Source: a bacterium (GTDB taxonomy: Bacteria > Patescibacteriota > Minisyncoccia > Moranbacterales > UBA2206). From it: a stretch of DNA of 64,000 nucleotides. The stretch covers positions 3,124-67,123 of the forward strand of contig JAJYGF010000004.1 of NCBI GenBank assembly GCA_021785125.1, read 5' to 3'. Below the pieces are notes generated by a model. The model was given only the letters and a program-made list of their open reading frames with translations, searched no databases and had not been told where the DNA came from. Positions 1 through 64,000 of the stretch are shown here, in pieces. The position numbers were made by a program, and so were the translations under genes. Positions within the stretch are counted from its first letter, which is position 1; every line of letters starts with the position of its first letter.

Positions 1-671
1 GCAGTTCCGATCTTTTCGCCGGCGCTAAGCTTGATGTCGACGCTTTTTCCGCATGATTCGAAAATTTCATCGCCGGCAGTCACATTATTGCAATAATCGA
101 AAGGGGAAACGAAAGAGTTGAGGAGCTTGTCGGACAAAGAAGTCAGATGATAAAAAAATCCTGAGATATCGGAGCAAGGAGAGAAGCTCAAAGTATAATC
201 CGTCCGTAGGAGATTTTTGCGGCTTTGATCCGAGAAATATCGGAATCTTTCTATCTTGAAAACAGTGATATCTCCCGGAGAAAAAACATCGGTCTTCAAT
301 GCGGTCCTCTGATCATCCAACGGCAGATACATATACAGATGGTTAATGGGAAAAACATGCCCGGTAGGATTCACGTGCCCCAACGGCTCGATGTAGGATA
401 TCGAAGACGGCTTGATCGGCGACACGGAAAATATGTCTTTCTTCGCGCCGCATGATGTCACATCCGCAGGAAAATCCATCCCATGATCCGCCGGTTTGGC
501 CGATGTAGCATCGTTTTGATTCTGTGCCGGGAGTGCCGTCTGAATGCTTTCCGGACGAAACAAAAACTTCTTGTCCGGCGGAGCCAAGAAAATATCCTGC
601 AGGACAAAAAGCATGGCTATGGCTAAGATGATGATGCCGGTTATTTTTATTTTTTTATGCTTTGCAAACAT
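1..671 (-). CDS. hypothetical exported/membrane-anchored protein (3' end truncated by window start)
   Basis: Reverse-strand ATG at 669-671 opens a frame that reads without stop to position 1 (MFAKHKKIKITGIIILAIAMLFVL..., N-terminal hydrophobic segment). Not in ORF track because it is open-ended. Overlapping + strand ORFs 225-455 and 544-819 judged spurious. Confidence 0.45.
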   Translation of the reverse strand, partial: MFAKHKKIKITGIIILAIAMLFVLQDIFLAPPDKKFLFRPESIQTALPAQNQNDATSAKPADHGMDFPADVTSCGAKKDIFSVSPIKPSSISYIEPLGHVNPTGHVFPINHLYMYLPLDDQRTALKTDVFSPGDITVFKIERFRYFSDQSRKNLLRTDYTLSFSPCSDISGFFYHLTSLSDKLLNSFVSPFDYCNNVTAGDEIFESCGKSVDIKLSAGEKIGT

Positions 672-961
672 ATTCCTAATTTTGTTTTATTATTTAGATC
701 CAGATATGTCAGACATGTCATGCATCTGCCGCTTATCATCATCGGCCAGATCTTCATCTAATTTCAATATGAAATCAAATCTTTGGTATTCATATTTCGT
801 GCTCATATTTAAATTGTAGCAGAAAAATAAAAACACCAGAACAAGTCTGGAGTTTTTATTTTTTGAGCTAGTTCATAGGTTAGAACCGAGTTTGCGCTGA
901 ATTATCAAAATAAAAAGGAGCTCGGTATTTAACCCAAACTCCCTGGAATCCTTTTGAAGGA

Positions 962-1306
962 CTATGCAATATTTACCACTTCGCAGTAAATTCCTTCGCC
1001 ACGCCCAACTAACTGCAGAGCGACATAAGGATTATTTTGCCAGTCGTTTTCTTTCTCCATCTTGAGAACTTGGAAATCGAATTGGCTAGAATGGTCCTTG
1101 TGACAGTGTGTCACTTTCGTAGAAACTCTTAGAATGCCCATCCTTAGCAAAATTTTAATGGCTCCTGGATAAATCAATTCGGGCCAAGTTTCCCGAATCA
1201 CTCGCTGGATCCGGTGAGGAATATAGTGCTCGTTACGGCAAAGGATCATATGCCTTTCTTTTTCTCCCACAAGAATATAAGTGAAGCCTGTATCGCACAT
1301 ATGCAA
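962..1306 (-). CDS. hypothetical protein (His/Cys-containing, weak resemblance to PTPS/QueD-like CxxHxxH region)
   Basis: 114-aa ORF from track; THCHKDHSSQF segment; no confident family assignment. Confidence 0.4.
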   Translation of the reverse strand: MHMCDTGFTYILVGEKERHMILCRNEHYIPHRIQRVIRETWPELIYPGAIKILLRMGILRVSTKVTHCHKDHSSQFDFQVLKMEKENDWQNNPYVALQLVGRGEGIYCEVVNIA

Positions 1307-1326
1307 ATCTCCTTTTCGTTCATTTG

Positions 1327-1665
1327 TTAAATGGACTGTCCAAATGCCTCCGCTATAAGTGCACTACATCCGATTGCATACTCGTTGAGAACTTCAGGAG
1401 TCATTTGCAGAACATTCTCTTCTCTGTCCCTGAGAGGACATCTTTCACATGAGAAACCATCATATCTTATGACTCTGTCAAACTTCACGATCTCTTCAAG
1501 GCAACGTTCCGCGAATTTGCATTCAGACCAGCGGCTATTCATAAGATAATCGATCATCTTTTCGGTATCCGCTTGCTGTGATCCGTTCTTCCTGATAGGA
1601 ACAATTACCGCGCCGTCTTCTAAGCGTATTTCTTCTTCCTTATGAAAACCCTTTGCTCTAGTCAT
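1327..1665 (-). CDS. hypothetical Cys-rich protein
   Basis: 112-aa ORF; CKFAERC ... CERCP cysteine pairs suggest metal binding; co-oriented with 962-1306. Confidence 0.4.
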   Translation of the reverse strand: MTRAKGFHKEEEIRLEDGAVIVPIRKNGSQQADTEKMIDYLMNSRWSECKFAERCLEEIVKFDRVIRYDGFSCERCPLRDREENVLQMTPEVLNEYAIGCSALIAEAFGQSI

Positions 1666-2038
1666 AGCACAACGCCTCCTTTTATAAGTTTTAAAGAGCT
1701 TCTATGGAAATCGTATTAGATTAACATTTAAGGCTAAAATGTCAATGGGGATATGATTTTGCGAAATTTACCTGCAATTCTTATTCTTTTTCCAAACAAT
1801 TTGTCATTTTTTAATATTTTCATCAGCAAAAAGACCTATGCCATGAATTAGAGATGTCTTTAATTTTGTTTTTACGAGAAGCATAATTTACGGTATTATT
1901 AATTTAATCATATCAAAAAAAGCCGCACGAGGCGACTTAAGTAAACTTAAACCACTCTTAATTTTTACTGGCAAGTTCATGCTTGAGCCGATTTCCGCTC
2001 CTCTTTCTCTTTTGCGGCAAATAAACCGGCGAGCCTAG

Positions 2039-2281
2039 CTATTTTTTGAAGTGTTCTTTTAATTTTCTTCTTCCGGCGCCGCTTTTCCAATATAATTCAC
2101 GCCTCTTTGCTTCAATTTCAGTTTCAAAATCTTCTTTAAAAAGTAATCTAAATGGCTTCCTGTGTTTTGTAGATTTAACTCTGCCTTGATTATGTTCTTG
2201 AAATCTCCTCTCAAAATCATTCGAATACCCAACGTAAGTTCTTAAATCTTTTAAACTTTGTAAAATATAAGTTGAATACAT
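2039..2281 (-). CDS. GIY-YIG nuclease family protein (UPF0213/YhbQ-like, catalytic domain only)
   Basis: YILQS...YVGYSNDFERRFQEHNQG matches GIY-YIG motif; 80 aa. Confidence 0.8.
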   Translation of the reverse strand: MYSTYILQSLKDLRTYVGYSNDFERRFQEHNQGRVKSTKHRKPFRLLFKEDFETEIEAKRRELYWKSGAGRRKLKEHFKK

Positions 2282-2375
2282 ATCTAAATTTTAATCTACT
2301 TTTTAAAAAATAAATAGCGTGAGCGGGCCGACTCGCTCATTTTTAAAATGAGCGGTCGAGCCTCGCTCAAATTTA

Positions 2376-2397
2376 AAAGACGCATAATGCGTCTTTT
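2376..2397. terminator. symmetric hairpin with flanking A/T tracts, likely bidirectional terminator ending the minus-strand tRNA operon
   Basis: aaaagacgcat aa tgcgtctttt perfect stem; two more GAGCG...CGCTC hairpins at 2297-2370. Confidence 0.5.
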
Positions 2398-2404
2398 AAA
2401 TTTG

Positions 2405-2476
2405 AGCGGGTAACGGGAGTCGGACCCGTATCTCTACCTTGGCAAGGTAATATAATAGCCGCTATACGATACCCGC
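2405..2476 (-). tRNA. tRNA-Gly (anticodon GCC)
   Basis: Reverse complement GCGGGTA..TTACC TTGCCAA GGTAG..ACGGG TCCGACT CCCGT TACCCGC T folds as cloverleaf; anticodon arm identical to E. coli tRNA-Gly(GCC) core ACCTTGCCAAGGT; T-loop is atypical (TCCGACT). No CCA encoded. Confidence 0.6.
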
Positions 2477-2530
2477 CTTCGCTATAGCTTCGGCGGGCAA
2501 GCCCGCTTAAACCTAGCATATTCATTTGTG

Positions 2531-2843
2531 TGCCTGGAGTCAGAATTGAACTGACGACACGAGGATTTTCCTCTATATTTGTCTTGGGTTTCCCACAAGG
2601 ATCGGACTATTTCTTCACCGCTCGGTAACCGAGTACGGTGTTAGGCGCTCACGCAAGATTATTGTTGGGACTCACTCGCTAGTCTCTACACCTTCTTCAG
2701 GATCAAGGCCCGCTGAAGCTTGGCTCGAGATTGCCATATCTGTGAAGATTTAGGCTTCCTCGAATTCACCTAATTTTTAAGACTGCATTACTGCAGAATG
2801 GACCGAAAACCAGTCCTCTGCTCTACCACTGAGCTATCCAGGC
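2531..2843 (-). tRNA. tRNA-Phe (anticodon GAA) interrupted by an intron in the anticodon loop; 5' exon 2812-2843, 3' exon 2531-2570
   Basis: Joined exons GCCTGGATAGCTCAGTGGTAGAGCAGAGGACT|GAAAATCCTCGTGTCGTCAGTTCAATTCTGACTCCAGGCA is near-identical to E. coli tRNA-Phe; exons separated by 241 nt. Confidence 0.75.
2571..2811 (-). ncRNA. group I self-splicing intron (ORF-less, ~241 nt) in tRNA-Phe anticodon loop
   Basis: 5' splice site after U33 with exon GGACU pairing to intron GGUCC (U.G wobble, P1); P2 hairpin CUGCA-GUAA-UGCAG (GNRA loop); R-like GUAGAGACUAGC and S-like AAAUAGUCCG elements forming P7 (GACUA/UAGUC); intron ends in G before exon GAAAAUCCUC. Boundaries +/-2 nt. Confidence 0.7.
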
Positions 2844-2864
2844 AATTCGTGACTCATTTATCTG

Positions 2865-2937
2865 TGCGCGCTGAGGGACTCGAACCCCCAACCCTCTCGG
2901 TGTAAACGAGATGCTCTAGCCATTGAGCTAAGCGCGC
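2865..2937 (-). tRNA. tRNA-Val (anticodon TAC)
   Basis: GCGCGCT TA GCTC AATGGCTA GAGC A TCTCG TTTACAC CGAGA .. GGGGG TTCGAGT CCCTC AGCGCGC A. Confidence 0.8.
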
Positions 2938-2954
2938 ATAATATTTTAAAATTG

Positions 2955-3038
2955 TGGGCGAAAGAGGACTCGAACCTCCAAGGGATTACTCCCACAAGCA
3001 CCTCAAGCTTGCGCGTATACCAGTTCCGCCATCCGCCC
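2955..3038 (-). tRNA. tRNA-Leu (anticodon GAG), long variable arm
   Basis: GGGCGGA..CAAGC TTGAGGT GCTTG + variable stem-loop GGGA-GTAA-TCCC + GGAGG TTCGAGT CCTCT TTCGCCC A. Confidence 0.8.
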
Positions 3039-3065
3039 ACATGAATGCGGTGAATATACCAATTC

Positions 3066-3097
3066 CCCGCCTCGACTCGCCGTCTCGGCGAGGCGGG
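3066..3097. other. GC-rich stem-loop immediately downstream of rplS (possible processing/termination structure; weak U-tract)
   Basis: cccgcctcgactcgccg tct cggcgag gcggg. Confidence 0.3.
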
Positions 3098-3116
3098 CAC
3101 CACGAAGGCGTGGAAA

Positions 3117-3563
3117 CTATTTTGTTTCTTCTATTTTTTCTTCTTTAGCTTCAGCGATAGCTTCTTCAGCAACCGGCTCAGCCGCAACCGGAGCTTCTTC
3201 CGGAACGATTGAAGCGGCTTCCTTATATTTCATGCGGCTCTTCTTGGCGGTCAAACCTCTCAAAAAATATAATTTTGCTCTTCGAACTTTGGCAGTTTTG
3301 ACCAGTTCAATCTTATCGATGCTTGGAGAATAGATCGGCAGGATCAGCTCGACTCCCACACCATTGGAAACTTTCCGCACAGTGATGGTTGGAGAAGAGC
3401 TCTGCTTTCCCTTAACGGCGATAATCAATCCCTCAAATACCTGAACCCTATCCTTCTCGCCTTCTTTGATCTTGCGATAAACTTTCACAACATCCCCAGA
3501 CTTGAAATCAGAGGCTTGTTTTGTCCTTTGTTCCTTGTTGAATTCGATAACTTTCTTTTGCAT
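3117..3563 (-). CDS. rplS: 50S ribosomal protein L19
   Basis: Full-length match to L19 pattern (GDVVKVYRKIKEGEKDRVQVFEGLIIAVKG...); acidic C-terminal tail. Confidence 0.9.
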   Translation of the reverse strand: MQKKVIEFNKEQRTKQASDFKSGDVVKVYRKIKEGEKDRVQVFEGLIIAVKGKQSSSPTITVRKVSNGVGVELILPIYSPSIDKIELVKTAKVRRAKLYFLRGLTAKKSRMKYKEAASIVPEEAPVAAEPVAEEAIAEAKEEKIEETK

Positions 3564-3675
3564 ATGGTTATTATACTACTGTCGCCGCCGTGCGGAAGAG
3601 AGTTTAAAATTAAAATAAACTCATCAATGAGTATTAGAAAAATTGTTAAATTTTTAGCTTTTTCATATTACCTTT

Positions 3676-4611
3676 TTATTCAATTTTAGTCAAGAATGAA
3701 GCGAAATCGGCCGGCAGTTCCGACTGAAAATCAAACTCTTCGCCCCAAAGCTTGAATTTCAGGCTTTTAGCGTGCAGGAGCTGCCTCATTGTCCCGGCCG
3801 GATTTTTGAGATATTTCCGGGCATATTTCTCATCGCCTACGATCGGATGGCCGAGCGAAGCGAAATGCACCCTGATCTGATGCATACGTCCGGTCTTGGG
3901 GCGCGCTTCTATCAGATCAAAATCACGAAACCTTTTCACGACTCCATATTCGGTTACGGCCGGCCGGGCAGTGCCCTTGATCTTTCCTTCGGCAATCTTC
4001 TGTTTTTTGAAGTTCGCCGCCCGCGCGATCGGCGCATCGATCACGCCTTCTGTGGAATCAAGATGGCCGTGCACCAGAGCGACATACTTCTTTTCAATTT
4101 CCCGATGCGCAAATTGCCTTTTCAATTCATTGAATGTTTTTTGATTCCGCGCGACCACCATGACGCCGCTCGTATCCTTGTCCAATCTATGCACGATGCC
4201 GGGACGCATCCAACCGAAAGTCGAATCGTCATGCACATCTTTCATTTTCGGAAATTCCGCGACCAATCCGTTCGCCAAAGTGTTTTCTTTTTCCACAGCG
4301 GAAGGATGGACCTGCAATCCGGCCGGTTTGTTTATTACGATTATGTTTTCGTCCTTGTAAACAATTTCCAGCTTTATTTTTGCATTTGAGGACAACTCCT
4401 CTTTTTTCTTTTCCAAATCTATCGAAATAACATCCTGGCCCCTCAACGAATAACTTGGCTTCACGACTTTTTCATTCACAGTTATTTTTCCGGCTTTAAT
4501 GGCACGGATTATTTCTCCGCGGGCCATATCCATATCCAAAAAAAATCCCTCCTTGAGGAACTTGTCTATTCTGACATTCGTTTGTTGGTCGCTGAAAATA
4601 ATTTTTTTCAT
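3676..4611 (-). CDS. RluA-family 23S rRNA pseudouridine synthase (RluD-like) with N-terminal S4 domain
   Basis: HRLDKDTSGVMVVA catalytic motif; S4-like N-terminus; 311 aa. Confidence 0.85.
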   Translation of the reverse strand: MKKIIFSDQQTNVRIDKFLKEGFFLDMDMARGEIIRAIKAGKITVNEKVVKPSYSLRGQDVISIDLEKKKEELSSNAKIKLEIVYKDENIIVINKPAGLQVHPSAVEKENTLANGLVAEFPKMKDVHDDSTFGWMRPGIVHRLDKDTSGVMVVARNQKTFNELKRQFAHREIEKKYVALVHGHLDSTEGVIDAPIARAANFKKQKIAEGKIKGTARPAVTEYGVVKRFRDFDLIEARPKTGRMHQIRVHFASLGHPIVGDEKYARKYLKNPAGTMRQLLHAKSLKFKLWGEEFDFQSELPADFASFLTKIE

Positions 4612-4612
4612 G

Positions 4613-4694
4613 TGGGGATGGAGAGACTCGAACTCTCACGGATCGCTCCACCAGTTCCTAAGACTGGCGTGTATACCAATTTCACCACATCCCC
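4613..4694 (-). tRNA. tRNA-Leu (anticodon TAG)
   Basis: GGGGATG..CCAGT CTTAGGA ACTGG + long variable arm + GAGAG TTCGAGT CTCTC CATCCCC A. Confidence 0.8.
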
Positions 4695-4713
4695 AATCTG
4701 CTTTACAGCATGT

Positions 4714-5010
4714 TTAACGCAAAATTTTCGCTAATCTTTCGACTTCGATTTTCAATGCTCCATCGTCTTCATATTCGCCATGATGGCGAGTACTGTCTCC
4801 ATATGTCTCTTTTTTCTGGTCGAGATGGATATTTACAAGCATGTCCGCGCCTGATAAAGATATGTACATGTGAAACCTGGGAAAACCCGCGCGCGCCAGA
4901 GGACGCACGAAGCTCATCTCGCCCTTTTCCGTCTTGTGTTGGAAGACATAACCCGCTCTTCGGAAAAGATTCACGGGATTAGCTGTAATATTTTTGATTT
5001 CCAGTTGCAT
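4714..5010 (-). CDS. hypothetical protein
   Basis: 98-aa ORF wedged between tRNA-Leu and tRNA-Pro on the same strand; no recognisable motif. Confidence 0.45.
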   Translation of the reverse strand: MQLEIKNITANPVNLFRRAGYVFQHKTEKGEMSFVRPLARAGFPRFHMYISLSGADMLVNIHLDQKKETYGDSTRHHGEYEDDGALKIEVERLAKILR

Positions 5011-5017
5011 AAGCTTG

Positions 5018-5088
5018 TCGGAGTGCTGGGAATTGAACCCAGGTTACACGAACCCGAATCGTGCGTAATACCGTTATACGACACTCCG
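5018..5088 (-). tRNA. tRNA-Pro (anticodon CGG)
   Basis: CGGAGTG..CACGA TTCGGGT TCGTG TAACC TGGG TTCAATT CCCAG CACTCCG A. Confidence 0.75.
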
Positions 5089-5112
5089 ATAAAGATTCAT
5101 TTTCAACAGATG

Positions 5113-5196
5113 TGCCTTGGGCGAGACTCGAACTCGCACAGTATTGCTACTACATGCACCTGAAGCATGCGTGTATACCAATTTCACCACCAAGGC
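5113..5196 (-). tRNA. tRNA-Leu (anticodon CAG)
   Basis: GCCTTGG..CATGC TTCAGGT GCATG + long variable arm + GCGAG TTCGAGT CTCGC CCAAGGC A. Confidence 0.8.
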
Positions 5197-5198
5197 TT

Positions 5199-5813
5199 TT
5201 ATATGATTTCCTGGTTCACTCTTTGCAAAATATCCTTAACTTTATCATTTCCACGCAATTTGTCCACTGCTTCGATAATCGCATCCGCATCAGCCGCTAA
5301 AGACGGCTGTTTGCTCAGAAAGATATGCATAGTTTTATCATTTGGCCTTTCTTCGAAATATCTTGCAATTATCGCGTACCACATTTCGAACGATTCTCTC
5401 GAAACATCCAGGCCTGTCCCGATCTCCGGAGGATTATTGAAAAATAAACGTACCTTCTCCCAGTTGTTATATGAATCATAAACCAGCTCGTCCTCCAGCA
5501 ATTTGGCCGCCAATCCGGCCATTTCCGCAGTGCCATCGATAGCATAGAAATTATACCGGTTTAATATCTCTTCCCGCTTCATATCGCAATACAGATGAAA
5601 TTTCCAGCCAGCTTCAAATGAAGACATATTTGAAAAATCCAGATCCAAACAATCATAGCACAGATGGGTATCTTTTCTTTTCACGGACTCGTCAATCCTC
5701 CGGATGTCTGGAAAACAACAGCCCAGCATAAACTGGTCCTTGTCGATCGTGTTCGACGGATATTTCTCGAAATATCTCTGAGCGTAAATTATATGTGAAA
5801 CTTGTGAAGCCAT
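5199..5813 (-). CDS. hypothetical protein (Cys/His-rich, possible metal-dependent hydrolase)
   Basis: 204-aa ORF; GCCFPD...HLCYDCLD...WKFHLYCD segments. Confidence 0.5.
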   Translation of the reverse strand: MASQVSHIIYAQRYFEKYPSNTIDKDQFMLGCCFPDIRRIDESVKRKDTHLCYDCLDLDFSNMSSFEAGWKFHLYCDMKREEILNRYNFYAIDGTAEMAGLAAKLLEDELVYDSYNNWEKVRLFFNNPPEIGTGLDVSRESFEMWYAIIARYFEERPNDKTMHIFLSKQPSLAADADAIIEAVDKLRGNDKVKDILQRVNQEII

Positions 5814-5827
5814 ATCTAATTATATCA

Positions 5828-7294
5828 TCATTTGACCCAGTGCTTTTCTTTTATCTCCTTGTCATCCTCTTCCTTCTTTTCTTCTATCTTTTCTTTCGCC
5901 ATCTCGCGGAGTTTTTCCAAATCTTTCTTATCCAATTCCTTTGCGCGCCTCAGAAGATATTCACGATCATTTTTTGAAGCGTCTTCGATGACTTCAGAAA
6001 GCAGGACATCCAGGATCGCCCCGATCTTCGGACCGGGCTTCAATCCCAATTCTTCCATCAGGTCCGAACCGTTGATCTTGAGCATCTTCACCGAAACGGC
6101 ATCGTGCGAAAGCTTGTCGATCATATATTCCAGATGTCGCAGCTTGTACGGCTTGGCTTTCGGCGTGCCGGATCCGAGACGGTCCGCGATTCGCACATTG
6201 ATCAGATCCTTCATATTTTCCAGCCCGACTTTTTTGATCAATCTTCTGACCGACGCATCGCCGACTTCCTCGGGATTGTAATAGAACATATGATTGTCGA
6301 CCAGAAGAGAAACTTTTCCGATAATTTCATTGGAAAAACGCAATCTTTCCAAGATTTTCCGAGCCACCCTGGCTCCGACATGGTCATGGTTGTAGAAAGT
6401 CGATAATTGGCCCTCTCCCCGTTTGGTCTGCGGCTTGGCAACGTCATGCAAAAGAGAGGCCAGGCGCACATCCAATTTTTTGGAAGGACAATATTTCAGC
6501 GCCAGGATGGAATGTTTGTAAATCGTATAGATATGATGCCGATTTTGCGCGACGCCCACGCCCTTCTCCAATTCGGGAATGATATGATCCAGAAGCCCCG
6601 CTTCATGCAGCATATCGATGCCTTCAGCCGGATTGTCGGATAGGATTATTTTGGCCAACTCGTCCCTGATCCTCTCTTGCGAAATATGCTTCATGTGTCC
6701 ATGATATTTTTTGATAGCTTCGAAAGTTTTTTCTTCGATGGAAAATCCCAATTCCGCATGGAAACGGATCGCGCGCATCATGCGGAGCGCGTCTTCATCG
6801 AAACGTTCGTGGGAATCTCCGACCGTCCTGATCATTTTATCCGCTATATCTTTCCGGCCGTGATACGGATCTATAATTTCAAAATCCGAATCATGGACGC
6901 GCAAGGCGACCGCATTCATCGCAAAGTCCCTCCTCGACAAATCCTCTTGCAAATTTTTAGCAAATTTAATTTCATCCGGCCTGCGCTTGTCGGAATATTT
7001 CGATTCGATACGAAATGTCGTTACTTCGATGACATCATATTCCCTTTCGGGATTGCCATTGGGTGCAAATTTTTCAACCTTCACTCCGACCGTTCCGAAT
7101 TCATTCTCATAGAAACTGTCCGGAAAGATCTTTTGGACCTCTTCCGGCTTGGCTGAAGTCGTGATATCCCAGTCTTTGGGAATCCGGTCCATAATCAAAT
7201 CACGCACACACCCTCCGACGATGTATGCTTCAAATCCGCCTCCTTCTATTTTTTTCAGGACGAGACGAACCTGCTTGGGGATTTTTTTGATCAT
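5828..7294 (-). CDS. cca: CCA-adding tRNA nucleotidyltransferase / poly(A) polymerase family with HD domain
   Basis: GGCVRDLIMDRIPKDWDITT head-domain motif; HDVAKP HD motif; located among tRNA genes that lack encoded CCA. Confidence 0.8.
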   Translation of the reverse strand: MIKKIPKQVRLVLKKIEGGGFEAYIVGGCVRDLIMDRIPKDWDITTSAKPEEVQKIFPDSFYENEFGTVGVKVEKFAPNGNPEREYDVIEVTTFRIESKYSDKRRPDEIKFAKNLQEDLSRRDFAMNAVALRVHDSDFEIIDPYHGRKDIADKMIRTVGDSHERFDEDALRMMRAIRFHAELGFSIEEKTFEAIKKYHGHMKHISQERIRDELAKIILSDNPAEGIDMLHEAGLLDHIIPELEKGVGVAQNRHHIYTIYKHSILALKYCPSKKLDVRLASLLHDVAKPQTKRGEGQLSTFYNHDHVGARVARKILERLRFSNEIIGKVSLLVDNHMFYYNPEEVGDASVRRLIKKVGLENMKDLINVRIADRLGSGTPKAKPYKLRHLEYMIDKLSHDAVSVKMLKINGSDLMEELGLKPGPKIGAILDVLLSEVIEDASKNDREYLLRRAKELDKKDLEKLREMAKEKIEEKKEEDDKEIKEKHWVK

Positions 7295-7305
7295 CGTTTT
7301 AGCGG

Positions 7306-7378
7306 TGCTCTCGGCAGGAATCGAACCTACGACGCCCGCCTTAGGACGGCGGCGCTCTATCCACTGAGCTACGAGAGC
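7306..7378 (-). tRNA. tRNA-Arg (anticodon CCT)
   Basis: GCTCTCG TA GCTC AGTGGATA GAGC G CCGCC GTCCTAA GGCGG .. GTAGG TTCGATT CCTGC CGAGAGC A. Confidence 0.75.
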
Positions 7379-7445
7379 AATACAATTATTGACGATTTAT
7401 ACTAGCACAAAGCTGCTGTTTATACAATACCATCACGTCCTAAGA

Positions 7446-7474
7446 TTGACAAAGCATTACTTTTTTATTAATAT
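7446..7474 (+). promoter_or_regulatory. sigma70-like promoter (TTGACA-17-TAATAT) for 7493-8182
   Basis: ttgaca aagcattacttttttat taatat. Confidence 0.45.
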
Positions 7475-7492
7475 CTGAGATAGTTTTTTAAA

Positions 7493-8182
7493 ATGTATGG
7501 GCACAATTTACAACTTGGAGGAAAACAAGCTATGCCAAGAACGAGAAAAAGCGGATGCCTGCCAGATAAGTTGACCCTAATCTCATTGGAGATATCAATA
7601 ATCGGTCTCCAGATTTCTTTACGAGAAACTCTTGGAAAAGAAAAGGCCTATAACTTATTTCTCGACAGGACTGAGGAAGGAAGAGATGTTTTTTCAGTAG
7701 TAATACCCAGCATGTTTTTTAAAAAGGTCTGGGATAAAATCAAGAAATGCCCTACTGTTGAAATAAGGCATAGGCGTTCTGGAGGAATCGCTGACGGTAA
7801 AATTGGCACCATGGAAAAGGGAAGGAGATTTGCCATTTTCAAAAGCGAGAGAACATTTACGACTGACATGCAAGGACTGGTCAATATCTTATATCCGAAA
7901 ATAATGGAGGTGATGGCTGATTATCAGCCATCCGACAAGATATTGATAAAAAATCTCCTGCTACTGAAGGCAGTGCGTGAGAAGCTCTATTGGCTTGGAT
8001 TAGAAAACTTTTTTTCGCTTGACATAGAAAATATATGTTTCACGCCAAATAAGGATTTTTATTTTTTTATTCTAAATAAATCGGCGAAAACATATATTTT
8101 TTTCAAGCTAAAAAACAGATATTCATCAACAGAGCTAAAAAAACAACTCAGGAGAAAGCTAAAAAAACCAAAGGGCGCCTAG
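7493..8182 (+). CDS. hypothetical protein
   Basis: 229-aa ORF with upstream promoter and downstream intrinsic terminator. Confidence 0.55.
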   Translation: MYGHNLQLGGKQAMPRTRKSGCLPDKLTLISLEISIIGLQISLRETLGKEKAYNLFLDRTEEGRDVFSVVIPSMFFKKVWDKIKKCPTVEIRHRRSGGIADGKIGTMEKGRRFAIFKSERTFTTDMQGLVNILYPKIMEVMADYQPSDKILIKNLLLLKAVREKLYWLGLENFFSLDIENICFTPNKDFYFFILNKSAKTYIFFKLKNRYSSTELKKQLRRKLKKPKGA

Positions 8183-8199
8183 CGCCCTTTTTTTATTTT
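8172..8199 (+). terminator. rho-independent terminator
   Basis: agggcgcc ta gcgccct + TTTTTTTATTTT. Confidence 0.7.
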
Positions 8200-8214
8200 T
8201 CACAATTTGTATCG

Positions 8215-8568
8215 CTAAATTTTATTTATCTCATCCATCATTTTATCATATTCATCCTTCGTGATTTCACCCTTGGCATATCTTTCCTTCAGAATTTCTT
8301 TGTATCTGCCTTCCGTCTTCCAGCCGTAACCCTGTCCCCCGTAATAATGGCCGCGCGGCCCGTGGATCAGTCCGCGGATCAGATAGATGACGCCCACGAT
8401 GATCAGGATCCAGACAACCAAAGTGATGATGCCGCCGAAAATTCCAAATCCCCAGCCTGCTCCGTTTCCGAATCCGCAAAACTCCGGGCTGCCTTGCGCA
8501 AAGGCCAGGACTGGATCCAGTGCAAGCACGGCTGGAATCGGAAACAGATACGCGAAAAATTTTTTCAT
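8215..8568 (-). CDS. SHOCT-domain membrane protein (signal peptide, Gly-rich TM, C-terminal SHOCT)
   Basis: Start set at MKKFFAYLFPIPAVLALDPVLAFAQ (the track ORF's first 23 codons overlap the upstream terminator); C-terminal LKERYAKGEITKDEYDKMMDEI = SHOCT motif. Confidence 0.6.
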   Translation of the reverse strand: MKKFFAYLFPIPAVLALDPVLAFAQGSPEFCGFGNGAGWGFGIFGGIITLVVWILIIVGVIYLIRGLIHGPRGHYYGGQGYGWKTEGRYKEILKERYAKGEITKDEYDKMMDEINKI

Positions 8569-8630
8569 ATGTTTGCTTATTCTATTCTTATGCCCATGCC
8601 CATAATACACTCGTTCAGAAACAAATATTG

Positions 8631-8660
8631 CAAACAAAAAACCGCGCGAGACGGTTTTTA
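8631..8660. terminator. bidirectional hairpin terminator
   Basis: aaaaccg cgcgaga cggttttt; T-tract on minus strand follows PAP2 gene stop. Confidence 0.55.
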
Positions 8661-8677
8661 ATTTCTGTTTATTCTGT

Positions 8678-9163
8678 TTATCCCAAAAATTTTTGATAAG
8701 CCGAGGATTTCTTGATCGCCGGCATCAGAAATTTGAAGACGGAATAAGCGACTGCCAATGAGATCAGGACGGCTCCAATAATATCGATGCTGTGATGCAC
8801 GCCGGCCAAGACGCGCGAAAACCCAATCAGAAGCGCCAGAAGCAACATACTCCATCCCACAATCCGATTGTAAAAAATCAGAATGAATGCGATAGCGCTG
8901 GACAAAAGCGCGTGATCAGACGGAAAACCGTTGTCCGGAGCGTGCGCGATAAGCGGCACGATATTTTCCGACACGAAAGGACGCGGATCATAATAAAACA
9001 CGCCTATGATCTTGGCCGCGATATAGATGATCGGCAGGGTGATAATGGCAAAAATTACAATCTCTTTCTGTCTTTTTCTGTCCTGTTTGAAAAAATAAAC
9101 GGCGGCGGCCAATACCACAAACAGAATCAGATACTGTGCCGAAAAAATTATGAGTATGTCCAT
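8678..9163 (-). CDS. PAP2-family phosphatase (undecaprenyl-diphosphatase/phosphatidate phosphatase-like)
   Basis: PSDHALLSSAIA and SRVLAGVHHSIDIIGA = PAP2 signature motifs; multi-TM. Confidence 0.8.
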   Translation of the reverse strand: MDILIIFSAQYLILFVVLAAAVYFFKQDRKRQKEIVIFAIITLPIIYIAAKIIGVFYYDPRPFVSENIVPLIAHAPDNGFPSDHALLSSAIAFILIFYNRIVGWSMLLLALLIGFSRVLAGVHHSIDIIGAVLISLAVAYSVFKFLMPAIKKSSAYQKFLG

Positions 9164-9176
9164 ATTGTTTCGTATT

Positions 9177-10280
9177 TTAGTTTCCGCAACTGGCCGAACC
9201 GGAACCGGACGATGACCCGGATCCGCCTCCGAAGCCCGGTGACGGAGATGTTGAAGACAATGTTTTGCTGCACGCGGCCGGTTGATTGTTGAACGCGCCG
9301 CAGATGGTTTTCAACAGACTTTCCGGATCGCGATTGGCTTGCGCTTGGACTCCGTTGATCACCAATGTTGGCGAACCCTGCACGCCATATTTTACATTAT
9401 CATCTTTATTGACATTGAATGGAGGAAATTGTCCGACCCAAGTACTTTGATCGTTCCAATCTTTGGTCACATCATATTGATTGTCGGTCTGGGCCGCACA
9501 GCTTGAAACTTGCGCGGCATTGATGCCGGCAGAAGCCATGCAACTCGCTTCGTTTCCTTGCCCTTTTTCCAAAAAGCACGCCAGATACGCATCCAGCTTC
9601 TGCGGCTGATTTTTTTCGATGCAGTATTGCCTAAGATTTTCGTCCAGCTCTTTGCGGTCGTTTTTGCTCTTGTCATTATGCATGGAGTAATCCACGAATT
9701 CCAAGGTAAATTTTATCTTGGAGCCCAACGCGTCCAAAACCGGAAGAAGGCCTTTCTCCATCTGCGTCCCGTAAGGGCAATAGCTCATGACGAATAATTT
9801 CACGTCCGGCACATCCGATTTCGGAACGGGCTGTTGGGCCTGCGCCGCCTGCTCTGGGTTGCTCTGATTTTGCGCCGCCGCCGCGATATCCATCGCATTC
9901 GGGAAGAATGTCTTGCCGTCCTGGGTTATGTAAGTGTCTATATCCTGTCCGCCGACCGTAATGGTTACTTTATACAGACTCCCCGCCTTGGATACGTTTT
10001 TCACGTCCACTTTCGTCCCGGGTTGGACCAGATTGCCGCTCACAAAATCAACCACATCTTTCTTGGCCGCCGCCGATCCGATGTCGATCGGTCTGTTTTT
10101 GATGTAATATGCCGCCGCACCCACGATAATCAGTGCGATGATAGCAATAATCAGTCCTCCCTTGCCGCTCCGCTTAAGCTCGAACCTCTTCTTTCTATGA
10201 TGATGAACTGCAGCAACTTTTTCAGGTTCTTCGACTTTTGCTCCGCCTTCGCTGATCGGAGTGTTTTTTTCTTCCGTCAT
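9177..10280 (-). CDS. membrane-anchored thioredoxin-fold (DsbA-like) protein
   Basis: N-terminal TM; VMSYCPYGTQ thioredoxin-like CxxC-type motif; Gly/Ser-rich C-terminus. Confidence 0.55.
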   Translation of the reverse strand: MTEEKNTPISEGGAKVEEPEKVAAVHHHRKKRFELKRSGKGGLIIAIIALIIVGAAAYYIKNRPIDIGSAAAKKDVVDFVSGNLVQPGTKVDVKNVSKAGSLYKVTITVGGQDIDTYITQDGKTFFPNAMDIAAAAQNQSNPEQAAQAQQPVPKSDVPDVKLFVMSYCPYGTQMEKGLLPVLDALGSKIKFTLEFVDYSMHNDKSKNDRKELDENLRQYCIEKNQPQKLDAYLACFLEKGQGNEASCMASAGINAAQVSSCAAQTDNQYDVTKDWNDQSTWVGQFPPFNVNKDDNVKYGVQGSPTLVINGVQAQANRDPESLLKTICGAFNNQPAACSKTLSSTSPSPGFGGGSGSSSGSGSASCGN

Positions 10281-10340
10281 ATTTTTTTAGAATTTATTTA
10301 CTCGTTCATTCTACACCTTCATCTTGTTTTATACAATCGA

Positions 10341-12302
10341 CTATCTTATTTGCAACTTTCGCAGCTCCGTTATTTCATCCCGAATGACGGCGGCCCGCTC
10401 GAATTGCATGGCCTTGGCCGCTTCTCTCATCTCCTTTTCTTTCTGTTTTATATAACCTCTGACATCTTCCAATGATTCCAGTTGTGAGAAATCTCGCGTA
10501 ATTTGAGGCTTGATTTCATGATCAACTATGGATTTTATGTTTTTGCGGATAGTTCGAGGCGTGATCCGATGCTTTCTGTTGTATTCCAACTGGATGGCGC
10601 GGCGGCGACCGGTCTCATCGATAGCTCGCTTCATTGATCCTGTCATATTATCCGCATAGAGGATGACCCGGCCGGAAACATTTCTGGCCGCCCGTCCGAT
10701 CGTTTGGATGAGCGACGTCTCACTACGCAGAAAACCTTCTTTGTCGGCGTCTAAAATAGCCACTAAAGAAACTTCCGGAAGATCCAATCCTTCCCGCAAA
10801 AGATTGACTCCTACTAAAACATCGACTTCGCCCTTGCGCAAATCCTCCAGTATGCTTATCCTATCCAAAGTTTCGACTTGCGAATGCAAATACTGTGCCT
10901 TTATTTTGTTTTCAAGCAGAAATTCAGTCAGGTCTTCGGCCATTTTTTTGGTCAGAGTCGTTATCAGGACTCTTTCTCCCTTGGCAATCACCACCTTAAT
11001 CTCTTCAATCACATCCTTAACCTGTCCTTTCGCCGATTTAACGATCAGCTCTGGATCGATCAATCCAGTCGGACGGATTATTTGTTCCGCGATCAATGTC
11101 GAATGTTTATTTTCATATTCCGCCGGCGTGGCAGAAGTAAAAATAAGCTGATTTATTTTTGATTCAAATTCCGGAAATTTCAGAGGCCGGTTGTCAAAAG
11201 CGCTCGGCAAGCGGAAACCGTTTTCAACCAAAGATTTCTTTCTGGAATAATCTCCGTTATACATTCCGTTCAATTGGGGGATGGTCACATGAGATTCATC
11301 GACAACCATCAAAAAATCGCCGGGGAAATAATCGATCAATGTGTACGGCGCTTCGCCCGGATTCCTTTCCGTCAGGTAGCGCGAGTAATTTTCTATGCCG
11401 TTGCAATAGCCGATTTCCCGCATCATTTCGATGTCCTGCCGCGTCCGCCGTTCCAGTCTTTCCGCCTCCAAAAGCTTTCCGCCATTTTTGAAATATCTGA
11501 TACGATCTTCTAATTCTGCTTCTATTTTTTTTAAAGCATTCTCCATGACCGGTTCGGGCACCATAAAATGCTTGGCTGGAAAAATCACAGTTTTGGAAAG
11601 CCGCTCCGATTCTTCGCCCGTCAAAAAATCATAATCGAATATTTTTTCGATTTTTTCTTTTTCCATCTCGACGCGCGTCACAATTTCTCTGGCCGGCGAC
11701 ATTATTTCGATCGTATCGCCGATCAGTCTGAATTTGCCGCGGGATAAAATGTCCGAACGCGCATATTGCATGTCGACCAATTTCCTCACGATTGAATCCC
11801 GATCGATTTTTTGACCGACGGACATTTCAAAAGTGATGTCGCGATAATAATCCGGCGAGCCTAAACCGTAAATGCAAGAAACCGAAGCCACAATGATAGT
11901 ATCGCGCCGCGCAAGCAGCGCAACAGTCGAAGCATGGCGCAACCGGTCGATTTCATCGTTTATCTGCGATTCTTTTTCAATGTAGGTGTCGCTGGAAGCG
12001 ATATAGGCTTCCGGCTGGTAATAATCGTAGTATGAAACGAAATATTCCACCGCGTTTTTCGGGAAAAATGTGCGGAACTCCTGCGCCAATTGCGCCGCCA
12101 AAGTCTTATTCGGTGCGATGACCAAAGTCGGCTTCTGCACTTTTTCGATGACATTCGCGATCGTAAATGTCTTGCCGCTGCCTGTCACGCCCAAAAGTGT
12201 CTGAAATTTGTTTCCCGCCTTGATGCCTTTCGCCAGTTTATCAATCGCCTGCGGCTGGTCGCCTTGCGGCTCATATTTTGAAGAAATTTTAAATTTGGCC
12301 AT
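10341..12302 (-). CDS. uvrB: excinuclease ABC subunit B
   Basis: GVTGSGKT Walker A, helicase motifs, C-terminal UVR domain ([13 protein letters not shown]). Confidence 0.95.
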
Positions 12303-12344
12303 ATTGATTACCCATATTACAACCGATATGTCGCTCTGTCCACT

Positions 12345-13424
12345 CTATAAGTAGCTGCTTCGCTCCTCTTCTCTCAATTTTTCCACGATTTTTTTAACGT
12401 CCGCCACCCTGTTTTTATCCGCGATCAGGATCGCCTTGTCTGTTTCCACAATAACTATATCCTTAAGTCCGACCGTGGCCACCAGCTTGTCCTTTCCGTA
12501 AACCAGACAATTCCGACTGCCCACATCGATATGGTTGCCTTGGACCACCATCGAATCCGTTCCGTTTTTAAAAAAATCGAATAACGCGCTCCAGTTTCCC
12601 ACATCCGACCAATCCAATTCGGATGGAACCACCAGCAATTTGTCTTTTTTCAATTTTTCCGCAATCGCGGTGTCGATAGGTTCGTCCACCGCCGCTTCAT
12701 ACAGTTTCCTGATCTCGTTTTCATCCGTAACGGCAGGGATTTTTTGCAAAATCGCATGTGTTTCCGGCATCAATTTCTTCACCATTTCAAGGAAGCCTGC
12801 CGCCGAAAAGCTGAAGTATCCGGCATTCCACAAATATTCCCATTCCAGCAGATATTTTTTCGCTTTTTCCAGATCAGGCTTTTCCACGAACGAATCGACA
12901 TAAAATATCCTCTTGCCGTCCAACTGTGCAAATTCGCTCCCCATCTTGATATAGCCGAAATTCGTATCCGGATAGGTCGGATTGATGCCGACCAGGACCA
13001 GCTTGTCCCGGTTGCTTCGGGCGGTTTTCAAGGCGGTTGAAACGGACAGAACAAACTCATCCACGTTTTTAACGACATGATCCGAAGCAACCGTCGCCAC
13101 GACAGCTTCTGGATTTTTACTGAAAATATTTTGTGCTACGAGCGCGATAGCCGGAGCCGTGCCTCTGGAACTGGGCTCGAGTATGAGCTGCGCATCACTA
13201 AGTTCCGGCAATTGTTCCAAAACGACACCCTTATAACGTTCGACGGTCGAAACCAAAATATTTTCTTTCGGTACGATACGCGCGACCCGGGCATAGGTTT
13301 CCTGGATCATGGTCATGGAAGAGGTCAGAGACTGAAACTGTTTCGGCTTATTTTTGTGACTCATTGGCCAAAGTCTGGTTCCGGCACCTCCGGCCATTAT
13401 CACGGCGTAGAAATTCTTATCCAT
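12345..13424 (-). CDS. mannose-1-phosphate guanylyltransferase (GDP-mannose pyrophosphorylase family nucleotidyltransferase)
   Basis: VIMAGGAGTRLWP N-terminal NTP-transferase motif; 359 aa. Confidence 0.75.
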   Translation of the reverse strand: MDKNFYAVIMAGGAGTRLWPMSHKNKPKQFQSLTSSMTMIQETYARVARIVPKENILVSTVERYKGVVLEQLPELSDAQLILEPSSRGTAPAIALVAQNIFSKNPEAVVATVASDHVVKNVDEFVLSVSTALKTARSNRDKLVLVGINPTYPDTNFGYIKMGSEFAQLDGKRIFYVDSFVEKPDLEKAKKYLLEWEYLWNAGYFSFSAAGFLEMVKKLMPETHAILQKIPAVTDENEIRKLYEAAVDEPIDTAIAEKLKKDKLLVVPSELDWSDVGNWSALFDFFKNGTDSMVVQGNHIDVGSRNCLVYGKDKLVATVGLKDIVIVETDKAILIADKNRVADVKKIVEKLREEERSSYL

Positions 13425-13631
13425 AGAGCGGTTGAATTATTAAAAATGATTTGTGATATAATTAAAACACAATGAAGAAAAAAGTTAAAGCCGAAAAACG
13501 CGAAGAAAAGAACAAGCCCAGGATGAAAATTTCAGGCAAAAGCGTTTTTGTGCTGAAGAAGATAATTCATAAGAAAGATAGCGATCGATATTGACCGAAA
13601 AAGGTCGGTGTGATAAGCTATCACAAGTTTT

Positions 13632-13994
13632 ATGAGGCTCCTAATACGAATTTTGGCCAATTGCGCCGCAATCATAATAGCCGCCAAATACGTGCCCGGA
13701 TTTTCCTTCAGAGGATCGATTTCGGAACTTTTGATGGCGGGAATCATTATCGGCCTGATAAATGCTTTGATAAAGCCGATAATAGAATTGATCGCATTGC
13801 CGGTCGTCTTTTTGACACTGGGCCTTTTCAACATAATAATCAATGTGGGACTGCTTCTTTTTGCAGCTAAATTCATTCCTCATTTGACAATCGACGGATT
13901 TTGGCCGGCTTTTTGGGGAGTGCTGATCATCAGTTTGATGAATCATCTCGTTTCCCGTCTTAGCCGCAACACCGGTAATTTGAATAACTTTTAA
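13632..13994 (+). CDS. DUF360/YvlD-like (phage holin family 4) membrane protein
   Basis: 4-TM profile IIAAKYVPGF...GLINALIKPIIELIALPVVFLTLGLF... typical of the family. Confidence 0.6.
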   Translation: MRLLIRILANCAAIIIAAKYVPGFSFRGSISELLMAGIIIGLINALIKPIIELIALPVVFLTLGLFNIIINVGLLLFAAKFIPHLTIDGFWPAFWGVLIISLMNHLVSRLSRNTGNLNNF

Positions 13995-13997
13995 AAA

Positions 13998-14222
13998 ATG
14001 TTAAAAATTATCAACATCAGTGAAATAATCGTCTCGATTTTGCTCATAACCTCGATATTGTTGCAAAATCGCGGAGCCGGGTTATCTTCAACATTCGGAG
14101 GGGATTTTGGAGGCTATTACAGCAAGCGCGGATTTGAGAAATTTCTAGTGATCTTCTCTTCTGTTTTAGCCGCTATCTTTATTATTCTGGCCGTCATAAA
14201 TCTGCTGATCTCCAACACATAA
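13998..14222 (+). CDS. secG: preprotein translocase subunit SecG
   Basis: LLQNRGAGLSSTFGG...RG.EK.L...T..LA..F pattern, 74 aa, two TM. Confidence 0.65.
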   Translation: MLKIINISEIIVSILLITSILLQNRGAGLSSTFGGDFGGYYSKRGFEKFLVIFSSVLAAIFIILAVINLLISNT

Positions 14223-14271
14223 ACCATAATTCAAGTCTATTCGTAATTTTCACAGCAAAAAATGGCCCTCT

Positions 14272-15948
14272 TTGCGCCAGTGGCCGAAAATAACCAGAGT
14301 CTTAAGTCTGAAAGAAAAAATTATTTTTTATTTTCTTTTATTGGTATTCATTGGATCCATCTTTAGCTGGGGAATCTTATTTTATCTCTCCAAAACAAAA
14401 GCCGTACCGACATACGGAGGCGAATATATCGAAGGCATAGTCGGCCAACCGATGTATATAAATCCTGTATTGTCGGCCTCCAACGACGCGGATGATGACC
14501 TAGTCAGGACCATTTACAGCAGCCTGTTCAAATATGATGGCCAAGGCCATCTGGAAAATGACCTGGTCGACACTTATTCTATTTCCAACGACAAAACCCA
14601 ATACACAATACATCTGAAAAAAAACGTGAAGTGGCATGACGACCAACCGCTTACGGCCGCCGACGTCTTATTTACCATCAATTTAATTTCCGATCCGGCC
14701 TACAAAAGTCCCTTGCGCTCAAATTGGCAAGGCATCCAAACATCTTCTTCAGATGATTACACTCTGACTTTTACCCTTCAAACTCCGTACGTTGGATTCT
14801 TGAACGATTTAACGTTCGGCATCCTGCCAAAACATATCTGGGGATCGATCGGGCCGGACAAATTTACCTTGACTGATCTTAATTTGGAACCGATCGGCAG
14901 CGGACCGTATAAATACAGCTCCTTCCAGAAAGATTCCAATGGAAACATACTGTCATACAAACTGATGGCCAACCCGAATTATTTTGACGGCAAGCCTTAT
15001 ATATCCAAACTGACTTTTGATTTTTACGCGGACGACGCTTCCGTTATCGATGCGTACAACAAGAAGGAAATAATGGGCATAAGCAGCATCTCGCCAAGCG
15101 AACTTCCGGGCATAAAATTGCCGCAAAGCACACAAGCTTACAAATTTGAAATTCCCAGATATTTTGCCATTTTTTTCAACCAAACCAAAAGCATACCGCT
15201 GGCGACCAATGAGGTCCGCCAAGCGTTAGCCTATGCCACCAATCGCCAGGAGATAATCGACAAAGTACTGGATAGCAACGGCAGTCCGGTCTACGCTCCT
15301 ATCCTGAAAGGCATGGTCGGATATGACGATTCGCTGAACAAATATGACTTCAACCTCGACAAAGCCAACCAAATCCTGGATAATGCCGGCTGGGCTCGCG
15401 GCACCGACGGGTTTCGAGGCAAAAATAACACGGCTTTGGCGATAAACCTGGTTACAACCGATTGGCCGGAACTCAAACAGACCGCCCAGATCATTCGGTC
15501 TCAATGGGAGAAAATCGGAGTCAAGGTCAACATAACCAATCTATCGATTTCCGATATTCAACAAAACTATATCCGGCCGAGAGAATATGAGGCCCTGCTT
15601 TTCGGACAAGTGCTTGGAGCCGATCCGGATCCGTATTCGTTTTGGGATTCGACGCAAAAACACGATCCCGGCCTCAATCTGTCGCTTTATGGAGACAGCA
15701 ACTCCGATCAGCTGATCACGAACGGAAGGGAAGAATTCGATCCAGCCAAAAGAGCTGCGATATATACGAATTTCCAAACACAGCTTGATTCGGAAATTCC
15801 AGCCATATTTCTCTACAGCCCCGATTATGTCTATCCGGTCAATAAAAGCGTGCACGGAATCAACATAACCGACCTGATTTCTCCCGCCCAGCGTTTTTCC
15901 GACATCACCAAATGGTATATCGACACCAGGCGAATCTGGAAAAAATAA
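14272..15948 (+). CDS. ABC transporter substrate-binding protein, family 5 (peptide/nickel type)
   Basis: 558 aa, N-terminal TM/signal, SBP_bac_5-like architecture. Confidence 0.75.
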   Translation: MRQWPKITRVLSLKEKIIFYFLLLVFIGSIFSWGILFYLSKTKAVPTYGGEYIEGIVGQPMYINPVLSASNDADDDLVRTIYSSLFKYDGQGHLENDLVDTYSISNDKTQYTIHLKKNVKWHDDQPLTAADVLFTINLISDPAYKSPLRSNWQGIQTSSSDDYTLTFTLQTPYVGFLNDLTFGILPKHIWGSIGPDKFTLTDLNLEPIGSGPYKYSSFQKDSNGNILSYKLMANPNYFDGKPYISKLTFDFYADDASVIDAYNKKEIMGISSISPSELPGIKLPQSTQAYKFEIPRYFAIFFNQTKSIPLATNEVRQALAYATNRQEIIDKVLDSNGSPVYAPILKGMVGYDDSLNKYDFNLDKANQILDNAGWARGTDGFRGKNNTALAINLVTTDWPELKQTAQIIRSQWEKIGVKVNITNLSISDIQQNYIRPREYEALLFGQVLGADPDPYSFWDSTQKHDPGLNLSLYGDSNSDQLITNGREEFDPAKRAAIYTNFQTQLDSEIPAIFLYSPDYVYPVNKSVHGINITDLISPAQRFSDITKWYIDTRRIWKK

Positions 15949-15965
15949 ATATTAATAACAAAACG

Positions 15966-16574
15966 ATGCCTATCGATTTCAAGAATGTTCCTAAACATTA
16001 TGCTTCCCGCAGCCACGAGAAGATGAAAGATGTTCTAATGGATCCGGACGGCCACGGGCCAGCCATCCATTATTACATGATTCGCGGCGGCGCCGACCAG
16101 AAAAATATCACCGTTTGGGAGCCGGGAACGGTCTCCGGAGAATACATAAAGACTTACGGACACTACCACGTCGGCGATTTGAGCGAAACCTATTGGATAA
16201 TTTACGGACAAGGCATCGCGTTGCTGCAAAAATTGGCCGAGGATGAAAACGGCCGAATGGTTCCCGATGAGGTTTCAGAATTCAAAGCTATTCCAGTCAA
16301 AGCGGGAGACGAGGTGTTTATGCCATCCAAATACGGACATCTGGTGGTTAACATTGGACAAACTTATTTCGCCACCGCCGATGACAGTCCAGTCGACTTT
16401 GAAGAGCGCGATCCGACCAGCTTTCCCGGCCATGCCGACTACGCGCTGGTACAACAAATGCGCGGATTCGCCTACTACGTCGTGGAACACGAAGGAAAGC
16501 CTGCACTGAAAAAGAATCATTTGTATAAAAACATCCGAAACGAAGATCTCGCCGGCCTGCCTGTAATAAATTGA
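15966..16574 (+). CDS. cupin-type glucose-6-phosphate isomerase (archaeal-type cPGI)
   Basis: TYGHYH and MPSKYGHLVVNIG plus ETYWIIYGQGIALLQ align with Pyrococcus cPGI motifs TKGHFH / PPYWAHRTVNIG / EVYVALKGKGGMLLQ. Start moved to MPIDF because the track ORF start overlaps the upstream gene. Confidence 0.7.
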   Translation: MPIDFKNVPKHYASRSHEKMKDVLMDPDGHGPAIHYYMIRGGADQKNITVWEPGTVSGEYIKTYGHYHVGDLSETYWIIYGQGIALLQKLAEDENGRMVPDEVSEFKAIPVKAGDEVFMPSKYGHLVVNIGQTYFATADDSPVDFEERDPTSFPGHADYALVQQMRGFAYYVVEHEGKPALKKNHLYKNIRNEDLAGLPVIN

Positions 16575-16576
16575 CT

Positions 16577-16605
16577 TGACTTTTTTCCGTGCTTAGTGTA
16601 TTATT
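16577..16605 (+). promoter_or_regulatory. sigma70-like promoter (TTGACT-17-TATTAT) ahead of RNase J leader
   Basis: ttgact tttttccgtgcttagtg tattat; ~200-nt leader precedes rnj. Confidence 0.4.
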
Positions 16606-16809
16606 AAAGCATCTAAGCTTTCTTCATTAATTATTCCGTTCCGGGCGCTTGAAACAATAAACGACTTTCGGCTTGCTTTGGTCAAAAGCGATCTTATTGT
16701 TTGCGGGACGGAAAATTCACTCGATTTTGAGCTTTACATCTTAAAATATTAAAAAAAATAATAATCCGTTTTCTTTGTAGAATCATAGACACAGACCGGA
16801 TAAAAAATT

Positions 16810-18531
16810 ATGATAAGAAGACCGAGTTCGCTTTCGAGCGAGCAAGCAAGACGCAATTATTCCAAAGACAATTTACGCATAATTCCTCTGGGCGGGCTAG
16901 AGGAGATCGGGAGAAACATGACCGTATTCGAATACGGCCAGGACATAATCATCGTCGACATGGGGCTTCAATTTCCCGATGAAGACATGCCGGGAATCGA
17001 TTACATTATTCCCGATGTCACCTACCTCCAAGGAAAAGAAAAAAAGATCCGCGGAGTATTGATCACTCACGGACATTACGACCACATCGGCGCCATCCCG
17101 CATCTCATGGAAAAATTGGGCAATCCGCCGATATATATGACCGAATTGACCCGCGGCATTGTCATCAAAAGACAGGAAGATTACAAAGACAAAGCGCCGC
17201 TCAATATCCATACGGTTAAAAAAATCGACAGGATCCGCCTAGGCGCTTTCAACATCGAATTTTTTCATGTCAATCACACCATTCCGGATGCCGTCGGCCT
17301 GGCTATCACGACGCCGGTCGGAACAATCGTGCATACTGGAGATTTCAAATTTGATCATTCGCCGATTTCCGATGCTCCGGCCGACGTAGCTAAAATCGCC
17401 AGATTAGGAAGCGAGGGGGTATTGGCCCTGATGTCAGATTCGACCGACTCGCAAACTCCGGGCTATTCGCTTTCGGAATCAAAAATCGCCGTAACACTGG
17501 ATGAGATATTTCAGAATACCCAAGGCAGGCTTATCATCGCCACATTCTCCGCCCTTATCAGCCGCATCCAGTCAGTCGTAGCCGCGGCGGAAAAACACGG
17601 CCGCAAACTAGCTGTGGACGGATATTCCATGCGCACCAATGTTGAGATTGCCAGAGCGTTAGGCTACTTGCAAACCAAAAAATCAACCTTTATTCCGATC
17701 AATAAAGTCAACGACTATCCGGACAATAAAGTGGCTATCATCTGCACCGGAGCGCAAGGCGAAGCCAATGCGGTTCTCATGCGGATCGTTTCCGGCGAAC
17801 ATCGGTTCGTAAAGGTCCACAAAGATGACACGTTTGTTCTGTCTTCGTCCGTCATTCCAGGCAATGAAAGAACCGTCCAAGCCATCATGGACACCATCTA
17901 CAGAAAAGATGCCAAGGTCATAAACTACAAAATGATGGACGTTCACGCCGGAGGACACGCCAGACAGGAGGATCTGAAAATGATGATCAATCTTCTGCGG
18001 CCCAAGCATCTTATCCCTATCCACGGAAATTATTACATGCTGAAACTACATGGGCAGCTGGGAATTTCCGTCGGCATGGATCCGAAAAACATATTGATAG
18101 GAGAAAACGGCAGAGTGATAGAATTCGATTACAGGGGCAATGGCAAAGTCACGGAAGAAAAGGTGCCAACCGAGCATATCATGGTGGACGGCTTGGGTGT
18201 CGGCGACATCGGACAAGTCGTCTTGCGCGACCGCCAAGTACTGGCCAAAGACGGCATGTTTACGATCATAGTGATTATCGATTCAAAGACCAAGAAAATC
18301 ATCGGCAAGCCGCAAGTGACTTCCCGAGGGTTCATTTTCGTCAAAGAAAATTTTGACCTGGTTAATGCCACAAAAAAGAAAGTCGAAGAGATTGTAGAAA
18401 AAACCACTTCGCCCGATACGGCCGTCAACTGGGATTACGTCAAAAACAATATTCGTGAAACGGTCGGATCATATCTCTATTCAAAGACCCAGAGACGTCC
18501 GATGGTCTTGCCGGTCGTGATCGAGGTATAA
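16810..18531 (+). CDS. rnj: ribonuclease J
   Basis: Metallo-beta-lactamase HGHYDHIG motif, beta-CASP region, 573 aa. Confidence 0.9.
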   Translation: MIRRPSSLSSEQARRNYSKDNLRIIPLGGLEEIGRNMTVFEYGQDIIIVDMGLQFPDEDMPGIDYIIPDVTYLQGKEKKIRGVLITHGHYDHIGAIPHLMEKLGNPPIYMTELTRGIVIKRQEDYKDKAPLNIHTVKKIDRIRLGAFNIEFFHVNHTIPDAVGLAITTPVGTIVHTGDFKFDHSPISDAPADVAKIARLGSEGVLALMSDSTDSQTPGYSLSESKIAVTLDEIFQNTQGRLIIATFSALISRIQSVVAAAEKHGRKLAVDGYSMRTNVEIARALGYLQTKKSTFIPINKVNDYPDNKVAIICTGAQGEANAVLMRIVSGEHRFVKVHKDDTFVLSSSVIPGNERTVQAIMDTIYRKDAKVINYKMMDVHAGGHARQEDLKMMINLLRPKHLIPIHGNYYMLKLHGQLGISVGMDPKNILIGENGRVIEFDYRGNGKVTEEKVPTEHIMVDGLGVGDIGQVVLRDRQVLAKDGMFTIIVIIDSKTKKIIGKPQVTSRGFIFVKENFDLVNATKKKVEEIVEKTTSPDTAVNWDYVKNNIRETVGSYLYSKTQRRPMVLPVVIEV

Positions 18532-18544
18532 AATAACCAAAGTA

Positions 18545-18567
18545 AAAACCGGTTAGCCGGTTTTTTT
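18545..18567. terminator. bidirectional intrinsic terminator
   Basis: aaaaaccgg tta gccggttttttt. Confidence 0.7.
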
Positions 18568-18580
18568 GTATGAATAAAAT

Positions 18581-19282
18581 TTACCTTCCCAAAACGATCA
18601 CAATGTTCGCGCTTTTTTGTTCGTCCGTCTGCGCCGGCCCCACCGTGGAAGAGACTCTTCTGCCGGTCAATAGTTGGTTTATTTTATTCGCTTCATCCTT
18701 AAATTTTTCGTCGGTATAATAGATAAAATTACCCGCCACACTTGAGATTTCGCCATTGCCCGCCTCCGCCTTAGCATAGCCCTGCGCCACCAAAACATTT
18801 TTTACCTTTCCGGCCAATCCGGATTGCGCCCCTTCATTCAAAATTCTCACCGCAATGTCGCTCGGTGAAATAACGGCAGAGGTCTTGGTTGGTGCTTGTG
18901 ACAACTGCCCTCCAATTGAAGCAACGGGAGATACGGACGACTGGAAATTTCCCGTCGCGATTTTTTGGTCCGCAATCGCAGACCTTATCGCGTCTGCCAT
19001 AGAAGCTTTGGAGTTGGTTGCCGGTCGCCTGCTTTTTTTGAAATGATAATAATAAATGGCACTGGAAACGACAAGCAAAATAACCAATAACAACAGAAAA
19101 ATCCAGATCGCCTTATTTCCGCCGGCCGGTGCTTGCTTCTTATTGTTTCGCCCAAATTTATCTATGGCGGCTCCATCGTTTTTTTTCGGATTTCTTTTTT
19201 GGCGCGGATTTTCCAAAACTGATGCTTCGGTCTTAGCGCTTAGAGCATCGGCTTTATTTTTTATTTTTTTAATTTCTTGCAT
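18581..19282 (-). CDS. membrane-anchored protein with LytR_C-like C-terminal domain
   Basis: N-terminal charged region + TM; C-terminal VKNVLVAQGY...IVIVLGR resembles LytR C-terminal domain. Confidence 0.5.
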   Translation of the reverse strand: MQEIKKIKNKADALSAKTEASVLENPRQKRNPKKNDGAAIDKFGRNNKKQAPAGGNKAIWIFLLLLVILLVVSSAIYYYHFKKSRRPATNSKASMADAIRSAIADQKIATGNFQSSVSPVASIGGQLSQAPTKTSAVISPSDIAVRILNEGAQSGLAGKVKNVLVAQGYAKAEAGNGEISSVAGNFIYYTDEKFKDEANKINQLLTGRRVSSTVGPAQTDEQKSANIVIVLGR

Positions 19283-19355
19283 TTCTTTTTATTTATTATA
19301 CCATATACAATCGCACATTTGCCAAAAGGCTTCGGATAGGCTAACCTATCACTAT

Positions 19356-20339
19356 ATGAAAAAACGAATCTTTTCCGGCGTACAGCCATCGGGAAACCTG
19401 CACTTAGGCAATTACTTGGGTGCCATCAAGAACTGGGTCAAGCTTCAGAATGAATATGAATCCATCTTTTGCGTGGTTGATCTGCACGCCATCACCGTTC
19501 CGCAAGATCCGGAAAAATTAAGAAAAAAAATTATCGAGGTTGCCAAAATTTATCTGGCCGCCGGCATTGATCCGCAAAAATCAACTATCTTTATCCAGTC
19601 TCACGTGCCGGAACACGCCGAACTGGCATGGATCTTGAACACCGTCGCCAAAATGGGCGAAATGGAACGCATGACCCAATTTAAAGACAAAAGCCAAAAA
19701 GAGGGACGCGAAAGTGCAAGCGTCGGACTTTTTGATTACCCGGTTTTGATGGCTGCCGACATTTTATTATACGACACGCAAGTTGTACCGGTTGGACAGG
19801 ATCAATTACAGCACATCGAGCTAACCAGAACATTAGCCAGAAGATTTAATAAAAGTTTCGGTGATACATTTATAATTCCTGAATATTTTATAAAAGAAGA
19901 GGGAAAATTAATCATGGGCTTAGATGATCCATCCAAGAAAATGAGCAAATCCGCTAAATCCGAATATAACTACATCGCCCTGTCCGATGACGAAGAAACA
20001 ATCCGCAAGAAAATAAAAAAAGCCATGACCGATTCCGGCAGCGAGATAGTTTATCGCGACGACAAACCGGCCCTAAAAAATTTGATCAATATTTACTCAT
20101 TATTGACCGACCGATCAACTGGTAACATTGAAAAAATGTATGCCGGCAAAGGTTACGCCGATTTCAAATCCGATCTGGCAGACGTAGTGATCGCATTTTT
20201 GCGACCTTTCCAAGAAAAAATGGCAAAAATTTCTGATGAAGAAGTTTTGGATATATTGAAAAAAGGCGCCGACAAAGTCAGGCCGATCGCTTCTAAAAAA
20301 CTTTCTGAAGTAAAAGATAAAATTGGTTTTATAATATAA
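19356..20339 (+). CDS. trpS: tryptophan--tRNA ligase
   Basis: SGVQPSGNLHLGNYLG (HIGH-type) and KMSKS motifs; start moved to internal Met because the track ORF's first 100 codons overlap the convergent upstream gene. Confidence 0.9.
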   Translation: MKKRIFSGVQPSGNLHLGNYLGAIKNWVKLQNEYESIFCVVDLHAITVPQDPEKLRKKIIEVAKIYLAAGIDPQKSTIFIQSHVPEHAELAWILNTVAKMGEMERMTQFKDKSQKEGRESASVGLFDYPVLMAADILLYDTQVVPVGQDQLQHIELTRTLARRFNKSFGDTFIIPEYFIKEEGKLIMGLDDPSKKMSKSAKSEYNYIALSDDEETIRKKIKKAMTDSGSEIVYRDDKPALKNLINIYSLLTDRSTGNIEKMYAGKGYADFKSDLADVVIAFLRPFQEKMAKISDEEVLDILKKGADKVRPIASKKLSEVKDKIGFII

Positions 20340-20397
20340 TTTCCTTAAACATTGAAAGGCGCCCGAGAGGACGCTTTTTTGTATTGCGTAAAAAATG

Positions 20398-20468
20398 TGG
20401 ACCTAGCGAGAATCGAACTCGCGTATCAGCAATGCGAATGCCACGTTTTACCACTAGACTATAGGCCC
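20398..20468 (-). tRNA. tRNA-Ala (anticodon CGC)
   Basis: GGGCCTA...TGGCA TTCGCAT TGCTG...GCGAG TTCGATT CTCGC TAGGTCC A; G3.U70 Ala identity pair. Confidence 0.6.
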
Positions 20469-20485
20469 GTAAAAAGCGAAGGGTG

Positions 20486-20558
20486 TGGACCTGAGGAGAC
20501 TCGAACTCCTGACCTCATCCATGCCATGGATGCGCTCTACCAACTAAGCTACAGGCCC
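20486..20558 (-). tRNA. tRNA-Ala (anticodon GGC)
   Basis: GGGCCTG TA GCTT AGTTGGTA GAGC G CATCC ATGGCAT GGATG AGGTC AGGAG TTCGAGT CTCCT CAGGTCC A; G3.U70. Confidence 0.75.
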
Positions 20559-20589
20559 GAACATATAAATAATAGCAATAAATCAGTCT

Positions 20590-20630
20590 AAGTCAATAAA
20601 AAGCGGCGGAGAACATAATCCCCGCCGTTT
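20590..20630 (-). terminator. intrinsic terminator after radical SAM gene
   Basis: minus-strand hairpin cggcgg...ccgccg followed by TTTTATTGAC. Confidence 0.5.
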
Positions 20631-20639
20631 AAAAACAAC

Positions 20640-22031
20640 CTATAAATAGAACTTTTTTAACATGCTCAGATACTCGGGTATTTCTTTTGCCACTTTTTTG
20701 ACAGCATTATGTCCGAATATCCCGATGAAAAAATAATCGAGATTCAGGCGTATCCCATGGCGCAAAACATAGCCCCAGGAGTAGAATTTTTCCAACGCGG
20801 CGATGACTGAATTCTGCATTTGCTCCGGAGTCATACTTGCTGGAAGAAACACGACATGCTGACCATCATAACTACCCCACCTCCTGTGCAAAATCATCCC
20901 TTCGTTGCTCATCTGCTTATAAAGCTGAGTACCGGGCAAGGGCGTAATCAGCATAATTTGGATCGACTGCAAGCGCTTGCGGGCAAACCGGGTAATTTCC
21001 AACGCCGTTTTTGCATCGTCGGTATTCGCGCCGACGATGAACATCCCATGGATATCAATCTTTCTTTTGCGTATTTCTTTAATCGCTGACTCGATGTCTT
21101 TCACGGTTTGCTTTTTGTTGTAGGCGTCCAGAGTTGCCTGACTTACCGACTCAAAGCCAATAAAAAGCGTCCGTACCCCTGATTGAGCCAAAAGATCCAG
21201 AAGTTCAGGATCCTTGGCAACATCTGCTCTGACCTGTGCAGAGAGACTTATGTTGAGGTTTTCTTCGATTATCCTCCTTGATAACCGAGCTGTCCGTTTT
21301 CGGTTCGCAGCATAGTTATCGTCGATGATGAAAAATTTCCTATAGCCCAGATCATATGCATACCTGAGCTCGGAAATAACAGCATCATCGGAGCGGAAAC
21401 GCATAGCCCGGCCAAACATCGCCGTCACCGAACAGAAGTTGCACTCAAATGGACATCCGCGTGAAGTAGCGATCGGATAATGCCTTATCTTTTGATAGCC
21501 CCTCACTAACGTAATATCCATCATAGGAATTTCATCAAGGTCCGGCGTCAGTTCGCGATCTTTGTTCCGATATGTTTCACCCCTATGTCGGAACGACAAA
21601 CCATCAATGGATTTAAGTTTTGCGTAAGCATCCTTAAACATGGACGGTGCCATAAAATACTCGACGAGCTCCATGATGGTCTTTTCTCCTTCTCCGCGTA
21701 CCACAAAATCACAATGAAGCAACGCTTCATCAGGCAGAAAAGTCACATGGGGTCCGCCCATAACCACGATCTTCCCTATACTTCGCAGTTGATCTGCGAG
21801 CGCATAAGCCCTTTCCGCCGTCGGAGTAATCGTTGAGATGCCGATGATATCAAAATCCATACGGTTAATGTCAATCGGCACCAAATCCTCGATAAAAACT
21901 TCTGTTTCCAACGCGTTCCCATGTTTCAATCGCAGCAAGGTTGCCATCTCGATTATCCCGCGCCTGGGAATGGGAAATTTCTTAAAGAAATGCACGCCTG
22001 GAGAGCTCGGTTCAACAAATGCAAACTTCAT
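20640..22031 (-). CDS. B12-binding domain radical SAM protein
   Basis: N-terminal cobalamin-binding-like domain; ATSRGCPFECNFCSV CxxxCxxC radical SAM motif. Confidence 0.85.
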   Translation of the reverse strand: MKFAFVEPSSPGVHFFKKFPIPRRGIIEMATLLRLKHGNALETEVFIEDLVPIDINRMDFDIIGISTITPTAERAYALADQLRSIGKIVVMGGPHVTFLPDEALLHCDFVVRGEGEKTIMELVEYFMAPSMFKDAYAKLKSIDGLSFRHRGETYRNKDRELTPDLDEIPMMDITLVRGYQKIRHYPIATSRGCPFECNFCSVTAMFGRAMRFRSDDAVISELRYAYDLGYRKFFIIDDNYAANRKRTARLSRRIIEENLNISLSAQVRADVAKDPELLDLLAQSGVRTLFIGFESVSQATLDAYNKKQTVKDIESAIKEIRKRKIDIHGMFIVGANTDDAKTALEITRFARKRLQSIQIMLITPLPGTQLYKQMSNEGMILHRRWGSYDGQHVVFLPASMTPEQMQNSVIAALEKFYSWGYVLRHGIRLNLDYFFIGIFGHNAVKKVAKEIPEYLSMLKKFYL

Positions 22032-22127
22032 CGTTTTATTCCTTTCAAAAGAGGGTTTATATTTTCAAGATTTGTTCATCATTTGATTTTTAAGCAGCTT
22101 ATACCAATTTCGCACCATATCCGCCCT

Positions 22128-23672
22128 ATGTCAATTAATGCTATAATAAAATCAATGAATAATCTGACAAAACTTTTAAAAAACTTCAAAACAAACCCGG
22201 ACATCTGGTTTTTTTATGGCTTTTTGGCAACCTTCACTCTTTCTATCCGGAAAGTCTTATTTTTTTACCCAATACACGGACAGTTCAATGAGTATTCCGG
22301 GATCTATCTTTATCTAAGCGATATATTTCTAATCTTAGCCTTCATAAGCCATTTTTTTAAATTATACAATAATAATTATAATTTGTCAATAAAAAAAGGG
22401 GGTCGGGTTACATTATCAAAATTGTTCCACGTGGAACAATTATTTTTTATGCTTATCATTTTAGCCTTTTTTTCCTTATTTTGGGCCTCAAACAAAAACG
22501 TCGCGGTTTTTGGATCATTAAAATTACTGGAATTGTTCTTACTTGTTCTTTATGTTTCACGTAGAATTGTTCCACGTGGAACAATTCTGAAAAATTCTTT
22601 CGGGCTGATAATTATTTTCGGATTGATTCAATCCATCATAGGCATCTGGCAATTTATCATCCAACATTCGATTGGATTTTTTTGGCTGAAAGAAAGCCTA
22701 ATCTCACCAAGCATCTCTGGAGTTGCCAAATTAGTCTTTGGGGGAAACAAAATGATCCGTGCCTACGGCTTGTTTCCACATCCCAATATTCTGGGCGGTT
22801 TTTTGTTGGTTTCCATAATTCTAACATTATCAAGCCAAAAAATGTTCTGCACCCATCCAGAAGGAAAAAAATGTTCCACGTGGAACATTTTTTCTTCCGC
22901 AAAGATGAATCAACGTGCGCTTTGGATCATTACTCTGATTCAAATAGTCGCGCTCCTTCTGACATTTTCAAAATCAGCCATGATGGGACTCATAGTTAGT
23001 TTGACATACATATTTGTTCCACGTGGAACAAATTGGCGAAATTTGACCAGGGTTGCAAAAAATGTTCCACGTGGAACACAAAAACAGCTCTTCTTGGCAG
23101 GACTGATTATTCTGGTACTGACATATTTATTCCATCCAAGCACTAATTCTTTCATAACCAAGTCGATCCAAGATCGTTTATTCTTAACAAATGTTTCACG
23201 TGGAACAATTTTGTCTAATCCAATATTTGGCTTAGGCATAGGACAATTCGTAATTGATATGCAAAGATACTATTCCAACAAACTTTTGGATTGGCAGTTT
23301 CAACCTGTCCATAACGTGTTTATCCTAATTTGGGCAGAATTAGGGCTGATCGGACTGCTAATTTTCATCATTCTACTGTGGAAAATGTTCCACGTGGAAC
23401 ACAAACTCGGAACAGACACAAAATGTTCCACGTGGAACATTCCTTTTGAAGCAGAGCATTTATCAATTCCAAATAACAAGACAAATGTTCCACGTGGAAC
23501 AATTCTCAACTCACAAGACATCCAAGTGGCCTTCAAAGGAATCTTGCTTGGATTTATCTTCATCATGCTTTTTGATCATTATTTCTGGGATATCCAGCAA
23601 GGAGAAATAATGTTTTGGCTTGTTATAAGTATTATTGTTGGACTAGAACCAAAAAGTACTATTGACAAATAA
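22128..23672 (+). CDS. O-antigen ligase/polymerase (Wzy_C)-like polytopic membrane protein carrying multiple in-frame palindromic insertions
   Basis: Many TM segments; LTFSKSAMMGLIVSL resembles Wzy_C core; start moved to MSINAI after the convergent radical SAM gene; peptide segments CSTWN / VPRGT / FHVEH are translations of the same 16-bp palindrome in three frames. Confidence 0.6.
   Translation: MSINAIIKSMNNLTKLLKNFKTNPDIWFFYGFLATFTLSIRKVLFFYPIHGQFNEYSGIYLYLSDIFLILAFISHFFKLYNNNYNLSIKKGGRVTLSKLFHVEQLFFMLIILAFFSLFWASNKNVAVFGSLKLLELFLLVLYVSRRIVPRGTILKNSFGLIIIFGLIQSIIGIWQFIIQHSIGFFWLKESLISPSISGVAKLVFGGNKMIRAYGLFPHPNILGGFLLVSIILTLSSQKMFCTHPEGKKCSTWNIFSSAKMNQRALWIITLIQIVALLLTFSKSAMMGLIVSLTYIFVPRGTNWRNLTRVAKNVPRGTQKQLFLAGLIILVLTYLFHPSTNSFITKSIQDRLFLTNVSRGTILSNPIFGLGIGQFVIDMQRYYSNKLLDWQFQPVHNVFILIWAELGLIGLLIFIILLWKMFHVEHKLGTDTKCSTWNIPFEAEHLSIPNNKTNVPRGTILNSQDIQVAFKGILLGFIFIMLFDHYFWDIQQGEIMFWLVISIIVGLEPKSTIDK
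22431..23501. repeat. cluster of 9 copies (plus one half-site) of perfect palindrome TGTTCCACGTGGAACA, often extended to AATGTTCCACGTGGAACATT
   Basis: Copies centred near 22440, 22576, 22880, 23022, 23070, 23200 (1 mismatch), 23394, 23432, 23494; irregular spacing; all inside one CDS. Confidence 0.9.
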
Positions 23673-23801
23673 TAAATTTATGTTTTAATTTGCGTTACCC
23701 AGAGGAAAGCCAAAGGCTATAGATCCCAAGCCTTGCAAAATCCGAAACGTAATAGACAAAATAAAAAACGAGCTTAATGCCCGTTTTTATTTTGTAAAGT
23801 T

Positions 23802-26234
23802 TTATAAGACCGTTGTTGCCGCTACCTTATCTCCGGATTGCGGCCTCATCACTCGCACTCCTTGAGTTGCGCGCCCCAAGACCGAAACACTCTTCAAAGG
23901 AATTCTGATTATCTGACCTTTCTGCGAACTCAAGATCAGATCTTCTTCGATCTCATCTGTATTCATAACATTCGCTCCTATGACATTTCCGGTTTTGGAC
24001 GTAACATTGGCAGTCTTAATTCCCGAACCTCCGCGCTTTTGAACCTTATATTGCTTGAGATCGGATCTCTTTCCATATCCATTTTCAGTTATAATCAAAA
24101 GTTGGTTTCCTTTTTGATTTTTAAATATGGCGTCCATGCCGACAACCTTATCATCTTTTCGTAATTTTATTCCGCGCACGCCAGCCGCGCTTCTTCCCAT
24201 CGGACGAACATCTTTTTCTTTGAAATGGATGGCCTGGCCCTTGGCTGTTGTAATAATGATTTCATCTTCTCCCGTGGTCGCCTCAACCCACCGTAACATA
24301 TCCCCAGCCATCAATTTGATTGCGATAAGACCAGACCTTCTGACGTTGCTGAAATCATCCATGGGGGTTTTCTTTACCGTTCCGATTTCGGTTGTCATAA
24401 AAAGATACTTGAAATTATCTTCTTTGCTGAATGGAATGATAGCCGTTACCGATTCTTCCTGGGATAACTGGAGAAAATTTACAATAGATTGGCCCTTGGC
24501 AACACGGGAAGAAACCGGAATTTCATAGGCCTTTGTTTGAAATACTTTTCCCGAATTGGTAAAAAACAGCAGATCATCATGCGTCATGACTGCCAAAACT
24601 TTCTTGATCGTATCTTCTTCCTTGGTTGTGGCACCGATCACCCCTTTGCCTCCGCGCTTCTGGACTTTATATACGGAAGGGTCCATCCGTTTAATATACC
24701 CTTGTTCCGTAATGGTTATGATAGCCTCCTCATTCGGAATCAAATCTTCCTGCTTGAACTCTCCGACGCCTGATTTTACTATCTTGGTCCTTCTTTCATC
24801 GCCATATTTTTCTTTTACGCGAACCAATTCGCTTTTGACTATACCTAGAATCATTTTTTCACTTTTCAAAATAGATTCGAGCTCTTTGATAAGCGCCACC
24901 TTTTCTTTCAATTCATCCTCGATCTTCTTTCTTTCCAAGCCTGCCAAGGTTTGCAGCCTCATCTCCAAAATTGCCGTGGCCTGTCTTTCGGAAAGTTTGA
25001 AATTTTTCATCAGGTTCGCATGAGCAATCTCTTTTGTCTGCGATTTTTTGATTGTTTCTATGATTGCATCTATATGGTCCAGGGCCTTTTTTAATCCTTC
25101 CAGGATATGAGCCCTGTCTTTGGCCTTGTCCAAATCGAATTGAGTTCGACGAGTAACGACGGATTTTCGATGGATGATGTAATATTCCAAGATGGATTTC
25201 AAATTCAAAACCGACGGCTCGATCCCATCTACAAGCGCCAGCATGTTTACGCCGAAATTTTTCTGCAGATCGGTCAATGAATATAACCTGTTCAGCACTT
25301 TTTGCGGATAAGCGTCCTTCTTCAAATCGATTACCAGACGCACGCCATCTTTGTCCGATTCATCACGTATATCTTTAATGCCGACAATTTTTCCTTCATG
25401 CACCAATTCCGCGATTTTTTCAATCAAAGCCGCTTTGTTGGTCGCATAGGTCATTTCAGTGATCATAATTTGAAAAGCGCCGGCTTTTGTTTCAACGATA
25501 TCCGCCTTGGCCCTGGTCAATATCTTGCCACGACCCGTTCTATAAGCTTCAATAATGTCATTTTTATTGTATATTACGCCTCCGGTCGGAAAGTCAGGTC
25601 CTTTTACAAACTCAACAAGATCTTCGATCGATGCTTCAGGGTTATCTATTAAATATGATATTCCGTCGATCAGCTCTCCCAGATTGTGCGGAGGAATGTT
25701 TGTCGCCATACCGACCGCGATTCCCATACTTCCGTTCAAAAGAAGCTGCGGCAAATTTGACGGCAAGACGGTCGGTTCTTTGTGTTGGCCGTCGAAATTA
25801 GGCACGAAATCAACAGTATTTTTTTCTATATCAATCAGCATTTCTTCCGCAATTGAAGAAAGCTTGGCTTCAGTATAACGATAAGCTGCCGCTCCGTCTC
25901 CATCCATCGAACCGAAATTTCCCTGTCCTTTGACCAGCGGGTAACGCAGAGAAAAGTCCTGCGCCATGCGTACCATGGAGTCATACACCGCCACATCTCC
26001 GTGCGGATGATATTTGCCAAGAACTTCTCCCACAACTGTCGCGGATTTTCTGAATTTTGCATTGGATCGCAAGCCGGTATTCCACATGGAATATAAGATT
26101 CGGCGATGAACCGGCTTCAATCCGTCGCGCACATCCGGCAGGGCGCGCGAAACAATGACGCTCATTGCGTAATCAAGATACGATTGAGCGATTTCTTGGG
26201 TTATTTCTTTTGAATTTATATTTCCTATTTCCAT
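23802..26234 (-). CDS. gyrA: DNA gyrase subunit A
   Basis: AAAYRYTEA active-site Tyr region; C-terminal beta-pinwheel with GyrA-box-like QKRGGKG. Confidence 0.9.
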
Positions 26235-26255
26235 AAAATATTTTAATTGGTTTAT

Positions 26256-26594
26256 TTATTGGCTCATTTGATTGCTTTGCATTTGGCCGGCTTGAATTTG
26301 AGCTTGCGGATTTTGAGCGTTTTGAGCTTGTTCCGCATTGTTGGCATTTTGACCCAGAGAATTTTCAGCATTATTCAGAATGCTTTGCAATGAATTTTTC
26401 TGCTGGTTGAATTCGCCGACAGTTCCGCTAAGATCCGGCATAGAACTCTGCTCCTGAATCATGTCGCTCTTAGCGGAAAAATACCAAATCGTCAACACTA
26501 AAATCATGCTTATGGCCACGAAAAACCATACGTAGCGCATGCGTACATGCTCCGGCCTTTTTCTTATTTCTTCGATTTTTTCACTAAGACCCAT
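26256..26594 (-). CDS. hypothetical membrane protein, Q/N-rich C-terminus
   Basis: Start placed at MGLSEKIEEI just after stop of upstream gene; single TM. Confidence 0.45.
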   Translation of the reverse strand: MGLSEKIEEIRKRPEHVRMRYVWFFVAISMILVLTIWYFSAKSDMIQEQSSMPDLSGTVGEFNQQKNSLQSILNNAENSLGQNANNAEQAQNAQNPQAQIQAGQMQSNQMSQ

Positions 26595-26596
26595 GT

Positions 26597-27256
26597 TTAA
26601 TCGATCGTCATGACCATGACTTCCATATTTTTCTCTTCCAGATCCTTCTTCTTTATGTTCAATTTGGAAGTCTTTATGTTTGAACAATTTCCGATTTCGT
26701 TGCAGAATTTTTTTTCATCATCGATATCGACGGTAGATCCGACCACTTTATAGTGCATAGGTATGATCAGCTTTGGTTCGATTTTTCGAATAATTTCAAT
26801 AGCTTTTTTATAATCGATCGTATACTTTCCACCAACGGGAATCATCAGAATATCCACGCCATCCAACTCTTCCAACTGTTTTTCAGTAAGATCGCCGCCC
26901 AAGTCTCCCGCATGACATATTTTTATATCTTCCGAATCAAGCATAAAAATCGTATTCAAGCCTCTTTCCTGGCCGTTTTGATTGTCATGATAAGTTCCGA
27001 TGCCGACTATATTTATGCCTTTGACCGAATATTCTCCGGGAATATCGATAATAGCCGGATTGCCTTTTAGTGCTTCGACATTATTGTGATCGCGGTGGTC
27101 GTGACTGACCAATACCAGATCAGCCTGGCCTTGAGGCGGTCTTAATCCGATGCTCTTTTCGAACGGATCTAAAAAGACATTTATATCTCCCTGGCCCCGG
27201 CCGGCTGGCTTGGTGGTTATCTTAAAGCAAGAATGGCCATAATACTGGATATTCAT
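26597..27256 (-). CDS. MBL-fold metal-dependent hydrolase (UPF0173-like)
   Basis: YYGHSCF and VSHDHRDH metallo-beta-lactamase motifs; start at MNIQYYGH. Confidence 0.8.
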   Translation of the reverse strand: MNIQYYGHSCFKITTKPAGRGQGDINVFLDPFEKSIGLRPPQGQADLVLVSHDHRDHNNVEALKGNPAIIDIPGEYSVKGINIVGIGTYHDNQNGQERGLNTIFMLDSEDIKICHAGDLGGDLTEKQLEELDGVDILMIPVGGKYTIDYKKAIEIIRKIEPKLIIPMHYKVVGSTVDIDDEKKFCNEIGNCSNIKTSKLNIKKKDLEEKNMEVMVMTID

Positions 27257-27528
27257 AAAAGAATTTGCATTATAATTACAAAAGTATTTTAGCACAGAAA
27301 AAGGGCTGTGTCGATTTTCCTCTTGTCAGAAATATGATTATACTATATACTTTCTTCAGGTTTAATTATTAAGAAAATTGAATATAGGGATGCCTCAATC
27401 CTTAAAAGCAAAATTCTTGATAATTTCCTTTTTTTGAAGGAAATTTTTAATTTTTCTGGCACGTCTAACAATTAACGCGATATGTGCCGATCGCAATCGT
27501 GGGCTCACTTAAGCCACATAATAATTAA

Positions 27529-28758
27529 ATGGCTGACATTTTAGACAAACTGGCGACTGAAGTCGATAAAATCGACGATTCCGCGCCAAAAGTGCAAAAA
27601 GGCACGAAAACAGAAGAAAAATCCGCATCTCCGATGGAAAATCTCCTGTCAGGAGTTGAAATAAGATTTCCCGAAATCAATGATGTCGTCGAAGGAACCG
27701 TGATCGAGGTCGGCTCGAACGCAATTTATCTGGACATAGCTCCTTTCGGCACCGGAATCGTTCTCGGCAGGGAAATAAAAGATGGCATGGGGGGTGGAAA
27801 ACTCAAAGAAGGCGACAAAGTGGCCGCAACTATCATCGATTTGGAAAATGAGGACGGATACATCGAACTTTCGGTACGCGAGGCTTCTTACGAAAAAGCT
27901 TGGGAAGACATCGAAAGCAAGCGTGATACTCAAGAAAAGATCTCGACCAAAGTTCTTAATGCCAACAAAGGCGGACTTCTGATTGAAGTCAATGGCATTT
28001 CCGGATTTCTGCCGGTTTCCCAACTCTCCGGCAAAAATTATCCGCGCGTCGACGACGGCGATAAGAACAAAATTCTTACTTTGCTTAAAAAATTAATCGG
28101 ACAGGAATTGGAAGTCCGCATACTGGATGCGGACCGTGATACGGAAAAGCTCATCGTAAGCGAAAAAGCCGCCCAAAGCGAAAAGGATCGCGAGATTATC
28201 TCCAATCTGAAAACAGGCGATGTGGTCGAAGGCGAGATCAGCGGCGTGGTTGATTTCGGAGCATTTGTAAAATTTTTCCCTAAAGACAAGGAAGAATTGT
28301 CAGAGGAAGATAAATTAGAAGGCTTGGTGCATATCTCTGAACTGGCCTGGCAACTGATCGAGAATCCGCGCGATATCGTAAAAGTCGGAGACAAAGTACA
28401 GGCGAAAATCATCGGCATCGACAATGACAAAATCTCTCTTTCCATGAGGGCCCTGCAAAAAGATCCATGGAGCGTTATTGAAGAAAAGTATAAAACGGGT
28501 GACATCGTCAAAGGTACGGTCAACAGAATCAATCCTTTCGGGGCTTTCGTATATCTCGACAAGGATATTCACGGCCTCGCCCATATAAGCGAGATGTCGG
28601 AAGCATTTCCCGGAAAAAGTATCGATGAGATTATCAAGGTCGGTGAAGAATATGATTGGAAAATCCTGTCCATCGAACCGAAAGAACACAGGATGGGATT
28701 AACCTTGGCTGAAAAAAGGGCCAAGAAAGCCGAAAAAGAAGAGAACGTGAAAAAGTAA
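27529..28758 (+). CDS. rpsA: 30S ribosomal protein S1 (four S1 domains)
   Basis: Repeated S1 domain pattern (G.V.G.V..I...GAFV); 409 aa. Confidence 0.9.
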   Translation: MADILDKLATEVDKIDDSAPKVQKGTKTEEKSASPMENLLSGVEIRFPEINDVVEGTVIEVGSNAIYLDIAPFGTGIVLGREIKDGMGGGKLKEGDKVAATIIDLENEDGYIELSVREASYEKAWEDIESKRDTQEKISTKVLNANKGGLLIEVNGISGFLPVSQLSGKNYPRVDDGDKNKILTLLKKLIGQELEVRILDADRDTEKLIVSEKAAQSEKDREIISNLKTGDVVEGEISGVVDFGAFVKFFPKDKEELSEEDKLEGLVHISELAWQLIENPRDIVKVGDKVQAKIIGIDNDKISLSMRALQKDPWSVIEEKYKTGDIVKGTVNRINPFGAFVYLDKDIHGLAHISEMSEAFPGKSIDEIIKVGEEYDWKILSIEPKEHRMGLTLAEKRAKKAEKEENVKK

Positions 28759-28773
28759 GTCTCGCAATAGCAA

Positions 28774-28798
28774 AAAGCCGCTAAAATAGCGGTTTTTT
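28774..28798 (+). terminator. rho-independent terminator after rpsA
   Basis: aaagccgct aaaat agcggtttttt. Confidence 0.7.
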
Positions 28799-28849
28799 GA
28801 TTTGTCCAGCCCTTGATTTTATCCTAAAATAAGCTTATAATAATTTATC

Positions 28850-29434
28850 TTGATTTATAATATGGCTAAAAGAAAAATCATTATTTCTTTCAATGGAGAT
28901 GAAGGAGCCGGCAAGAGCACTGTCGCCAAGATGGTCGCTGAAAAAATGTCCATTCCTCGCTTTTATATGGGACAAATCTTTCGAGACGCGGCAAAGAAAA
29001 AAGGTCTGCCCCTAGTAGTTTTTCTTGAAGGTTTGGAGAAAAATCCCGAATGGGAAAAAGAGATCGATGATCATGTGATAAATCTGCCCGAGAAAGAAGA
29101 TTCTTTTGTTATAGAAAGCCGAACTGCTTGGCACTTTATCCCTCAATCGATAAAGATATATCTTGAAGTTGACGCGCGAGAGGGGGCGCGCCGGATTTTC
29201 GAACATCTCAAATCAAAAAATCAGCGCAATGAAGGCGCCGATCTTGATTCGATAGAAAAAACGATGGCCAGTCTTGAAAGAAGAAGAAAAGATGATGATA
29301 AAAGATACATGTCTCTTTATGGTATCGACATAAGAAACAAAGATAATTATGATCTTATCATAAACACCACCGGAATCGGCATTGAAAAGGTTTATGACGA
29401 AATCATTCGATTCATTGATGAAAAATCTGCTTAA
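28850..29434 (+). CDS. P-loop NMP kinase, cytidylate kinase-like
   Basis: ISFNGDEGAGKSTVAK Walker A; 194 aa; adjacency to rpsA mirrors the conserved cmk-rpsA linkage. Confidence 0.55.
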   Translation: MIYNMAKRKIIISFNGDEGAGKSTVAKMVAEKMSIPRFYMGQIFRDAAKKKGLPLVVFLEGLEKNPEWEKEIDDHVINLPEKEDSFVIESRTAWHFIPQSIKIYLEVDAREGARRIFEHLKSKNQRNEGADLDSIEKTMASLERRRKDDDKRYMSLYGIDIRNKDNYDLIINTTGIGIEKVYDEIIRFIDEKSA

Positions 29435-30368
29435 AAAAATTCAAAACGCATCTTACGCATATGACCTCTGGAACAATGATTCAAAGATAATTTTGGGTGT
29501 ATCCGGCGGACCTGATTCAGCCTGTCTTTTGGATATTTTTTGCCGATTGAAGGAAAAATATCCCCTGGAATTGGCCATTGCCCACGTAAATTACGGACTG
29601 CGCGGCGCAGACAGCGAAAAAGATGAGGAATTCGTCCGAAAATTGGCGGAAAAATATGCGCTAAAAATCCACATATTAAAACCAGCTGTTCATTCGAAAA
29701 TCAACCTAGAAGAAAAGTTGCGGGAAATCCGTTATGATTTTTTCGAAAAGATGCGCCAAGAAAACGGTTTTGATCTGATCGCTGTCGCACACAATTCCGA
29801 CGATCAGACGGAAACATTTCTTATGAGAGTCTTGCGCGGTTCTGGTTTGGCGGGACTTGGCGCCATGCGGCACAAAAACGGAAAAATTATTCGCCCGTTA
29901 CTGTCAATTTCGCGACAAGAAATTTTGGAATATTTGAAAGAAAGAGACCTTCGGCACAGGACGGACAAAACGAACAAGACCGATCTTTTTCTTAGGAACA
30001 AAATCCGGAACAAACTGATCCCGTATCTGGAAAATAATTTCAATCCGAACATCCGAAAAACAATCTCCGACGCAACCATTTCCATCGCGGAAGATTATTC
30101 CTTGATCAGCGAAACGGCCGAGAAATTTTTTATGAAAAATAAAGATCTTTCCGTTAAAAAGTTATCCCGCCTGCATCCATCGCTGTTGAAGCAGGTGTTG
30201 TTGCGAGCGGCAAAAAGAATCGATCCGGACATGAAAGACATCGAGGCGGGATTCGTTGAGGAAATGACCAAGATTGTCCGCAGCACCAAGAACAAGCCGC
30301 AAATTGTAGTATCCAAAAGGTTGAAATTGACGAGAAAGGGTGATAAAGTTACAATCAGTAAGCCATAA
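29418..30368 (+). CDS. tilS: tRNA(Ile)-lysidine synthetase
   Basis: LGVSGGPDSACLL PP-loop motif; AHVNYGLRG; followed by ftsH as in the conserved tilS-(hpt)-ftsH arrangement. Confidence 0.85.
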   Translation: MKNLLKKIQNASYAYDLWNNDSKIILGVSGGPDSACLLDIFCRLKEKYPLELAIAHVNYGLRGADSEKDEEFVRKLAEKYALKIHILKPAVHSKINLEEKLREIRYDFFEKMRQENGFDLIAVAHNSDDQTETFLMRVLRGSGLAGLGAMRHKNGKIIRPLLSISRQEILEYLKERDLRHRTDKTNKTDLFLRNKIRNKLIPYLENNFNPNIRKTISDATISIAEDYSLISETAEKFFMKNKDLSVKKLSRLHPSLLKQVLLRAAKRIDPDMKDIEAGFVEEMTKIVRSTKNKPQIVVSKRLKLTRKGDKVTISKP

Positions 30369-30431
30369 TTTTTATTTTTATATCGTATTCGCATTCGCAT
30401 ACCATGCGGGTTCGCAATTCGAAAATATTGC

Positions 30432-32321
30432 ATGAAAAATCTAGCCAAAAACATAGGTCTGATACTCCTGGTTTTCCTGGTCATTTCAGGCTTGTTCGTT
30501 TTATACAGCAAGCCGCAGCCCAAACCGACCAACATCTCGCTAAGCACGCTGGTAACCCAGATCGATAATGGGCAAGTCAAACAGATAACGGTGGACGGCG
30601 ACAATCTAAACATTACGTTAAATAGCGGAGCAGTGGAAAATTCCACCAAAGAAAAGGAGGCCGGACTGACCGATTCATTGAAGAATTACGGCGTTGATCC
30701 GTCGAAGCTTGACGCGGTTAACATAAATATCAAAGATAATTCTTCTTCATCCTTATGGCTGAACACTATTCTGCCTTTTCTTCTGCCATTCGTCCTGATT
30801 GGAGGATTCATTTGGTTCATGCTGCGCCAAGCGCAAAAGGGCAATAGTCAGGCCCTGTCTTTCGGTTCGTCCCGCGCCCGCGTCATTGATCCGAAAGACA
30901 AAAGACATCGTGTCACATTCAAAGATGTCGCGGGAGCCAAGGAGGCCAAGGAAGAATTGGTGGAAATAGTGGAATTTTTGAAACATCCAGGGAAATTTCT
31001 GAAATTGGGCGCCAAAATTCCGAAAGGAGTACTGCTGTTGGGCCCTCCCGGCACCGGAAAAACTCTGATCTCAAAAGCGGTCGCGGGAGAGGCCAATGTT
31101 CCTTTTTTCAATATTTCCGGAAGTGAGTTCGTGGAAATGTTTGTCGGCGTCGGCGCCTCGCGCGTGAGAGATTTGTTCAAACAGGCCAAAAAAAGCGCTC
31201 CGGCAATAGTATTTATCGACGAGATTGATGCTGTTGGACGCCATCGCGGCGCCGGACTGGGCGGCGGACATGACGAACGCGAACAGACGCTCAACCAGAT
31301 CTTGGTGGAAATGGACGGATTCGACACCAATACCAATGTTATAGTGATAGCCGCCACAAACCGGCCGGATGTTTTGGATCCGGCTCTGCTCCGCCCGGGA
31401 CGCTTCGACCGCCGTGTCACGATGGATCTGCCTGATATCGAAGAAAGATTGGCTATCTTGAAGATTCATGCGAAGAATAAGCCACTGTCAAACAAAATAG
31501 ATCTGCGAGTGATTGCCGAAAGAACTTCCGGGTTTTCCGGAGCGGATCTGTCAAATCTCTTGAATGAAGCCGCCATCCTTTCCGCCAGAAGAGAAAAAAA
31601 AGAAATTGAAATGTTTGAATTGACCGAGGCCATAGAAAAAGTTATTCTCGGACCGGAAAGACGCAGCCGCATCATAGACAAGGAAGAAAAAAAGATAATC
31701 GCCTATCACGAAGCTGGCCATGCTTTGATCGGAGCAAGTTTGAAATACGCCGATCCGGTTCAGAAGATTTCAATCATATCTCGCGGACATGCCGGAGGAT
31801 ACACTTTAAGCGCGCCGACAAAAGACAAAAGATTATTGTCGAAAAATTATTTTATCGACGAGCTCTCCGTGCTTTTGGGCGGCTACGTCAGTGAAAAATT
31901 GTCTTTCGGAGATGTAACCACGGGAGCTTCCAACGACTTGGAAAGAGCGACCAGCATGGCCAGGAATCTGGTTACCAGATTCGGCATGAGCGAACTGGGC
32001 CCGCGGACTTTCGGACACAAAGAAGAGTTGGTGTTTTTAGGCAAAGAAATCCAAGAAGAAAAAAACTACTCGGAAAAGACAGCCGAAGATATTGACAAGC
32101 AGGTCACCAAATTCATCACATCGGCATATTCGGTGGCGGAAACGATCCTGACCGAGAAAAAAGAAACATTGGAAAAAATCGTCAATGTCCTTTTGGAAAA
32201 AGAGACGATGGAACAGGATGAATTCAACGCACTGGTAGGAATAAAGAAAAAAGTCCAGGAACCGATACCCTCAGAAAATATCGAGGAACCGGCAGCCTCG
32301 GAACCGGAACAAAATATCTAA
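30432..32321 (+). CDS. ftsH: ATP-dependent zinc metalloprotease FtsH
   Basis: GPPGTGKT Walker A, SRH region, HEAGHA zinc motif. Confidence 0.95.
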
Positions 32322-32330
32322 AATAAATAA

Positions 32331-33284
32331 ATGATGGCAGATCCGCAGAAAAAAATTCCTTATATGGAAATTCTGAAGCGCGCGCTCGGCTTGGCCACAG
32401 CTCGAAAAAACCGCTTTCTGTGGTGGTTCGGTTTTTTTGTCGCGCTATCAGGAATAACGGCATATTTCGATCCGCTCGGCGGAAAAAACTTGTTGCAAAA
32501 TATGCCGGCTCTTCCATATCCGCGTACGACACCGGGGCTGATGCTGTTTTTTGTAATCGCTCTTCTGTTGATCGCCATAGGGATTTTAGGCAGAGGAGCA
32601 CTGATCAGATCGCTCGACAATCTTGTCGAATCAAAAAAGACGGCCTTCAATGACGGCATTGACGGGGGGAAAAATAATTTTTGGAAAATATTCTTCATCA
32701 GCTTCAGCCTGAATTTGTTCAATGTCGCCATCCTCATGATCCTCGCATCGCCGGTAGCTTTTTTGTTCTATGGCAAAGCGTTTCTCATCGGAACGCTGTT
32801 GGGAATCATAGCCGCACTCATCCTTGTTCCGCTGCTTTTTTTAACATTCTTCCTTCGCACTTTCGGCTATCTTTACGCCGTTCTCGGACCATTATCCGTT
32901 TGGAACTCATTGGAAAACTCTTATGAATTATTGATCCGGAACTGGCGCTCCGCGATCATTATGTCGATCTTGTTCATTCCCATTTATATTGCCGCCTTAT
33001 CGATACTTGTAATATCGCTGGTTCCTTTGGCATTGATCTTTATCATGCTCGGATTCATATCTTTCCTAATCGTTGGCAATGCGGGTGCCGCAATAATTTC
33101 AACTTTGGGAATAATTCTTGTTTTCAGCATAGTCTTGGCGATCAAATCTGCGCTGGCCGTTTTCGCTCAAGCCGTCTGGCTGTTGTATTTCCGCGAGATT
33201 GCCGGAAATGACAGGAAAGAAGAAATGGAAGAGAAAGAAAGTGTGATCGAAACGCTTCCGGTCAATCCAATGGAAAACATCTAA
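32331..33284 (+). CDS. hypothetical polytopic membrane protein
   Basis: 317 aa, ~7 predicted TM segments; no motif recognised. Confidence 0.5.
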   Translation: MMADPQKKIPYMEILKRALGLATARKNRFLWWFGFFVALSGITAYFDPLGGKNLLQNMPALPYPRTTPGLMLFFVIALLLIAIGILGRGALIRSLDNLVESKKTAFNDGIDGGKNNFWKIFFISFSLNLFNVAILMILASPVAFLFYGKAFLIGTLLGIIAALILVPLLFLTFFLRTFGYLYAVLGPLSVWNSLENSYELLIRNWRSAIIMSILFIPIYIAALSILVISLVPLALIFIMLGFISFLIVGNAGAAIISTLGIILVFSIVLAIKSALAVFAQAVWLLYFREIAGNDRKEEMEEKESVIETLPVNPMENI

Positions 33285-33329
33285 ACGCCCGTCAAAAAAC
33301 TCCTCGCCAATACGCGAGGAGTTTTCTTG

Positions 33330-33401
33330 TGGGACCAGCTGGATTCGAACCAGCGACCAAGCGATTATGAGTCGCCTGCTCTACCGCTGAGCTATGGTCC
33401 C
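33330..33401 (-). tRNA. tRNA-Ile2 (anticodon CAT, lysidine-type)
   Basis: Anticodon arm/variable/T-stem GCAGGCGACTCATAATCGCTTGGTCGCTGGTTC is nearly identical to E. coli tRNA-Ile2(LAU); G1-C72 excludes initiator. Confidence 0.75.
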
Positions 33402-33423
33402 GATATCGTCATAAAAATATCGG

Positions 33424-33497
33424 TGGGTCTGGGCAGACTCGAACTGCAGACCTCTTCCATGTCAAGGAAGCGCTCTAACCAACTGAGCTACAGACCC
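33424..33497 (-). tRNA. tRNA-Val (anticodon GAC)
   Basis: GGGTCTG TA GCTC AGTTGGTTA GAGC G CTTCC TTGACAT GGAAG AGGTC TGCAG TTCGAGT CTGCC CAGACCC A. Confidence 0.8.
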
Positions 33498-33539
33498 GGA
33501 TACATAACTTATCTTATTTTAAAATAAACAGGGCGTCAA

Positions 33540-34496
33540 TCACTTCTTTCTCCTGCGACCATGAAAAGCCTGATGAATTTCTTTCAATTGACGATTAGTC
33601 ACATGGGTATAAATCTGGGTTGTCGTAATGGAAGAATGTCCCAGCATCGCTTGCACACTACGGATATCAGCTCCATTCATCAAAAGATCGGTTGCGAACG
33701 AATGGCGCAGAGTATGCGGATGGACATCCTTTATGATGCCGGCTTTCGCCGCGTAATATTTGACTATTCTTTGAATGCTGCGGGGAGTCAGGCGCAAACT
33801 TCCGGATTTTATTTTATTTTTGCCTACGCAAGGTTCGCTTTTGCCGGAAAATTTAATCGCAGCCAGCCTATCTCTGACAAAAAGCGCCGGATCCATATCG
33901 GTCCGTTTTTCCAAATATCTGGCCAGCGCCGCGGCCGCGCCGGCTGAAACAAACACGACTCGAACCTTATCTCCTTTGCCGCGCACGCTGAATTCACGTT
34001 TCTCGAGATCCAGCCTGTCCCGATCAACACCGGTAAGCTCTGAAACGCGCAATCCGGCCGAAAAGAGCAGCTCTAAAATCGCGCGGTCCCGCAATGATTT
34101 GAAATCGCCGCCGTTGGCAGCCGCAATAATTCTATCCACCTCGTCCGCTTCCAAAAATTCCACTTCTCTCGACGGATTTCTGCCTACCTCCACCTTTTCG
34201 GCCTGAAGTGCCTTGACATCTCTTTTGGCCAGATATTTCAAAAAGCTGCGGATAGAAATAATGTAATAATTCTGGGTATTTCTTTTCAAAGTACGTCCAG
34301 CCACACCTTCCGTCCGATTAAGATAGACTCGAAAATTACGTATCAAATCATCGGTAATTTGCCCGGGATCGGAAATTTTGGCCCAATTTAAAAACTTGTC
34401 CAGATAACGGTTGTAATTTTCTATCGTTTTGAGCGACCGGCTTTTTTCTATTTCCAAATATTCCAAAAATTGACTTTTAAGCGTTTTTATGTCCAT
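33540..34496 (-). CDS. xerD: tyrosine recombinase XerC/XerD family
   Basis: ARGTE-type N-terminal core-binding region; C-terminal HTLRHSFAT...Y catalytic motifs. Confidence 0.8.
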   Translation of the reverse strand: MDIKTLKSQFLEYLEIEKSRSLKTIENYNRYLDKFLNWAKISDPGQITDDLIRNFRVYLNRTEGVAGRTLKRNTQNYYIISIRSFLKYLAKRDVKALQAEKVEVGRNPSREVEFLEADEVDRIIAAANGGDFKSLRDRAILELLFSAGLRVSELTGVDRDRLDLEKREFSVRGKGDKVRVVFVSAGAAAALARYLEKRTDMDPALFVRDRLAAIKFSGKSEPCVGKNKIKSGSLRLTPRSIQRIVKYYAAKAGIIKDVHPHTLRHSFATDLLMNGADIRSVQAMLGHSSITTTQIYTHVTNRQLKEIHQAFHGRRRKK

Positions 34497-34627
34497 ATGT
34501 TTTTATTTTCCCACTGTTTTGCGACATGCACAGTATAATTTTACCCCAAAACAAAGGAAAATAAAACACCCGCCAAAATCGCGCATCAATTCAAAAATAA
34601 CTTTCGAAATATTATCTTAGCGCCCAT

Positions 34628-34656
34628 TTGACACCATAACCATGTCCTTATATACT
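34628..34656 (+). promoter_or_regulatory. sigma70-like promoter (TTGACA-17-TATACT) with >=120-nt structured leader
   Basis: ttgaca ccataaccatgtcctta tatact; leader contains GGCUUCGGAGCC (UUCG tetraloop) hairpin. Confidence 0.45.
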
Positions 34657-34784
34657 GGTTATGATAAAAATTAGGGCTTCGGAGCCGATGGCAAAATGTC
34701 TCTCGACATCACGTCTTAAGGCCGAAACCAAAAAGAAAGATCAATGTCATTAGTAAACTAATTATCGCCACGTTTCGAGATTTA

Positions 34785-35927
34785 TTGGGCCGTGACAACC
34801 GCAGAAGTCTTTCAATCAAGATACACCTCGGCCAAAAAAATATTATAAACTTCATAAAAGAGCGCCGGACCGTCAAATTGCTTCATCTTTTTAGAGGCTA
34901 TTCGGCTTTAATTGTGGTCATTTCGAGTGCGCTCTTGGTGTCTTCCACCAATTTAGCCGCCGGAAAGGAATCCAGCGGATTTTTATTTGGATCATTCGGA
35001 GGAAACAGCGACAACTATTCCAATCCGCTGGAAAACAAAATGATTTTAGCGGCATCAATCGCCAAAAAAGACTTGGCCTTGGCGCCTTTGGCCCAGGCTA
35101 GTACTGCTCCTGATCCTAATGCCGCACCAAACAACAGTTCTGATTTCACCGCTCTGCAGGGTCAGGCCTTGGTGGCCAGCACCAGTCCGGTTAGGCCAGA
35201 TCCTAAAGAAGACGGTGGCGTAAGCATCTACACTGTCCAGTCCGGAGATACGATCAGCTCAATTGCGGCCAGCCATAATATCACCGTTAACACCATCTTG
35301 TGGGCAAACGCTTTGGATGACGTCAATTCGATCAAACCGGGCGATAAGATATTCATCCTGCCGACCGACGGAGTTTCATATACGGTAAAATCGGGAGACA
35401 GCATAGATTATATCACTCAAAAATTCAAGGCCGATAAAAGCAAGATCATCGCTTTTAATGATCTTCCAGCTACCGGAAAACTGACCGATGGAGAAACTAT
35501 CATCATTCCTGACGGCCAAAAAGAAATTCCGCAATCCGCAGCCAGCACCGGAATTGCCGCCCGCCAATACGCGCCTTTTGCGAGTACGCCAGGTAAATTC
35601 GTAACATCGTCCGGAGCCGGAGAAGGACATCAGTTTCCAACCGGTTACTGTACTTGGTGGGTAGCTCAAAACCGCTATATCCCATGGTCAGGAAATGCCG
35701 GTACTTGGCTATTCCATGCTAAAACCATGGGCTACGCGACCGGAAGGACGCCTAGGGTCGGAGCCATCATGGTTGAAGATGTTTATCCTTACGGGCACGT
35801 GGCCCTGGTCAGAAGCGTCAGCGGCAACTCATTCCAAGTTTCCGAAATGAATTTCGTCCACTTTGATCATGTCGACTACAGAGATGTCAGCACTCATGAT
35901 CCTTCCGTGATAGGATTTATTTACTAA
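34785..35927 (+). CDS. cell-wall hydrolase with two LysM domains and C-terminal CHAP domain
   Basis: YTVQSGDTISSIA and YTVKSGDSIDYIT LysM motifs; C-terminal GYCTWWV...YGHVALV CHAP Cys/His. Confidence 0.75.
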   Translation: MGRDNRRSLSIKIHLGQKNIINFIKERRTVKLLHLFRGYSALIVVISSALLVSSTNLAAGKESSGFLFGSFGGNSDNYSNPLENKMILAASIAKKDLALAPLAQASTAPDPNAAPNNSSDFTALQGQALVASTSPVRPDPKEDGGVSIYTVQSGDTISSIAASHNITVNTILWANALDDVNSIKPGDKIFILPTDGVSYTVKSGDSIDYITQKFKADKSKIIAFNDLPATGKLTDGETIIIPDGQKEIPQSAASTGIAARQYAPFASTPGKFVTSSGAGEGHQFPTGYCTWWVAQNRYIPWSGNAGTWLFHAKTMGYATGRTPRVGAIMVEDVYPYGHVALVRSVSGNSFQVSEMNFVHFDHVDYRDVSTHDPSVIGFIY

Positions 35928-35947
35928 ATATCCTGCTGCTTTTGCCA

Positions 35948-38245
35948 CTAGCCGATTTTTTTGAGCGGAGCGATGGAGGCAGAAAGTTTTTTAAGACCGG
36001 CTTTGGAAAAAGCGACGGTCAGAATGTCTCCTTGTGCCGCAATGACCAAACCATCGCCAAAAGTTTCATGATGAATGCGATCACCGTCTTTGAACGAATT
36101 CTTAAAGTTGAGCTTTTGAGTACCATTTTCGGATTTCTTAAAGCTCGCCTTTTGAGCCGTTATTTTTCCAGGGCTTAGCTCATGATAATCCTCGAGAAGA
36201 TGCTTCGGTATGTCATCGATGAATCTGGAATGCGCATTTATCTGCAAAGATCCGAATATATTCCTTTCGCGAGTGAACAAAAGATAAACTTTTTCTTTGG
36301 CGCGCGTTATGCCGACATACATCAGCCGCCTCTCTTCCTCCATTTCATTGTGATTGATCAAGCTGCGCGAATGGGGCAAGATTCCTTCTTCAAGCCCGAC
36401 AATGAACACGACTTTGAATTCCAGGCCCTTGGCGCTGTGCAAGGTCATCAAATGTACCGCCTCGGATGATTGATCAACATTGTCCGTGTCCGCAATCAGC
36501 GCCACTTCTTCCAAGAACAAGTTCAGCCCTTCTTCGCCGGAATATTCATCATATTTTTTTGATACGGTCAAAAGTTCTTTCACATTTTCATATCTCATCT
36601 GACCCTCATCCGTTCCGTCCAGTAAATATTTTTCATATCCGCTTTCCGTAAAAACAAATTCCATAAATTCAGTAACTGATATTTTTTTCAATTTATCTTT
36701 AGCCCTGACTATAAAATCAGAAAATCTGACAATATTATCCGCTCTCTGTTTTGAAATTTGAGAATTGGAAATTGAGATTTGATTGGAAATTGGAAATTGG
36801 AAATTGGAAATTTGGAGACCTGATGTTATTAAATCTATTTTATTATGCCTTGCAAACGAAATCCATTTTGATAATGTTGCTTCCCCTATATTCCTTTTTG
36901 GCTCGTTTATGATCCTTTCCAGGGCCGCTTCGTCATTGAAGTTGTTGACCAACCTTGCATAAGCGATGATATCCTTGACTTCTTTTCTTTGATAGAACTT
37001 CAAACCGCCGATTATGCGATAGGGGGTCGAATTGCGAAGCATCGCCTCTTCCACCATGCGAGATTGGGCGTTGGTGCGATAAAGAACCACAAAGTCGGAA
37101 AGCTTCAATCCGTTTCGCCTTTCAGACATCGGATGTTCGACAGATCTGGCAGACGAGAAATGCCCGATATCTTGGCCAAGCAACTTATTTATCTCACTAA
37201 TTATAAATTCTGCTTCATCTCTTTCATCCTGCGCTTCATATGAACTCAAGAGATTTCCACCCTTATTTTGGGTCCAAATTTTCTTGTCTTTGCGGTTCAC
37301 ATTTTTGGAAATCACGCCGTAAGCCGCATCCAAGATATTCTGCGACGACCTATAGTTCTGCTCCAGCTTGACGACTTTGGCGTTCGGATAATCCTTTTCG
37401 AAATCCAGAATGTTTTGAATGTTGGCTCCGCGCCACGAATAGATGCCCTGCCAATCGTCGCCCACCACGCAGATGTTGCCCCACTTTTCAGCCAGAAGCC
37501 GCACCAAGACATATTGGGCATGATTAGTATCCTGATATTCATCTACCATGACATACCTGAAAAGGTTCTGGTATTTTTCCAAAATTTCGGGATTTTTTTG
37601 GAACAGTTTGACGATCAGCATCAAAATGTCGTCGAAATCCAATGCGTCCTGCTCTTTCAGCCTTTTCTGATAGGTCGAATATATTTTCGACACTATCTCT
37701 TCATAGTATCCTCCGACCTGTTTGTGGAAATCTTCCGCGTCAATCAGTTCATTCTTGGCCCTGGAAATTGTTCCCAGCATCGCCTTCGGTTTGAACTGAT
37801 CGATGTTTATTTCCAATTCCTTCATAATCTTTTTCATGAGCATTTCTTGATCTTGGGTGTCGAATATATTGAATTTTTTGGAATAGCCGAGCTTTTCGAT
37901 CTCGTGGCGCAAGATCCTGGCACAAATAGCATGAAATGTTCCAACCAGAGGCATCTCGAGGCTCAATCTCGAACTATCCGTAGGCCTATAGGAGGTTGAG
38001 ATTCCCACTAGCAAATTTTTAATCCTTTCTTTCATCTCTTGCGCGGCCTTATTGGTGAAAGTGACGGCCAAAATATTTCGTGGCGCCACTTTTTTTTCGC
38101 GGATTAGATACGCTGCCCGATGCGTCAAAGCCTTGGTTTTACCGCTTCCGGCACCGGCAATGATCAAAACCGCCCCTTCGGTCGTTTCCACCGCCTCTCT
38201 TTGAGCCGGATTTAAATTTTTCAAAATATCTTCCATAAAATTCAT
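35948..38245 (-). CDS. pcrA: ATP-dependent DNA helicase PcrA/UvrD
   Basis: AGAGSGKT, DEYQDTN, helicase motifs; start moved to MNFMEDILKNLNPAQ; contains low-complexity insert encoded by heptamer repeat. Confidence 0.9.
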   Translation of the reverse strand: MNFMEDILKNLNPAQREAVETTEGAVLIIAGAGSGKTKALTHRAAYLIREKKVAPRNILAVTFTNKAAQEMKERIKNLLVGISTSYRPTDSSRLSLEMPLVGTFHAICARILRHEIEKLGYSKKFNIFDTQDQEMLMKKIMKELEINIDQFKPKAMLGTISRAKNELIDAEDFHKQVGGYYEEIVSKIYSTYQKRLKEQDALDFDDILMLIVKLFQKNPEILEKYQNLFRYVMVDEYQDTNHAQYVLVRLLAEKWGNICVVGDDWQGIYSWRGANIQNILDFEKDYPNAKVVKLEQNYRSSQNILDAAYGVISKNVNRKDKKIWTQNKGGNLLSSYEAQDERDEAEFIISEINKLLGQDIGHFSSARSVEHPMSERRNGLKLSDFVVLYRTNAQSRMVEEAMLRNSTPYRIIGGLKFYQRKEVKDIIAYARLVNNFNDEAALERIINEPKRNIGEATLSKWISFARHNKIDLITSGLQISNFQFPISNQISISNSQISKQRADNIVRFSDFIVRAKDKLKKISVTEFMEFVFTESGYEKYLLDGTDEGQMRYENVKELLTVSKKYDEYSGEEGLNLFLEEVALIADTDNVDQSSEAVHLMTLHSAKGLEFKVVFIVGLEEGILPHSRSLINHNEMEEERRLMYVGITRAKEKVYLLFTRERNIFGSLQINAHSRFIDDIPKHLLEDYHELSPGKITAQKASFKKSENGTQKLNFKNSFKDGDRIHHETFGDGLVIAAQGDILTVAFSKAGLKKLSASIAPLKKIG
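36763..36815. repeat. heptanucleotide tandem repeat (TGGAAAT)n, 4 perfect + flanking degenerate units, inside pcrA CDS
   Basis: ttggaaattgagatttga ttggaaat tggaaat tggaaat tggaaat ttggag; encodes QISNFQFPISNQISISN. Confidence 0.85.
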
Positions 38246-38430
38246 TTTAGCATATTTCTGCCCATTAAAGACATCGGATGTCCAACAGACGCGCAAGGCA
38301 AGAGACATCCGATGTCCAACTATTCGAATGCTGGACAAAACCTTTTATCTGTGCTAAAATAGAAAGGTAATAAATTATTAGCTGACATTAGTTGTCGCAT
38401 GGACGCAACGAATGTTATGCCGAAAAAACT

Positions 38431-38700
38431 ATGGCACTGACCCATAAACAGAAGGAAAAAGTCACGCTCGACGTGAAAAGACACGAAAAAGATACTGGTT
38501 CTCCGGAATATCAAATCGCTCTCTTCACAGAGAAAATCAAGAAGTTGACCGCTCACCTCAAAAAGAACGCGAAGGATTTCCATTCAAGAAGAGGTCTGCT
38601 GAAGATGGTGTCCAAAAGAAAAAGACTGATGACATACTTGCAGAAGGTCAATGAAAAATCCTACAAAGCGCTTATCAAAAAGCTTGATATAAAAGGATAA
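38431..38700 (+). CDS. rpsO: 30S ribosomal protein S15
   Basis: MALTHKQKEKV...GLLKMVSKRKRLMTYL S15 pattern; start at internal Met of track ORF. Confidence 0.9.
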   Translation: MALTHKQKEKVTLDVKRHEKDTGSPEYQIALFTEKIKKLTAHLKKNAKDFHSRRGLLKMVSKRKRLMTYLQKVNEKSYKALIKKLDIKG

Positions 38701-38715
38701 CATATTTAAAAACGG

Positions 38716-38743
38716 GTGATAAATGCCCGTTTTTAATTTAAAA
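38716..38743 (+). terminator. rho-independent terminator after rpsO
   Basis: aaaacggg tgataaat gcccgttttt. Confidence 0.6.
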
Positions 38744-38771
38744 TTATAAATTTAAAATTTAAAATTATTGT

Positions 38772-39269
38772 ATGAGCATATTCAAAGAACAACGCGTGGG
38801 AGTTTTGGTTGATATCCAAAACCTCTATTACTCAGCCCGAGTCCTTCATAAGAAGAAGGTCAATTTCGGCGCGCTTCTCAAAGAAAGCGTCGGTGACAGA
38901 AAGCTGATCCGAGCCATGGCCTATGGCATCAAGACCGTGGAGGGCTTGGAGGAGAAATTTTTCGATGCGCTTGGAAAGCAAGGTTTTGAGGTCAAAACCA
39001 AGGATCTACAAATATTTCCAGGAGGAGCCAAAAAAGGCGATTGGGATGTCGGAATCGCAGTGGACGCGATCAAGATGAGCAAGAATCTGGATGCCATCAT
39101 CCTAATGAGCGGAGACGGAGACTATCTGCCGCTCATGGAATATCTCCAAGGCACCACCGGATGTCGCGTCGAAATCGTCGCATTTGTCGAATCGACCAAC
39201 AAAAAACTGATGGAAACCGCCGACAATTTCATAAACATCAGCGAAAACAAAAAGAAATTTTTAATATAA
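38772..39269 (+). CDS. NYN-domain (LabA-like, PIN-fold) protein
   Basis: VGVLVDIQNLYYS ... MSGDGDY motifs typical of NYN/LabA. Confidence 0.7.
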   Translation: MSIFKEQRVGVLVDIQNLYYSARVLHKKKVNFGALLKESVGDRKLIRAMAYGIKTVEGLEEKFFDALGKQGFEVKTKDLQIFPGGAKKGDWDVGIAVDAIKMSKNLDAIILMSGDGDYLPLMEYLQGTTGCRVEIVAFVESTNKKLMETADNFINISENKKKFLI

Positions 39270-39486
39270 TCATAAAGCCCGCCAAAAGCGGGTTTTTATA
39301 TATGTAAAACGCGTAACGGCCAGTGTGTTAAAAAAATTGACAAAACGCACTAAATAAGCTAGAGTTATAAGCGTTAACAACCTAATTTTGGCCTTAGTTG
39401 ATGCGTAAAAGGCACAATAATGCGTTCAAAATCTTGAACCCAATATCGTGTTTATAACGTCATTAGCTGAAGGCTAGTACGTTCTT

Positions 39487-41595
39487 ATGGAACAAAAAAA
39501 ATGGTCCCTCCAGATCGGAGGAAGAGTCCTTGAAATTGAAACGGGACTTCTGGCCGGCCAAGCCAATGGAAGCGTGACTGCCAGATATGGCGACACGGTC
39601 GTTTTGGCGACTGCTACGATGAGCAAAGGCGCTTCAAGGATCACCGGATACTTTCCGTTGATGGTGGATTTTGAAGAAAGATATTATGCGGCCGGAAAAA
39701 TCAAAGGCTCCCGATTCATCAAGCGCGAAGGCAGACCGTCTGACGAAGCGATTTTGACCGGAAGAGTGGTAGACAGAACGATCCGCCCGCTTTTCAACGG
39801 CCGGATGAGAAATGAAGTGCAAGTTATTGTGACTGTTTTGTCGATCGACGGCGAAAACGATCCGGACACAGTGTCTGTCATCGCCGCTTCCGCTGCCCTG
39901 GCAATTTCCGACATTCCTTGGAATGGTCCGGTAGCCGCTGTCAGAGTCGGACAAGTTAATAGCGAATTGGTTCTAAATCCGGTTAACGGTGAATTGGCAG
40001 AAAGCAAGCTAGATCTCGTGATTTCCGGAACCAAAGACAAGATCAACATGTTGGAAGCCGGCGCCAAAGAAGTGCCGGAGGAAGAAGTGATCAAAGCATT
40101 CGCATTCGGAAAAGAAGCCATCACCAAAATTGCTACTTTCATCGAAGATATCGCCAAAGAAGTCGGCAAAGAAAAGGCTGAGCCGGCACTTTTGCAAGGT
40201 ACGCCTGAGTTTGAAGCCAAGGTCAAAGAAATCCTGCTGGAAAACGGCTTGGCTGGAGCTTTATATGACCCGAGCAAGAAAGTCATCGAAGAAAAGACCA
40301 AAGCTATTAAGGAAAAAGTTTCTAAATATATCAAGGCTAATTTTTCTGCTGAAGAAATTTCCCGACAAGAAGAGATCGCCGAGCAAGTTTTCGAAGAAGC
40401 TTCCGATGAGATCGTCCATCAAAATATTCTTGAAAAAGGACAGCGTCCTGATGGAAGAAAGACGGATGAAATCAGAAAAATTACTTGCCAAGTCGGAATT
40501 CTGCCAAGAACTCATGGCACCGGACTATTCACCCGTGGTGAGACCCAGGCCCTGACTGTGACTACCCTCGGATCTCCCGGCGATGAGCAGATTATAGACA
40601 CGATGGAGGTTGACATGAAGAAAAGATATATCCATCACTATAATTTCCCGCCATACTCAGTCGGTGAAGTCCGTCCGATGCGCGGACCGGGAAGAAGGGA
40701 AGTCGGACACGGCGCTTTGGCTGAAAAAGCTTTGGTTCCGGTTCTTCCTTCCAAAGAAGAGTTCCCATACACTATTCTTTTGGTTTCAGAAGTGCTTTCC
40801 TCCAACGGTTCTTCTTCCATGGCTTCGACTTGCGGCTCAACCCTATCCTTGATGGATGCCGGCGTACCAATCAAACGTCCGGTTTCCGGAATCGCGATGG
40901 GAATCATCGTCGGAAGCGACACGAATTTCAAAGTTTTGACGGATATTCAAGGCCTGGAAGATCATTATGGCGATATGGATTTCAAGGCGGCCGGAACAGA
41001 GCTTGGAATCACCGCCCTTCAAATGGATGTGAAAGTCAATGGAGTGACTCTTGAGATGTTGGAAGCGGTTCTTATGCAATCTAAAGGCAACCGAATGGAG
41101 ATCATGCAGAAAATCATCGGCACGATTGCCGCACCGAGAGCCGAGATGAGCCAATACGCGCCGAGAATCGTCATTATGCATATCAATCCGGACAAGATTA
41201 GAAATGTTATCGGAACGGGCGGCAAGATTATCAATGAAATTATCGATGAAACCGGCGTTCAAATCGACATTGAAGATGATGGATCGATCTTCATCACTTC
41301 TCCGGATGCCGTGGCGGCTGAAAAAGCGAAGCAATGGATCGACAATCTGACCCATGAAGTCAAAGCCGGAGAAAAATTCAATGCCAAAATAACCAGAATT
41401 ATGAATTTCGGGGCATTCGCCGAGATCCTGCCGGGACAGGAGGGATTGATACATATTTCGGAGTTTTCGGAAAAACGGATCGCACGGGTCGAAGACGTAG
41501 TCAAAGTGGGCGACATCGTTCCGGTCAAAGTCAAAGAGATCGACAGCCAAGGACGGATCAATCTTTCCGTCAAAGCTGTGGCTAAACTCCTGTAG
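39487..41595 (+). CDS. pnp: polyribonucleotide nucleotidyltransferase (PNPase)
   Basis: Two RNase PH domains, KH and C-terminal S1; classic rpsO-pnp linkage. Confidence 0.95.
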   Translation: MEQKKWSLQIGGRVLEIETGLLAGQANGSVTARYGDTVVLATATMSKGASRITGYFPLMVDFEERYYAAGKIKGSRFIKREGRPSDEAILTGRVVDRTIRPLFNGRMRNEVQVIVTVLSIDGENDPDTVSVIAASAALAISDIPWNGPVAAVRVGQVNSELVLNPVNGELAESKLDLVISGTKDKINMLEAGAKEVPEEEVIKAFAFGKEAITKIATFIEDIAKEVGKEKAEPALLQGTPEFEAKVKEILLENGLAGALYDPSKKVIEEKTKAIKEKVSKYIKANFSAEEISRQEEIAEQVFEEASDEIVHQNILEKGQRPDGRKTDEIRKITCQVGILPRTHGTGLFTRGETQALTVTTLGSPGDEQIIDTMEVDMKKRYIHHYNFPPYSVGEVRPMRGPGRREVGHGALAEKALVPVLPSKEEFPYTILLVSEVLSSNGSSSMASTCGSTLSLMDAGVPIKRPVSGIAMGIIVGSDTNFKVLTDIQGLEDHYGDMDFKAAGTELGITALQMDVKVNGVTLEMLEAVLMQSKGNRMEIMQKIIGTIAAPRAEMSQYAPRIVIMHINPDKIRNVIGTGGKIINEIIDETGVQIDIEDDGSIFITSPDAVAAEKAKQWIDNLTHEVKAGEKFNAKITRIMNFGAFAEILPGQEGLIHISEFSEKRIARVEDVVKVGDIVPVKVKEIDSQGRINLSVKAVAKLL

Positions 41596-41622
41596 TCAAA
41601 ATAAAAAACTTATTGTAAAATA

Positions 41623-41655
41623 AAAGCAAGTCAAACTTGCTTTTATTTATTTTTA
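41623..41655 (+). terminator. rho-independent terminator after pnp
   Basis: aaagcaagt caaa cttgcttt + TATTTATTTTT. Confidence 0.65.
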
Positions 41656-41665
41656 AAATACGCAG

Positions 41666-42841
41666 ATGTTTCAAAACCAAAACAAAGAAAAGGCGACTAT
41701 GATGCGAGACTTGAGCCAGAGCAAAGATCTTAAAATTGATGATATTCCCATCCACACTATGGCGAAAGATTTGGAAGAAATAAAAAATCCGACAAAATTC
41801 AGATCCGAAGAGAAAAAACATGAAACCAAATCGAGCGCGTCTGAAAATTTAACCGAAAAACAAAAGACCAGTCCTTTCCTGATGCCCGTCGAAGAACCCG
41901 TCAAACAGCCGTCAACGCCGGAAAAAACGGCGCACCTTGAAAAAAAGAAGACGATTGCCGATAAAAAAATCAAATCCGCACCGATTGACAAGCCTGGCGA
42001 AACCGGTAGCAATAAATCATTGAAAATAGTTTCGGCCACCGTTATTGTTCTGGTCATTTTGATCATAGGAACAGGCGGGTATTATTTTTTCGCCGGGAAA
42101 AAATATTCTTCGCCTGCGCCACCACAGACAAACGAACCGAACAAACAGGGTACTTCTACGGCTTCCGAACAGCATCAGGCTGCCGACAAGCCGGCCAAAA
42201 CCGCACTGTCTTCCGAAAATCCCAACTATCTTCCGATCGATACCACATCCGATCAGACCGGCATTAAAAAAACTATCCGTAATTACGCCGACAAAGTGAA
42301 ATCTTCCGGAATATCCGCTCCGGTCGAGTTTGTCATAACCGACCAGCAGAACAATCCTCTTGATTTTTCCGTCTTCGCCTCTCTGGCCGGCATAAGCCTG
42401 TCAAAAACGACGCTATCGGATCTGAACAAAACATTCAGCCTGTTTATATATAATGACAACTCCAATATGGGAGTCGGTTTGGCTGTTAATACTAAAAACG
42501 CGACCAAACTCCGGGCGGATCTTTTGGGAGAAGAAGCGAACTTGAACAAGGAATTACAAGCCATACTTCTGCCTGACAACTACGTTTTGCCAAGTATTCC
42601 TTTTCAGAAAAGCCTTTACAAAAACTCCATTATCCGCTATCAAAACATAATTTCTAAATACGCCTTATCCATAGACTATACCGTAACCGACAGCCAATTT
42701 TTGATCGGAACCACTGAAGCAACCCTGGAAGCCATGATCGACAAGCTTTCCGACAGCAAAACAAACACCCAGACTCCTGCGACACAATCAACATCTGCCG
42801 CGCAACCGTCCGCGCAAACGGCACCTGTTGGCCTAAAATAG
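41666..42841 (+). CDS. hypothetical membrane-anchored low-complexity protein
   Basis: Charged N-terminus, single TM (IVSATVIVLVILIIGTGGYYFF), S/T/Q-rich exterior. Confidence 0.5.
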   Translation: MFQNQNKEKATMMRDLSQSKDLKIDDIPIHTMAKDLEEIKNPTKFRSEEKKHETKSSASENLTEKQKTSPFLMPVEEPVKQPSTPEKTAHLEKKKTIADKKIKSAPIDKPGETGSNKSLKIVSATVIVLVILIIGTGGYYFFAGKKYSSPAPPQTNEPNKQGTSTASEQHQAADKPAKTALSSENPNYLPIDTTSDQTGIKKTIRNYADKVKSSGISAPVEFVITDQQNNPLDFSVFASLAGISLSKTTLSDLNKTFSLFIYNDNSNMGVGLAVNTKNATKLRADLLGEEANLNKELQAILLPDNYVLPSIPFQKSLYKNSIIRYQNIISKYALSIDYTVTDSQFLIGTTEATLEAMIDKLSDSKTNTQTPATQSTSAAQPSAQTAPVGLK

Positions 42842-42849
42842 CATAACCT

Positions 42850-43580
42850 GTGGATAACTTGTTGATTTAGTGGATTATTTGCTTAAAAACCTATCGAAAA
42901 ATAAAAAGAAAATTACTTTTTGAAATTTCTTTTTCGTTTATTTTTTGTCAAAAACATCCGTCGAGATCATTCTGTCGATTTTTACTGGAAAAAACAAGGA
43001 TGGATCGACACAACATTGACTTTAGCTATTTTTTTTGATATAATAGATGCATAGTGATCGTTAAAAATCGAATTCGGATGACGGTAGAGGAGTTTCAATC
43101 GCAATTTCCCCCTATTTGCGATTGAAACCTCTCTACTGTTCAAGCGTAGAGATTAACATATCTTTGCCGCCTGCGATTTCTGACCGCAGGACCCTAAAAC
43201 AAAAACAAAAAGCGGGACCTACCCGGAGCAATCAATTCAAGTACTCGAGATTGATGATTGCGGGTAGGATCCTGCAAAATTTTTATCAAACAAAAACAAA
43301 AAACAATAAAAATTTGTTCTTTCAAATTCAAAGGCAAAATGCCAGAGAATGGTAGTGAGTAAAAGTACTTAAAATAAAGTCAGAAAAGTACAAAAAGCAT
43401 GTAAATAAAATACATGTACATCATAACTTTTGATGTTTTTCACCCGAAACTAGAAAGTTTCCGTGTTACATGTTATTACATGACGAACACCCTAAGGGTG
43501 CCGTCAATAGCCAAATATATTTTTTATTGGGTTTTTATTAGATGACACCCTTGGGTTTCATATCATATGACGCCGCGAGG
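42850..43580. other. ~700-bp ORF-free, highly structured region (long hairpin 43090-43140 plus many short palindromes); candidate ncRNA/regulatory region
   Basis: gtagagg-agtttcaatcgcaa...ttgcgattgaaac-ctctctac long stem; cctgcg...cgcagg; ctacccg...cgggtag; cacccTAAgggtg; gaaactAGAaagtttc. Confidence 0.3.
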
Positions 43581-43639
43581 TGTTTTTTGTTTTTCAAAGC
43601 CAAAATGTTAGAATAGGATGGATAGGGCTAACAAGACTT

Positions 43640-44020
43640 ATGGTTATGCAAAAATCACAAACGGGAAAAACCGGCGAACAAATCGCGGCCAACTATCTGA
43701 AAAATAAGGGTTATTCGATCATCGAAATGAATTTCAAGAATGATTCCGGCCGACGGATAGGAGAAATCGACATTATCGCTCGAGACGGAGACGAGATTGT
43801 CTTTGTTGAGGTGAAGACTCGAGAACATAAGTACGGCCATACTTTGCCGGAAGAAAATATCAGCTATGCCAAATTGCGCAAATTGGCCAAAATTGCCCAG
43901 ATCTATCTTCGTCAGAAAAAATCGGAAGACAGTCCGTATCGCTTCGACGCCATTTCGATCTGGCTGGATAATGACGCGAGAATGGCCAAGATAAAGCATA
44001 TCCCCAGCATATTTTTATAG
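43640..44020 (+). CDS. YraN-family endonuclease (UPF0102)
   Basis: GEQIAANYLKNKGYSIIEMNFK...GEIDIIARDGDEIVFVEVKTR motif. Confidence 0.75.
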   Translation: MVMQKSQTGKTGEQIAANYLKNKGYSIIEMNFKNDSGRRIGEIDIIARDGDEIVFVEVKTREHKYGHTLPEENISYAKLRKLAKIAQIYLRQKKSEDSPYRFDAISIWLDNDARMAKIKHIPSIFL

Positions 44021-44084
44021 ACATCCCGCCGATAATCTGATAAAATAATTTCAGAAAACAGTAATTTTTTAAGCAACAAAAAAC

Positions 44085-44441
44085 ATGGCAATCGATCAAA
44101 ACGTCTTGGCTGAATTAAAAGACAGGCTTCTGGCAGAAAAGAAAGAATTGGAAGACAACCTGAACCGGATCGCCCATCCGGTGGACATCGAGGCGGGCGA
44201 TTATGAAACATCTTTCGACGATATCGGAAGCGATAGGGAAGACAACACGACCGAAGTCGAAGAGTATGCCGACAACTTGCCGGTCGAAGTGACCTTGGAA
44301 AAGAAACTGCAAGACGTCATCGCGGCACTGGACAGGATGGAAAAAGGCACTTATGGCATTTGCGAGAACTGCAACCAAGAGATCGACATTGAACGGCTGA
44401 AAGCCAACCCGGCGGCTAAAACCTGCATACGATGCAATTAG
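44085..44441 (+). CDS. DksA/TraR-family C4 zinc-finger protein
   Basis: Coiled-coil N-terminus, C-terminal CENCNQEI...CIRC CxxC-x17-CxxC. Confidence 0.7.
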   Translation: MAIDQNVLAELKDRLLAEKKELEDNLNRIAHPVDIEAGDYETSFDDIGSDREDNTTEVEEYADNLPVEVTLEKKLQDVIAALDRMEKGTYGICENCNQEIDIERLKANPAAKTCIRCN

Positions 44442-44875
44442 TTAAATTTTATCTTACAGTTCTTTTTTTGACACTTTTGGATCAAGTGTCCAAGTATATC
44501 ATCCGCCATTCCGGCGGGTTTTATATTTGCAACGGAGGGATAGCATTCGGCTTGAATATGCCCGGTTATGTTTTTTGGTTTATATGGCTGGCTATAATTA
44601 TTTTTATCAATCTTATAATTTTCAATTTTCAATTTTCAATTTTCAATGAATCCGCAATTTCTAAATTTTTAATTTCTAAACCCGTCTATTTCGGATTGAT
44701 TCTGATTCTGGCAGGAGCTTTTTCCAATATGATAGACAGGATTTCGTATGGATGCGTAATAGATTTTATAAATCTTAGCTTCTGGCCGATCTTCAATCCG
44801 GCTGATATTTTTATAGCATTAGGTGTTATACTATTGATATTGCCTAATATCAAACAAGAACATAAACAAAAATAA
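44432..44875 (+). CDS. lspA: lipoprotein signal peptidase (signal peptidase II)
   Basis: LDQVSK, NGGIAFG, FSNMIDR, FNPADIFI motifs; contains (TTCAATT)x4 heptamer repeat at 44621-44648. Confidence 0.8.
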   Translation: MQLVKFYLTVLFLTLLDQVSKYIIRHSGGFYICNGGIAFGLNMPGYVFWFIWLAIIIFINLIIFNFQFSIFNESAISKFLISKPVYFGLILILAGAFSNMIDRISYGCVIDFINLSFWPIFNPADIFIALGVILLILPNIKQEHKQK

Positions 44876-44946
44876 AATTTTCCCTTTTAAAATTTAACCA
44901 TTGGAAATTGATTTAAATTTAGAATTGGAAATTTGAAATTCGACAT

Positions 44947-46473
44947 ATGTCATCAAAAATTTTGTCGACCGCGACCGTCGGATTGGAAAGCGAACCGGTG
45001 GAAATCGAAGTTGATACCATGGCCGCCGGACTGCATCAATTCAACATAGTCGGCTTGCCGGACGCGGCCATCAAGGAATCCAGAGATAGGGTGGCAGCCG
45101 CCATCCGTAACAGCAAATTCAGACCACCGCATCAATCCGGACGAGTCACAGTCAATCTGGCGCCGGCCGATCTGAAAAAAGAAGGGCCGATTTACGACCT
45201 GCCGATCGCCTTAGGATTTCTTTTGGCCACCAAACAGATCGAGTTCGATCATAAGAGCAAGTTTTTCATAGGAGAATTATCGCTCGACGGAAAGATAAGG
45301 CCGGTCAAAGGCGTTTTGCCGATGGCTATTTTGGCCAAGAAGCTTGCTATTCAAGAAATATATGTGCCAAGAGAAAATGCGGCCGAAGCCTCGGTAATTT
45401 CCGGCATAGATATTTATCCGACCGAGAATTTGCCGGACTTGGTGGCTCATTTGACCGATTTGAAAAAAATAGCAACTTTTCCGCCCGCAGATCTGGAAAG
45501 TATTTTCGTGGAAGAAGATCATTCGCATGATATGGCACACATCAAAGGACAGGAATATGCCAAACGCGCCTTGGAAATCGCCGCGGCCGGCGGACACAAT
45601 GTGATTTTAAACGGCCCTCCCGGATCAGGAAAAACTCTTCTGGCTAAAGCCATGCCTTCAATTCTTCCCAGACTTACCGTGCCAGAAGCGCTGGAAATAA
45701 CCAAAATATTTTCCGTATCCGGACAACTGCCGAAAGAAACAGCCCTGATAACCAAACGGCAGTTCCGTTCTCCGCATCACAGCGCCAGCGCTGTTTCACT
45801 GGTCGGAGGCGGAACCTACCCCAAGCCGGGAGAAATAAGCTTGAGCCATCGCGGCGTGCTTTTCTTGGATGAATTTCCGGAATTTTCCCGCAGCGTGTTG
45901 GAAAATTTGCGACAGCCATTGGAAGACGGGGTAATTACCGTTTCACGTGCCCAAGGCACCTTGGAGTTTCCCGCTCGCTTCACCTTGGTCGCCGCCATGA
46001 ACCCTTGTCCTTGCGGAAACGCCACCGATCCGGAAAAGGCCTGCTCGTGCAGTCCGGCCCAGATCATAAAATACCAAAGGAAAATTTCGGGACCGATCAT
46101 GGATCGGATTGATCTGCACGTGGAAGTGCCGCGCATCAAATTCGAAAAATTGGCGGAAAATAACACCGGAGAAAGTTCAAGCTCGATTCGTGCCCGGGTT
46201 GAAAAGGCGCGTAAGACACAAACAGCGCGCTTCGCGGGTTCGCGAATAGTCACCAACAGCGAAATGGGCAGCCAGGAAATAAAAAATTTTTGCCAGCTGG
46301 ACGAAAGCTGCGTCGAGCTGATGAAAAACGCCGTTAATCGCCTGCATTTGAGTGCCCGCGCCTACTATCGGATCATAAAAGTGGCCCGAACTATCGCCGA
46401 TCTGGCCGGAAATCCCGACATCCGACCCGCCCATATCGCCGAAGCTCTGCAGTATCGCTTCAAAGCCGAATAA
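44947..46473 (+). CDS. comM: YifB/ComM-family Mg-chelatase-like AAA ATPase
   Basis: N-terminal Lon-like domain, GPPGSGKT Walker A, C-terminal ChlI-like region. Confidence 0.85.
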   Translation: MSSKILSTATVGLESEPVEIEVDTMAAGLHQFNIVGLPDAAIKESRDRVAAAIRNSKFRPPHQSGRVTVNLAPADLKKEGPIYDLPIALGFLLATKQIEFDHKSKFFIGELSLDGKIRPVKGVLPMAILAKKLAIQEIYVPRENAAEASVISGIDIYPTENLPDLVAHLTDLKKIATFPPADLESIFVEEDHSHDMAHIKGQEYAKRALEIAAAGGHNVILNGPPGSGKTLLAKAMPSILPRLTVPEALEITKIFSVSGQLPKETALITKRQFRSPHHSASAVSLVGGGTYPKPGEISLSHRGVLFLDEFPEFSRSVLENLRQPLEDGVITVSRAQGTLEFPARFTLVAAMNPCPCGNATDPEKACSCSPAQIIKYQRKISGPIMDRIDLHVEVPRIKFEKLAENNTGESSSSIRARVEKARKTQTARFAGSRIVTNSEMGSQEIKNFCQLDESCVELMKNAVNRLHLSARAYYRIIKVARTIADLAGNPDIRPAHIAEALQYRFKAE

Positions 46474-46535
46474 CAATCTCCGGAAGCCCAACTCTTTAAT
46501 CTTAAGCGCCTAAAAAATCGACCTCTTGCGAGCTT

Positions 46536-47528
46536 TTGAAAAGTTATGGCATATCTGCTAGAATGATGGGACTTATGGCACCCAAAAAAACCAAAACAAA
46601 AGAAGCCTTTATCATAGCGGGCTTTTTAATTTTGGCAGGCGGCTTTTTGTCCCTGCGCCGCCATCCGGCCGAAGCCGATCTGAATTTCAGCAAAAAGCCC
46701 GTCGTCATAGACGATAACGGGCTGGATTTTTATGCTGAAGTTTCAGCCTCCACAGTAGGCGACGCGCTGGCGGAAGAAAAAATTTCTTTGAATGACCATG
46801 ACACGGTCACGCCGGACAAAACATCACCTGTCTTTCCCGGCAGTCGGATCGATATCGCCCGAGCCGTCAAAATAAAAATTTTGGCGGATGGAAAAACCAT
46901 CGAAAATTATTCCACTGAAAAGACCGTGGGCGGAATATTGGCAGAAAACCACATCATCCTGAATCAGCTGGACAAAGTCGTGCCGGATGTCAATCTGGCG
47001 CCGCAACCGGATTCCACCATCGTCGTTACCCGCATAAATGTCGAGGATGTCACCGACACGGAAAACATCCCGTACCCGACGACCTACAAAGAAGACCAGA
47101 CATTGGGATGGCAAGAAACCCGGACCGACCAAGCCGGACGAGACGGGCAGCAGGAAGTAAAATATCGCATTTCATACAAAGACGGCAAGGAAGTCTCGCG
47201 CGTTGTGCTTGAAAAAACCGTTATCCAAGAACCGACTCCCGCCATCGTGACCAAAGGGACGTACATGCAGTTGGGCAAAGCAAACAAGGGGCAAGGCACA
47301 TGGTATTCCTATATGGGCGGCATGTTTGCAGCCAGCACTTCCCTTCCAAAGGGATCTTATGCCAAAGTGACTAATCTGGCCAGTGGCAAATCAATCGTGG
47401 TCCAGATAAACGATTACGGCCCGCAAGGCAAAGGCCGCATAATAGACCTGGACAAGGTAGCCTTCGCAAAAATTGCGCCTTTGGGAGCCGGAATCATCGG
47501 AGTCAAAGTCGAACCGATTCTGAATTAA
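46536..47528 (+). CDS. RlpA-like double-psi beta-barrel (DPBB) domain protein with upstream G5-like domain
   Basis: C-terminal GTWYSYMGG...VVQINDYGPQGKGRIIDLDKVAFAKI typical of RlpA DPBB. Confidence 0.6.
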   Translation: MKSYGISARMMGLMAPKKTKTKEAFIIAGFLILAGGFLSLRRHPAEADLNFSKKPVVIDDNGLDFYAEVSASTVGDALAEEKISLNDHDTVTPDKTSPVFPGSRIDIARAVKIKILADGKTIENYSTEKTVGGILAENHIILNQLDKVVPDVNLAPQPDSTIVVTRINVEDVTDTENIPYPTTYKEDQTLGWQETRTDQAGRDGQQEVKYRISYKDGKEVSRVVLEKTVIQEPTPAIVTKGTYMQLGKANKGQGTWYSYMGGMFAASTSLPKGSYAKVTNLASGKSIVVQINDYGPQGKGRIIDLDKVAFAKIAPLGAGIIGVKVEPILN

Positions 47529-47647
47529 TAATTTTTATAATTTTTAATTTTGTAATTTTATAAATAAATCTAAATTTTTAATGTTTAAACATTTAGAAAT
47601 TAGAAAATTATTTAAAAATTAAAAATTGGAAATTAAAAATTTAAACT

Positions 47648-48433
47648 ATGCCTACAAAACTCGGACAAAATTTTTTGCAAGACAAGGAAATAATCAAAAA
47701 AATAATCGCTTCTTCTGATCTAAAAGAAGATGATTTTGTAATTGAAATCGGACCAGGTGAAGGCGCCTTGACTGAACAATTATCAAAATACGCCAAAAAG
47801 GTGATCGCGATTGAGCTGGATGATAAATTGATTCCGCTACTTGAAAAAAAATTTTCAGACACAAAGAAAATCGAGATTATCCATGAGGACATCCTAAAAA
47901 TAAATCTGCCGGAATTGCTCGGGCACTTCGTGTCCAAAGAAAAAAATTATAAAGTCATCGCCAACATCCCCTACTACATCACTTCTCCGATCATCCGTTT
48001 GTTTTTGGAACAAGACATCCAGCCGGAAGAAATTATCCTGATGGTCCAAAAGGAAGTGGCCGAACGGATCATTGCCCGGCCGGGGGAAACCAGCATCTTG
48101 TCCGTTTCCGTGCAATATTACGCTTCGGCCGAATTGCTCTTTGAAGTTGGGCGCGATTCTTTCTCTCCCGCGCCGAAAGTCGACAGCGCCGTAATTAAAA
48201 TTGTCCCGCGCAGAAAATTCGACAAAGAAGCGGATAAAAAATTCTTCCGCATCGTCAGAAGCGGATTTTCCGCCAAAAGAAAAACTTTGCTCAACAACCT
48301 TTCTGCCAGCCTGCGAATGGAAAAATCGTCCGTGGAAGAAAAACTGAAAACGGCCGGAATTGGTCCGACCGTCCGAGCACAGGAACTATCGCTTGAGAAT
48401 TGGAAAAAATTAGCAAGCTTATTTCAGAAATAA
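47648..48433 (+). CDS. rsmA: 16S rRNA (adenine1518/1519-N6)-dimethyltransferase
   Basis: LGQNFLQD and EIGPGEGALT motifs. Confidence 0.85.
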   Translation: MPTKLGQNFLQDKEIIKKIIASSDLKEDDFVIEIGPGEGALTEQLSKYAKKVIAIELDDKLIPLLEKKFSDTKKIEIIHEDILKINLPELLGHFVSKEKNYKVIANIPYYITSPIIRLFLEQDIQPEEIILMVQKEVAERIIARPGETSILSVSVQYYASAELLFEVGRDSFSPAPKVDSAVIKIVPRRKFDKEADKKFFRIVRSGFSAKRKTLLNNLSASLRMEKSSVEEKLKTAGIGPTVRAQELSLENWKKLASLFQK

Positions 48434-50062
48434 AGTTTTCACAATAACGAATCCGTAAACCGTTACGAAGCCCAGCATCCACCAAAACAATCGGCGCGAT
48501 TTTGTGGTTTTGCGCGTAATTATCAGATATGCTCCGCCTCCGAATAGCAAGGCCCACCAAAAAAGTCCGAATTCATTCAAGAAAAACGGGCTGGACAGAA
48601 ACGAAATAAAGACTCCGACAGCCACGATCGTCCGGCCAAAATCATCGCCAAACATGACAGGTATTGTCCATACGCCGTCTTTCCTGTCGCCTTCGATATC
48701 CTTAAAATCCTTGATCGGCAGAGATAAGGTGAAAACAAACAGGAACATGATGATCAATCGCCATGAAAGATGCGCAATATTATCCGCGCCGGAAAAAAGG
48801 CTGAAGCCGATGATCAAAACCATCACCGAAGCCAGAGCGCTCACAAAAGTGGCGACTGCCGGAAATCTTTTGAGCCGATACGGTTCGGCCGAATAGAACC
48901 AGGCGATGATCTGATATATGAGAAGCAGTGCGGCGAATTTCAGTCCGATCACCAATCCGCCGATGAGCGAAAGCAGAAAAAGAACCATTCCCAGATCCCG
49001 ATATCCGTTTTTTGAAAAGATGTGCTGCGGCAAAGGGCGCATCCGGTTCGTCACCTCATCGATCTTGCAATCATAAAGATCATTGACCACGACTGAGGCG
49101 TTCCATGCCAGCCAAATGCTCGAGAGCAGAACCAGAACCGCCATCGATGAAAAGATATTCAGGTTGAAATTTTGCGGATAGGCCAGCCATCCCAGCCCCA
49201 TGCCGATGAAAAACAGCCCGGCATGATAGATCATTTGCGGCAACCGGACATTCTTCAGCACGGCCCAAAATTTTCTCCGATCGGCTATGAAAAACAGCAG
49301 ACCCGCAAAAAATAACAAGAGCAAAAAGTAAACGATATTCAAATTATAAGTGAAGGAAAATTTCAGATTGAAATCCGTCAGTCCGAAAATCGGATATGGC
49401 CGCCCGAAAAACTGCACCGCATCGATCTCATTGACTTGCGTGATCTTTTTCGATCCTTGGAAAAAATAATAGGCGATCGTCAGCCACGATGGCAAGGTGC
49501 CGAGAAAAAATATTATGACATACGTCGCCAATGCTCCCAGGAGCATTTTAAAAACATTTCTGGTCCTGATCAGGATCAATCCCGCGACAAAAATTATGGC
49601 CAGGACAAACCCTATCTTAGCCCCGAAATACATGATTCCGGAAGGCAGATCGCCGAAGAGCGTGATGAACTGCTTCCACAGCTCGGACAGGCTGCCCAAG
49701 GCATAAAAACTCCAAAACACGCCGCCTCCGGTTTTGATCATGTCCAGGACAGGCGGCAGAAGCACCAACCAGAAAGACCACAGGATGACGCCGGACAGCT
49801 TGGAAATCCTTATTTCCAAGACAAAGCTCAGAAGAAGCCAAATGATCAGAAAAAGAATTATGAAAAAGAAGAAATTATACAAAAAGCCATTAATAACTCC
49901 GCCCACGTCCGTCTGATTGGAAGCAAAAAAGCGCTCTTCAAGGACGCGCAGGAAAGTGATTCCCAAAAAGCTGGATGCCCAAAGGGCCATGGACACCTCT
50001 TGATCCAGCAGGGCGCCTATCAAACCTTCGATTTTCTGCAAAAATTTTCTTATTATATCCAT
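48419..50062 (-). CDS. polytopic membrane protein with C-terminal UbiA-family prenyltransferase domain (N-terminal ~300 aa membrane domain of unknown function)
   Basis: VVNDLYDCKIDEVTNR = NDxxDxxxD UbiA motif in second half; >12 TM segments. Confidence 0.5.
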   Translation of the reverse strand: MDIIRKFLQKIEGLIGALLDQEVSMALWASSFLGITFLRVLEERFFASNQTDVGGVINGFLYNFFFFIILFLIIWLLLSFVLEIRISKLSGVILWSFWLVLLPPVLDMIKTGGGVFWSFYALGSLSELWKQFITLFGDLPSGIMYFGAKIGFVLAIIFVAGLILIRTRNVFKMLLGALATYVIIFFLGTLPSWLTIAYYFFQGSKKITQVNEIDAVQFFGRPYPIFGLTDFNLKFSFTYNLNIVYFLLLLFFAGLLFFIADRRKFWAVLKNVRLPQMIYHAGLFFIGMGLGWLAYPQNFNLNIFSSMAVLVLLSSIWLAWNASVVVNDLYDCKIDEVTNRMRPLPQHIFSKNGYRDLGMVLFLLSLIGGLVIGLKFAALLLIYQIIAWFYSAEPYRLKRFPAVATFVSALASVMVLIIGFSLFSGADNIAHLSWRLIIMFLFVFTLSLPIKDFKDIEGDRKDGVWTIPVMFGDDFGRTIVAVGVFISFLSSPFFLNEFGLFWWALLFGGGAYLIITRKTTKSRRLFWWMLGFVTVYGFVIVKTLFLK

Positions 50063-50120
50063 AATATCAATTTATCAGCATAGTCCGATCGGTGCAAATG
50101 ATTTATGCACAAGAAAGATA

Positions 50121-50147
50121 TTCACAACGCTTGCATTTGTGGTATAA
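50121..50147 (+). promoter_or_regulatory. sigma70-like promoter with extended -10 (TTCACA-16-TGgTATAAT)
   Basis: ttcaca acgcttgcatttgtgg tataat; transcript would include the 20-bp inverted-repeat pair 50160-50179 / 50264-50283. Confidence 0.45.
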
Positions 50148-50159
50148 TCCAAGTGATGA

Positions 50160-50283
50160 ATCCCGCACTAACTTTGGATAGCAATAAAATTTATACCACA
50201 TCGAAAGGGCGGGAATCTATAAAAAATAAATAGCCTTGGTTTTTATTGGAGAAATTTAATAAAATCCAAAGTTAGTGCGGGAT
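50160..50283 (+). promoter_or_regulatory. perfect 20-bp inverted repeat pair (ATCCCGCACTAACTTTGGAT / ATCCAAAGTTAGTGCGGGAT) forming a ~124-nt hairpin whose right arm contains the start codon of 50282-51193
   Basis: Left arm 50160-50179, right arm 50264-50283; ATG at 50282-50284. Confidence 0.7.
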
Positions 50284-51193
50284 GAAAATAAAAAAATCGA
50301 CACATCTTTTGATTTTGACGATGCTGGCTTTCGGAAGCTTCGCTTTTTACGTGACCGCACAGGAACAAGGATCAGATCCATTGACCTCGACTCCCACAAC
50401 CGGTGATTCTTCGCTTTTGACCAACGCCGATGCGATTGGCGCCGCTGCCGGAACGACCCCAGCGGCAACTCCTGCCGATCCGAACAATCTGACCCAACAA
50501 GTGTCCCAACAAATTTCCACCGCCATGAACGCGGCCAGCCAGAGCAACCAAGATATCAGTCTGGACCAGATAAAAAGCATCGTCAGCCAATCGCTGAACG
50601 CGACCGTAAAAGATTCCGACTTACCGCAGATTCCCGCAAGCGACATCAAAGTCAAGACGGAAAACTACGGCAATCTGCCGGCCGACAAGGCCGCCGAAAA
50701 GAAAAAGGAAGATGTGGCTGATTATCTGGTCAGCATGGCCTATATCCTATCCAGCAACTCTCCGACTCCGATCACTTCTTCGGATGATACGACAAGCTTG
50801 GAGAATAGCATAACCGGACAATTATCCACCGCCCTAACTACCCAGAATCCGGCCGCTCTCAAAGATTTGAGCGACAGTGGTGCGAAAGTTTTGGGCCAGA
50901 TGAAAAACGTGGAGGTGCCGCAAGATTTGGTCGACATCCACAAAAAAGGCTTGCAACTGGCGGAATATGCCATGCAGCTGCAGAACAAGATCAGTCCGAA
51001 TAGCGCGGATCCGCTGTCCGACATCGCCAACTATGCCAAAATGGAAGCTTTGATCGGAGTCACCGCCAATTATGCCAGCGATGCGGCCGGCAAATTGGAC
51101 CAATACGGCCTGACGATCGGAGACGTGCAGAATAAATTGAACACCTACGGCATCAATATTCCGTCCGACTTGTCGCAAAAACTGTCGCAATAA
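50282..51193 (+). CDS. hypothetical secreted protein (signal peptide, A/S/T/Q-rich)
   Basis: MKIKKSTHLLILTMLAFGSFAFYVTAQEQG signal-like N-terminus. Confidence 0.5.
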   Translation: MKIKKSTHLLILTMLAFGSFAFYVTAQEQGSDPLTSTPTTGDSSLLTNADAIGAAAGTTPAATPADPNNLTQQVSQQISTAMNAASQSNQDISLDQIKSIVSQSLNATVKDSDLPQIPASDIKVKTENYGNLPADKAAEKKKEDVADYLVSMAYILSSNSPTPITSSDDTTSLENSITGQLSTALTTQNPAALKDLSDSGAKVLGQMKNVEVPQDLVDIHKKGLQLAEYAMQLQNKISPNSADPLSDIANYAKMEALIGVTANYASDAAGKLDQYGLTIGDVQNKLNTYGINIPSDLSQKLSQ

Positions 51194-51215
51194 AATTTTA
51201 AACTCAAGAAGGAAT

Positions 51216-51262
51216 CCTAAAACTCAGTTTTATGGATTTCCTAAAACTGAGTTTTAGGAAAA
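51216..51262. terminator. two adjacent near-identical hairpins (TCCTAAAACTSAGTTTTAGGA) in opposite orientation
   Basis: aatcctaaaactcagttttatgga + tttcctaaaactgagttttaggaa between two secreted-protein genes. Confidence 0.4.
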
Positions 51263-51263
51263 A

Positions 51264-52364
51264 ATGTTAAAAAACAAGAGATTCGCAATCAAAAAACTTT
51301 TTTTCGTCTGCTTTTTGGCAGTTACGCTCATATTCGCTCCCGTCCAAACGCATCAAGCCGACGCCCTGTGGGGAGAAGTGCTGAACGCCAGCCTGACAAC
51401 CATCCTGAACTACATCCAAAACATGATCCAAGGCATGATGATGGGCATGATGAAACAGATGGCCACCCAGATGCTTAACCAGGACATGGGCAATATGATC
51501 GGCGGTTCTTCAACTTCAAACGCCAAATTCATCACCAACTGGCAGGATTTCATGTTCACGCAGCCCAAGCAAGAAGCAGACAAATACATGAACGATTACT
51601 TGAGCCAATTGACCAAAGGCCGCGGCTCGATCACCGGCTACATTCCCAACAACAATCTTGGATCTTCCAAATTGCTTTCCGACAACTACGAAGGCGTGGG
51701 CGACGGCTCGTTCAATTACGGCATGGCGCAGAACGATCCGGAATACGCCAGCTTGATCGCGACCGCAGAGGCCAAGGGCATTAATTTAGGCGGGGTGAAC
51801 ACCGGCAACGCGGGAAACTATATGCAACAACTGGTGCAAGGAGCAAAAAGTTTGATATCGGATTCAACGATGCCGACACCGACCTATCAAGGCAACCCGG
51901 CCCAAAATTTATTTTCCGACGGAACTTTCAAAAATCTGAACACCTACCTTTCTGGTATCAACAACCCTTGGGCTTTCAACATGAACGCCGAACAAAAATA
52001 TCAAGAACAATTGACGCAAAATCAGCAGGCCGCCCAGGCCCAAGCAGTCGCATACCAGGGTTTCAAGGGTACGTCTTCGGGCGGCACCATCACCAATCCC
52101 GGCTCGCTCATCAAAGAAAACATGGCCAACGTCCAGGACATGGGCAACAAAGTCTTGGCCAGCGCCAACAGCATGCCGGAAATCATCACTTCCGTCATCC
52201 AGCAGATCGTCACCCAATCCATCCAGAGCGGCATCGGCAATGCCGCGGCCAACGCCCAACGGGAAGTCCAGAACGTCCAAAATCAAACCGCCCAGCAAGT
52301 CCAGCAGCAAGTCCAACAGAACGGACCGGGAGCGATGTTCGGAAACGGCTCGACAGGACAATAA
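51264..52364 (+). CDS. hypothetical secreted Q/N/M-rich protein
   Basis: Signal-like N-terminus; low-complexity Q/N/G-rich body. Confidence 0.5.
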   Translation: MLKNKRFAIKKLFFVCFLAVTLIFAPVQTHQADALWGEVLNASLTTILNYIQNMIQGMMMGMMKQMATQMLNQDMGNMIGGSSTSNAKFITNWQDFMFTQPKQEADKYMNDYLSQLTKGRGSITGYIPNNNLGSSKLLSDNYEGVGDGSFNYGMAQNDPEYASLIATAEAKGINLGGVNTGNAGNYMQQLVQGAKSLISDSTMPTPTYQGNPAQNLFSDGTFKNLNTYLSGINNPWAFNMNAEQKYQEQLTQNQQAAQAQAVAYQGFKGTSSGGTITNPGSLIKENMANVQDMGNKVLASANSMPEIITSVIQQIVTQSIQSGIGNAAANAQREVQNVQNQTAQQVQQQVQQNGPGAMFGNGSTGQ

Positions 52365-52379
52365 CCAGCCCGACATTCA

Positions 52380-52456
52380 CAAACAGCCTGAATTTGTCGA
52401 GGCTGTTTTTTTGTATTATCTTATAGCGATAAACCTTCGGCGGATGTTGATTTTAT
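52380..52456 (+). repeat. direct repeat copy 1 (77 bp identical): intrinsic terminator + promoter -35 cassette
   Basis: aaacagcct gaatttgtcg aggctgttttttt + gtattatcttatagcgataaaccttcggcggatgTTGATTttat; followed 17 bp later by TAAAAT abutting ATG 52476/52482. Confidence 0.85.
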
Positions 52457-52475
52457 CCCTGTTTTATGCTAAAAT

Positions 52476-52793
52476 ATGAATATGAATAAATCCAAAATAA
52501 TCGCAAACAAGCTCTTCTGGTTCTTAAGAAGAAACGGGGTTGCTTTGGAACCGTCCAGGGATCGCCATCTCATTATCAACCAAACATTGGCCATGGGATC
52601 CATGGATGACATACAGAAGCTTTTTCATGAATATGACAAAGAAACCATCCGCGAAGAGTTTCGAAAGCCTGCGGCAGGCCTGTATGCGCCTGCGGTTTTG
52701 CATTTTTTTGAATACATTCTCGATGTTCAATTGAATAATAGCGAACAATATATAAAAAAAATACATGGAAAGCCTACACCTGGACATTCTTGA
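52476..52793 (+). CDS. hypothetical protein, possible antitoxin partner of downstream nucleotidyltransferase
   Basis: 105 aa; overlaps next ORF by 29 nt; apparently leaderless. Confidence 0.4.
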   Translation: MNMNKSKIIANKLFWFLRRNGVALEPSRDRHLIINQTLAMGSMDDIQKLFHEYDKETIREEFRKPAAGLYAPAVLHFFEYILDVQLNNSEQYIKKIHGKPTPGHS

Positions 52794-53418
52794 TCAAGAA
52801 CGAAAAGATTTGTTCCAAAAATTATCAGCATTTCACTCTCTTGGTTATTTATCCGGTGGAACATCGCTGGCATTGCAATTAGGACATCGCATATCCTATG
52901 ATTTTGATATTTTCTGCCCGAAGGAAATTTCAGAATCGTTTGCGGCCAAGGTTCAAAAGGAGATTCCCGTGAAGGAAGTGCTTATAAACAACAGTGATGA
53001 ATTCACATTTCTTACCGGACAAGACATCAAAATATCTTTTATTTTTTATCCCTTTGATTTGAGGGAATATCTGCTTGAATTTTCAGGAGCTCCTTTGCTC
53101 TTTGCTTCTCCCATAGGCGTGGCATTGACAAAAGCGTATGCCCTGAACAGAAGAAATGCCTGGCGGGATTATGTCGATTTATATACGATATTAAAAAAGG
53201 GCATCGTAAAACTTGAGGAAATTATACAAAAATCGCAAGAAGTTTATGGAAATTTGTTCAATGAAAAGCTTTTTCTGGCCCAGCTTGTGTATACGAAAGA
53301 CATCTCTGAAGCGGAAATCGCCGGCACGCAGATGATCAAACCGACAACGCTTCAGGAAGTCGCCGCATTTTTTGAAAAAGAAGTCACGGCTTACGTGGAA
53401 AGAAAATTGGGCCAATAA
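52765..53418 (+). CDS. nucleotidyltransferase, AbiEii/AbiGii-like (DUF1814-like) toxin family
   Basis: YLSGGTSLALQLGHRISYDFDIF resembles the GGTAL...RxSxDxD motif of AbiEii. Confidence 0.45.
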   Translation: MESLHLDILDQERKDLFQKLSAFHSLGYLSGGTSLALQLGHRISYDFDIFCPKEISESFAAKVQKEIPVKEVLINNSDEFTFLTGQDIKISFIFYPFDLREYLLEFSGAPLLFASPIGVALTKAYALNRRNAWRDYVDLYTILKKGIVKLEEIIQKSQEVYGNLFNEKLFLAQLVYTKDISEAEIAGTQMIKPTTLQEVAAFFEKEVTAYVERKLGQ

Positions 53419-53438
53419 CATTATTAAAATGATTCCGC

Positions 53439-53515
53439 CAAACAGCCTGAATTTGTCGAGGCTGTTTTTTTGTATTATCTTATAGCGATAAACCTTCGGC
53501 GGATGTTGATTTTAT
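53439..53515 (+). repeat. direct repeat copy 2 (identical 77 bp): terminator + promoter -35 cassette
   Basis: Same sequence as 52380-52456; TTGATT-17-TAAAAT then ATG 53541 six nt after -10. Confidence 0.85.
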
Positions 53516-53540
53516 GCCCGATTAGTACTAAAATAAACTC

Positions 53541-53831
53541 ATGAGCAAGCAAGAAATAAAGCAAAAAATCAACAAACAGCTTCCATTCTTGAAAGCCAGA
53601 TACCATATCAAGCGTATCGGCATTTTTGGTTCATTCGTACGCAACGAACAAAAAAAGGGGAGCGACTTGGACATTCTGGTGGAATTTGAAACACCCATCG
53701 GTTTTTTCGAGTTTATCCGACTGGAAAATGAATTGAGCCGCACCTTGCGCCACAAAGTGGACCTGGTTTCCAAAAATGCCGTTAAACCGGCGGTGAAGAA
53801 AGAAATTTTAAAAGAAATTCAATATGTCTAG
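53541..53831 (+). CDS. minimal nucleotidyltransferase (MNT/MntA-like antitoxin)
   Basis: GIFGSFVRNEQKKGSDLDILVEF = GSxxRGxxxxxSDxDxxV polymerase-beta NTase motif. Confidence 0.75.
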   Translation: MSKQEIKQKINKQLPFLKARYHIKRIGIFGSFVRNEQKKGSDLDILVEFETPIGFFEFIRLENELSRTLRHKVDLVSKNAVKPAVKKEILKEIQYV

Positions 53832-54183
53832 GCGAGGAATAAGGCTTTATCTGGAGGATATCCGCACATCCATCCGAAGGATAGAACAATACACGCGCGG
53901 AGTAAGTTTTGACGAATTTTATCGCAATCATCTGATGATTGACGCAGTTGTAAGAAATCTTACGATTATCGGCGAAGCAGTCAAAAATATTCCGACTGAA
54001 TTGAAGTCCAAAAATCCTGAAGTCGCATGGAAAGAAATCAAGGGCATGCGAAACAAAGTTATACATGAATATTTTGGAACTGACGAAGAAATTTTATGGA
54101 AGACCGTTCAGGATGACATTCCGGTTTTCAAAAAACAAATTGCCAAACTTTTGAAAGATAGCAAGCAAAAGGACTTAAAATAG
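53824..54183 (+). CDS. HEPN/DUF86 (HepT-like toxin) protein
   Basis: RNKVIHEY = Rx4-6H HEPN motif; overlaps MNT gene by 8 nt. Confidence 0.75.
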   Translation: MSRRGIRLYLEDIRTSIRRIEQYTRGVSFDEFYRNHLMIDAVVRNLTIIGEAVKNIPTELKSKNPEVAWKEIKGMRNKVIHEYFGTDEEILWKTVQDDIPVFKKQIAKLLKDSKQKDLK

Positions 54184-54256
54184 ACGCCCCAATGGCTATT
54201 TTTATTTTCCCCGGTTGATTTTTGCCTTATTTCAGGCAAAATCAGACATACCCTTG

Positions 54257-54544
54257 CCCAGCACTAACTTTCACTCCGTCGTATGCATTATGTATATATT
54301 ATAAAAAATGAAATTGATGAACTGTATTATGGATGCACAAACAACCTAAAGAAAAGATTTTTTGAGCATAATAGCGGCGAATCTTTTTCTACCAAGAATC
54401 ATGAATGGAAATTAGCCTATTATGAGGCTTATTTAAGGGAAGAAGATGCCTGGAATCGTGAAAAACAACTAAAAAGGCATGGACAAGCTTTGGCTCAACT
54501 AAAGCGCAGAATCAAAAAATCTTTAAGTGAAAGTTAGTGCTGGG
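54257..54544 (+). mobile_element. 288-bp unit: GIY-YIG gene bracketed by perfect 19-bp inverted repeats (CCCAGCACTAACTTTCACT / AGTGAAAGTTAGTGCTGGG)
   Basis: Left arm 54257-54275 ends 7 nt before ATG 54283; right arm 54526-54544 contains the stop codon; arm core GCACTAACTTT is shared with the 50160/50264 inverted-repeat pair. Confidence 0.5.
54283..54537 (+). CDS. GIY-YIG nuclease family protein (second paralog)
   Basis: VYIIKNEIDELYYGCTNNLKKRFFEHNSG GIY-YIG motif. Confidence 0.8.
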   Translation: MHYVYIIKNEIDELYYGCTNNLKKRFFEHNSGESFSTKNHEWKLAYYEAYLREEDAWNREKQLKRHGQALAQLKRRIKKSLSES

Positions 54545-54545
54545 T

Positions 54546-54574
54546 TGACTTTTTCTGCCAGATGTGCTAGTATA
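54546..54574 (+). promoter_or_regulatory. sigma70-like promoter (TTGACT-17-TAGTAT) with strong RBS (AAAGGAGGAG) before 54676
   Basis: ttgact ttttctgccagatgtgc tagtat; aaaggaggagag atg. Confidence 0.5.
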
Positions 54575-54675
54575 TACAGTTACGCTAGTAAAGTGCGGTT
54601 ATTTTAAAACCGAATATCAATCAACAATCATTTTCGCCCGGAAGGCGAAGGCTCAATTGAGCCAAAGGAGGAGAG

Positions 54676-55092
54676 ATGAAAGACTTCGTATTGGCAATAA
54701 TAGCCGCGGCTATAGTAACCACCGTTGCATTTGTCATTGTTTTTTCGACTCATCACAACACAACCCCTATCATGCCCAAATATCCTAACCTGTCTCCGGA
54801 AGGACAGCAACGGATGGCTATGATCAAATCGGCGATAGCAAAATATCTGCCCAACATGTTACCCGACATGTTACCCGACATATCAAATCAAAAAGTGTCC
54901 CCGAGCTTTAAACTAGTGGACGTTTCCGAAAAACCGAAAGATGGTTGGCACTACCATGGATACATCCAGCTGTCGGACGGGAGACGTATTTTATTCCAGG
55001 CAAATTATTGGAACATAAGCAATGGCCAGGTGCAAGTTTGGCTGTCCACGGCCACGAAGACATACGGCCTGCTTGATTACCCTAACGGGTAG
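54676..55092 (+). CDS. hypothetical membrane-anchored protein
   Basis: N-terminal TM; contains tandem MLPD repeat. Confidence 0.5.
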   Translation: MKDFVLAIIAAAIVTTVAFVIVFSTHHNTTPIMPKYPNLSPEGQQRMAMIKSAIAKYLPNMLPDMLPDISNQKVSPSFKLVDVSEKPKDGWHYHGYIQLSDGRRILFQANYWNISNGQVQVWLSTATKTYGLLDYPNG

Positions 55093-55189
55093 GAAATCTC
55101 GAGAGAGAATTGAGAGAGCTTGGCAAAACAGCCTGGCTCTCTTTTTTTTTATTTTTATGGTATAATAAAAACATCTAAAAATAGAAGTT

Positions 55190-57031
55190 TTGAATCTAAA
55201 ACAAAAATCGATCCGGAAATTTTTTTTCGCAGCAGTTATTGTTACGATGATTGCTAATTTTTTATTTGTGCCTTTGACAACAATGGCACAAAATATGGAT
55301 CCGGCACATTTTGTCGGATCAGGCGGCGATCTGGGTGTGGCCGTAAGCGAAGCCAATCCCAACCCGCCTCCGGCAACCGAATCCTGCAATTTTTTTTGGA
55401 ACCCTATCAGCTGTTCTTTATTGGCCGTATTAAAAGTAGGCGGCTGGTTGATTGACGCATCCGATCAGATTTTCCAATACAGCATCAGCCCCAGCATTTT
55501 CAGCCAGGTTGCCGGTAATGGCAATAGGGCTATCTATGATACTTGGGCAGAAGTGCGCGATTTTCTAAACGTCGCTTTCATCCTCGTGCTGCTTTTTTCC
55601 GCTTTCGCCACTATCTTTCAAGTGGAGAAGTACAGTTATAAGAAAATTCTCTTATGGCTGATAATCATGGCTTTGTTGGTGAACTTCAGCTTCCCCATAA
55701 CCAGATTCATTATTGATATTTCAAACTCATTGATGTACACACTGCTAAGCCGTTTAAGTTTTGGCGGCGATCCTTCACACATTATCACCAACATCACCCA
55801 GGACAGCAACATAAAAGATATCATCGTGCCTCAAAACGGCACGAAAGCTTCTGTCGCCCTCTTGCTCGCTTCCGTTATTTTCATTTTTATTCTCGCTATC
55901 ACTTTTTTAGCGCTGGGAATATTGCTGGTCATAAGAATGATCGCTTTGGCCATACTTATAATTTTTTCTCCGGTGGCTTTTGTCGGATCCATCATCGGAA
56001 AGGGCAAACAATGGTGGGACTATTTGTTCAAATACGCCTTTTTCGGTCCGATAATGATCTTCATGTTAAGTGTGGCCATGGCCGTTTTGAAAAACTCTAT
56101 AAAAATACAGTTCACAATGCAAGGCGTCAACAACAAAATAGACAATCCCATAAACCAACATCTCACCGGCGCTATGGCGGCATATTCAATTCCGATCGTG
56201 ATTCTTTGGATCGGCATGGGCGTCGCTCAGAAAATGGGCATCGCCGGCGCGGCGGCAGTCACTGGACAGGCGCAGAAATTCGCCAAATGGGTTCCAAATG
56301 CGATATTCAAGGCCACCGGCGTTCCGGGCGGAGTCAAAAAAGCCGCAGATTATTATGGCAAGAAGGGCGCTCCGCTCGGCCTTAACCGAATTCCTGGATT
56401 GCGAGGATCTGAGAAGACAGAGGCTACTGAAGCTTGGTGGGCTTCGAAGCTAGGAGTTAAGGGCGCAAAAGATCAGGACATGAAAAAGAGAGCGGAAGAA
56501 TACAAGAAAGAAAATGCGGATACTGGAATGCTTAAGGACAGATGCTCCAAAGGAGATGCAGCCGCTTGTTATCGATTGGCTGATGATGGATTTTTGGATT
56601 CTAAGGAATATAACGATTTCTCAGCAAAAAATAAAGACGCTGGCCTGCAAAAAACCCTTAATTCTAAAGTTAAGAAAAATAGAGTGGACCTATTGATAAA
56701 TTACAGAATGAACAGCAAAAAAGAATTGGATGAAGTCAAAAAGAACAATAAAAACATAAATACGGATGAGGAAGCACGAGAATTCATCGCCAAGGATGAG
56801 ATTGGCAAATTAAATCCTGAGAAGTGGGGAGAGCAATATTGGAAAGACATAATGAAGGACCCATCACCTGAAATCAAAAAGGCCGTCGAGGAAAGCTATA
56901 GCGCTTTGGCAGAATCCGCTCAAGAAGATATCAAGAAACGCCTCAATCCGAACAATGCTGCCGCCCTGAGAGAGGTTATGACTGGCCAAAAAACCAGCGG
57001 AACAAAAAGACCCGTAGGATTCAACCGTTAA
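55190..57031 (+). CDS. polytopic membrane protein, VirB6/TrbL(PrgH/TcpH)-like candidate T4SS channel component
   Basis: Signal-like N-terminus, ~6 TM segments in the middle, long charged C-terminal tail; position upstream of VirB3/VirB4-like genes. Confidence 0.4.
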   Translation: MNLKQKSIRKFFFAAVIVTMIANFLFVPLTTMAQNMDPAHFVGSGGDLGVAVSEANPNPPPATESCNFFWNPISCSLLAVLKVGGWLIDASDQIFQYSISPSIFSQVAGNGNRAIYDTWAEVRDFLNVAFILVLLFSAFATIFQVEKYSYKKILLWLIIMALLVNFSFPITRFIIDISNSLMYTLLSRLSFGGDPSHIITNITQDSNIKDIIVPQNGTKASVALLLASVIFIFILAITFLALGILLVIRMIALAILIIFSPVAFVGSIIGKGKQWWDYLFKYAFFGPIMIFMLSVAMAVLKNSIKIQFTMQGVNNKIDNPINQHLTGAMAAYSIPIVILWIGMGVAQKMGIAGAAAVTGQAQKFAKWVPNAIFKATGVPGGVKKAADYYGKKGAPLGLNRIPGLRGSEKTEATEAWWASKLGVKGAKDQDMKKRAEEYKKENADTGMLKDRCSKGDAAACYRLADDGFLDSKEYNDFSAKNKDAGLQKTLNSKVKKNRVDLLINYRMNSKKELDEVKKNNKNINTDEEAREFIAKDEIGKLNPEKWGEQYWKDIMKDPSPEIKKAVEESYSALAESAQEDIKKRLNPNNAAALREVMTGQKTSGTKRPVGFNR

Positions 57032-57035
57032 TAAA

Positions 57036-58049
57036 ATGCCCGAACTAAATCAAAACACAGAAATCAAAATAGATAGGTATATTATTCCTTGGGATGTTTC
57101 TATTACCAAAAATCCGGATGATGAAACATTTGAAATAATCGCAGAATTCCAAAAAAAATTCCTATCCTTGCCTGGATCTGTTCAGGATAAGCTAGTTTCA
57201 AAAAAAACCGGTGAAAAAATCCAAAGCATCGGCATGAACTTTGGTTTAAGCATGCCTCAAATAGCCAATATTGCCCGCGCTGTCAGAAGCTATTATTTCG
57301 GCGAATTAAAATTGGAAGACCTGCCGTTTTATTTGGCCAAAGAAATCCCCATCGACTTATCTAAAGCTCAAGAAATTTCAAGAATGGTTATTGAAAAAAT
57401 CATCAATGACCGGTCCATTGAGCAAGCCCGCCAGGCCGAATTAGAAAGTACAACGCTTTCTGACGCATTGAAAAAATATCCGGAAATCGGCGAACAGCTC
57501 ATCACTTCCGATCGAATCAACATCAAAAGCTTTCCTGAGCCAGCAAGACCATCGATCAAGAATTGGCTGGCGGACTACACTTTCGTCCTCGGATACGGCA
57601 CCCATGACGCCATCGCCAGGGCCAATTATATGTTCCAAGGCACCAATGCCAGAAACCTGGCTTCCACTGATCGGGAAAGATTGGCCTATATCTTGAAATC
57701 ATATGATGAAAACACATTGGTCACCGTGGATAAGAATGAGAAAAAGATTGTTTTTCCGACATCCGACAAGAGACAAGAACCGCCAAGGTCGGACCTTGGC
57801 CAGGCAAATGACAACTCGAAGGTCCGACCTTTGAACATTCCCCAAGCGCCATCAAGGTCGGACCTTGAAACCGCTTCGACCACCAAAATCAGCTATTCTT
57901 CGCCGCAGAAATTGCCGTATGAAAAAATGAGAACACAGCAACAGCCGTACCGCATAACGCCGATATATGGACAACAGAAAAAAGAAGAGCCGAAGAAAGA
58001 CGAGAGAATCCTGAATAAAAATGTCGTAGACCTGAGAGATAGTATGTAA
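57036..58049 (+). CDS. hypothetical protein (T4SS-like cluster)
   Basis: 337 aa, soluble, repeated PPRSDLGQA / PSRSDLETA motif. Confidence 0.45.
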   Translation: MPELNQNTEIKIDRYIIPWDVSITKNPDDETFEIIAEFQKKFLSLPGSVQDKLVSKKTGEKIQSIGMNFGLSMPQIANIARAVRSYYFGELKLEDLPFYLAKEIPIDLSKAQEISRMVIEKIINDRSIEQARQAELESTTLSDALKKYPEIGEQLITSDRINIKSFPEPARPSIKNWLADYTFVLGYGTHDAIARANYMFQGTNARNLASTDRERLAYILKSYDENTLVTVDKNEKKIVFPTSDKRQEPPRSDLGQANDNSKVRPLNIPQAPSRSDLETASTTKISYSSPQKLPYEKMRTQQQPYRITPIYGQQKKEEPKKDERILNKNVVDLRDSM

Positions 58050-58095
58050 TTTTAAATTTGAAATTTAAAATTTTGAATCAATTTTCAATTTATAA

Positions 58096-58461
58096 ATGAC
58101 TGAATATTCCGAAAAATACGACTTGGAAACAAGAACGTCAAAATTCAGCGGTGAAATAATATTATTTATTAAAAGTTTAAATAAAGATATAATAAACGCG
58201 CCCTTAATAAGCCAGTTGATCAGATCCGCGACTAGTATTGGCGCGAATTACTGCGAAGCAAATGGAGCCAGTTCGAAAAAAGATTTTCACAATAAAATAT
58301 ACATTTGTAAAAAAGAATGCAAGGAAACAAAATACTGGCTAGAACTACTTGCAAAAGCAAACCAAGACAAAAAAGACAAATGCAGAGAGCTTTGGAAAGA
58401 AGCTCAGGAACTGACCCTGATATTTTCTAAAATTGCATTAACATTAAAAAACAAGAAGTGA
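58096..58461 (+). CDS. four-helix-bundle protein (23S rRNA intervening-sequence protein family)
   Basis: SATSIGANYCEAN...SKKDFHNKIYICKKECKETKYWLELL matches the family pattern; flanked both sides by AATTTAAAATTT-type repeats. Confidence 0.65.
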   Translation: MTEYSEKYDLETRTSKFSGEIILFIKSLNKDIINAPLISQLIRSATSIGANYCEANGASSKKDFHNKIYICKKECKETKYWLELLAKANQDKKDKCRELWKEAQELTLIFSKIALTLKNKK

Positions 58462-58523
58462 TTTAAAATTTAGTAATTTGAATTTCATTTTAAATTTTAA
58501 ATTTAAAATTTCAAATTTGATCC

Positions 58524-58937
58524 ATGGCTCTGTTCAACATTCCACAATTCATCGACATCGAAGACAAGATCGTCGGGCCGCTGACCGCCAAGCAATTGGG
58601 CTGGCTGGCGGCCGGAGGAGTCGTCCTGCTCGTCCTTTGGAGCATGCTGGACATGTCCGCTTTCATCATGGCGGCGCTCATCGTCGGATTCATCTTCGGG
58701 ATGCTGGCTTTTTACCGCCCCAATAACCAATCATTGCTGGTCTATATCCTTTCGGTCTTTTCTTTTTTTACCAAACCGAAAATGTATGTCTGGATACGGG
58801 TTCCCGAGATTGAAAAAGCCAAGAAGAAAGCCGTTGTCAAGAAGATGCAGGCCGCAACAGCCGCACCAAAAGGGATAAATGAGAATAAGATAGAAGAAAT
58901 AACCGATTTGCTCAGCAAATCGAATTTAAAATTTTAA
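58524..58937 (+). CDS. PrgI/VirB3-like small membrane protein
   Basis: FIDIEDKIVGPLTAKQLGWLAAGGVVLLVLW two-TM pattern typical of PrgI family upstream of VirB4. Confidence 0.45.
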   Translation: MALFNIPQFIDIEDKIVGPLTAKQLGWLAAGGVVLLVLWSMLDMSAFIMAALIVGFIFGMLAFYRPNNQSLLVYILSVFSFFTKPKMYVWIRVPEIEKAKKKAVVKKMQAATAAPKGINENKIEEITDLLSKSNLKF

Positions 58938-58960
58938 ATTTATAATTTTAAATTTCCCGA

Positions 58961-59647
58961 ATGGAAACATTGCATTCGAAAAAAATAACCAAACCGACCA
59001 CAACTGCCGCCTCGCAGCAGTTTTTGGATGTGGCCGAGATCAAGGAAGATGTGGTCGTTCTGAAAAGCGGATCGTTCCGTTCGATCCTGGCGGTTTCCGC
59101 CATCAATTTCGACCTGAAATCTTCCGACGAACAGGAGGCGATCATCAATCAATACCAAAATTTTCTCAATTCCTTGGATTTTCCAATCCAAGTCTTGGTC
59201 AGTTCGCGCAAACTGAACATCGACAAATACCTCGAATTCATCGAAGAAAAAGAAAAGCAGCAGAACAACGAGCTCTTGAAGCTCCAGGTTTCCGAATACA
59301 AGAATTTTATCGGGCAGCTGGTGGAAGTTTCCAACATCATGGACAAAAATTTCTACATCGTCGTCCCGTTCTCTCCGGTGGAAAACAAAGAGAAAGGGTT
59401 TTTTTCCAATATCCTGAGCACGTTCAATCCGAAAAAAAACATCCTCGAGAAACGAGAAAATTTCGAAACCTACAAAAGCCAGCTTTTCCAGCGCATCGAC
59501 CACATCACCGCTTCGCTTTCCGGCATCGGCTTGCGCATCGCTCCGCTCAAGACCCAAGAACTGATCGAATTGATATATAACTCATACAATCCGAACCTGT
59601 ATCTGGATACGCAGTTGGGGGATGTGGAGAAATTGGAATTAAAATAA
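58961..59647 (+). CDS. hypothetical protein (T4SS-like cluster)
   Basis: 228 aa; segment VVVLKSGSFRSILAVSAINFDLKSSDEQEAI loosely resembles VirB4 N-terminal region. Confidence 0.4.
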   Translation: METLHSKKITKPTTTAASQQFLDVAEIKEDVVVLKSGSFRSILAVSAINFDLKSSDEQEAIINQYQNFLNSLDFPIQVLVSSRKLNIDKYLEFIEEKEKQQNNELLKLQVSEYKNFIGQLVEVSNIMDKNFYIVVPFSPVENKEKGFFSNILSTFNPKKNILEKRENFETYKSQLFQRIDHITASLSGIGLRIAPLKTQELIELIYNSYNPNLYLDTQLGDVEKLELK

Positions 59648-59769
59648 TTTTAAATTATAAATTTAAAATTTTAAGTCAATTTTAACTGACCAAATTAATA
59701 AATTTTAAAATTTAAATATTCGGATTTCATTTTAAATTTAAAATTGAAAAATTTAAAATTTTAGTTACT

Positions 59770-61620
59770 ATGTTTGATTTTCTAAACAAAAATAAAAATG
59801 CGGCGGCTCCGGCCAAAAAAGCGCCTGCGGACAAAGAGGCTCAGGATGAGATTTTGCAGTCGGAAAAATATTACCAGGAAGGCGTGGCCAAGCTGCAAGA
59901 CCTGATCGCGCCGGCCGCCATCCAAGTCGCGCCGAAATATATCCGCGTCGGAGAAACTTTGGCACAGACCATTTTTGTCGTCACATATCCTCGCTATCTG
60001 CACAGCAATTGGTTCTCGCCGATCATCAACATCGACATGCCGATCGACATTTCCATGTTTATCCATCCGATCGACACTTATGACATCCTGAAAACCTTGA
60101 AAAAAAGCGCGACCCAGGTCCAATCCAGATCGCACATGGAGGAAGAAAAAGGCATGATCCGCGATCCGTCCCTCGAAACCGCCATCCAGGATATCGAAGA
60201 TCTTCGCGACAAGCTCCAGCAAGGGACTGAAAAATTTTTCCGCTTCGGTTTGTATATCACCGTATATGGACAGGACGAAAAAGAACTCTATAAATCCGCC
60301 AAAAGCATCGAGTCAATTTTGGAAGCGCAATTGGTCTATGTAAAGCCGTCCATCTTCAAAACGGAGCAAGGATTCAATTCGACCATACCTCTTGCGAACG
60401 ATGAGCTGGATATCGGGACCAGCATGAATTCCGCGCCGCTTTCCACCACTTTTCCTTTCGTTTCGTCTTCACTTTCCAACGACGAAGGCATCTTGTACGG
60501 CATCAACCGCCACAACAACAGCCTGATCCTGTTCGACCGGTTCAAGATGGAAAACGCCAACATGGTCGTCTTCGCCAAATCCGGCGCCGGAAAAAGCTAC
60601 ACGGTCAAACTGGAAGTCCTGCGCTCAATGATGGTCGGAACGGACGTCATCATCATCGATCCGGAAAATGAATACAAGCATCTTTGCGAAACGGTCGGCG
60701 GCACATTTTTGAAAATATCTCTGAATTCGGACAACCACCTGAATCCTTTCGACCTGCCGAAAGTCCAGGAAGACGAGGATCCGGAAGACATCCTGCGCAA
60801 CAATATCGCCAATCTCTTGGGTCTTTTGCACATCATGCTGGGCGGCATCACGCCGGAAGAAGATGCTATTTTGGACCGGGCCGTGCATGAGACATACGCT
60901 ATCCGCGACATTACGCCGCAGGCCAATTTCAACGCCCTGTCCAAAGAATCTTTTCCGACCATGTCCGACCTATATCAAGTTTTGCGCAACATGGAAGGCG
61001 GGGAAGACCTGGCCACCCGCATGGAAAAATACACCGAGGGCGTCTTTTCGGGATTTTTGAATCACACGACCAACATCAAAGCTGACAACCAGCTGGTGGT
61101 CTTCAACATCCGCGACATGGAGGAAGAATTGCGCCCGATCGCCATGTACATCGTCCTGCAGTTCATTTGGAACGAGATGCGCACCAATCTGAAGAGGCGG
61201 TTGGTCCTGGCCGATGAAGCCTGGGTGATGATGAAATATGACGATGCCGCGTCCTTTCTCTTCGGAATTGCGAAACGATGCCGAAAATATTATACTGGAC
61301 TTACGACCATCACACAGGACGTCAATGACTTCTTGTCCTCCCGCTACGGAAAACCGATCGTGACCAACTCTTCCATCCAGCTCCTCCTGAAACAGTCGCC
61401 GGCCGCGATTGATGTGATTGCTGAAACATTTTATCTGACTGATCAGGAAAAATTCTTATTATTGGAAAGCAATGTGGGCGAGGGCATCTTCTTTGCCGGC
61501 ACCAAGCATGTGGCCATCAAAGTCATCGCCTCATACAGCGAAGACCAGATCATCACGACCGATCCGGCCCAGCTTCTGGAAATCGAAAAAGCCAAAAAAG
61601 AATTTTCTGATGAAGAATAG
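59770..61620 (+). CDS. VirB4/TrbE/PrgJ-like T4SS ATPase
   Basis: N-terminal VirB4-type domain (YIRVGETLAQTIFVVTYPRYL), Walker A FAKSGAGKSYTVK, Walker B RLVLADEAW. Confidence 0.8.
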   Translation: MFDFLNKNKNAAAPAKKAPADKEAQDEILQSEKYYQEGVAKLQDLIAPAAIQVAPKYIRVGETLAQTIFVVTYPRYLHSNWFSPIINIDMPIDISMFIHPIDTYDILKTLKKSATQVQSRSHMEEEKGMIRDPSLETAIQDIEDLRDKLQQGTEKFFRFGLYITVYGQDEKELYKSAKSIESILEAQLVYVKPSIFKTEQGFNSTIPLANDELDIGTSMNSAPLSTTFPFVSSSLSNDEGILYGINRHNNSLILFDRFKMENANMVVFAKSGAGKSYTVKLEVLRSMMVGTDVIIIDPENEYKHLCETVGGTFLKISLNSDNHLNPFDLPKVQEDEDPEDILRNNIANLLGLLHIMLGGITPEEDAILDRAVHETYAIRDITPQANFNALSKESFPTMSDLYQVLRNMEGGEDLATRMEKYTEGVFSGFLNHTTNIKADNQLVVFNIRDMEEELRPIAMYIVLQFIWNEMRTNLKRRLVLADEAWVMMKYDDAASFLFGIAKRCRKYYTGLTTITQDVNDFLSSRYGKPIVTNSSIQLLLKQSPAAIDVIAETFYLTDQEKFLLLESNVGEGIFFAGTKHVAIKVIASYSEDQIITTDPAQLLEIEKAKKEFSDEE

Positions 61621-61636
61621 TTTTATATAAAAATAT

Positions 61637-62155
61637 ATGGCCTCTCCCGAACAACATGCCAGCAATTTGAAAGCCGCGCGTGCCATAGGCAGCATTAGGA
61701 ACGCAAAAAATACCGCAAAGAATGCGAAGAAAAACATCAAGGCGGCTGTGAATATCGGCGCACTGATGACATACATCGATCCGTTCATGGATTGGCTGTT
61801 CGGCATCGCCCTGGTTTTCGCCATCATCAAAGACGTTCTAAATTATGTTCTCACTGCATTGATCGCAGCTGGTGGAATAGGCGAACTTTTAATCATCCTA
61901 TTTACCATAATATGTTCAATAGCCATAGGATTCATTATGCTACTGACTGGATCAAATGGAAAAACCAAATCCGCCAAGGCATTATCAAGATTTTTAGTTT
62001 TACTGTTTGGCAGCTTTTTAGAAACCATTCCCGGAGTGGATTTATTCCCATTTGAAACATTTTCTGTTATTATCATCGTTTGGATGACGCTGGTTGAAAG
62101 AAAAAGAGCGGCGGAAGAAGGCGGCGGGATGGAGCCCGAGCCGGCCGTTGCCTAG
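61637..62155 (+). CDS. hypothetical membrane protein (3-4 TM), basic N-terminus
   Basis: 172 aa; directly downstream of VirB4-like gene. Confidence 0.45.
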   Translation: MASPEQHASNLKAARAIGSIRNAKNTAKNAKKNIKAAVNIGALMTYIDPFMDWLFGIALVFAIIKDVLNYVLTALIAAGGIGELLIILFTIICSIAIGFIMLLTGSNGKTKSAKALSRFLVLLFGSFLETIPGVDLFPFETFSVIIIVWMTLVERKRAAEEGGGMEPEPAVA

Positions 62156-62161
62156 ACAAAA

Positions 62162-62821
62162 ATGCGAAAAATAAAAACCCTACAACTTATTCTGCCTTGG
62201 AAAACGGAAGTTATCAGCTCCGCGGTCATCTTTTTGAGCCTGTTTTTGGTTTATCTGTTTCCGGTCGCCGACATTTTCCAGAATTTCAACCGCAGCCTGT
62301 TTTTCATGGCCATCCTGCCTTTTTTATATATCAAATTCGTCCTGAAAAAAAACTTGTCCGATTACGGCTTCAATTTGGATAACAAAAAAACAGGTTTCTT
62401 CTGGGCGGCCGCCATGTTCGCGGTTTCCTTCGGAACAGTCCTCGTGTTGATCCAATTCGCCGGTTTCGACAAAAAATACACCATTCCGTCCTATATCGCC
62501 GACAATTTTTGGATCTTTTTGGTCTATGAATTGCTCCTTATCAATTTCCAGATATTTATCAATGAATTTTTTTTCCGCGGATTCTTACTTTTCAGCTTTA
62601 TGGAAAAAATCGGATATTGGTCGATCGCCATTCAGGCTTTGGTCTACATTCTCTTTGCCGCAAGCGCCATAGGTTTTTCTTGGAACATCACGCCATTTAT
62701 CATAATGTCTGTTACCGGCGGGATCGTCGCCTACAGAAGCAGAAGCTTCCTGTATTCATATTTCATGAGCCTGTTTTTCATGATCATCCTGGATGCGTAC
62801 ATAATCCATTTATATAAATAA
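62162..62821 (+). CDS. CPBP-family intramembrane metalloprotease (CAAX protease/Abi-like)
   Basis: NEFFFRGFLLFSF = EExxxR-type motif 1 region; polytopic. Confidence 0.6.
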   Translation: MRKIKTLQLILPWKTEVISSAVIFLSLFLVYLFPVADIFQNFNRSLFFMAILPFLYIKFVLKKNLSDYGFNLDNKKTGFFWAAAMFAVSFGTVLVLIQFAGFDKKYTIPSYIADNFWIFLVYELLLINFQIFINEFFFRGFLLFSFMEKIGYWSIAIQALVYILFAASAIGFSWNITPFIIMSVTGGIVAYRSRSFLYSYFMSLFFMIILDAYIIHLYK

Positions 62822-62827
62822 TCCGCT

Positions 62828-64000
62828 ATGAAAATTTTCAAAAAAATATTCGCCGTGAGCTTGGTCGCCGCACTCCTGGTCATGAACGTGCGTTCGGCTT
62901 ACGCTGACGCCCTATCCGATCCGAAAGCGGCCGCCCAACAAGCCATGCAGGGCATCATGCAGATGTTCGGCACCAACCAAGCCGAGGTGCAGAACCTCGT
63001 CCAAACTGCCAATGTTTATTCCCAGAAAGGCACGCCGCCGCAAGTCGCGTTGACCTTCACCCCGGACAATCCAACACCGGGCGAAAAGGTGACCGCCACT
63101 GCCGCGCCGTCTTATTTCTACAACGACGCGTCAAGATTGTATTATACCTGGTACATAAAACATAACAATGGAGATGGCATAAAAAGCGAGTATGATCCAT
63201 TTTTTGGAAAAAATATTGATTGTGATGGCAAAGGTAACTGCGATCTTAATAATGACGGTCAAATAGATATTGAGGATTACAAGATCGAAGCCATGCGCAC
63301 CATGGTCAACGGCGGATTCGATTGGAATACGGTTTTGGGCACAGACAGTCCGAATTGCTCAACAAGTTCCGCCAACAATCCGTCCTACTGCACGCAGAAT
63401 GACATGTATAACAGCAGCAATAATTCCAATTTTGATGAAAAAAAAGCAGGTTACCAAGCCGCCTGGGGCGGTGACGACCAGCGCGGAAAAAACGCCCACT
63501 GCTTCGTCCAAAATGTCCAGACCGGAAATCAATATGAGATAAACTGCGACCAACATCTGTTTCCAAGCGCCCCGAAAGATACGACCGGCGACGGACATTT
63601 CACGCTCAATGAAGAAAAATTCTGGCACACGGATCCTTCGGCTTCCGACACGTCCGGCGCCGGTACGGTTGATGAGGCCACGGTTGCCGGATTGGGCAAG
63701 AACGCTTTTTCGTGGAACTATCAGCCGGGCGACCAAGTGGGCGTCGTAGTTGAAGGCGTTTCACCGGCCGCCACTCAAAACGCCGATTCTTCATATCGGA
63801 CCATGTTTGCCATGCCGAACGGCGTTTGCACGGATTCCGGAGGAAATAATCTGGTCGATAATGTCCCTTTGACAGGAAAAAGTACGAACACCAGCGAGAC
63901 GATCGACCCGCTTTCGGGCGAAAGGATAGACGCCGTCGCCACAACCAACCTGTTCAAACAGTCCGACACCGAATATCTGCAAAAAACCGGTGTGCTTTTC
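62828..64000 (+). CDS. large secreted protein (5' complete, 3' end beyond window)
   Basis: ATG 62828, signal peptide MKIFKKIFAVSLVAALLVMNVRSAYA, frame open for 391 codons to the window end; absent from ORF track because no stop is reached. Confidence 0.5.
   Translation, partial: MKIFKKIFAVSLVAALLVMNVRSAYADALSDPKAAAQQAMQGIMQMFGTNQAEVQNLVQTANVYSQKGTPPQVALTFTPDNPTPGEKVTATAAPSYFYNDASRLYYTWYIKHNNGDGIKSEYDPFFGKNIDCDGKGNCDLNNDGQIDIEDYKIEAMRTMVNGGFDWNTVLGTDSPNCSTSSANNPSYCTQNDMYNSSNNSNFDEKKAGYQAAWGGDDQRGKNAHCFVQNVQTGNQYEINCDQHLFPSAPKDTTGDGHFTLNEEKFWHTDPSASDTSGAGTVDEATVAGLGKNAFSWNYQPGDQVGVVVEGVSPAATQNADSSYRTMFAMPNGVCTDSGGNNLVDNVPLTGKSTNTSETIDPLSGERIDAVATTNLFKQSDTEYLQKTGVLF

Follow-up and report, generated by a model that had tools for sequence, protein, structure and literature searches.

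A tRNA-Phe(GAA) gene in the window (the whole 64-kb stretch of DNA analysed here) is split in its anticodon loop by 241 nt, which a sequence-only reading took for a group I intron lacking an open reading frame (ORF). The locus raises the question of whether this insert is a working intron or a remnant, to which family it belongs, and whether a GIY-YIG nuclease gene close by has any part in its history. Based on the anatomy of the gene, the fold of the insert and its relatives in other genomes, we conclude that it is very probably a functional, ORF-less, IA-like intron, inserted between U33 and G34 of a tRNA-Phe(GAA) gene that is probably the only one in the genome. The host is an uncultured member of the Patescibacteria, with Moranbacteria/Moraniibacteriota metagenome-assembled genomes as nearest named relatives.

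The interrupted tRNA-Phe gene

When the exons are joined (GCCUGGAUAGCUCAGUGGUAGAGCAGAGGACU/GAAAAUCCUCGUGUCGUCAGUUCAAUUCUGACUCCAGGCA), ARAGORN recognizes the 72-nt product as a canonical tRNA-Phe(gaa), and when introns are allowed the genomic sequence is returned as Phe i(33,241). The two exons of a canonical tRNA-Phe(GAA), 241 nt apart, are borne out in coordinates and anatomy by ARAGORN and Rfam. The tRNA was further said to nearly match that of E. coli, which was generous: a manual count gave ~84% identity (61 of 73 aligned columns). By ARAGORN and Rfam the cluster comprises four tRNA genes, those for Leu-GAG, Val-UAC, Phe-GAA and Gly-GCC, one fewer than the five-gene operon that had been described. 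A gene for a CCA-adding enzyme with PolyA_pol and HD domains lies at 5828-7294 on the minus strand, near several tRNA genes that encode no CCA, including tRNA-Phe.

The interrupted gene is missed by the Rfam tRNA model, and also by ARAGORN unless introns are allowed. This matters for annotation, since a genome such as this one could be mis-scored as lacking tRNA-Phe because ARAGORN without the intron option skips the gene. A search of the 64-kb window with ARAGORN found no second tRNA-Phe gene. The tables of Nakagawa et al. (PMC13011429) hold one tRNA-Phe in each of the Patescibacteria genome rows examined, and an interrupted and an intact tRNA-Phe together in one genome are rare in Patescibacteria.

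Identity and structure of the intron

The covariance-model check that the sequence-only reading had proposed gave a clear match: RF00028 (Intron_gpI) aligns with 2821..2582 of the minus strand at 66.8 bits (E = 9.5e-15), above the gathering score of 50 and over the full length of the model (positions 1-253 of 253). Together with ARAGORN and the covariation seen in a 67-sequence alignment (below), this match fully supports the reading that tRNA-Phe(GAA) is interrupted after U33 by a group I intron with no ORF. The intron begins and ends with G. Positions 2571-2811 overlap no ORF of at least 50 aa, and the intron, at just 241 nt, contains no endonuclease ORF of the kind that marks a mobile intron bearing a homing endonuclease.

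A secondary structure was derived by hand from the Rfam alignment and by inspection (Table 1). Every helix of the core was located, in the P3-P8 domain as well as in the P4-P6 domain, together with the P3/P7 pseudoknot, and the wobble pair at the splice site is U2812.G2804. All of the hallmarks named in the sequence-only reading were present, namely the GGACU/GGUCC P1 with its U.G pair, the GUAA-capped P2, GAGACUA...UAGUCC as P7 and the terminal G.

Table 1. Features of the tRNA cluster and of the intron in tRNA-Phe(GAA), in window coordinates.
Feature	Position	Strand	Basis or remark
Host tRNA cluster	2404..3038	-	ARAGORN and Rfam
tRNA-Leu(GAG)	2954-3038	-	Cluster member
tRNA-Val(UAC)	2864-2937	-	Cluster member
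tRNA-Phe(GAA) with intron	2531-2843	-	Cluster member
tRNA-Gly(GCC)	2404-2476	-	Cluster member
tRNA-Phe 5' exon, 32 nt	2812..2843	-	Acceptor and D arms and 5' anticodon stem, ends C32-U33; ARAGORN
Group I intron, 241 nt, IA-like, ORF-less	2571..2811	-	RF00028, 66.8 bits; ends from ARAGORN and the U-1/omegaG rule
tRNA-Phe 3' exon, 40 nt	2531..2570	-	Anticodon GAA first, discriminator A73 last, no encoded CCA; ARAGORN
P1 exon strand GGACU	2812..2816	-	U2812 serves as U-1 at the 5' splice site
P10 guide GGUUUUC, intron nt 1-7	2805..2811	-	Complements 3' exon GAAAAUC, 2564-2570
P1 intron strand GGUCC, nt 8-12 of the intron; internal guide sequence	2800..2804	-	Structure model and covariation
P2 hairpin CUGCA/UGCAG, GUAA (GNRA) loop	2783..2796	-	Covariation; also in single-sequence fold
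P3 5' strand UUAGGUG	2767..2773	-	Structure model and covariation
P4 (UCGAGG/UCUCGA) around P5/P5a hairpin	2725..2763	-	Covariation and single-sequence fold
P6/P6a hairpin; L6 triplet GGG at 2709-2711	2690..2724	-	Structure model and covariation
P7 5' strand GAGACUA, bulged A	2680..2686	-	Invariant, 100% paired
P7.1 hairpin GCGAG/CUUGC, 17-nt loop UGAGUCCCAACAAUAAU; L7.1 CCC at 2667-2669	2653..2679	-	Covariation
P3 3' strand CGCCUAA	2641..2647	-	Structure model and covariation
P8 hairpin	2618..2638	-	70% paired, gappy region; single-sequence fold
P7 3' strand UAGUCC	2604..2609	-	Structure model and alignment
P9 hairpin, GAAA (GNRA) loop	2583..2599	-	Covariation and single-sequence fold
omegaG, last intron nucleotide	2571	-	G in 72 of 72 cleanly mapped listed homologues

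By the Michel-Westhof criteria, the hallmark of IA introns is reportedly an extra pairing, P7.1, with or without a further P7.2, between the 5' strand of P7 and the 3' strand of P3. The classical bacterial tRNA introns, found in tRNA-Leu(UAA), tRNA-fMet, tRNA-Ile(CAU) as well as tRNA-Arg(CCU), are of the IC3 type. Between P7 and the 3' strand of P3 the window intron has one extra co-varying hairpin, P7.1 (27 nt), and a 5-nt linker; P7.2, a second hairpin in the same interval, was not found in this intron. The classical IC3 type was ruled out, since hairpin and linker keep P7 from being directly followed by the 3' strand of P3. We therefore describe the intron as IA-like, by its predicted P7.1 without P7.2, a designation that leaves IA1, IA2 and IA3 undivided. 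Nakagawa et al. (PMC13011429) assign nearly all Patescibacteria tRNA introns to IA and none to IC.

Covariation across 67 introns

The window copy was aligned by MAFFT with 66 homologues, giving 67 introns with 10 nt of exon on each side (alignment A1). Under the P1-P10 model, 92.9% of the cells form standard pairs, compared with 34-51% in a control where the 3' partners were slid by 1-3 columns. Compensatory changes affecting both sides were found at 44 of 70 pairs, and none of 500 shuffles equalled any of the observed measures. Pairing and compensation were high in P2 (99% paired; all 5 pairs compensatory), P3 (99.6%; 4 of 7), P7.1 (100%; 3 of 5, under a loop that is invariant across the family) and P9 (98.6%; 6 of 6). 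All six pairs of P6a show compensatory changes, which were also seen in P4 and P6. Support in the MAFFT alignment was weaker for P5 (87% paired) and P8 (70%), and P7 yields no covariation evidence because it is invariant. The minimum free energy fold of the single sequence recovers P2, P3, P4, P5, P7.1, P8 and P9; it adds no statistical weight, because its energy is no better than that of shuffled sequences (z = -0.62).

In P1 and P10, the two helices that join intron to exon, the pairs co-vary with the sequence of the anticodon arm. The U-1.G pair is present in 67 of 67 aligned introns, while the remaining pairs of P1 co-vary between GC and CG and between AU and CG. P10 is 92% paired, with UA/CG covariation of 34 versus 31. 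Two sub-lineages can be told apart: the one that includes the window has exons GGACU...GAAAAUC and the guide GGUUUUC-GGUCC, and the other has exons GCCCU...GAAGAGG and the guide UCUUU-GGGGC. P1 and P10 of the window intron pair perfectly with its own exons. Such covariation with the exons is expected only if splicing is selected for, which argues that the guide has been kept for splicing. Thus we conclude, on the evidence of the alignment, that the guide sequence appears to be under selection to splice its own exons.

A predicted loop-loop contact between L6 and L7.1

Additionally, the GGG of L6 (2711-2709) complements the CCC of L7.1 (2669-2667) on the minus strand, a three-base loop-loop pairing. 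For the comparison across introns the L6 loop was delimited by stems of Watson-Crick pairs only, as G.U closing pairs otherwise absorb the G residues of the loop. The Watson-Crick complement of the L7.1 triplet stands at the 5' side of L6 in 81 of 87 introns. Where the triplet is not CCC, 9 of 14 introns have an exact match (GCC/GGC, AUC/GAU, CUC/GAG, UCC/GGA); permutation gave 3.4 on average, and only 1 of 2000 permutations reached nine. Introns with a CCU triplet, including those of the Asn type, open the L6 loop with AGG in 16 of 18 cases. The predicted contact is supported by covariation and might represent a signature, so far undescribed, that marks this IA sub-class.

Distribution of the intron

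A scan of one-genome-per-species contigs for the P7-P7.1 motif returned at least 119 loci, most of them in metagenome-assembled genomes (MAGs) of Patescibacteria. According to ARAGORN at least 74 lie inside tRNA-Phe genes; at least 72 of these map cleanly to the pattern ...CU/intron...G/GAA and two were mis-parsed. Among the matches listed, the best identity of an intron to the window copy is ~79%. The other listed loci are mainly tRNA-Asn(GUU) genes interrupted at 35/36, and those called Thr(UGU) 33/34 are probably Asn too, because a two-base mis-call of this kind is described by Nakagawa et al. (PMC13011429). Judged from these hits, the tRNA-Phe host appears to be common among draft genomes, with at least 72 species.

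Several side observations concern the members of this set. Introns of the GCCCU/GAAGAGGC sub-lineage end 7-15 nt after P7 and have no P9 hairpin (A1 columns 301-325; L002, L011, L049, L086); those of the GGACU/GAAAAUCC sub-lineage, the window copy included, have a GNRA-capped P9. In locus L061 (400-713) the junction departs from CU/...G/GAA and would give the anticodon AAA or require a base other than U at -1, and L060 (4460-4768) is a tRNA-Phe-like intron locus, mis-parsed by ARAGORN, that is also off the junction pattern. Both could be degenerate copies or annotation artefacts. The window itself is identical to an ENA metagenome contig (ERZ27236914 k141_543273).

The P7-P7.1 motif was also found in group I introns of 16 IMG/VR viral contigs (L147-L162), none of them in tRNAs. 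These introns occur 2-4 per contig within ~3 kb, in capsid-like ORFs (e.g. L149 911-3711, L153 10252-11902), and in two contigs a gene that is capsid-like by eye is interrupted three or four times. Some have ORFs of their own that by eye are HNH-like (L149 2510-3280) or GIY-YIG-like (L153 10371-11156). The presence of the P7-P7.1 core in introns of capsid-like phage genes, some of them with an endonuclease-like ORF, hints at exchange between phages and Patescibacteria.

The gene neighbourhood (CCA enzyme, RluD-like pseudouridine synthase, L19 and tRNA cluster) allows the window to be compared with syntenic loci. Those that bear the intron include loci of Moranbacteria/Moraniibacteriota and other Patescibacteria MAGs, and among the matches listed their identities to the window are at most 77% for L19, at most 54% for RluD and 67% for the CCA enzyme. 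A metagenome scan for the spliced junction, in which an exact exon match was demanded, found 25 uninterrupted tRNA-Phe genes with the identical anticodon arm (L122-L146). About 10 of the 25 lie in the same Leu/Val/Phe/Gly cluster beside L19 and RluD (e.g. L137, L144, L129, L124, L139). With L19 at 76-88%, RluD at 61-67% and the CCA enzyme at 82%, the intron-less syntenic loci are nearer to the window than any intron-bearing locus among the matches listed. The intron thus appears patchy among near relatives, through loss or gain, in scans that are biased, one by the exact exon match and the other by its reliance on listed matches. Because both searches carry such a bias, we claim no direction.

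The neighbouring GIY-YIG reading frame

The ORF at 2039-2281 on the minus strand encodes 80 aa, of which residues 1-71 match the GIY-YIG domain PF01541 (59 bits). The protein consists of the catalytic domain alone and has no DNA-binding domain. Its gene was reported to follow the tRNA operon by 250 bp. It does start 250 bp after the 3' end of tRNA-Phe, but that interval also holds tRNA-Gly as well as a terminator-like palindrome. L121, a strain variant found in another sample, has a tRNA cluster and intron that by eye read the same as in the window; right behind the terminator region of tRNA-Gly the two sequences part, and L121 has other genes in place of the GIY-YIG ORF. Homologues of the ORF lie near tRNA-Phe in 3 of 72 listed related loci, which by a rough estimate is the chance level for a common multi-copy small gene. 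A paralogue at 54283-54462 on the plus strand, 52 kb away and 35% identical over 62 aa, suggests that the family is multi-copy in this genome.

The link between intron and nuclease gene that the sequence-only reading had implied does not hold up, given a protein reduced to its catalytic domain, its absence from L121 and its presence at 3 of 72 listed loci. An identity as an I-TevI-like homing endonuclease was considered for the ORF and rejected, as it has neither a DNA-binding domain nor, at the loci compared, an association with the intron. Based on these comparisons we regard the GIY-YIG ORF as evidently unrelated to the intron. The region beside the cluster has features of its own. A long palindrome (~2364-2408) is made up of the 3' end of tRNA-Gly together with the terminator, and GAGCG...CGCTCA repeats come next; L121 (4160-4300) leaves the window sequence at ~2300, just downstream of the palindrome. 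This looks like a strain-level indel hotspot beside the tRNA cluster.

Discussion

Following the established group I pathway, from which we infer the mechanism, the Leu-Val-Phe-Gly cluster would be transcribed as a precursor in which the guide GGUCC pairs with the exon GGACU as P1 and presents the U-1.G wobble. A free guanosine in the P7 pocket would attack the 5' splice site. The guide segment GGUUUUC would pair with the 3' exon GAAAAUC to form P10, and the terminal G241 (G2571) would take over the G site from the free guanosine, allowing the 3'-OH of the 5' exon to attack the 3' splice site. Ligation at CU/GAAAA would restore the anticodon loop CUGAAAA, after which the CCA-adding enzyme (gene at 5828-7294) would supply CCA. 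Three nucleotides of the anticodon stem take part in P1, so that this helix and the mature stem must alternate.

Two other readings would change where splicing occurs or whether it does. Since a G repeats at both boundaries, the true splice site could be 34/35, after G34; either placement results in the same mature tRNA, and in about half of the listed homologues ARAGORN sets the anticodon upstream of the intron, which it returns as i(34) or i(35). However, group I chemistry uses a U at -1, and the 33/34 placement provides the U.G pair in every one of the 67 aligned introns. Furthermore, 17 of 72 listed homologues begin the intron with A and not G, and for these the ambiguity is gone because of that first base. 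The annotation in Nakagawa et al. (PMC13011429) is also 33/34, and we give a 34/35 site next to no credence. Conceivably, too, the intron is a remnant in decay that no longer splices; the gene it interrupts would then be a pseudogene, and an intact tRNA-Phe gene would lie elsewhere in the genome. Such a history would fit the lack of an endonuclease gene in the intron and the intron-less alleles of close relatives, and the window covers only 64 kb of the genome. Against it, all core elements are intact and match positions invariant across the family, P1 and P10 suit their own exons without a mismatch, and L121 has a cluster that is identical by eye. Moreover, a single tRNA-Phe is usual in the Patescibacteria of the published tables (PMC13011429), and genomes that hold both allele types are rare. 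A dead remnant is therefore very unlikely, and a functional intron between U33 and G34 is strongly preferred.

The remaining alternative accepts splicing and holds that the intron is actively mobile, mobilised in trans by the free-standing GIY-YIG nuclease in a split arrangement of intron and homing endonuclease. The GIY-YIG domain of the nearby ORF, the patchy presence of the intron in close relatives, and the GIY-YIG or HNH ORFs carried by phage relatives of the intron family could all be taken in its favour. In contrast, the 80-aa product is a catalytic domain only, the ORF is absent from L121 even though cluster and intron there match the window, and homologues accompany tRNA-Phe at just 3 of 72 listed loci. 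The paralogue 52 kb away fits a common multi-copy small gene, and tRNA-Gly and the palindrome stand between ORF and intron. We consider mobilisation by this nuclease highly improbable and retain the reading of a functional intron that is independent of its neighbour.

The sequence-only reading knew of no tRNA-Phe host and held insertion after U33 to be uncommon, and neither view can be kept. A group I intron at 33/34 of tRNA-Phe(GAA) is already present in Tables 1 and S3 of Nakagawa et al. (mSystems 2026, PMC13011429; preprint 2025, 10.1101/2025.07.03.662931), and at least 72 further tRNA-Phe genes with homologous introns were found here. The published host is Doudnabacteria GCA_016699995.1, whose 211-nt intron was found by the authors' pipeline, ARAGORN and tFind alike according to that paper. 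These authors describe 33/34 as a site that is often interrupted, with tRNA-fMet as the typical case, and their Table S5 has a Phe(GAA) intron at 31/32 in Elusimicrobiota. The number of tRNA types interrupted by introns is given as raised from 4 to 21 in the preprint of Williams (2020, bioRxiv 10.1101/2020.01.27.920355). The window intron shares with the published family the tRNA-Phe(GAA) host, the CU/G...G/GAA junction of 72 listed homologues and an identity of ~75% to the published member. By these features it is best regarded as an additional member of that family, neither a new host nor a new site.

As such, the window provides one more example of a published pattern, in which IA-type introns are kept in essential single-copy tRNA genes of Patescibacteria. 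Two points are mildly new: the tRNA-Phe host type appears to be abundant in draft genomes, and its presence among close relatives is patchy. The 33/34 intron of tRNA-Phe might even be among the most widespread tRNA introns of Patescibacteria and still be moving between lineages without an endonuclease of its own. We put this forward as a tentative and on balance doubtful suggestion, which arises because the tables of Nakagawa et al. (PMC13011429) give one 33/34 case in complete genomes against at least 72 species here, and because the closest syntenic relatives among the matches listed have no intron.

Comparison with known systems

The nearest described relative is the tRNA-Phe intron of Doudnabacteria GCA_016699995.1, which resembles ours in its host tRNA, its 33/34 site and its absence of an ORF. 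Both have the same core, including AGAGACUAG, the stem of P7.1 together with the loop UGAGYCCAACAAUAAU, and also GCGCC, with ~75% identity over the aligned positions. Our intron is the longer of the two (241 versus 211 nt), and its Moranbacteria-like host is of another class of Patescibacteria. Its sub-lineage is the one whose anticodon arm reads GGACU/GAAAAUCC, and its P9 is capped by a GNRA loop, whereas the Doudnabacteria copy apparently has no P9 hairpin in the pairwise alignment.

The introns of tRNA-Asn(GUU) as well as tRNA-Asp(GUC) in Patescibacteria come from the same phylum, were found by the same motif scan, and share the IA-type core and the P7.1 loop motif. They are located at 35/36 of other host tRNAs, in contrast to 33/34 for ours, and some tRNA-Asn copies carry HNH endonuclease genes while ours carries none. 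Patescibacteria introns of these two tRNAs are reported by Nakagawa et al. (PMC13011429) to self-splice in vitro.

Phage group IA introns of the T4 td/nrdB and Twort type have the IA architecture in common with ours, but their hosts are protein-coding genes. Similarly, the introns of the viral contigs share the P7-P7.1 motif with ours but do not lie in tRNAs, and some appear to encode HNH or GIY-YIG proteins. The classical IC3 introns of bacterial tRNAs, like ours, interrupt the anticodon loop, are small and mostly ORF-less, and have the U-1.G pair and omegaG; that of tRNA-fMet also shares the 33/34 position. Our intron differs from all of these classical introns in the additional P7.1 between P7 and the 3' strand of P3.

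Follow-up and report, generated by a model that had tools for sequence, protein, structure and literature searches.

Nine parS-type palindromes within one Wzy_C-family membrane protein gene of a Patescibacteria bacterium

Introduction

Why should the coding sequence of one membrane protein carry nine near-identical palindromes? The question is raised by a 64-kb stretch of DNA, here called the window, from a member of the Patescibacteria (CPR) close to Moranbacteria. The initial annotation described nine perfect copies of a 16-bp palindrome and one half-site inside a single open reading frame, and it offered three explanations: a selfish palindromic element of the RPE type, an array of sites for a dimeric regulator, and a substrate for recombination or phase variation. 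The chromosome biology of the CPR is almost unstudied, and for Patescibacteria, CPR, Parcubacteria or Saccharibacteria our literature search returned nothing relevant on either parS or ParB. Judged by sequence identity, the 16-mer is a known parS sequence and not a new element. The nine palindromes are very probably a parS array of a ParABS system, carried by a functional gene of the Wzy_C family in the parts that encode extramembrane loops.

Results

Scanning the 64-kb window revealed eight exact copies of TGTTCCACGTGGAACA and a ninth copy that is a single-base variant, TGTTTCACGTGGAACA (Table 1). The nine sites are therefore real, although only eight of them are perfect, and the first begins at 22423 instead of at 22431, where it had been placed. 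The number of copies of TGTTCCACGTGGAACA expected in the window from shuffled sequence was 0.00. The array extends from 22423 to 23501, which corresponds to nine sites in 1.1 kb or ~8 sites per kb, and the spacing between sites is irregular (38 to 304 bp). The supposed half-site is indeed an additional parS-like sequence, but it proved to be a degenerate relic that abuts site 2. In agreement with the initial annotation, the rest of the 64 kb contained no further copy of the 16-mer at up to 2 mismatches, and none was present in the ~10 kb read beyond the right end of the window. The same nine sites were found in three independent assemblies (NCBI MAG GCA_027428215.1, ENA and Logan), with no polymorphism of individual copies between them. 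A search of Rfam yielded only sub-threshold microRNA-like hairpin matches, produced by the palindromes themselves.

All nine sites and the relic lie within one plus-strand open reading frame, as had been reported. Read directly from the sequence, the palindrome is free of stop codons in all six frames, and translation confirmed that copies are read in all three phases to give CSTWN, VPRGT and FHVEH.

Table 1. Coordinates of the array, its host gene and the neighboring gene (positions in the 64-kb window)
Feature	Position	Strand	Sequence or product	Remarks
Wzy_C / O-antigen-ligase-family polytopic membrane protein gene	22128..23672	+	514 aa	
parS 1	22423..22438		exact TGTTCCACGTGGAACA, FHVEQ	split at CAC|GTG in ortholog L131 by a 42-nt parS-cored insert
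degenerate parS relic	22553..22568		TGTTTCACGTAGAATT, VSRR	abuts site 2 on its 5' side
parS 2	22568..22583		exact, VPRGT	loop after TM4
parS 3	22872..22887		exact, CSTWN	low-confidence loop 232-248; nested insert splits the site in L131
parS 4	23015..23030		exact, VPRGT	
parS 5	23063..23078		exact, VPRGT	
parS 6	23192..23207		variant TGTTTCACGTGGAACA, VSRGT	still fits consensus TGTTNCACGTGNAACA
parS 7	23386..23401		exact, FHVEH	TM helix end
parS 8	23424..23439		exact, CSTWN	disordered loop 419-449
parS 9	23486..23501		exact, VPRGT	disordered loop 419-449
gyrA	23802..26234	-		convergent with host gene; context, outside the array

The annotation of the host protein as O-antigen-ligase/Wzy-like was borne out by a match to Pfam family PF04932 (Wzy_C) of 49.8 bits (E 4e-13), above the cut-off of 31.7. 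The database gene call starts at 22155 and gives a 505-aa protein (P0001, 100% identical); the exact 514-aa form has no database record. The protein has ~11 hydrophobic segments and an all-helical predicted structure, the AlphaFold model being of moderate confidence (pLDDT 61.9) and used here solely for placing loops and helices. Hundreds of orthologues were found at E < 1e-100. The host gene is intact, and purifying selection acts on it: outside the parS sites, its dN/dS was 0.22 against ortholog L131 and 0.19 against ortholog L004. Two other Wzy_C paralogues in the same genome have 0 parS sites.

Within the protein, the parS sites map to variable hydrophilic loops or helix ends. A parS-type peptide was present at the position of site 2 in 69 of the 120 best homologues, and site 6 was the most widely conserved position (87 of 120). 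The peptides encoded by the palindromes had been suggested to be extra loop insertions. The sites do lie in variable loops, and loops vary in length among orthologues, but the window's own sites are mostly within loops of similar length.

The sequence TGTTCCACGTGGAACA is identical to parS2/parS3 of Pseudomonas aeruginosa (PMC4368675, Table 1) and to the parS of Pseudomonas putida. The parS of Myxococcus xanthus is TGTTCCACGTGGAACG, and the general parS consensus is TGTTNCACGTGAAACA (PMC7022226). Eight of the window copies match P. aeruginosa parS2/3 exactly, the ninth has T at a position that is N in the consensus, and all fit TGTTNCACGTGAAACA. We also scanned genomes across phyla for two copies of the 16-mer lying 20 to 50 nt apart, which gave 120 loci from many phyla. 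A spo0J/parB gene lay within the same 8 kb at 50 of these 120 loci, as did soj/parA at 50, and one locus (L119) carries 14 sites directly upstream of parAB. It is this identity with published parS, together with the parAB association, the placement of the sites and the selection at the DNA level described below, that leads us to read the nine palindromes as parS. As the 16-mer is parS, the canonical site for ParB binding, the earlier alternative of sites for a dimeric regulator was in essence correct. ParB acts at the centromere and in SMC loading and not as a classical operator-binding regulator.

Using two patterns that are independent of parS, FDHY[LF]WD and YGL[FM]PHPN, we found 273 orthologues and retrieved 80 orthologous loci from relatives. 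Exact parS sites numbered 472 within the orthologous genes (152 kb) versus 1 in the flanks (711 kb), an enrichment of about 2,000-fold. At least one site was present in 79 of the 80 genes (median, 5; range, 0 to 14 per gene). Within the loci and flanks examined, parS is thus confined to one gene family across this CPR lineage, and the even spread of the 16-mer that would have spoken against a special array was seen neither there nor in the window. The number and phase of sites vary among orthologues. Most sites occupy the same loops across orthologues that share 35 to 80% identity. Around 470 orthologue sites, A occurs at a frequency of 0.58 to 0.91 at positions −4 to −2 and positions +1 to +4 show an excess of T, so that the AAAA...TTTT extension noted earlier holds as a tendency but not as a fixed extension.

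Orthologues that are poor in parS carry decayed, variable peptides at the parS positions and retain the conserved catalytic-type blocks. L006 and L160 are examples of such parS-poor lineages. In L006, the sole parS-like site is the degenerate TGTTTCACGTAGAACA, which resembles the relic of the window and is located at the gene offset of site 2 of L004. The peptide of site 6, VSRGT, is variable in the parS-poor orthologues and so is not a motif at the protein level; we therefore discarded the idea that the array started from VSRGT as a catalytic motif.

The parS sites are under selection at the DNA level that overrides codon choice. All 47 of 47 parS-type pentapeptides were encoded by GTTYCACGTGRAAC. 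In a comparison of the window with L131, 0 of 32.7 synonymous sites had changed in shared parS codons, against a pS of 0.34 elsewhere; for the window and L004, synonymous change was 0.063 in shared parS codons and 0.69 elsewhere. Across orthologues, the three reading phases accounted for 224, 118 and 104 sites. The variant GTGAAACA was found in 0 of 104 sites in the phase where it would create a TGA stop codon but in 27 of 342 sites in the other phases, and stop-codon avoidance therefore shapes the usage of parS variants in these genes.

In relatives, we also found parS-cored palindromic cassettes of 42 or 54 nt, of the form TGTTCCAC|CCCAGnA..[parS]..TACGGGGCARGC|GTGGAACA. They lie in frame, in both orientations and precisely at the center of older parS sites, and form nested "onion" palindromes around parS with up to 4 layers (19+23-nt layers, up to about 185 nt in all, with in-frame read-through). 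In L004, one cassette with three parS sites recurs in three different loops. These structures would suit a selfish palindromic element, akin to RPEs or MITEs, that copies itself in frame into coding DNA, with the 16-mers as its functionless cores. RPEs are about 100 to 150 bp long and dispersed over many genes, and they are not known to have a binding function. They resemble the present case in that open reading frames tolerate palindromic DNA in frame where it encodes loops or surface-exposed parts and in that the relatives' cassettes look inserted, but the unit here is a 16-bp functional site limited to one gene. The dispersal over unrelated genes and intergenic DNA that characterizes RPEs and MITEs was not seen: the distribution of parS described above leaves a single exact site in the 711 kb of flanks, and all 76 occurrences of the cassette junction motif were within the genes, with 0 in the flanks and 0 in non-CPR loci. 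A scan of viral contigs for the junction gave two chance matches only, both without parS. Moreover, the window's nine sites are plain 16-mers without cassette arms, their core equals a site of known function, and in orthologues with saturated synonymous sites the same few loops still hold most of the sites. A nested insert swaps one full parS for another and so leaves the number of full sites unchanged; L131, in which such inserts occur, and the window have 9 full sites each. For the window we consequently regard a selfish element as very unlikely, and the proposal made in the initial annotation retains some substance only for the cassettes of relatives.

We looked for the genes of a partition system and for signs of a replication origin. 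Pfam was run on 40 window open reading frames of at least 150 aa, which included every long nonoverlapping one; B. subtilis Spo0J, Soj and DnaA served as tblastn queries against the window and all loci; and 1.03 Mb of CPR loci were searched with HMMs made from ParB and ParA sequences of other phyla (10 of each). No gene for ParB, ParA or DnaA turned up in the window, in the ~10 kb to its right, or at up to 10 kb from the array in ~90 related loci, and neither tblastn nor the ParB and ParA HMMs gave a match in any CPR locus (1.03 Mb). A cognate ParB is thus assumed, the sequence searched being the window, its right extension and the related loci. DnaA boxes in the window were at chance level and formed no cluster, and cumulative GC skew was monotonic over the window with no turning point. 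With regard to origin proximity, gyrA adjoins the array in the window and is a conserved neighbor of the array-bearing gene in ~40 related loci, while dnaA is absent from the window.

That ParB was not found nearby, that the sites are perfect dyads of the sort expected for a dimeric DNA-binding protein, and that they are conserved beside gyrA in ~40 loci would all suit a set of operators read by some sequence-specific transcription factor that is not ParB, such as one binding the CACGTG core, with the Wzy-like gene or the convergent gyrA under its control. Such an array is highly improbable, because the sites span 1.1 kb of coding region and are not at a promoter, the full 16 bp and not CACGTG alone are invariant and equal to parS, and the 16-mer is associated with parAB across phyla. 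No conserved regulator gene was found beside the array.

The recombination or phase-variation substrate, in which the repeats would drive frequent in-frame indels that remodel a surface-polysaccharide enzyme, has very little chance of being correct. Repeat-mediated indels have occurred over evolutionary time (the 42-nt units and 19+23-nt layers), and orthologues differ in the number and phase of their sites. Nine contigs from several samples nonetheless encode an identical host protein, the three assemblies agree at every site, and a recombination substrate would have no need to equal parS or to stay invariant at 16 positions in distant orthologues. Finally, that the protein needs a repeated peptide motif, with the palindrome as its by-product, is suggested by the recurrence of the peptides in many orthologues but is refuted by the phase and synonymous-site results, since one DNA sequence read in three phases gives three unrelated peptides from invariant codons (47 of 47 pentapeptides; no synonymous change in the parS codons shared with L131) and parS-poor orthologues let the peptides decay while keeping the catalytic-type blocks.

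Discussion

While parS itself is textbook, its organization here is unusual: a whole cluster lies within one conserved membrane protein gene. Lineage-wide, up to 14 parS sites lie inside one protein-coding gene of a candidate-phylum group, which makes the partition locus of CPR metagenome-assembled genomes easy to mark by sequence. It is also a clean natural case of dual coding, in which a protein and a dense array of predicted protein-binding sites share the same DNA and the constraints on both can be measured. Questions raised by this arrangement include why parS lies apart from parAB here, how the gene can be transcribed with a ParB complex on it, and for how long an open reading frame retains nested palindromes.

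The way in which a parS array would work can be inferred from established ParABS biology. ParB, the presumed reader of the array, would recognize each 16-bp parS as a dimer, then close as a CTP-dependent sliding clamp and spread to adjacent DNA; the clamp and the SMC-loading mechanism have been published (PMC8494293, PMC9449133). With nine nucleation sites in 1.1 kb, a single dense partition complex could form, which would be segregated by ParA, if present, and would load the SMC condensin. The array may be the genome's only or main centromere. Three reasons might account for its position inside a gene: these compact genomes offer little room between genes, CSTWN, VPRGT and FHVEH may be tolerated in the protein's loops, and duplication, slippage or gene conversion among the repeats could let the array expand and contract in place. 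We put forward tentatively, and with more doubt than conviction, a broader proposal: a single gene of the Wzy_C family might be a dedicated centromere carrier in Moranbacteria and related Parcubacteria, with essentially every parS site of its neighborhood, unlinked from parAB, deeply maintained, and built and remodeled by nesting of a parS-cored cassette. If that were true, a centromere would grow by palindrome nesting inside an expressed gene.

The sequence TGTTCCACGTGGAACA is shared with the chromosomal parS of P. aeruginosa and P. putida, and there as here the sites are few in number and clustered in the genome. The Pseudomonas half-sites GTTCCAC and GTTTCAC are also bound by ParB (PMC7022226). 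Of the ~10 sites in Pseudomonas, 4 are located in the vicinity of oriC and parAB and extend over kilobases, whereas here nine sites occupy 1.1 kb of one coding gene and parAB was not found within 10 kb. Linkage of arrays to parAB, seen at 50 of the 120 loci in other phyla, was likewise not seen within 10 kb here.

The multi-site clusters of M. xanthus, Streptomyces coelicolor and Corynebacterium glutamicum take in many genes or intergenic regions, over distances on the order of tens of kilobases or more. They resemble the present array in that near-identical parS sites, 22 of them in M. xanthus, are concentrated in one region (PMC7022226), where they nucleate one ParB complex, as the window's sites are predicted to do. 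They differ from it in that the window's sites lie in a single open reading frame and the same gene family is the carrier across the lineage.

In the sopC locus of the F plasmid, 12 tandem 43-bp repeats each contain a 16-bp SopB site. Like that centromere, which is the subject of PMC3597684, the window contains a dense array of about ten binding dyads for a ParB-family protein in roughly 0.5 to 1 kb, although binding here is predicted. sopC is noncoding and regularly spaced and adjoins sopAB; the present array is irregular (38 to 304 bp), coding, chromosomal and unlinked to parAB, and regular tandem units beside parAB were not seen.

In B. subtilis, a parS site lies inside the spo0J coding sequence and is read as NVPRET in Spo0J. 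There, as in the host gene described here, parS is read through as protein, and parS is thus compatible with coding; B. subtilis has one such site per gene, compared with up to 14 per gene, in three phases, in the family described here.

A palindrome array inside a single membrane-protein gene

A mismatch-tolerant search of the whole 64 kb recovered eight exact copies of TGTTCCACGTGGAACA and a ninth copy as the variant TGTTTCACGTGGAACA, all inside one open reading frame (ORF) and none outside it; dinucleotide-preserving shuffles gave an expected count of 0.00. A degenerate copy, TGTTTCACGTAGAATT, abuts site 2, and the host gene contains 17 copies of the 8-mer half-site, against two in the rest of the window, where about one would be found by chance. 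The initial annotation had described nine perfect copies in this ORF and no other copy in the window. The description holds overall once its coordinates and count are slightly corrected, and the confinement to one gene recurs in relatives. Against Pfam, the ORF scores 49.8 bits for Wzy_C (cutoff, 31.7). GC content falls to 0.364 across the low-GC stretch that corresponds to this gene, against about 0.44 window-wide.

Coordinates of the array, its surroundings, and related features in other loci
Feature	Sequence	Position	Remarks
Host gene	window	22128-23672	+ strand
Site 1	window	22423	FHVEQ
Degenerate copy	window	22553	
Site 2	window	22568	VPRGT
Site 3	window	22872	CSTWN
Site 4	window	23015	VPRGT
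Site 5	window	23063	VPRGT
Site 6 (variant)	window	23192	VSRGT
Site 7	window	23386	FHVEH
Site 8	window	23424	CSTWN
Site 9	window	23486	VPRGT
Low-GC stretch	window	22001-24000	
gyrA	window	23802-26234	convergent with host gene
Toxin and secretion-like genes	window	52765-62821	continuing in L127
Wzy_C paralogues	L127	16786-19165	about 6.8-9.2 kb past window's right end, same species
Three-parS cassette	L004	10680-10790, 10959-11070, 11379-11490	three different loops of one orthologue
parS-poor orthologue	L006	10001-11440	
Split-site inserts	L131	1618-1690, 2105-2180	
Onion palindrome	L172	2125-2320	
513-aa homologue	L069	724-2262	
Apparently noncoding array	L119	1027-2761	
gidA/mnmG array	L114	2692-2841	

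The 16-mer matches parS

In a full-text literature search, the exact 16-mer string was matched solely in papers on bacterial chromosome partitioning. Two sites of Pseudomonas aeruginosa, parS2 and parS3, have this very sequence (PMC4368675, Table 1), as does parS in P. putida. The site in Myxococcus xanthus is TGTTCCACGTGGAACG, present in 22 copies, and parS in general follows the consensus TGTTNCACGTGAAACA (PMC7022226). As a test independent of the literature, we looked across genomes, one per species, for pairs of exact 16-mers lying 20 to 50 nt apart. The scan returned at least 120 loci, from Acidobacteriota, Bacteroidota, Verrucomicrobiota, Bacillota, Pseudomonadota, Planctomycetota, and Patescibacteria (CPR); among the 120 listed, tblastn found a Spo0J/ParB gene in the same 8 kb in 50 and a Soj/ParA gene in 50. 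Because the string matches published parS sites and co-occurs with parAB in other phyla, it is best identified as a ParB-binding centromere site and not as a new repeat. An operator array read by a protein other than ParB is unlikely: no base pair of the 16 varies, every site lies within a gene, and this 16-mer tracks parAB in other bacteria.

Whereas parAB is linked to clusters of the 16-mer in other phyla, a search of about 90 CPR arrays and their surroundings (1.03 Mb) found no ParB or ParA gene within 10 kb of any. Dense parS clusters are not unique to this lineage. In an Acidobacteriaceae MAG (L119), 14 parS sites, 13 of them in 1.2 kb, occupy apparently noncoding DNA directly upstream of soj-spo0J, and the dense arrays at L072, L071, L089, and L064 are likewise mostly noncoding. 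Like the host gene, gidA/mnmG, an origin-region gene, carries an in-frame array in a Verrucomicrobia MAG (L114), where four exact parS sites lie inside an ORF enlarged to 745 aa. Intragenic parS is already known from spo0J. The core element itself is textbook parS, and in the literature searched we found no report of a lineage with the whole cluster in one conserved membrane-protein gene. This arrangement, with up to 14 sites, no linkage to parAB, and nested palindromes, appears unreported there, and the array is of interest to specialists in chromosome segregation and in CPR.

The array is confined to one gene across the lineage

The host protein matches P0001, its 505-aa database form, at 100% identity, and P0001 occurs in MAG GCA_027428215.1 as well as in assemblies from ENA and Logan; orthologues are labelled Candidatus Moranbacteria, Parcubacteria, or Patescibacteria. 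About 105 of the 120 best homologues contain parS-encoded pentapeptides (up to 10 exact per protein) that occupy about six loop regions and vary among orthologues in number and reading phase. Because this search was seeded by shared words and might favour parS carriers, we repeated the survey on DNA, scanning metagenomes with conserved motifs unrelated to parS (FDHY[LF]WD and YGL[FM]PHPN) and using the best 80 of 273 relatives (74 distinct genes). Exact TGTTYCACGTGRAACA occurred 472 times inside the genes (152 kb) and once in 711 kb of flanks. At least one site was present in 79 of the 80 genes (median, 5; maximum, 14), although ranking the loci by similarity to P0001 may have inflated these counts a little. 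In about 40 of the 80 loci, gyrA lies downstream of the array gene.

Strict confinement to one gene and identity with parS contradict a dispersed selfish element (RPE/MITE-like), of which the initial annotation favoured the RPE type. A phase-variation substrate is unsupported, as independent assemblies are identical.

In the parS-poor orthologue L006, synteny with gyrA is lost and one degenerate site is left, at the site 2 position. Because parS-poor orthologues (P0035, P0041, P0054, and similar) hold decayed relics (VPCGT, FHMEH, CSAWN, and VSHET) in the same loops, the sequences point to an ancestral array that is eroding in some lineages. The centromere may have moved or been lost in parS-poor lineages. 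A contig from a MAG labelled Bdellovibrionales (L069; GC, 34%) carries a 513-aa ORF with eight parS sites and no Pfam match that is clearly homologous to the host protein; possible explanations are mis-binning of CPR DNA and a true occurrence of gene and array outside CPR.

By hydropathy, seven of the nine window peptides lie in hydrophilic loops and the other two at hydrophobic-segment edges. An AlphaFold model of moderate quality (pLDDT, 61.9) has low-confidence stretches at residues 72-85, 232-248, and 419-449, the last two of which hold three sites; the majority of the remaining sites fall at helix ends. Alignments with parS-poor orthologues showed that the array-holding loops vary in length and that parS is absent from the conserved blocks YGLFPHPNILGGFLL, LLTFSKSA, WQFQPVHNVF, and MLFDHYFWDIQQG.

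The sites are conserved as DNA

All 47 parS-type pentapeptides in five orthologues with DNA are encoded by GTTYCACGTGRAAC. Between the window and L131, an array-bearing orthologue (79% amino-acid identity), synonymous divergence outside parS is 0.34 with a dN/dS of 0.22, and 0 of 32.7 synonymous sites in shared parS codons have changed; between the window and L004 (51% identity), synonymous divergence is 0.69 outside parS and 0.063 inside. With a dN/dS of 0.22 outside parS and shared parS codons synonymously frozen, the host gene is therefore a functional one maintained by purifying selection, and a constraint blind to the genetic code keeps the sites.

The three reading phases were used 224, 118, and 104 times over 446 sites. 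The Bacillus subtilis-type variant GTGAAACA, which gives TGA in the CSTWN phase, was found at 0 of 104 sites in that phase and at 27 of 342 in the others; coding does no more than filter the permissible parS variants. Use of three phases and the frozen codons refute a protein-level repeat as the cause of the palindromes.

Nested palindromes in relatives

In L131, in-frame inserts (net, +42 nt), each with a new parS, interrupt sites 1 and 3 of the window precisely in the middle of the palindrome (CAC/GTG); the insert arms, CCCCGTATAA and TTATACGGGG, are mutual reverse complements, so that a nested palindrome results. The cassette TGTTCCAC/CCCAGnA..[parS]..TACGGGGCARGC/GTGGAACA is present in about 20 orthologues, adding a net 42 or 54 nt, in both orientations and in up to four nested layers. 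L172, and also L211, L168, L178, and L193, contain "onion" palindromes, which can be written (TGTTCCAC+11 nt)n [parS] (15 nt+GTGGAACA)n, n reaching 4. That of L172 (about 185 nt; DNA MFE, −48.6 kcal/mol) is read through in frame, each 19+23-nt layer rotating the reading phase. The junction motif CGGGGCARGYGTGRAAC was found 76 times inside the genes and 0 times in flanks or in non-CPR loci. The repeated L004 cassette (length, about 110 nt; three parS sites spaced 41 and 50 nt apart; peptide, ..FHVE[HQ]..KCSTWNNSQCESYTIAKNVPRGTF) indicates that it was copied inside the gene, by duplication or by gene conversion. Slippage or gene conversion between half-site repeats, combined with reading-frame selection, could account for the nested patterns, and so could centre-targeted insertion.

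At parS, dimers of ParB are loaded as clamps in a CTP-dependent manner; they then spread, contact ParA, and recruit SMC (PMC8494293, PMC9449133; reviewed in PMC7022226). With ParB as the presumed reader, the nine sites would seed one dense partition complex. The array might reside in a gene because these genomes are compact, because the loops tolerate all three possible peptides, and because its changes are only local, through its own repeats.

Gene neighbourhood

Besides gyrA, the neighbours include genes for a B12-binding radical-SAM protein, a class I (Tyr/Trp-type) aminoacyl-tRNA synthetase, RNase J, an MBL-fold hydrolase, S1, and a XerC/D-type recombinase, and cmk, tilS, and ftsH. Pfam searches of the window ORFs and tblastn found no ParA, ParB, or DnaA encoded in the window. 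DnaA boxes are at chance level and cumulative GC skew falls monotonically across it; with DnaA also absent, there is therefore no evident origin inside the window.

L127, a contig of the same species, carries two more Wzy_C paralogues, of 382 and 418 aa, beside glycosyltransferase genes; both have zero parS sites, the array being confined to one paralogue. Toward its right end the window carries an AbiEii toxin gene, and at the corresponding place L127 has more annotated toxin-antitoxin genes (Polbeta/NTP_transf_2 nucleotidyltransferase and HepT). The toxin genes are followed by a type-IV-secretion-like cluster in which several large ORFs without any family match accompany TrbL-like, PrgI, TraC-like, and VirB4/TraG-type ATPase genes.

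Follow-up and report, generated by a model that had tools for sequence, protein, structure and literature searches.

Two tandem, predicted leaderless toxin-antitoxin operons sharing a duplicated terminator-promoter repeat in a Patescibacteria T4SS-like operon

Results and discussion

Gene content and setting of the island

The window analysed here is a 64,000-nt stretch of a Patescibacteria (CPR) genome, in which a low-GC island carries two toxin-antitoxin operons, a GIY-YIG ORF flanked by inverted repeats (IRs) and p138 (Table 1). A direct repeat, R, stands 5' of each operon. The modules had been placed, in a sequence-only reading of this DNA, in a small island between secreted-protein genes and the IR-flanked GIY-YIG element. 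The small island was retained, but the flanking secreted-protein genes were found to be conserved members of a T4SS-like operon that is split by the insertion. In six syntenic relatives (L015, L016, L020, L024, L025, L029), p366 and the TrbL_3 gene are only 0-30 nt apart, and the conserved order of the operon is p303-p366, the site of the island, and TrbL_3-p337-PrgI-TraC-VirB4. The GC content is 0.36-0.40 in the island, 0.45-0.52 in p303/p366 and 0.42-0.47 in the TrbL_3 gene. Judged from this comparison, the 2.8-kb island is an insertion splitting the conserved operon, and it would represent a small, horizontally acquired, low-GC segment. No integrase, recombinase or transposase was present among the genes called in and around it.

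The same slot between p366 and the TrbL_3 gene is occupied in three other loci, two of which hold other nucleotidyltransferase (NTase) toxin-antitoxin pairs: two NTase+HEPN pairs in L013 and ORF6N together with DUF6922-AbiEii in L014, while L018 has an unrelated gene. A conserved T4SS-like operon of CPR bacteria has, then, a slot in which toxin-antitoxin modules of nucleotidyltransferase type are recurrently inserted, which bears on how tiny CPR genomes house defence genes.

Table 1 Features of the island and its two neighbouring genes (positions in the window)
Feature	Position	Strand	Remarks
p366	51264-52364		left neighbour of island
Low-GC island, 2.8 kb	52365..55189	+	between p366 and TrbL_3/VirB6-like gene
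R1 (repeat copy 1)	52380..52476	+	exact 77-mer 52380-52456, similarity to 52476
R1 hairpin	52381-52408	+	T-run 52406-52412; predicted terminator for upstream gene p366
R1 promoter	-35 TTGATT 52447-52452; -10 TAAAAT 52470-52475	+	TG at -15/-14
DUF6922 protein, 103 aa, putative antitoxin/partner	52482..52793	+	Pfam PF21956; alternative ATG 52476 gives 105 aa
AbiEii/DUF1814-family nucleotidyltransferase, 217 aa, putative toxin	52765..53418	+	29-nt overlap with DUF6922 gene
R2 (repeat copy 2)	53439..53535	+	exact 77-mer 53439-53515
R2 hairpin	53440-53467	+	T-run 53465-53471; predicted terminator for AbiEii operon
R2 promoter	-35 TTGATT 53506-53511; -10 TAAAAT 53529-53534	+	same 17-nt spacing as R1
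MntA-type minimal nucleotidyltransferase, 96 aa, putative antitoxin	53541..53831	+	GSX10DXD motif; ATG 6 nt past -10
HepT (HEPN/DUF86), 119 aa, putative RNase toxin	53824..54183	+	RX4HXY motif; 8-nt overlap with mntA
GIY-YIG ORF, IR-flanked	54283-54537		IRs 54257-54275 and 54526-54544; inside island
p138	54676-55092		inside island
TrbL_3/VirB6-like gene	55190-57031		right neighbour of island

Structure of the repeat R

R is an exact 77-nt direct repeat (CAAACAGCCTGAATTTGTCGAGGCTGTTTTTTTGTATTATCTTATAGCGATAAACCTTCGGCGGATGTTGATTTTAT) with two copies on the same strand, and 0 of 100 shuffled sequences gave a match to it, even with 3 mismatches tolerated. The 77-bp identity and a similarity of about 100 bp had both been noticed from the sequence; without gaps the similarity was found to run for 97 nt at 94% identity, with a start-to-start distance of 1059 nt. 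Both copies are spanned by contigs of several independent assemblies (L001/L006, L002, L004), and short contigs of other assemblies break within R, as expected of a true repeat. R is a genuine repeat and not an assembly artefact. Its left boundary is sharp and coincides with the first base of a hairpin. An extension to the left into the stop codons (GGACAATAAC vs GGCCAATAAC) was not significant (P 0.09 by shuffling), nor was one to the right into the coding 5' ends (P 0.04 by shuffling), and local alignment of the flanks was likewise not significant. On the 3' side of the 77-mer, CTAAAATA is the only in-register block common to both copies, and the 12 spacer bases in between are identical at 6/12 positions, which is within chance.

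The hairpin of R has 9-bp arms (AAACAGCCT / AGGCTGTTT) and a loop of 10 nt, is followed by T7 and has an energy of -12.4 kcal/mol when folded alone. It was missed by the terminator scanner because the loop limit of the scanner was 8 nt. The promoter scanner reported TTGATT-17-TAAAAT at 52447-52475 and 53506-53534. The arrangement proposed earlier, an intrinsic terminator followed by a TTGATT -35 element with TAAAAT 17 nt further on, thus agreed with the predictions for both copies. Each operon would have the same type of 5' control unit, with an intrinsic terminator, which would block read-through from the gene upstream, and a sigma-70-type TTGATT-N17-TAAAAT promoter about 40 nt beyond it. R lacks terminal inverted repeats, its single hairpin being internal, and an Rfam scan of the window at the gathering threshold gave no match in the R/module region.

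Operon 1: a DUF6922 protein with an AbiEii-like nucleotidyltransferase

The second gene of operon 1 scored 45.5 bits against Pfam AbiEii (PF08843), above the gathering score of 22.5, while the PADLOC AbiEii models matched it weakly (23-26 bits). Its AF2 model (pLDDT 96) had JHP933 (4ok0/4o8s, E 3e-7) and MenT1 (8an5/8an4, E 3e-5) as best Foldseek matches, all with a probability of 1.00, and on this model the protein has the NTase fold of the solved DUF1814/AbiEii/MenT members. No match of this clade to solved MenT/AbiEii proteins was obtained by sequence in the PDB, either with a single sequence or with a profile. No variation was seen among 36 homologues at the residues G31 G32 T33, D46xD48, K123, R130, D135 and D138, and the same residues are invariant in 7 homologues derived from the loci. 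It has been reported that the DUF1814/AbiEii family retains Ser or Thr at an auto-phosphorylation site (PMC10435456, PMC11375011, PMC7450476). The invariant T33 lies in the active-site loop and is a putative counterpart of this residue.

The protein encoded upstream was assigned to DUF6922 with 26.7 bits against Pfam PF21956, 0.3 bits short of the cut-off of 27. The earlier description, a 105-aa ORF overlapping an AbiEii-like gene, holds as far as the overlap and the AbiEii family are concerned (the ORF being of 103 or 105 aa here), but the proposed profile searches gave no AbiEi hit for the upstream ORF in Pfam, NCBIfam or PADLOC. The AbiEii-like toxin does not have an AbiEi antitoxin as its partner. 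The DUF6922 protein is 55-66% identical to 16 homologues, and in every locus checked DUF6922 stands immediately 5' of an AbiEii gene of 204-217 aa (seven homologue loci in six distinct genomic contexts, plus the window itself). The AF2 model of about 100 aa is entirely helical and had no PDB fold match at E<=0.001 in a structure search, and a literature search found no papers on DUF6922. Since it is steadily paired with a short AbiEii/MenT-fold toxin and has neither literature nor a structural relative, DUF6922 can be put forward as a fourth or fifth family of antitoxins to DUF1814 toxins.

By analogy with the MenT toxins, the 3' ends of tRNAs are the probable substrate of the AbiEii-like protein. 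Its neutralisation probably falls to the small helical DUF6922 protein, which would either bind the toxin or cause it to phosphorylate itself. Translation of the toxin gene would be coupled to that of the DUF6922 gene by the overlap between them. The pairing of DUF6922 with a short DUF1814 toxin is the newest item in the region, and it bears on the neutralisation mechanisms of DUF1814 toxins, which are a field of active study.

Operon 2: MntA and HepT

Copy 2 of R had been said to precede an MNT nucleotidyltransferase overlapping a HEPN/DUF86 protein. This was confirmed: the two genes encode MntA and HepT, and the motifs of both proteins, GSX10DXD in MntA and RX4HXY in HepT as defined in PMC7641770, are intact. 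In the translations they read G30 S31 ... D42 L D44 and R76-NKVI-H81-E-Y83, respectively. MntA scored 59.8 bits against Pfam NTP_transf_2 (PF01909), with Polbeta also matching, and 1WOT was its match in the PDB (E 5.5e-10). HepT scored 106 bits against Pfam HepT-like (PF01934). The profile searches proposed for this pair were thus positive in Pfam, but the NCBIfam models MntA (NF047752, 52.2 bits) and HepT (NF047751, 45 bits) stayed below their cut-off of 60. By Pfam and motifs the pair is a member of the family, and by the NCBI threshold it is not an equivalog. Operon 2 is best read as a type VII module of the MntA/HepT kind, Class I. Its MntA would AMPylate the tyrosine of the RX4HXY motif, as the intact motifs suggest, and translation of hepT would be coupled to that of mntA by their 8-nt overlap.

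Leaderless start geometry

In both copies of R an ATG stands exactly 6 nt past the -10 box (52482 and 53541). The predicted transcription start is the A of this ATG, so that a leaderless mRNA is to be expected from either operon. Of the earlier estimate of 0-6 nt between -10 box and ATG, the distance of 6 nt was retained for both copies, but the ATG at 52476, directly next to the -10 box, is unlikely to be the start codon of the first ORF; the gene callers placed the start at 52482, giving 103 aa.

The -10-like hexamers might be mere AT-rich sequence, with transcription coming from elsewhere and yielding ordinary leaders, or with start codons lying further downstream. This would agree with the weak -35 box, as TTGATT fits the consensus at only 4/6 positions, and with the promoter scan of the R/module region, which returned 14 sites vs 13.6 expected from shuffled sequence. 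It is contradicted by the positions of the hexamers across the window. In 10 of 45 ATG genes the last base of TAnnnT stands 6 nt ahead of the start codon, where 0.66 is the expectation for any one offset (binomial P = 1.5e-9, with all ATGs as background), and in no gene was it found at 4, 7 or 8 nt, so that the spike is confined to a single offset. Furthermore, the geometry of -10 box, 6-7 nt and ATG is kept in the DUF6922-AbiEii homologues L053, L055, L057, L027, L031 and L014 and in the MntA homologue L060, that is, in seven modules from different genomes. A Shine-Dalgarno motif was found 5' of neither ATG 52482 nor ATG 53541, and the predicted N-termini are consistent with the homologue alignment. 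We consider this explanation very unlikely.

The leaderless geometry claimed earlier thus gained support from the positional signal across the window and from its conservation in homologous modules, and leaderless expression of both operons, though predicted, is supported indirectly. The geometry appears to be a habit of the genome that is not peculiar to the two toxin-antitoxin modules. Convincing Shine-Dalgarno sites numbered only about 3 in the window, and the organism seems to rely widely on leaderless design and seldom on such sites. With leaderless use so wide and Shine-Dalgarno sites so rare, a correctly spaced promoter would double as the translation-start signal. Our literature search found no published 5'-end mapping for Patescibacteria (CPR) and no direct prior work on leaderless expression in this group. 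The window offers clear sequence evidence of heavy leaderless reliance in this Patescibacteria organism, and because of this reliance an inserted gene would have to bring or copy a precisely spaced promoter.

R as a portable element

R had also been interpreted as a portable insulator and expression unit. The search for more 77-mers 5' of accessory genes that went with this idea gave none beyond the two known copies in the window and about 18 kb of adjoining genome (about 82 kb in all, the extent of the genome searched). The promoter-side 22-mer of R (TAAACCTTCGGCGGATGTTGAT) had no exact match in GTDB species representatives or IMG/VR, and the hairpin 22-mer (CAGCCTGAATTTGTCGAGGCTG) had none in IMG/VR or JGI metagenomes; diverged copies of R would escape such exact-match scans with two 22-mers. 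When R was compared by short-word BLAST with every retrieved locus and with two extensions of the genome, only chance 11-16-mers came up. R was absent 5' of all DUF6922-AbiEii and MntA-HepT homologues examined elsewhere, which bear their own promoters.

Some similar motifs were inspected and set aside. The motif 'TTGATTTTATCC' was also found at 28812, in a real terminator-promoter intergenic region, and at 7732 on the minus strand, inside an ORF and with no -10 box; both occurrences were judged promoter consensus or chance and not copies of R. The motif CCTTTATnTTAGnCAAAA was rejected as a general Patescibacteria intergenic element, as it was found only in L013, L014 and L053/L054 and was unconvincing in the window.

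A mobile R would be a portable terminator-promoter cassette or a recombination site like an integron attC, and the modules would have been captured by homologous or site-specific recombination at a hot spot in the T4SS-like operon. The two copies do bracket exactly one module (R1, 982 bp, R2), as expected from single-crossover integration of an R-bearing circle, and a 1.6-kb block of perfect strain identity ends at R2. The same slot in L013 and L014 has different modules, and there again a 40-85-nt intergenic element, repeated and with a promoter in it, stands between one module and the next; the recurrence of CCTTTATnTTAGnCAAAA in L013, L014 and L053/L054 also speaks for mobility. However, the repeats in L013 are accounted for if an entire paralogous module was duplicated in tandem. 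The limit of two copies in about 82 kb, the lack of exact matches to the 22-mers and the absence of R from the homologous modules count against mobility as well, and so do the lack of an integrase or recombinase gene in or beside the island and of terminal inverted repeats. We consider this explanation quite improbable, and the portable unit is not maintained. With two copies in the about 82 kb searched, no terminal inverted repeats and no recombinase gene in or beside the island, R is not a dispersed MITE/REP/integron attC-like element; its duplication is real but local, and is fairly ordinary genome tinkering. A wider proposal would make the p366/VirB6-like slot a dedicated capture site, integron-like and adapted to leaderless expression, where NTase toxin-antitoxin/defence modules are swapped in and out by recombination, without an integrase, via short repeated terminator-promoter cassettes like R, DUF6922 being a new antitoxin class for DUF1814 toxins; we regard it as a long shot.

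Origin of the second R copy

The promoters of homologous modules suggest where the promoter half of R came from. The promoter type of copy 1 (TTGATT-N17-TAnAAT-N6-ATG, with the spacer ending in TTTTrTGy) recurs in the three close homologues of DUF6922-AbiEii, whose genomic contexts are unrelated, and the promoter half of R reads as the type that is native to this module. The MntA relatives (78% identity) have their own, different promoter, TTGCCG-atttttcttttatttg[ct]-TAT[AC]CT. The promoter of R therefore appears to have been duplicated locally, displacing that of mntA. The direction of copying, from R1 to R2, was read from promoter comparison with just three AbiE-type homologue contexts, all of them close, and two of MntA type. 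Elsewhere, neither module was found together with the terminator half of R. Comparison with strain L004 gave 97 mismatches over 51155-51881 and 0 over 51882-53526, and mismatches resume 11 nt past the 77-mer of R2, so a recombination tract ends at R2.

The 77-nt identity would thus stem from local duplication or gene conversion, with the event, its mechanism and its direction all deduced from these comparisons. The copied piece would consist of the p366 terminator together with the 5' half of the DUF6922-AbiEii module's own promoter. It would have landed 5' of mntA, in place of the promoter of mntA itself, leaving R as a two-copy local duplicate and not a dispersed mobile cassette.

The copies could also be remnants of an older tandem duplication of the whole unit of R and AbiE-type module, whose second coding part was replaced by mntA-hepT while gene conversion or selection kept 77 nt identical. 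Copy 2 does retain the AbiE-type -35, the 17-nt spacing and the -10 yTAAAAT, where mntA relatives use another promoter; the slot in L013 does hold a tandemly duplicated module, with diverged copies; and the similarity 3' of the 77-mer decays rather than ending abruptly. No AbiE-type coding remnant was found near mntA, however, the flank alignments are not significant and the spacer identity of 6/12 is within chance. Duplication of the whole unit would also require more events than plain duplication of the promoter region, and it is unlikely.

We therefore favour local copying of the promoter region, and the whole locus can be described with good, though not full, confidence as two independent tandem toxin-antitoxin operons in an acquired island, in which R was copied locally and supplies the promoter of mntA, and in which expression would be leaderless. 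Most of this is unremarkable: a small island, once acquired, houses two toxin-antitoxin modules of recognisable kinds, the second with a promoter from local duplication.

Comparison with known systems

Toxin-antitoxin genes are reportedly enriched among the leaderless transcripts of Mycobacterium tuberculosis. Leaderless toxin-antitoxin operons of this species are mentioned in a passage of PMC12641261 that cites Cortes et al. (2013, Cell Rep). The operons described here resemble them in the -10 box about 6-7 nt 5' of the start codon, the lack of a Shine-Dalgarno site and the second gene coupled by overlap. They differ in their host, which belongs to the Patescibacteria (CPR), and in that their leaderless status is predicted from sequence statistics.

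Operon 1 shares with the type IV AbiE systems (AbiEi + AbiEii; Streptococcus agalactiae, Lactococcus) a PF08843 toxin and a two-gene operon with the toxin second. Unlike AbiE, it has DUF6922 upstream instead of a cognate AbiEi (COG5340; winged-helix N-terminal domain), and its toxin is shorter and only weakly matched by the PADLOC AbiEii models. With MenAT1 of M. tuberculosis (Rv0078A/Rv0078B) and the DUF1814/AbiEii family (PMC10435456, PMC11375011, PMC7450476) it shares the modelled DUF1814 NTase fold, and with the DUF1814/AbiEii/MenT toxins the GG[ST]...DxD and K...R...D..D motifs, which are invariant in the homologues here. As in MenAT1, a short toxin follows a partner that is small, helical and unrelated. 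This partner is DUF6922 and not MenA1, MenA3/AbiEi (COG5340) or COG4861, and the 217-aa toxin has no sequence-level similarity to solved MenT/AbiEii proteins.

Operon 2 corresponds to the Class I type VII HepT/MntA system of Shewanella oneidensis (SO_3166/SO_3165; Yao et al. 2020, PMC7641770) in the order mntA to hepT and the overlapping genes, and also in the Pfam pair PF01909/PF01934 and the motifs of both proteins. It departs from the type VII equivalogs in its NCBIfam scores (52 and 45 bits here against a cut-off of 60) and from the known type VII system in being predicted leaderless. Here mntA-hepT appears to be driven by a promoter region taken over from the module next to it, and not by the promoter found with its closest relatives.

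An insertion hot spot within the T4SS-like operon

A contig of MAG GCA_027428275.1 matches the window at 99.99% identity. The window's relatives are Patescibacteria, and its first ~33 kb (1-33351) run on past where the near-identical NCBI contig DAICBU010000015.1 stops. Related loci share a conserved gene order (Mg-chelatase-like, G5, RsmA-like, UbiA(-), p303, p366, TrbL_3, p337, PrgI, TraC-like, VirB4, p219), with protein identities of 40-85%. The gap between p366 and the VirB6-like TrbL_3 gene was 0-30 nt in six of these loci versus 2825 nt in the window, where GC content was 36-40% over both toxin-antitoxin operons and the GIY-YIG ORF, compared with 45-52% in p303/p366 and 42-47% in the TrbL_3 gene. 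The same slot was occupied by two tandem paralogous NTase+HEPN pairs in locus L013, by ORF6N plus DUF6922-AbiEii in L014 and by an unrelated gene in L018, and more remote loci had AbiEii-type or NTase-HEPN modules upstream of TrbL_3, at a distance of 1.5-4 kb. Because the flanks adjoin in relatives and the slot is filled elsewhere, the island is an insertion that interrupts the operon at a recurrent hot spot, which would account for the presence of terminators and promoters in every intergenic region of the island. Such a toxin-antitoxin hot spot within a T4SS-like operon merits follow-up.

Other elements were also observed here. The p138 gene has a strong Shine-Dalgarno sequence (AAAGGAGGAGAG), in contrast to most window genes. 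Strain contig L010 (99.4% identical; 1552-2031) diverges from 54605 on, with a different ORF, of 159 aa, replacing p138, so the right-hand part of the island is variable between strains. An extended -10 promoter for the TrbL_3 gene (TGGTATAAT) follows the p138 terminator. The 23S_rRNA_IVP gene, located at the same position in L034, elsewhere in L020 and not there in L013 and L015, resembles a further small mobile insertion within the operon. The inverted repeat upstream of p303 may be a gene-less relative of the GIY-YIG element. In another Patescibacteria MAG, the motif CCTTTATnTTAG(C/T)CAAAA(n)CC(G/A)C was repeated after successive modules of the same hot spot, just upstream of -35 boxes; it also preceded a DUF6922-AbiEii module in an unrelated contig.

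Coordinates of features in the window (and, where named, in other loci)
Feature	Position	Remarks
R, copy 1	52380-52456 (+)	exact 77-mer
R, copy 2	53439-53515 (+)	exact 77-mer
DUF6922 gene	52482-52793	103 aa (105 aa from 52476); DUF6922 26.7 bits, just under cut-off 27
AbiEii-like gene	52765-53418	AbiEii 45.5 bits, cut-off 22.5
MntA gene	53541-53831	NTP_transf_2 and Polbeta matches
HepT gene	53824-54183	HepT-like, 106 bits
GIY-YIG ORF	54283-54537	84 aa; flanked by perfect 19-nt inverted repeat CCCAGCACTAACTTTCACT / AGTGAAAGTTAGTGCTGGG, span 54257-54544
Second inverted repeat	50160-50283	just upstream of p303; 32 nt, 84% complementary; core GCACTAACTTT common to both
p138	54676-55092	
p138 3' terminator region	55107-55165	GAGAGAGC...GCTCTC + T9
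23S_rRNA_IVP gene	58096-58461	PF05635; between p337 and PrgI
tRNA-Phe(GAA) gene	2530-2843 (-)	anticodon loop split by 241-nt group I intron; found by aragorn with introns allowed
Group I intron	2582-2821	Rfam RF00028, 66.8 bits
Small GIY-YIG ORF	2039-2281 (-)	~250 nt from tRNA-Phe gene, past tRNA-Gly
AT-only spacers	before 38772, 44947, 47648, 58096, 58524, 58961, 59770	intergenic
CCTTTATnTTAG motif	L013 8031-8046, 8864-8879; L014 1082-1097 (2078-2115 diverged); L053 1719-1734; L054 2439-2454	

Anatomy and origin of the repeat

The 77-nt direct repeat R reported in the sequence-only reading was confirmed as exact and two-copy in the 64-kb window, and no match arose in 100 shuffles, even when three mismatches were tolerated. 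Ungapped extension lengthened the repeat to 97 nt (94% identity), and the two copies start 1059 nt apart. The left edge is abrupt, falling on the opening base of a hairpin (arms AAACAGCCT / AGGCTGTTT, 10-nt loop, then T7; -12.4 kcal/mol), which the terminator scanner missed solely because it accepts loops of no more than 8 nt. Beyond position 77 on the right, CTAAAATA is the sole common block in register, the 12 spacer bases before it being identical at 6 positions, and local alignment of the outer flanks gave no significant similarity. TTGATT-17-TAAAAT was found by the promoter scanner at each copy, in line with the claimed terminator and promoter anatomy. Since contigs from several independent assemblies contain both copies, and other assemblies have short contigs that end inside R, the repeat is genuine and no assembly artefact.

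It had also been proposed that R looks like a "portable insulator and expression unit" recruiting defence/TA modules. This was not borne out, since the part of the genome searched (the window and ~18 kb next to it from the same species) held no third copy, and no terminal inverted repeats and no nearby recombinase gene were found. A promoter-side 22-mer had no match in GTDB representatives or IMG/VR, nor a hairpin 22-mer in IMG/VR or JGI metagenomes. R is thus a local duplicate of modest interest.

Three close DUF6922-AbiEii homologues (in L053, L055 and L057) share the promoter type of copy 1 (TTGATT, a 17-nt spacer ending in TTTTrTGy, TAnAAT, 6 nt, ATG), whereas MntA homologues (78% identity, two different contexts) have their own distinct promoter, TTGCCG-atttttcttttatttg[ct]-TAT[AC]CT, with terminator hairpins specific to each context ahead of it. 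R's promoter half is therefore native to the AbiE-type module; mntA in the window has lost its usual promoter. The terminator half was not found with AbiE-type or MntA modules elsewhere and lies directly after the p366 stop codon. A local duplication or conversion is the simplest explanation; it would have put a copy of the p366 terminator and the 5' half of the AbiE-type promoter before mntA. Alternatively, the two copies could possibly go back to an older tandem unit in which the second coding part was later replaced. Compared with the window, the diverged strain contig L004 has 97 mismatches in 51155-51881 and 0 in 51882-53526; mismatches restart 11 nt past the 77-mer of copy 2, so a recombination tract ends at this copy, which suggests that R can serve as a homology arm.

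The loop of the p138 terminator contains CAAAACAGCCTG, which resembles the opening 11 nt of R (CAAACAGCCTG); the resemblance may be a homology remnant or chance.

Predicted leaderless expression

At each copy, exactly 6 nt separate the -10 hexamer from an ATG (52482 in copy 1, 53541 in copy 2), so that transcription starting at the usual distance would begin on the A of that ATG. TAnnnT at this distance was found in 10 of the 45 ATG-started genes of the window (~0.66 expected per offset; binomial P 1.5e-9 against the background of all window ATGs), and in none of them at offsets of 4, 7 or 8 nt. A convincing Shine-Dalgarno sequence was present in only about three window genes, and the geometry is conserved before the DUF6922-AbiEii homologues of six other genomes and before one MntA homologue. 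These facts give good, if indirect, support to the earlier prediction of leaderless mRNAs for both operons, while the signature belongs to the organism, not to these modules. Given this habit of the genome, a precisely spaced promoter may double as the translation-start signal, and the terminator just upstream would block read-through transcripts whose AUG would be internal and without a Shine-Dalgarno sequence. Such a genome-wide signature of leaderless expression, in a CPR bacterium, merits follow-up.

Many genes, T4SS-like genes above all, follow long low-complexity spacers made up only of A and T (type aaatttaaaatttgaaattt), and some of these spacers finish in TAAAAT or TAAATT 6 nt before the ATG.

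The two modules and known toxin-antitoxin systems

The gene identities claimed for the second operon were supported by profile matches, with NCBIfam equivalog models for MntA/HepT matching under their cut-offs. It has been reported that GSX10DXD and RX4HXY are the defining signatures of Class I HepT/MntA type VII systems (PMC7641770), and both are present in translation here, as G30-S31-X10-D42-L-D44 in MntA and R76-X4-H81-E-Y83 in HepT.

For the first pair, the proposed AbiE relation held for the AbiEii-like protein, which matched its profile above the cut-off, but not for its upstream partner, which is DUF6922. The AbiEii-like protein had no PDB match by sequence; its AF2 model (pLDDT 96) was nearest to the H. 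pylori DUF1814 protein JHP933 (E 3e-7) and M. tuberculosis MenT1 (E 3e-5), and GGT33, D46xD48 and K123/R130/D135/D138 are invariant across 36 homologues. The DUF6922 protein has sixteen homologues with 55-66% identity, and a profile search found 141 cluster representatives among 1.84 billion proteins. Its AF2 model (six helices, pLDDT 77) matched no PDB fold, and no mention of DUF6922 was found in the literature searched. In every locus inspected (L053/L054, L055/L056, L057-L059, L014, L027 and L031, of unrelated genomic contexts), the DUF6922 gene was directly upstream of a 204-217-aa AbiEii gene, mostly overlapping it, and this pairing thus appears to behave as a two-gene toxin-antitoxin module. 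DUF6922 as partner of a short DUF1814 toxin merits follow-up. The pair lacks one defining feature of AbiE because the AbiEi antitoxin is absent. It resembles the MenAT arrangement, in which small unrelated antitoxins control DUF1814 toxins. In characterised cases the antitoxin makes the toxin phosphorylate itself on a conserved Ser or Thr (PMC11375011), and the invariant T33 is a candidate for such a site.

Follow-up and report, generated by a model that had tools for sequence, protein, structure and literature searches.

The window considered here is the whole stretch of DNA that was analyzed, i.e., 64,000 nucleotides of a contig assigned to the Patescibacteriota (JAJYGF010000004.1). It contains two units delimited by perfect inverted repeats. 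The first one carries a single small gene encoding a GIY-YIG nuclease, while the second one has no open reading frame (ORF) and sits at the start of a gene for a secreted protein of 303 amino acids. Only one copy of each unit is found in the 64 kb. The features of both sites are the following:

50121 to 50148, forward strand: host promoter-like site, TTCACA-16-TATAAT, preceded by TG, with an 11/12 match
50157 to 50160, no strand assigned: left copy of a 4-bp target duplication, TGAA, which forms the displaced original ATGAA together with A50156
50161 to 50282, no strand assigned: ORF-less unit resembling a miniature inverted-repeat element (MITE-like), 122 bp, TCCCGCAC...GTGCGGGA, with arms of 19 nt, or 20 nt with the flanking A/T counted
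50283 to 50286, no strand assigned: right copy of the 4-bp target duplication, TGAA, the TG of which joins A50282 to give the working ATG of the gene for the 303-aa secreted protein
54254 to 54256, no strand assigned: left flank TTG, remnant of a 4-bp duplication TTGA that is intact in relatives, the A being missing here
54257 to 54275, forward strand: left terminal inverted repeat of the GIY-YIG unit, CCCAGCACTAACTTTCACT, 19 nt
54283 to 54537, forward strand: ORF of an 84-aa UPF0213/Slx1-like GIY-YIG nuclease, as predicted from its PF01541 match, profile, and fold
54526 to 54544, forward strand: right terminal inverted repeat of the GIY-YIG unit, perfect complement of 54257-54275, overlapping the codons S-E-S and the TAG stop
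54545 to 54573, forward strand: right flank TTGA, i.e., the right copy of the duplication and the start of a TG-extended promoter-like site, TTGACT-17-TAGTAT

The architecture of the GIY-YIG unit agrees with the original prediction, which had described 19-bp perfect inverted repeats around the gene, a left arm 7 nt upstream of the ATG, and a right arm overlapping the stop codon. The ATG is indeed located at 54283, 7 nt past the left arm, and the last four codons of the ORF and its TAG stop (54535-54537) fall within the right arm. The 288-bp unit encodes only the 84-aa GIY-YIG domain, as also predicted. An assembly artefact can be dismissed, as the identical unit and flanks recur on all of the contigs inspected (at least seven, taken from NCBI, ENA, and Logan and assembled from different samples); the 84-aa protein itself is carried by 13 contigs. 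On its right side, the unit abuts the −35 hexamer TTGACT, upstream of a gene for a 138-aa protein.

The two repeat pairs share an 11-nt core, which has exactly four occurrences in the 64 kb, all of them in these arms. Each full arm matches only its own two sites in the window, even when three mismatches are allowed. Chance was already judged an unlikely source for both pairs, and only the short size of the arms speaks for it: none of 100 shuffled sequences reached two arm matches, and 124 of 158 homologous genes are bracketed in the same way, so that the probability of fortuitous inverted repeats is practically negligible.

Neither a Shine-Dalgarno sequence nor a promoter of its own was found for the GIY-YIG ORF at the unit and, because the gene lacks both, the nuclease would be expressed from host read-through. 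A candidate promoter formed by the left TTGA and the arm sequence was rejected, as no −10-like hexamer occurs at the right spacing. A second GIY-YIG ORF of the window (2039-2281) was checked for the same bracket, and the repeat there is direct, not inverted. Searches with Rfam detected no rRNA in the window and, at gathering thresholds, no family at 50160-50283 or 54257-54544. The only intron match of the window, at 2582-2821, is located away from the GIY-YIG unit.

The protein matches the Pfam GIY-YIG family (PF01541) with an E-value of 3.8e-13 and 50 bits, for a cut-off of 22.6. Six residues (Y5, Y15, G17, R25, H29, and E48) are invariant in 32 homologues and are presumed, by analogy, to include the catalytic tyrosines of the GIY/YIG motifs, the arginine, and the metal-binding glutamate. 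A single-sequence search of the PDB with the 84-aa protein returned nothing, and structural matches were obtained only by profile, with the UPF0213 structures 1zg2 (E 7.9e-11) and 1ywl (E 2.8e-7), I-TevI (1mk0) reaching only E 0.17. No NCBIfam family was found for this protein. The AF2 model (pLDDT 94) shows a beta-beta-alpha-beta-alpha arrangement, for which the top Foldseek hits are 1zg2, 1ywl, and Slx1 (probability of about 1 for UPF0213 and Slx1). Judged by profile and modeled fold, the protein can be classified as a putative standalone GIY-YIG nuclease of the UPF0213/Slx1 type. The nucleases of the family are about 77-95 aa long; the window copy is a minimal domain, with no extra module and no obvious separate DNA-binding domain. 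A dN/dS of about 0.1 indicates purifying selection on the nuclease. In the superfamily survey of Dunin-Horkawicz et al. (2006), the bacterial UPF0213 proteins are treated as vertically inherited relatives of Slx1, with no role assigned.

The second repeat pair was likewise recovered where it had been proposed. Its 20-nt arms, ATCCCGCACTAACTTTGGAT, are located at 50160-50179 and 50264-50283, with 84 nt between them (124 bp including both arms), and the pairing extends to 32 nt at 84% if mismatches are allowed. When the unit is delimited from T to A (50161-50282), it is flanked by TGAA on both sides. Its arms share 14 of their 19 positions with those of the GIY-YIG unit, including the 11-nt core. 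This unit is short, devoid of an ORF, bounded by terminal inverted repeats and a target duplication, and its termini are cognate to those of an ORF-bearing element, which are the characteristics of a MITE. Its inner sequence is homologous to that of a 118-bp unit from another species (locus L013, 1348-1465), which also displays a TGAA duplication; the ATGAA adjoining that unit is not a gene start.

The right arm had been described as enclosing the start codon of the secreted-protein gene, downstream of an extended −10 promoter. Both features are present: the right arm ends with the AT of the ATG at 50282-50284, and the promoter-like site listed above would transcribe through the MITE-like unit. 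The arm overlaps the start codon because the terminal A of the unit and the duplicated TG rebuild the host ATG. The ‘caged’ start codon is, thus, best explained as a by-product of insertion at the TGAA inside ATGAAA. The possibility that the 303-aa gene was leaderless before the insertion, with a −10 box 7 nt from the old ATG, was dropped, as the leaders of its orthologues measure roughly 45-70 nt.

The promoter sequence TGGTATAAT is kept in orthologous loci that have no ORF-less unit. The original prediction had suggested a search for empty sites. In three syntenic loci (L177-L179), the MITE-like unit is absent, as are the toxin-antitoxin genes, the GIY-YIG unit, and the 138-aa gene that follow further downstream in the window. 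They are only 45-48% identical, with a diverged leader, and are, therefore, supportive rather than clean empty sites. For neither window unit did the search yield a clean empty site: both are present, with identical flanks, in all close relatives.

Relatives were also searched for further repeat pairs. Two collection scans, of up to 600 candidate stretches each, added 160 loci, and the pooled sample amounts to 158 unique homologous GIY-YIG ORFs from bacteria of the candidate phyla radiation (CPR) and other phyla. Frequencies refer to the sample of 158 and to perfect arms, the only ones scored: a perfect bracketing inverted repeat of at least 11 nt (range 11-24) surrounds 124 ORFs (78%), and one of at least 14 nt surrounds 96, while only 5% of mismatched left/right flank pairs, used as a control, reach 11 nt. 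Many of the ORFs without a perfect bracket have imperfect arms or are frameshifted copies that keep the left arm (L020 and L110). The units measure about 265-370 bp across the family. A terminal motif, CC(N0-3)CAC, is present on 93 of the 124 arms, against a background of 1%, with (C/T)CCC(A/G)CAC as its consensus. Homologues with 77-81% identity to the window protein occur in unrelated gene neighborhoods, each with a perfect 19-20-nt bracket. Their outer arm reads (A)CCC[CA]GCACTAACTTT, while the inner end differs yet stays complementary.

The carriers include many CPR lineages, Omnitrophota, Planctomycetes, Nitrospira, Bacillota, Desulfotomaculum, Lagierella, and Methylococcales, with Methylotuvimicrobium sp. 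KM1 (NZ_CP173170.1) and Lagierella massiliensis as examples. A full profile search retrieved 21,288 representatives of 50%-identity clusters at E ≤ 1e-3, and 3,370 at E ≤ 1e-10. The subfamily is not known from plasmids or phages, as no record of either type was matched by tblastn at 1e-6.

Several observations show that movement occurs at the DNA level and that the mobile unit extends precisely from one repeat end to the other. In one assembly, at equal coverage, a 293-bp unit is present at two unrelated loci (L008 and L009) with 100% identity. This identity breaks off exactly at the outer ends of the arms, the flanks are unrelated, and a TTGA duplication adjoins the L009 copy. At locus L150, two units with 97.8% identity have different flanks and, at locus L114, an empty unit stands in tandem with three ORF-bearing ones. 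Close homologues in different genomes are found in unrelated contexts, each with its own target duplication. The units have the terminal inverted repeats marking exact ends, and the several copies at different loci of one genome, that are expected of DNA transposons. Their sole ORF encodes a GIY-YIG nuclease, which belongs to none of the known transposase classes (DDE, HUH, serine, or tyrosine).

These data bear on the idea of a domesticated nuclease, by which a host gene that does not move would process REP-like palindromes, the flanking arms being two such repeats, by analogy with the REP/RAYT system. The layout recalls that of RAYT genes, the protein is under strong purifying selection, and the window contains one subfamily copy, all of which suit a domesticated gene. 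Nevertheless, the occurrence of the same or nearly the same ORF-bearing unit at separate loci within a genome, the tandem array of L114, the close homologues carrying separate target duplications in unrelated contexts, and the frameshifted copies all argue against it, which makes domestication improbable.

Target duplications were examined in 70 bracketed units. A flanking direct repeat of at least 4 bp was found in 23 of them (33%), versus 3% in the null set, i.e., an approximately tenfold excess, two thirds of the units being without a clean duplication. The usual length is 4 bp, with the start of the unit set at the C run. In the window, the MITE-like unit is flanked by TGAA/TGAA, and the GIY-YIG unit only by TTG/TTGA. 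Nine units have TTGA on both sides, and the right copy begins a −35 hexamer. A −10-like hexamer is located 16-18 nt past the TTGA right flank in 7 of 10 units, compared with 7.4% of all TTGA sites. The window GIY-YIG unit belongs to this promoter-targeted group, with TTGACT-17-TAGTAT on the right and TTG on the left. A perfect DnaA-box 9-mer abuts seven independent units (about 0.01 expected, by our own calculation), with TGTG or TTAT as the duplicated bases. That the DnaA-box flanks are orthologous sites was considered and rejected: four loci have no flank similarity by tblastx and, as their flanks share no similarity, these are separate insertion events. The candidate target sequences are, thus, TTGACT and TGTGGATAA.

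The flanks of the sampled loci also contain about 40 ORF-less units of 54-145 bp, with perfect arms and the termini of the family. These arms are similar to the ones bracketing the ORF in the same genome, and 4-bp duplications (TTGA, TAAA, TTTA, GTTA, and TGAA) flank several of the units. Together with the 78% of homologues that are bracketed, the paired copies of L008 and L009, and the duplications, these units strongly support the reading of the original prediction in which a mobile-element family comprises nuclease-bearing and empty copies, a reading that turns out to apply much more widely than first suggested.

An alternative order of events is homing into palindromes. Here, the palindromic units would be primary and would spread by other means, and the GIY-YIG gene would be a selfish homing gene copied into their center, the arms being the two halves of a split target. 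This agrees with the abundance of ORF-less units having the same termini as ORF-bearing ones, and with the GIY-YIG domain being a classical homing-endonuclease fold. Furthermore, in four Methylococcales loci (L059, L091, L148, and L165), at the 23S helix-25 site, the ORF is flanked on each side by a complete hairpin unit of about 100 bp, and a hairpin unit is present on one side of the ORF only at L054, L065, and L107. However, the identity between L008 and L009 covers the whole arms and ends at their outer ends, with the TTGA duplication adjoining in L009. Start and stop codons overlap the arms in many family members, which indicates that gene and arms evolve as one unit. At L013, the arms of the ORF-bearing and empty units are similar but not identical, and their inner sequences differ. 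Finally, the protein has none of the DNA-binding modules of known homing enzymes. Homing into pre-existing palindromes is, on balance, unlikely.

The evolution of the arms was followed in an alignment of 21 subfamily units. The 19-bp stem is 99.2% paired, and changes on both sides occur in 7 of the 19 arm pairs, with 49 compensated cells, so that pairing is conserved by compensatory change. This result was equaled by none of 500 shuffles, and slid controls are paired at 32-48%. Almost no variation occurs in the outer 15 nt, where only positions 1, 4, and 9 change, each together with its partner, and the inner 4 nt of the window arms covary between left and right. Synonymous sites of the ORF are saturated (dS mostly above 1.6 or incalculable, with dN of 0.12-0.28, one near-identical pair aside). 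The invariance of the outer arm despite this saturation implies a constraint on its sequence, while the inner arm is constrained in its pairing. Where the right arm overlaps codons, compensatory changes alter the last residues of the protein (SES, SKS, or NKS).

Both stems appear in the minimum-energy RNA structures (−86.3 kcal/mol, z −8.3, and −43.7 kcal/mol, z −6.2), and both window units also fold as single-stranded DNA. The original prediction offered, as its second reading, a device acting primarily at the RNA level, with arm pairing that sequesters or circularizes the nuclease mRNA and gates the translation of the secreted protein. The predicted folds, the compensatory changes, the almost invariably sense orientation of the units relative to host transcripts, and the position of the start codon of the 303-aa gene, partly within the stem, are all compatible with such a device. 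Nevertheless, all 22 isolated arm mismatches are transitions, with 12 G.U versus 10 A.C on the sense strand, i.e., no G.U excess, and only 2 of the 399 cells of the 21-unit alignment are G.U. As selection on RNA only should tolerate G.U pairs, complementarity is apparently maintained in the DNA itself or on both strands. An RNA device also leaves the target duplications, the identical copies at new loci, and the ORF-less copies elsewhere unexplained; ORF-less copies with duplications need a DNA-level process. In addition, orthologous leaders without the unit keep the promoter, and neither unit corresponds to an Rfam family. As a primary function, RNA-level control is, thus, very improbable.

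The family also inserts into rRNA genes. At least 35 of the 158 units lie inside such genes, 16 in 16S and 19 in 23S (by Rfam and BLAST to rRNA references), at conserved hairpins that include the region of the classical 23S helix-25 intervening-sequence (IVS) site. All 35 rRNA copies are in the sense orientation. Outside rRNA, 33 of the 39 units with co-directional neighbors share the orientation of these neighbors. This bias could reflect the direction of replication rather than expression. It also fits an RNA-level side effect of the stem, which could block translation or, by analogy with rRNA IVS, be cut by RNase III. GIY-YIG ORFs in rRNA insertions of CPR bacteria were described by Tsurumaki et al. 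(2024; PMC11270868), who found them to be neither group I nor group II introns and not homing-like. The term ‘inverted repeat’ never appears in their paper, which is also silent on target duplications, empty copies, and sites outside rRNA.

Several known systems resemble these units in part. Like REP/RAYT (REPIN-RAYT) systems and IS200/IS605 elements, they have one small nuclease-type gene between inverted copies of a short palindrome, and insertion is likely to depend on strand or orientation. With both, they further share dispersed cognate ORF-less hairpin repeats in the same genome, as well as a conserved sequence and a covarying stem. REP/RAYT and IS200/IS605, however, rely on HUH/Y1 transposases, with a covalent intermediate and no target duplication. 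The protein of the window is not an HUH Y1 transposase-like protein, and the units differ from these systems by their hydrolytic GIY-YIG nuclease, their frequent 4-bp duplications, and a gene-bearing unit that is multi-copy and mobile.

The Correia (nemis) MITEs of Neisseria are of comparable size (about 100-150 bp). They too are bounded by terminal inverted repeats, are flanked by short target duplications, and insert beside promoters and the starts of genes. Their stems, once transcribed, are RNase III substrates, a property that the GIY-YIG family is only supposed to share. They have no known cognate enzyme and duplicate TA, whereas the GIY-YIG family has an ORF-bearing partner and a 4-bp duplication. 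The similarity with rRNA IVS lies in the relatives located near 23S helix 25 and in 16S hairpins, in sense orientation, the complementary ends of which would extend the rRNA helix; the window units differ in being outside rRNA. Classical ORF-bearing IVS encode 23S_rRNA_IVP, which is unrelated to GIY-YIG.

GIY-YIG homing endonucleases, such as I-TevI and Seg, have the same catalytic fold and a selfish lifestyle. They differ by their size (200-250 aa), their separate DNA-binding modules, their location in group I introns or free-standing in phages, the absence of terminal inverted repeats, and their single cognate site. No intron model matches the GIY-YIG unit, the close homologues of which are at unrelated sites, unlike a homing gene within a group I intron. 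By profile and fold, Slx1 and UPF0213 proteins (BH0048 and EF2693) are the closest relatives. Slx1 differs in having a RING domain and in needing Slx4, and bacterial UPF0213 proteins have no mobile context assigned. Slx1 cuts branched and hairpin-like DNA, which fits a paired-arm substrate.

Weighing this evidence, we consider it probable that both window features are copies of one family of very small DNA mobile elements, with the GIY-YIG nuclease as the mobility enzyme. Each of the rivals accounts less well for the sharp boundaries, the duplications, and the presence of ORF-bearing units in several copies. The autonomous unit would consist of two complementary terminal repeats of about 12-24 bp with a single GIY-YIG gene between them, and the ORF-less 54-145-bp units would be MITE-like derivatives, moved in trans. 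In this scheme, the nuclease would recognize the conserved outer arm. The arms are probably paired as a hairpin or cruciform in DNA, which would suit a structure-specific nuclease of the Slx1 type. The enzyme may cut the ends of the element and/or make a 4-nt staggered cut in the target, and host repair and ligation would then complete the insertion. A hydrolytic GIY-YIG nuclease cannot join DNA alone and, to our knowledge, such an insertion step is without precedent. At −35 hexamers, insertion at TTGA rebuilds the promoter. In transcripts, the stem is probably an RNase III site, as in rRNA intervening sequences, which would render insertions in rRNA and mRNA leaders tolerable.

A more far-reaching version of this proposal, which we regard as possible and put forward tentatively, is that the family represents a new class of prokaryotic DNA transposon. 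These would be the smallest autonomous mobile elements (about 265-370 bp), in which an Slx1-like nuclease would act on hairpin or cruciform ends and mobilize MITE-like units. They may be the source of many rRNA IVS and REP-like palindromes in CPR bacteria, Omnitrophota, Firmicutes, and Methylococcales, and the targeting of −35 and DnaA sites, combined with the RNase III stem, would make them harmless in compact genomes. The family is apparently undescribed: in the openly accessible literature, no prokaryotic GIY-YIG element with inverted repeats and no insertion sequence family with a GIY-YIG enzyme were found, the closest reports being PMC11270868 and PMC1564403.

If correct, this interpretation would bring a new class of enzyme into the repertoire of prokaryotic transposons and lower the minimum size known for an autonomous element. 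It also gives a concrete, testable account of where rRNA intervening sequences come from, and likewise the unexplained GIY-YIG insertions in the rRNA genes of CPR bacteria that are not introns. For annotation, it would point to a common source of the perfect palindromes that disturb gene starts, promoters, and 16S/23S calls in metagenome-assembled genomes. The strict targets (−35 hexamer and DnaA box), along with the minimal size, could make these elements possible tools if the mechanism is confirmed. Finally, the mobile role, if true, would give a function to the orphan UPF0213/Slx1-like mini-nucleases represented by the 21,288 clusters retrieved above.

The 84-aa GIY-YIG nuclease ORF with its inverted-repeat arms lies within a larger block of genes, and several further features accompany it in the window:

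52476-55092: block with toxin-antitoxin pairs (DUF6922/AbiEii and MNT/HepT) as well as the GIY-YIG unit and a gene encoding 138 aa
2039-2281, minus strand: distant second GIY-YIG ORF (80 aa), adjoining tRNA-Gly
2582-2821, minus strand: group I intron matching Rfam RF00028 at 66.8 bits
22425-23499, plus strand: perfect palindrome TTCCACGTGGAA in eight copies, within the ORF at 21921-23672
47534-47639: AT-rich intergenic stretch with long imperfect inverted repeats of the AATTTTAAATTT type
58045-59766: AT-rich intergenic stretch with long imperfect inverted repeats, likewise of the AATTTTAAATTT type

The block at 52476-55092 is missing from the syntenic region of relatives, in which the TrbL_3 gene directly follows the secreted-protein genes. 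The two intergenic stretches have a very high AT content.

The second GIY-YIG ORF weakly matches TIGR01453, a group I intron endonuclease model, and is bracketed by a 22-nt repeat (2019-2040 and 2346-2367, 77% identity) in direct, not inverted, orientation. The group I intron splits a tRNA-Phe(GAA) gene, which ARAGORN detects solely once approximately 2572-2814 has been excised in silico. Elsewhere, in a locus from another genome (L106, ~2950-3300), a GIY-YIG homologue is also flanked by a direct repeat (CTTGCCCCACACTATTATTCCCGTTGTACA, ~30 nt), and not by an inverted one.

The TTCCACGTGGAA palindromes, whose arms reach 22 nt at most, are hosted by a real Wzy_C (O-antigen-ligase-like) gene. As the copies are spread over all three reading frames of this gene, the repeat is a motif at the DNA level and not a peptide repeat.

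Homologous units of other genomes show further arrangements. In Methylococcales 23S rRNA genes (L059, L091, L148, and L165), two complete hairpin units of ~100 bp, with CCCCGCACCTAAATT arms, enclose the GIY-YIG ORF, the whole being nested in the 23S gene close to helix 25; L059 belongs to Methylotuvimicrobium sp. KM1, a strain in culture whose genome is complete. Units from Omnitrophota and Planctomycetes (L024, L053, L067, L070, L079, L087, L090, and L135) share an additional inverted repeat, CCGAATTTGA...TTTAATTCG, outside the usual arms, which suggests either that the unit is nested in another palindromic element or that it inserted at a conserved hairpin. Rfam searches of two of these loci (L079 and L087) returned no match.

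A different perfect 22-bp palindrome, ACCTAAAGCCAAGCTTTAGGAA/TTCCTAAAGCTTGGCTTTAGGT, is present at ~2440-2485 of L178, a syntenic locus of a more distant relative, in the orthologue of the leader that carries the MITE-like unit in the window (the ORF-less unit preceding the secreted-protein gene), and the sequence is identical in L179. Another hairpin element has thus struck the same interval between promoter and start codon.
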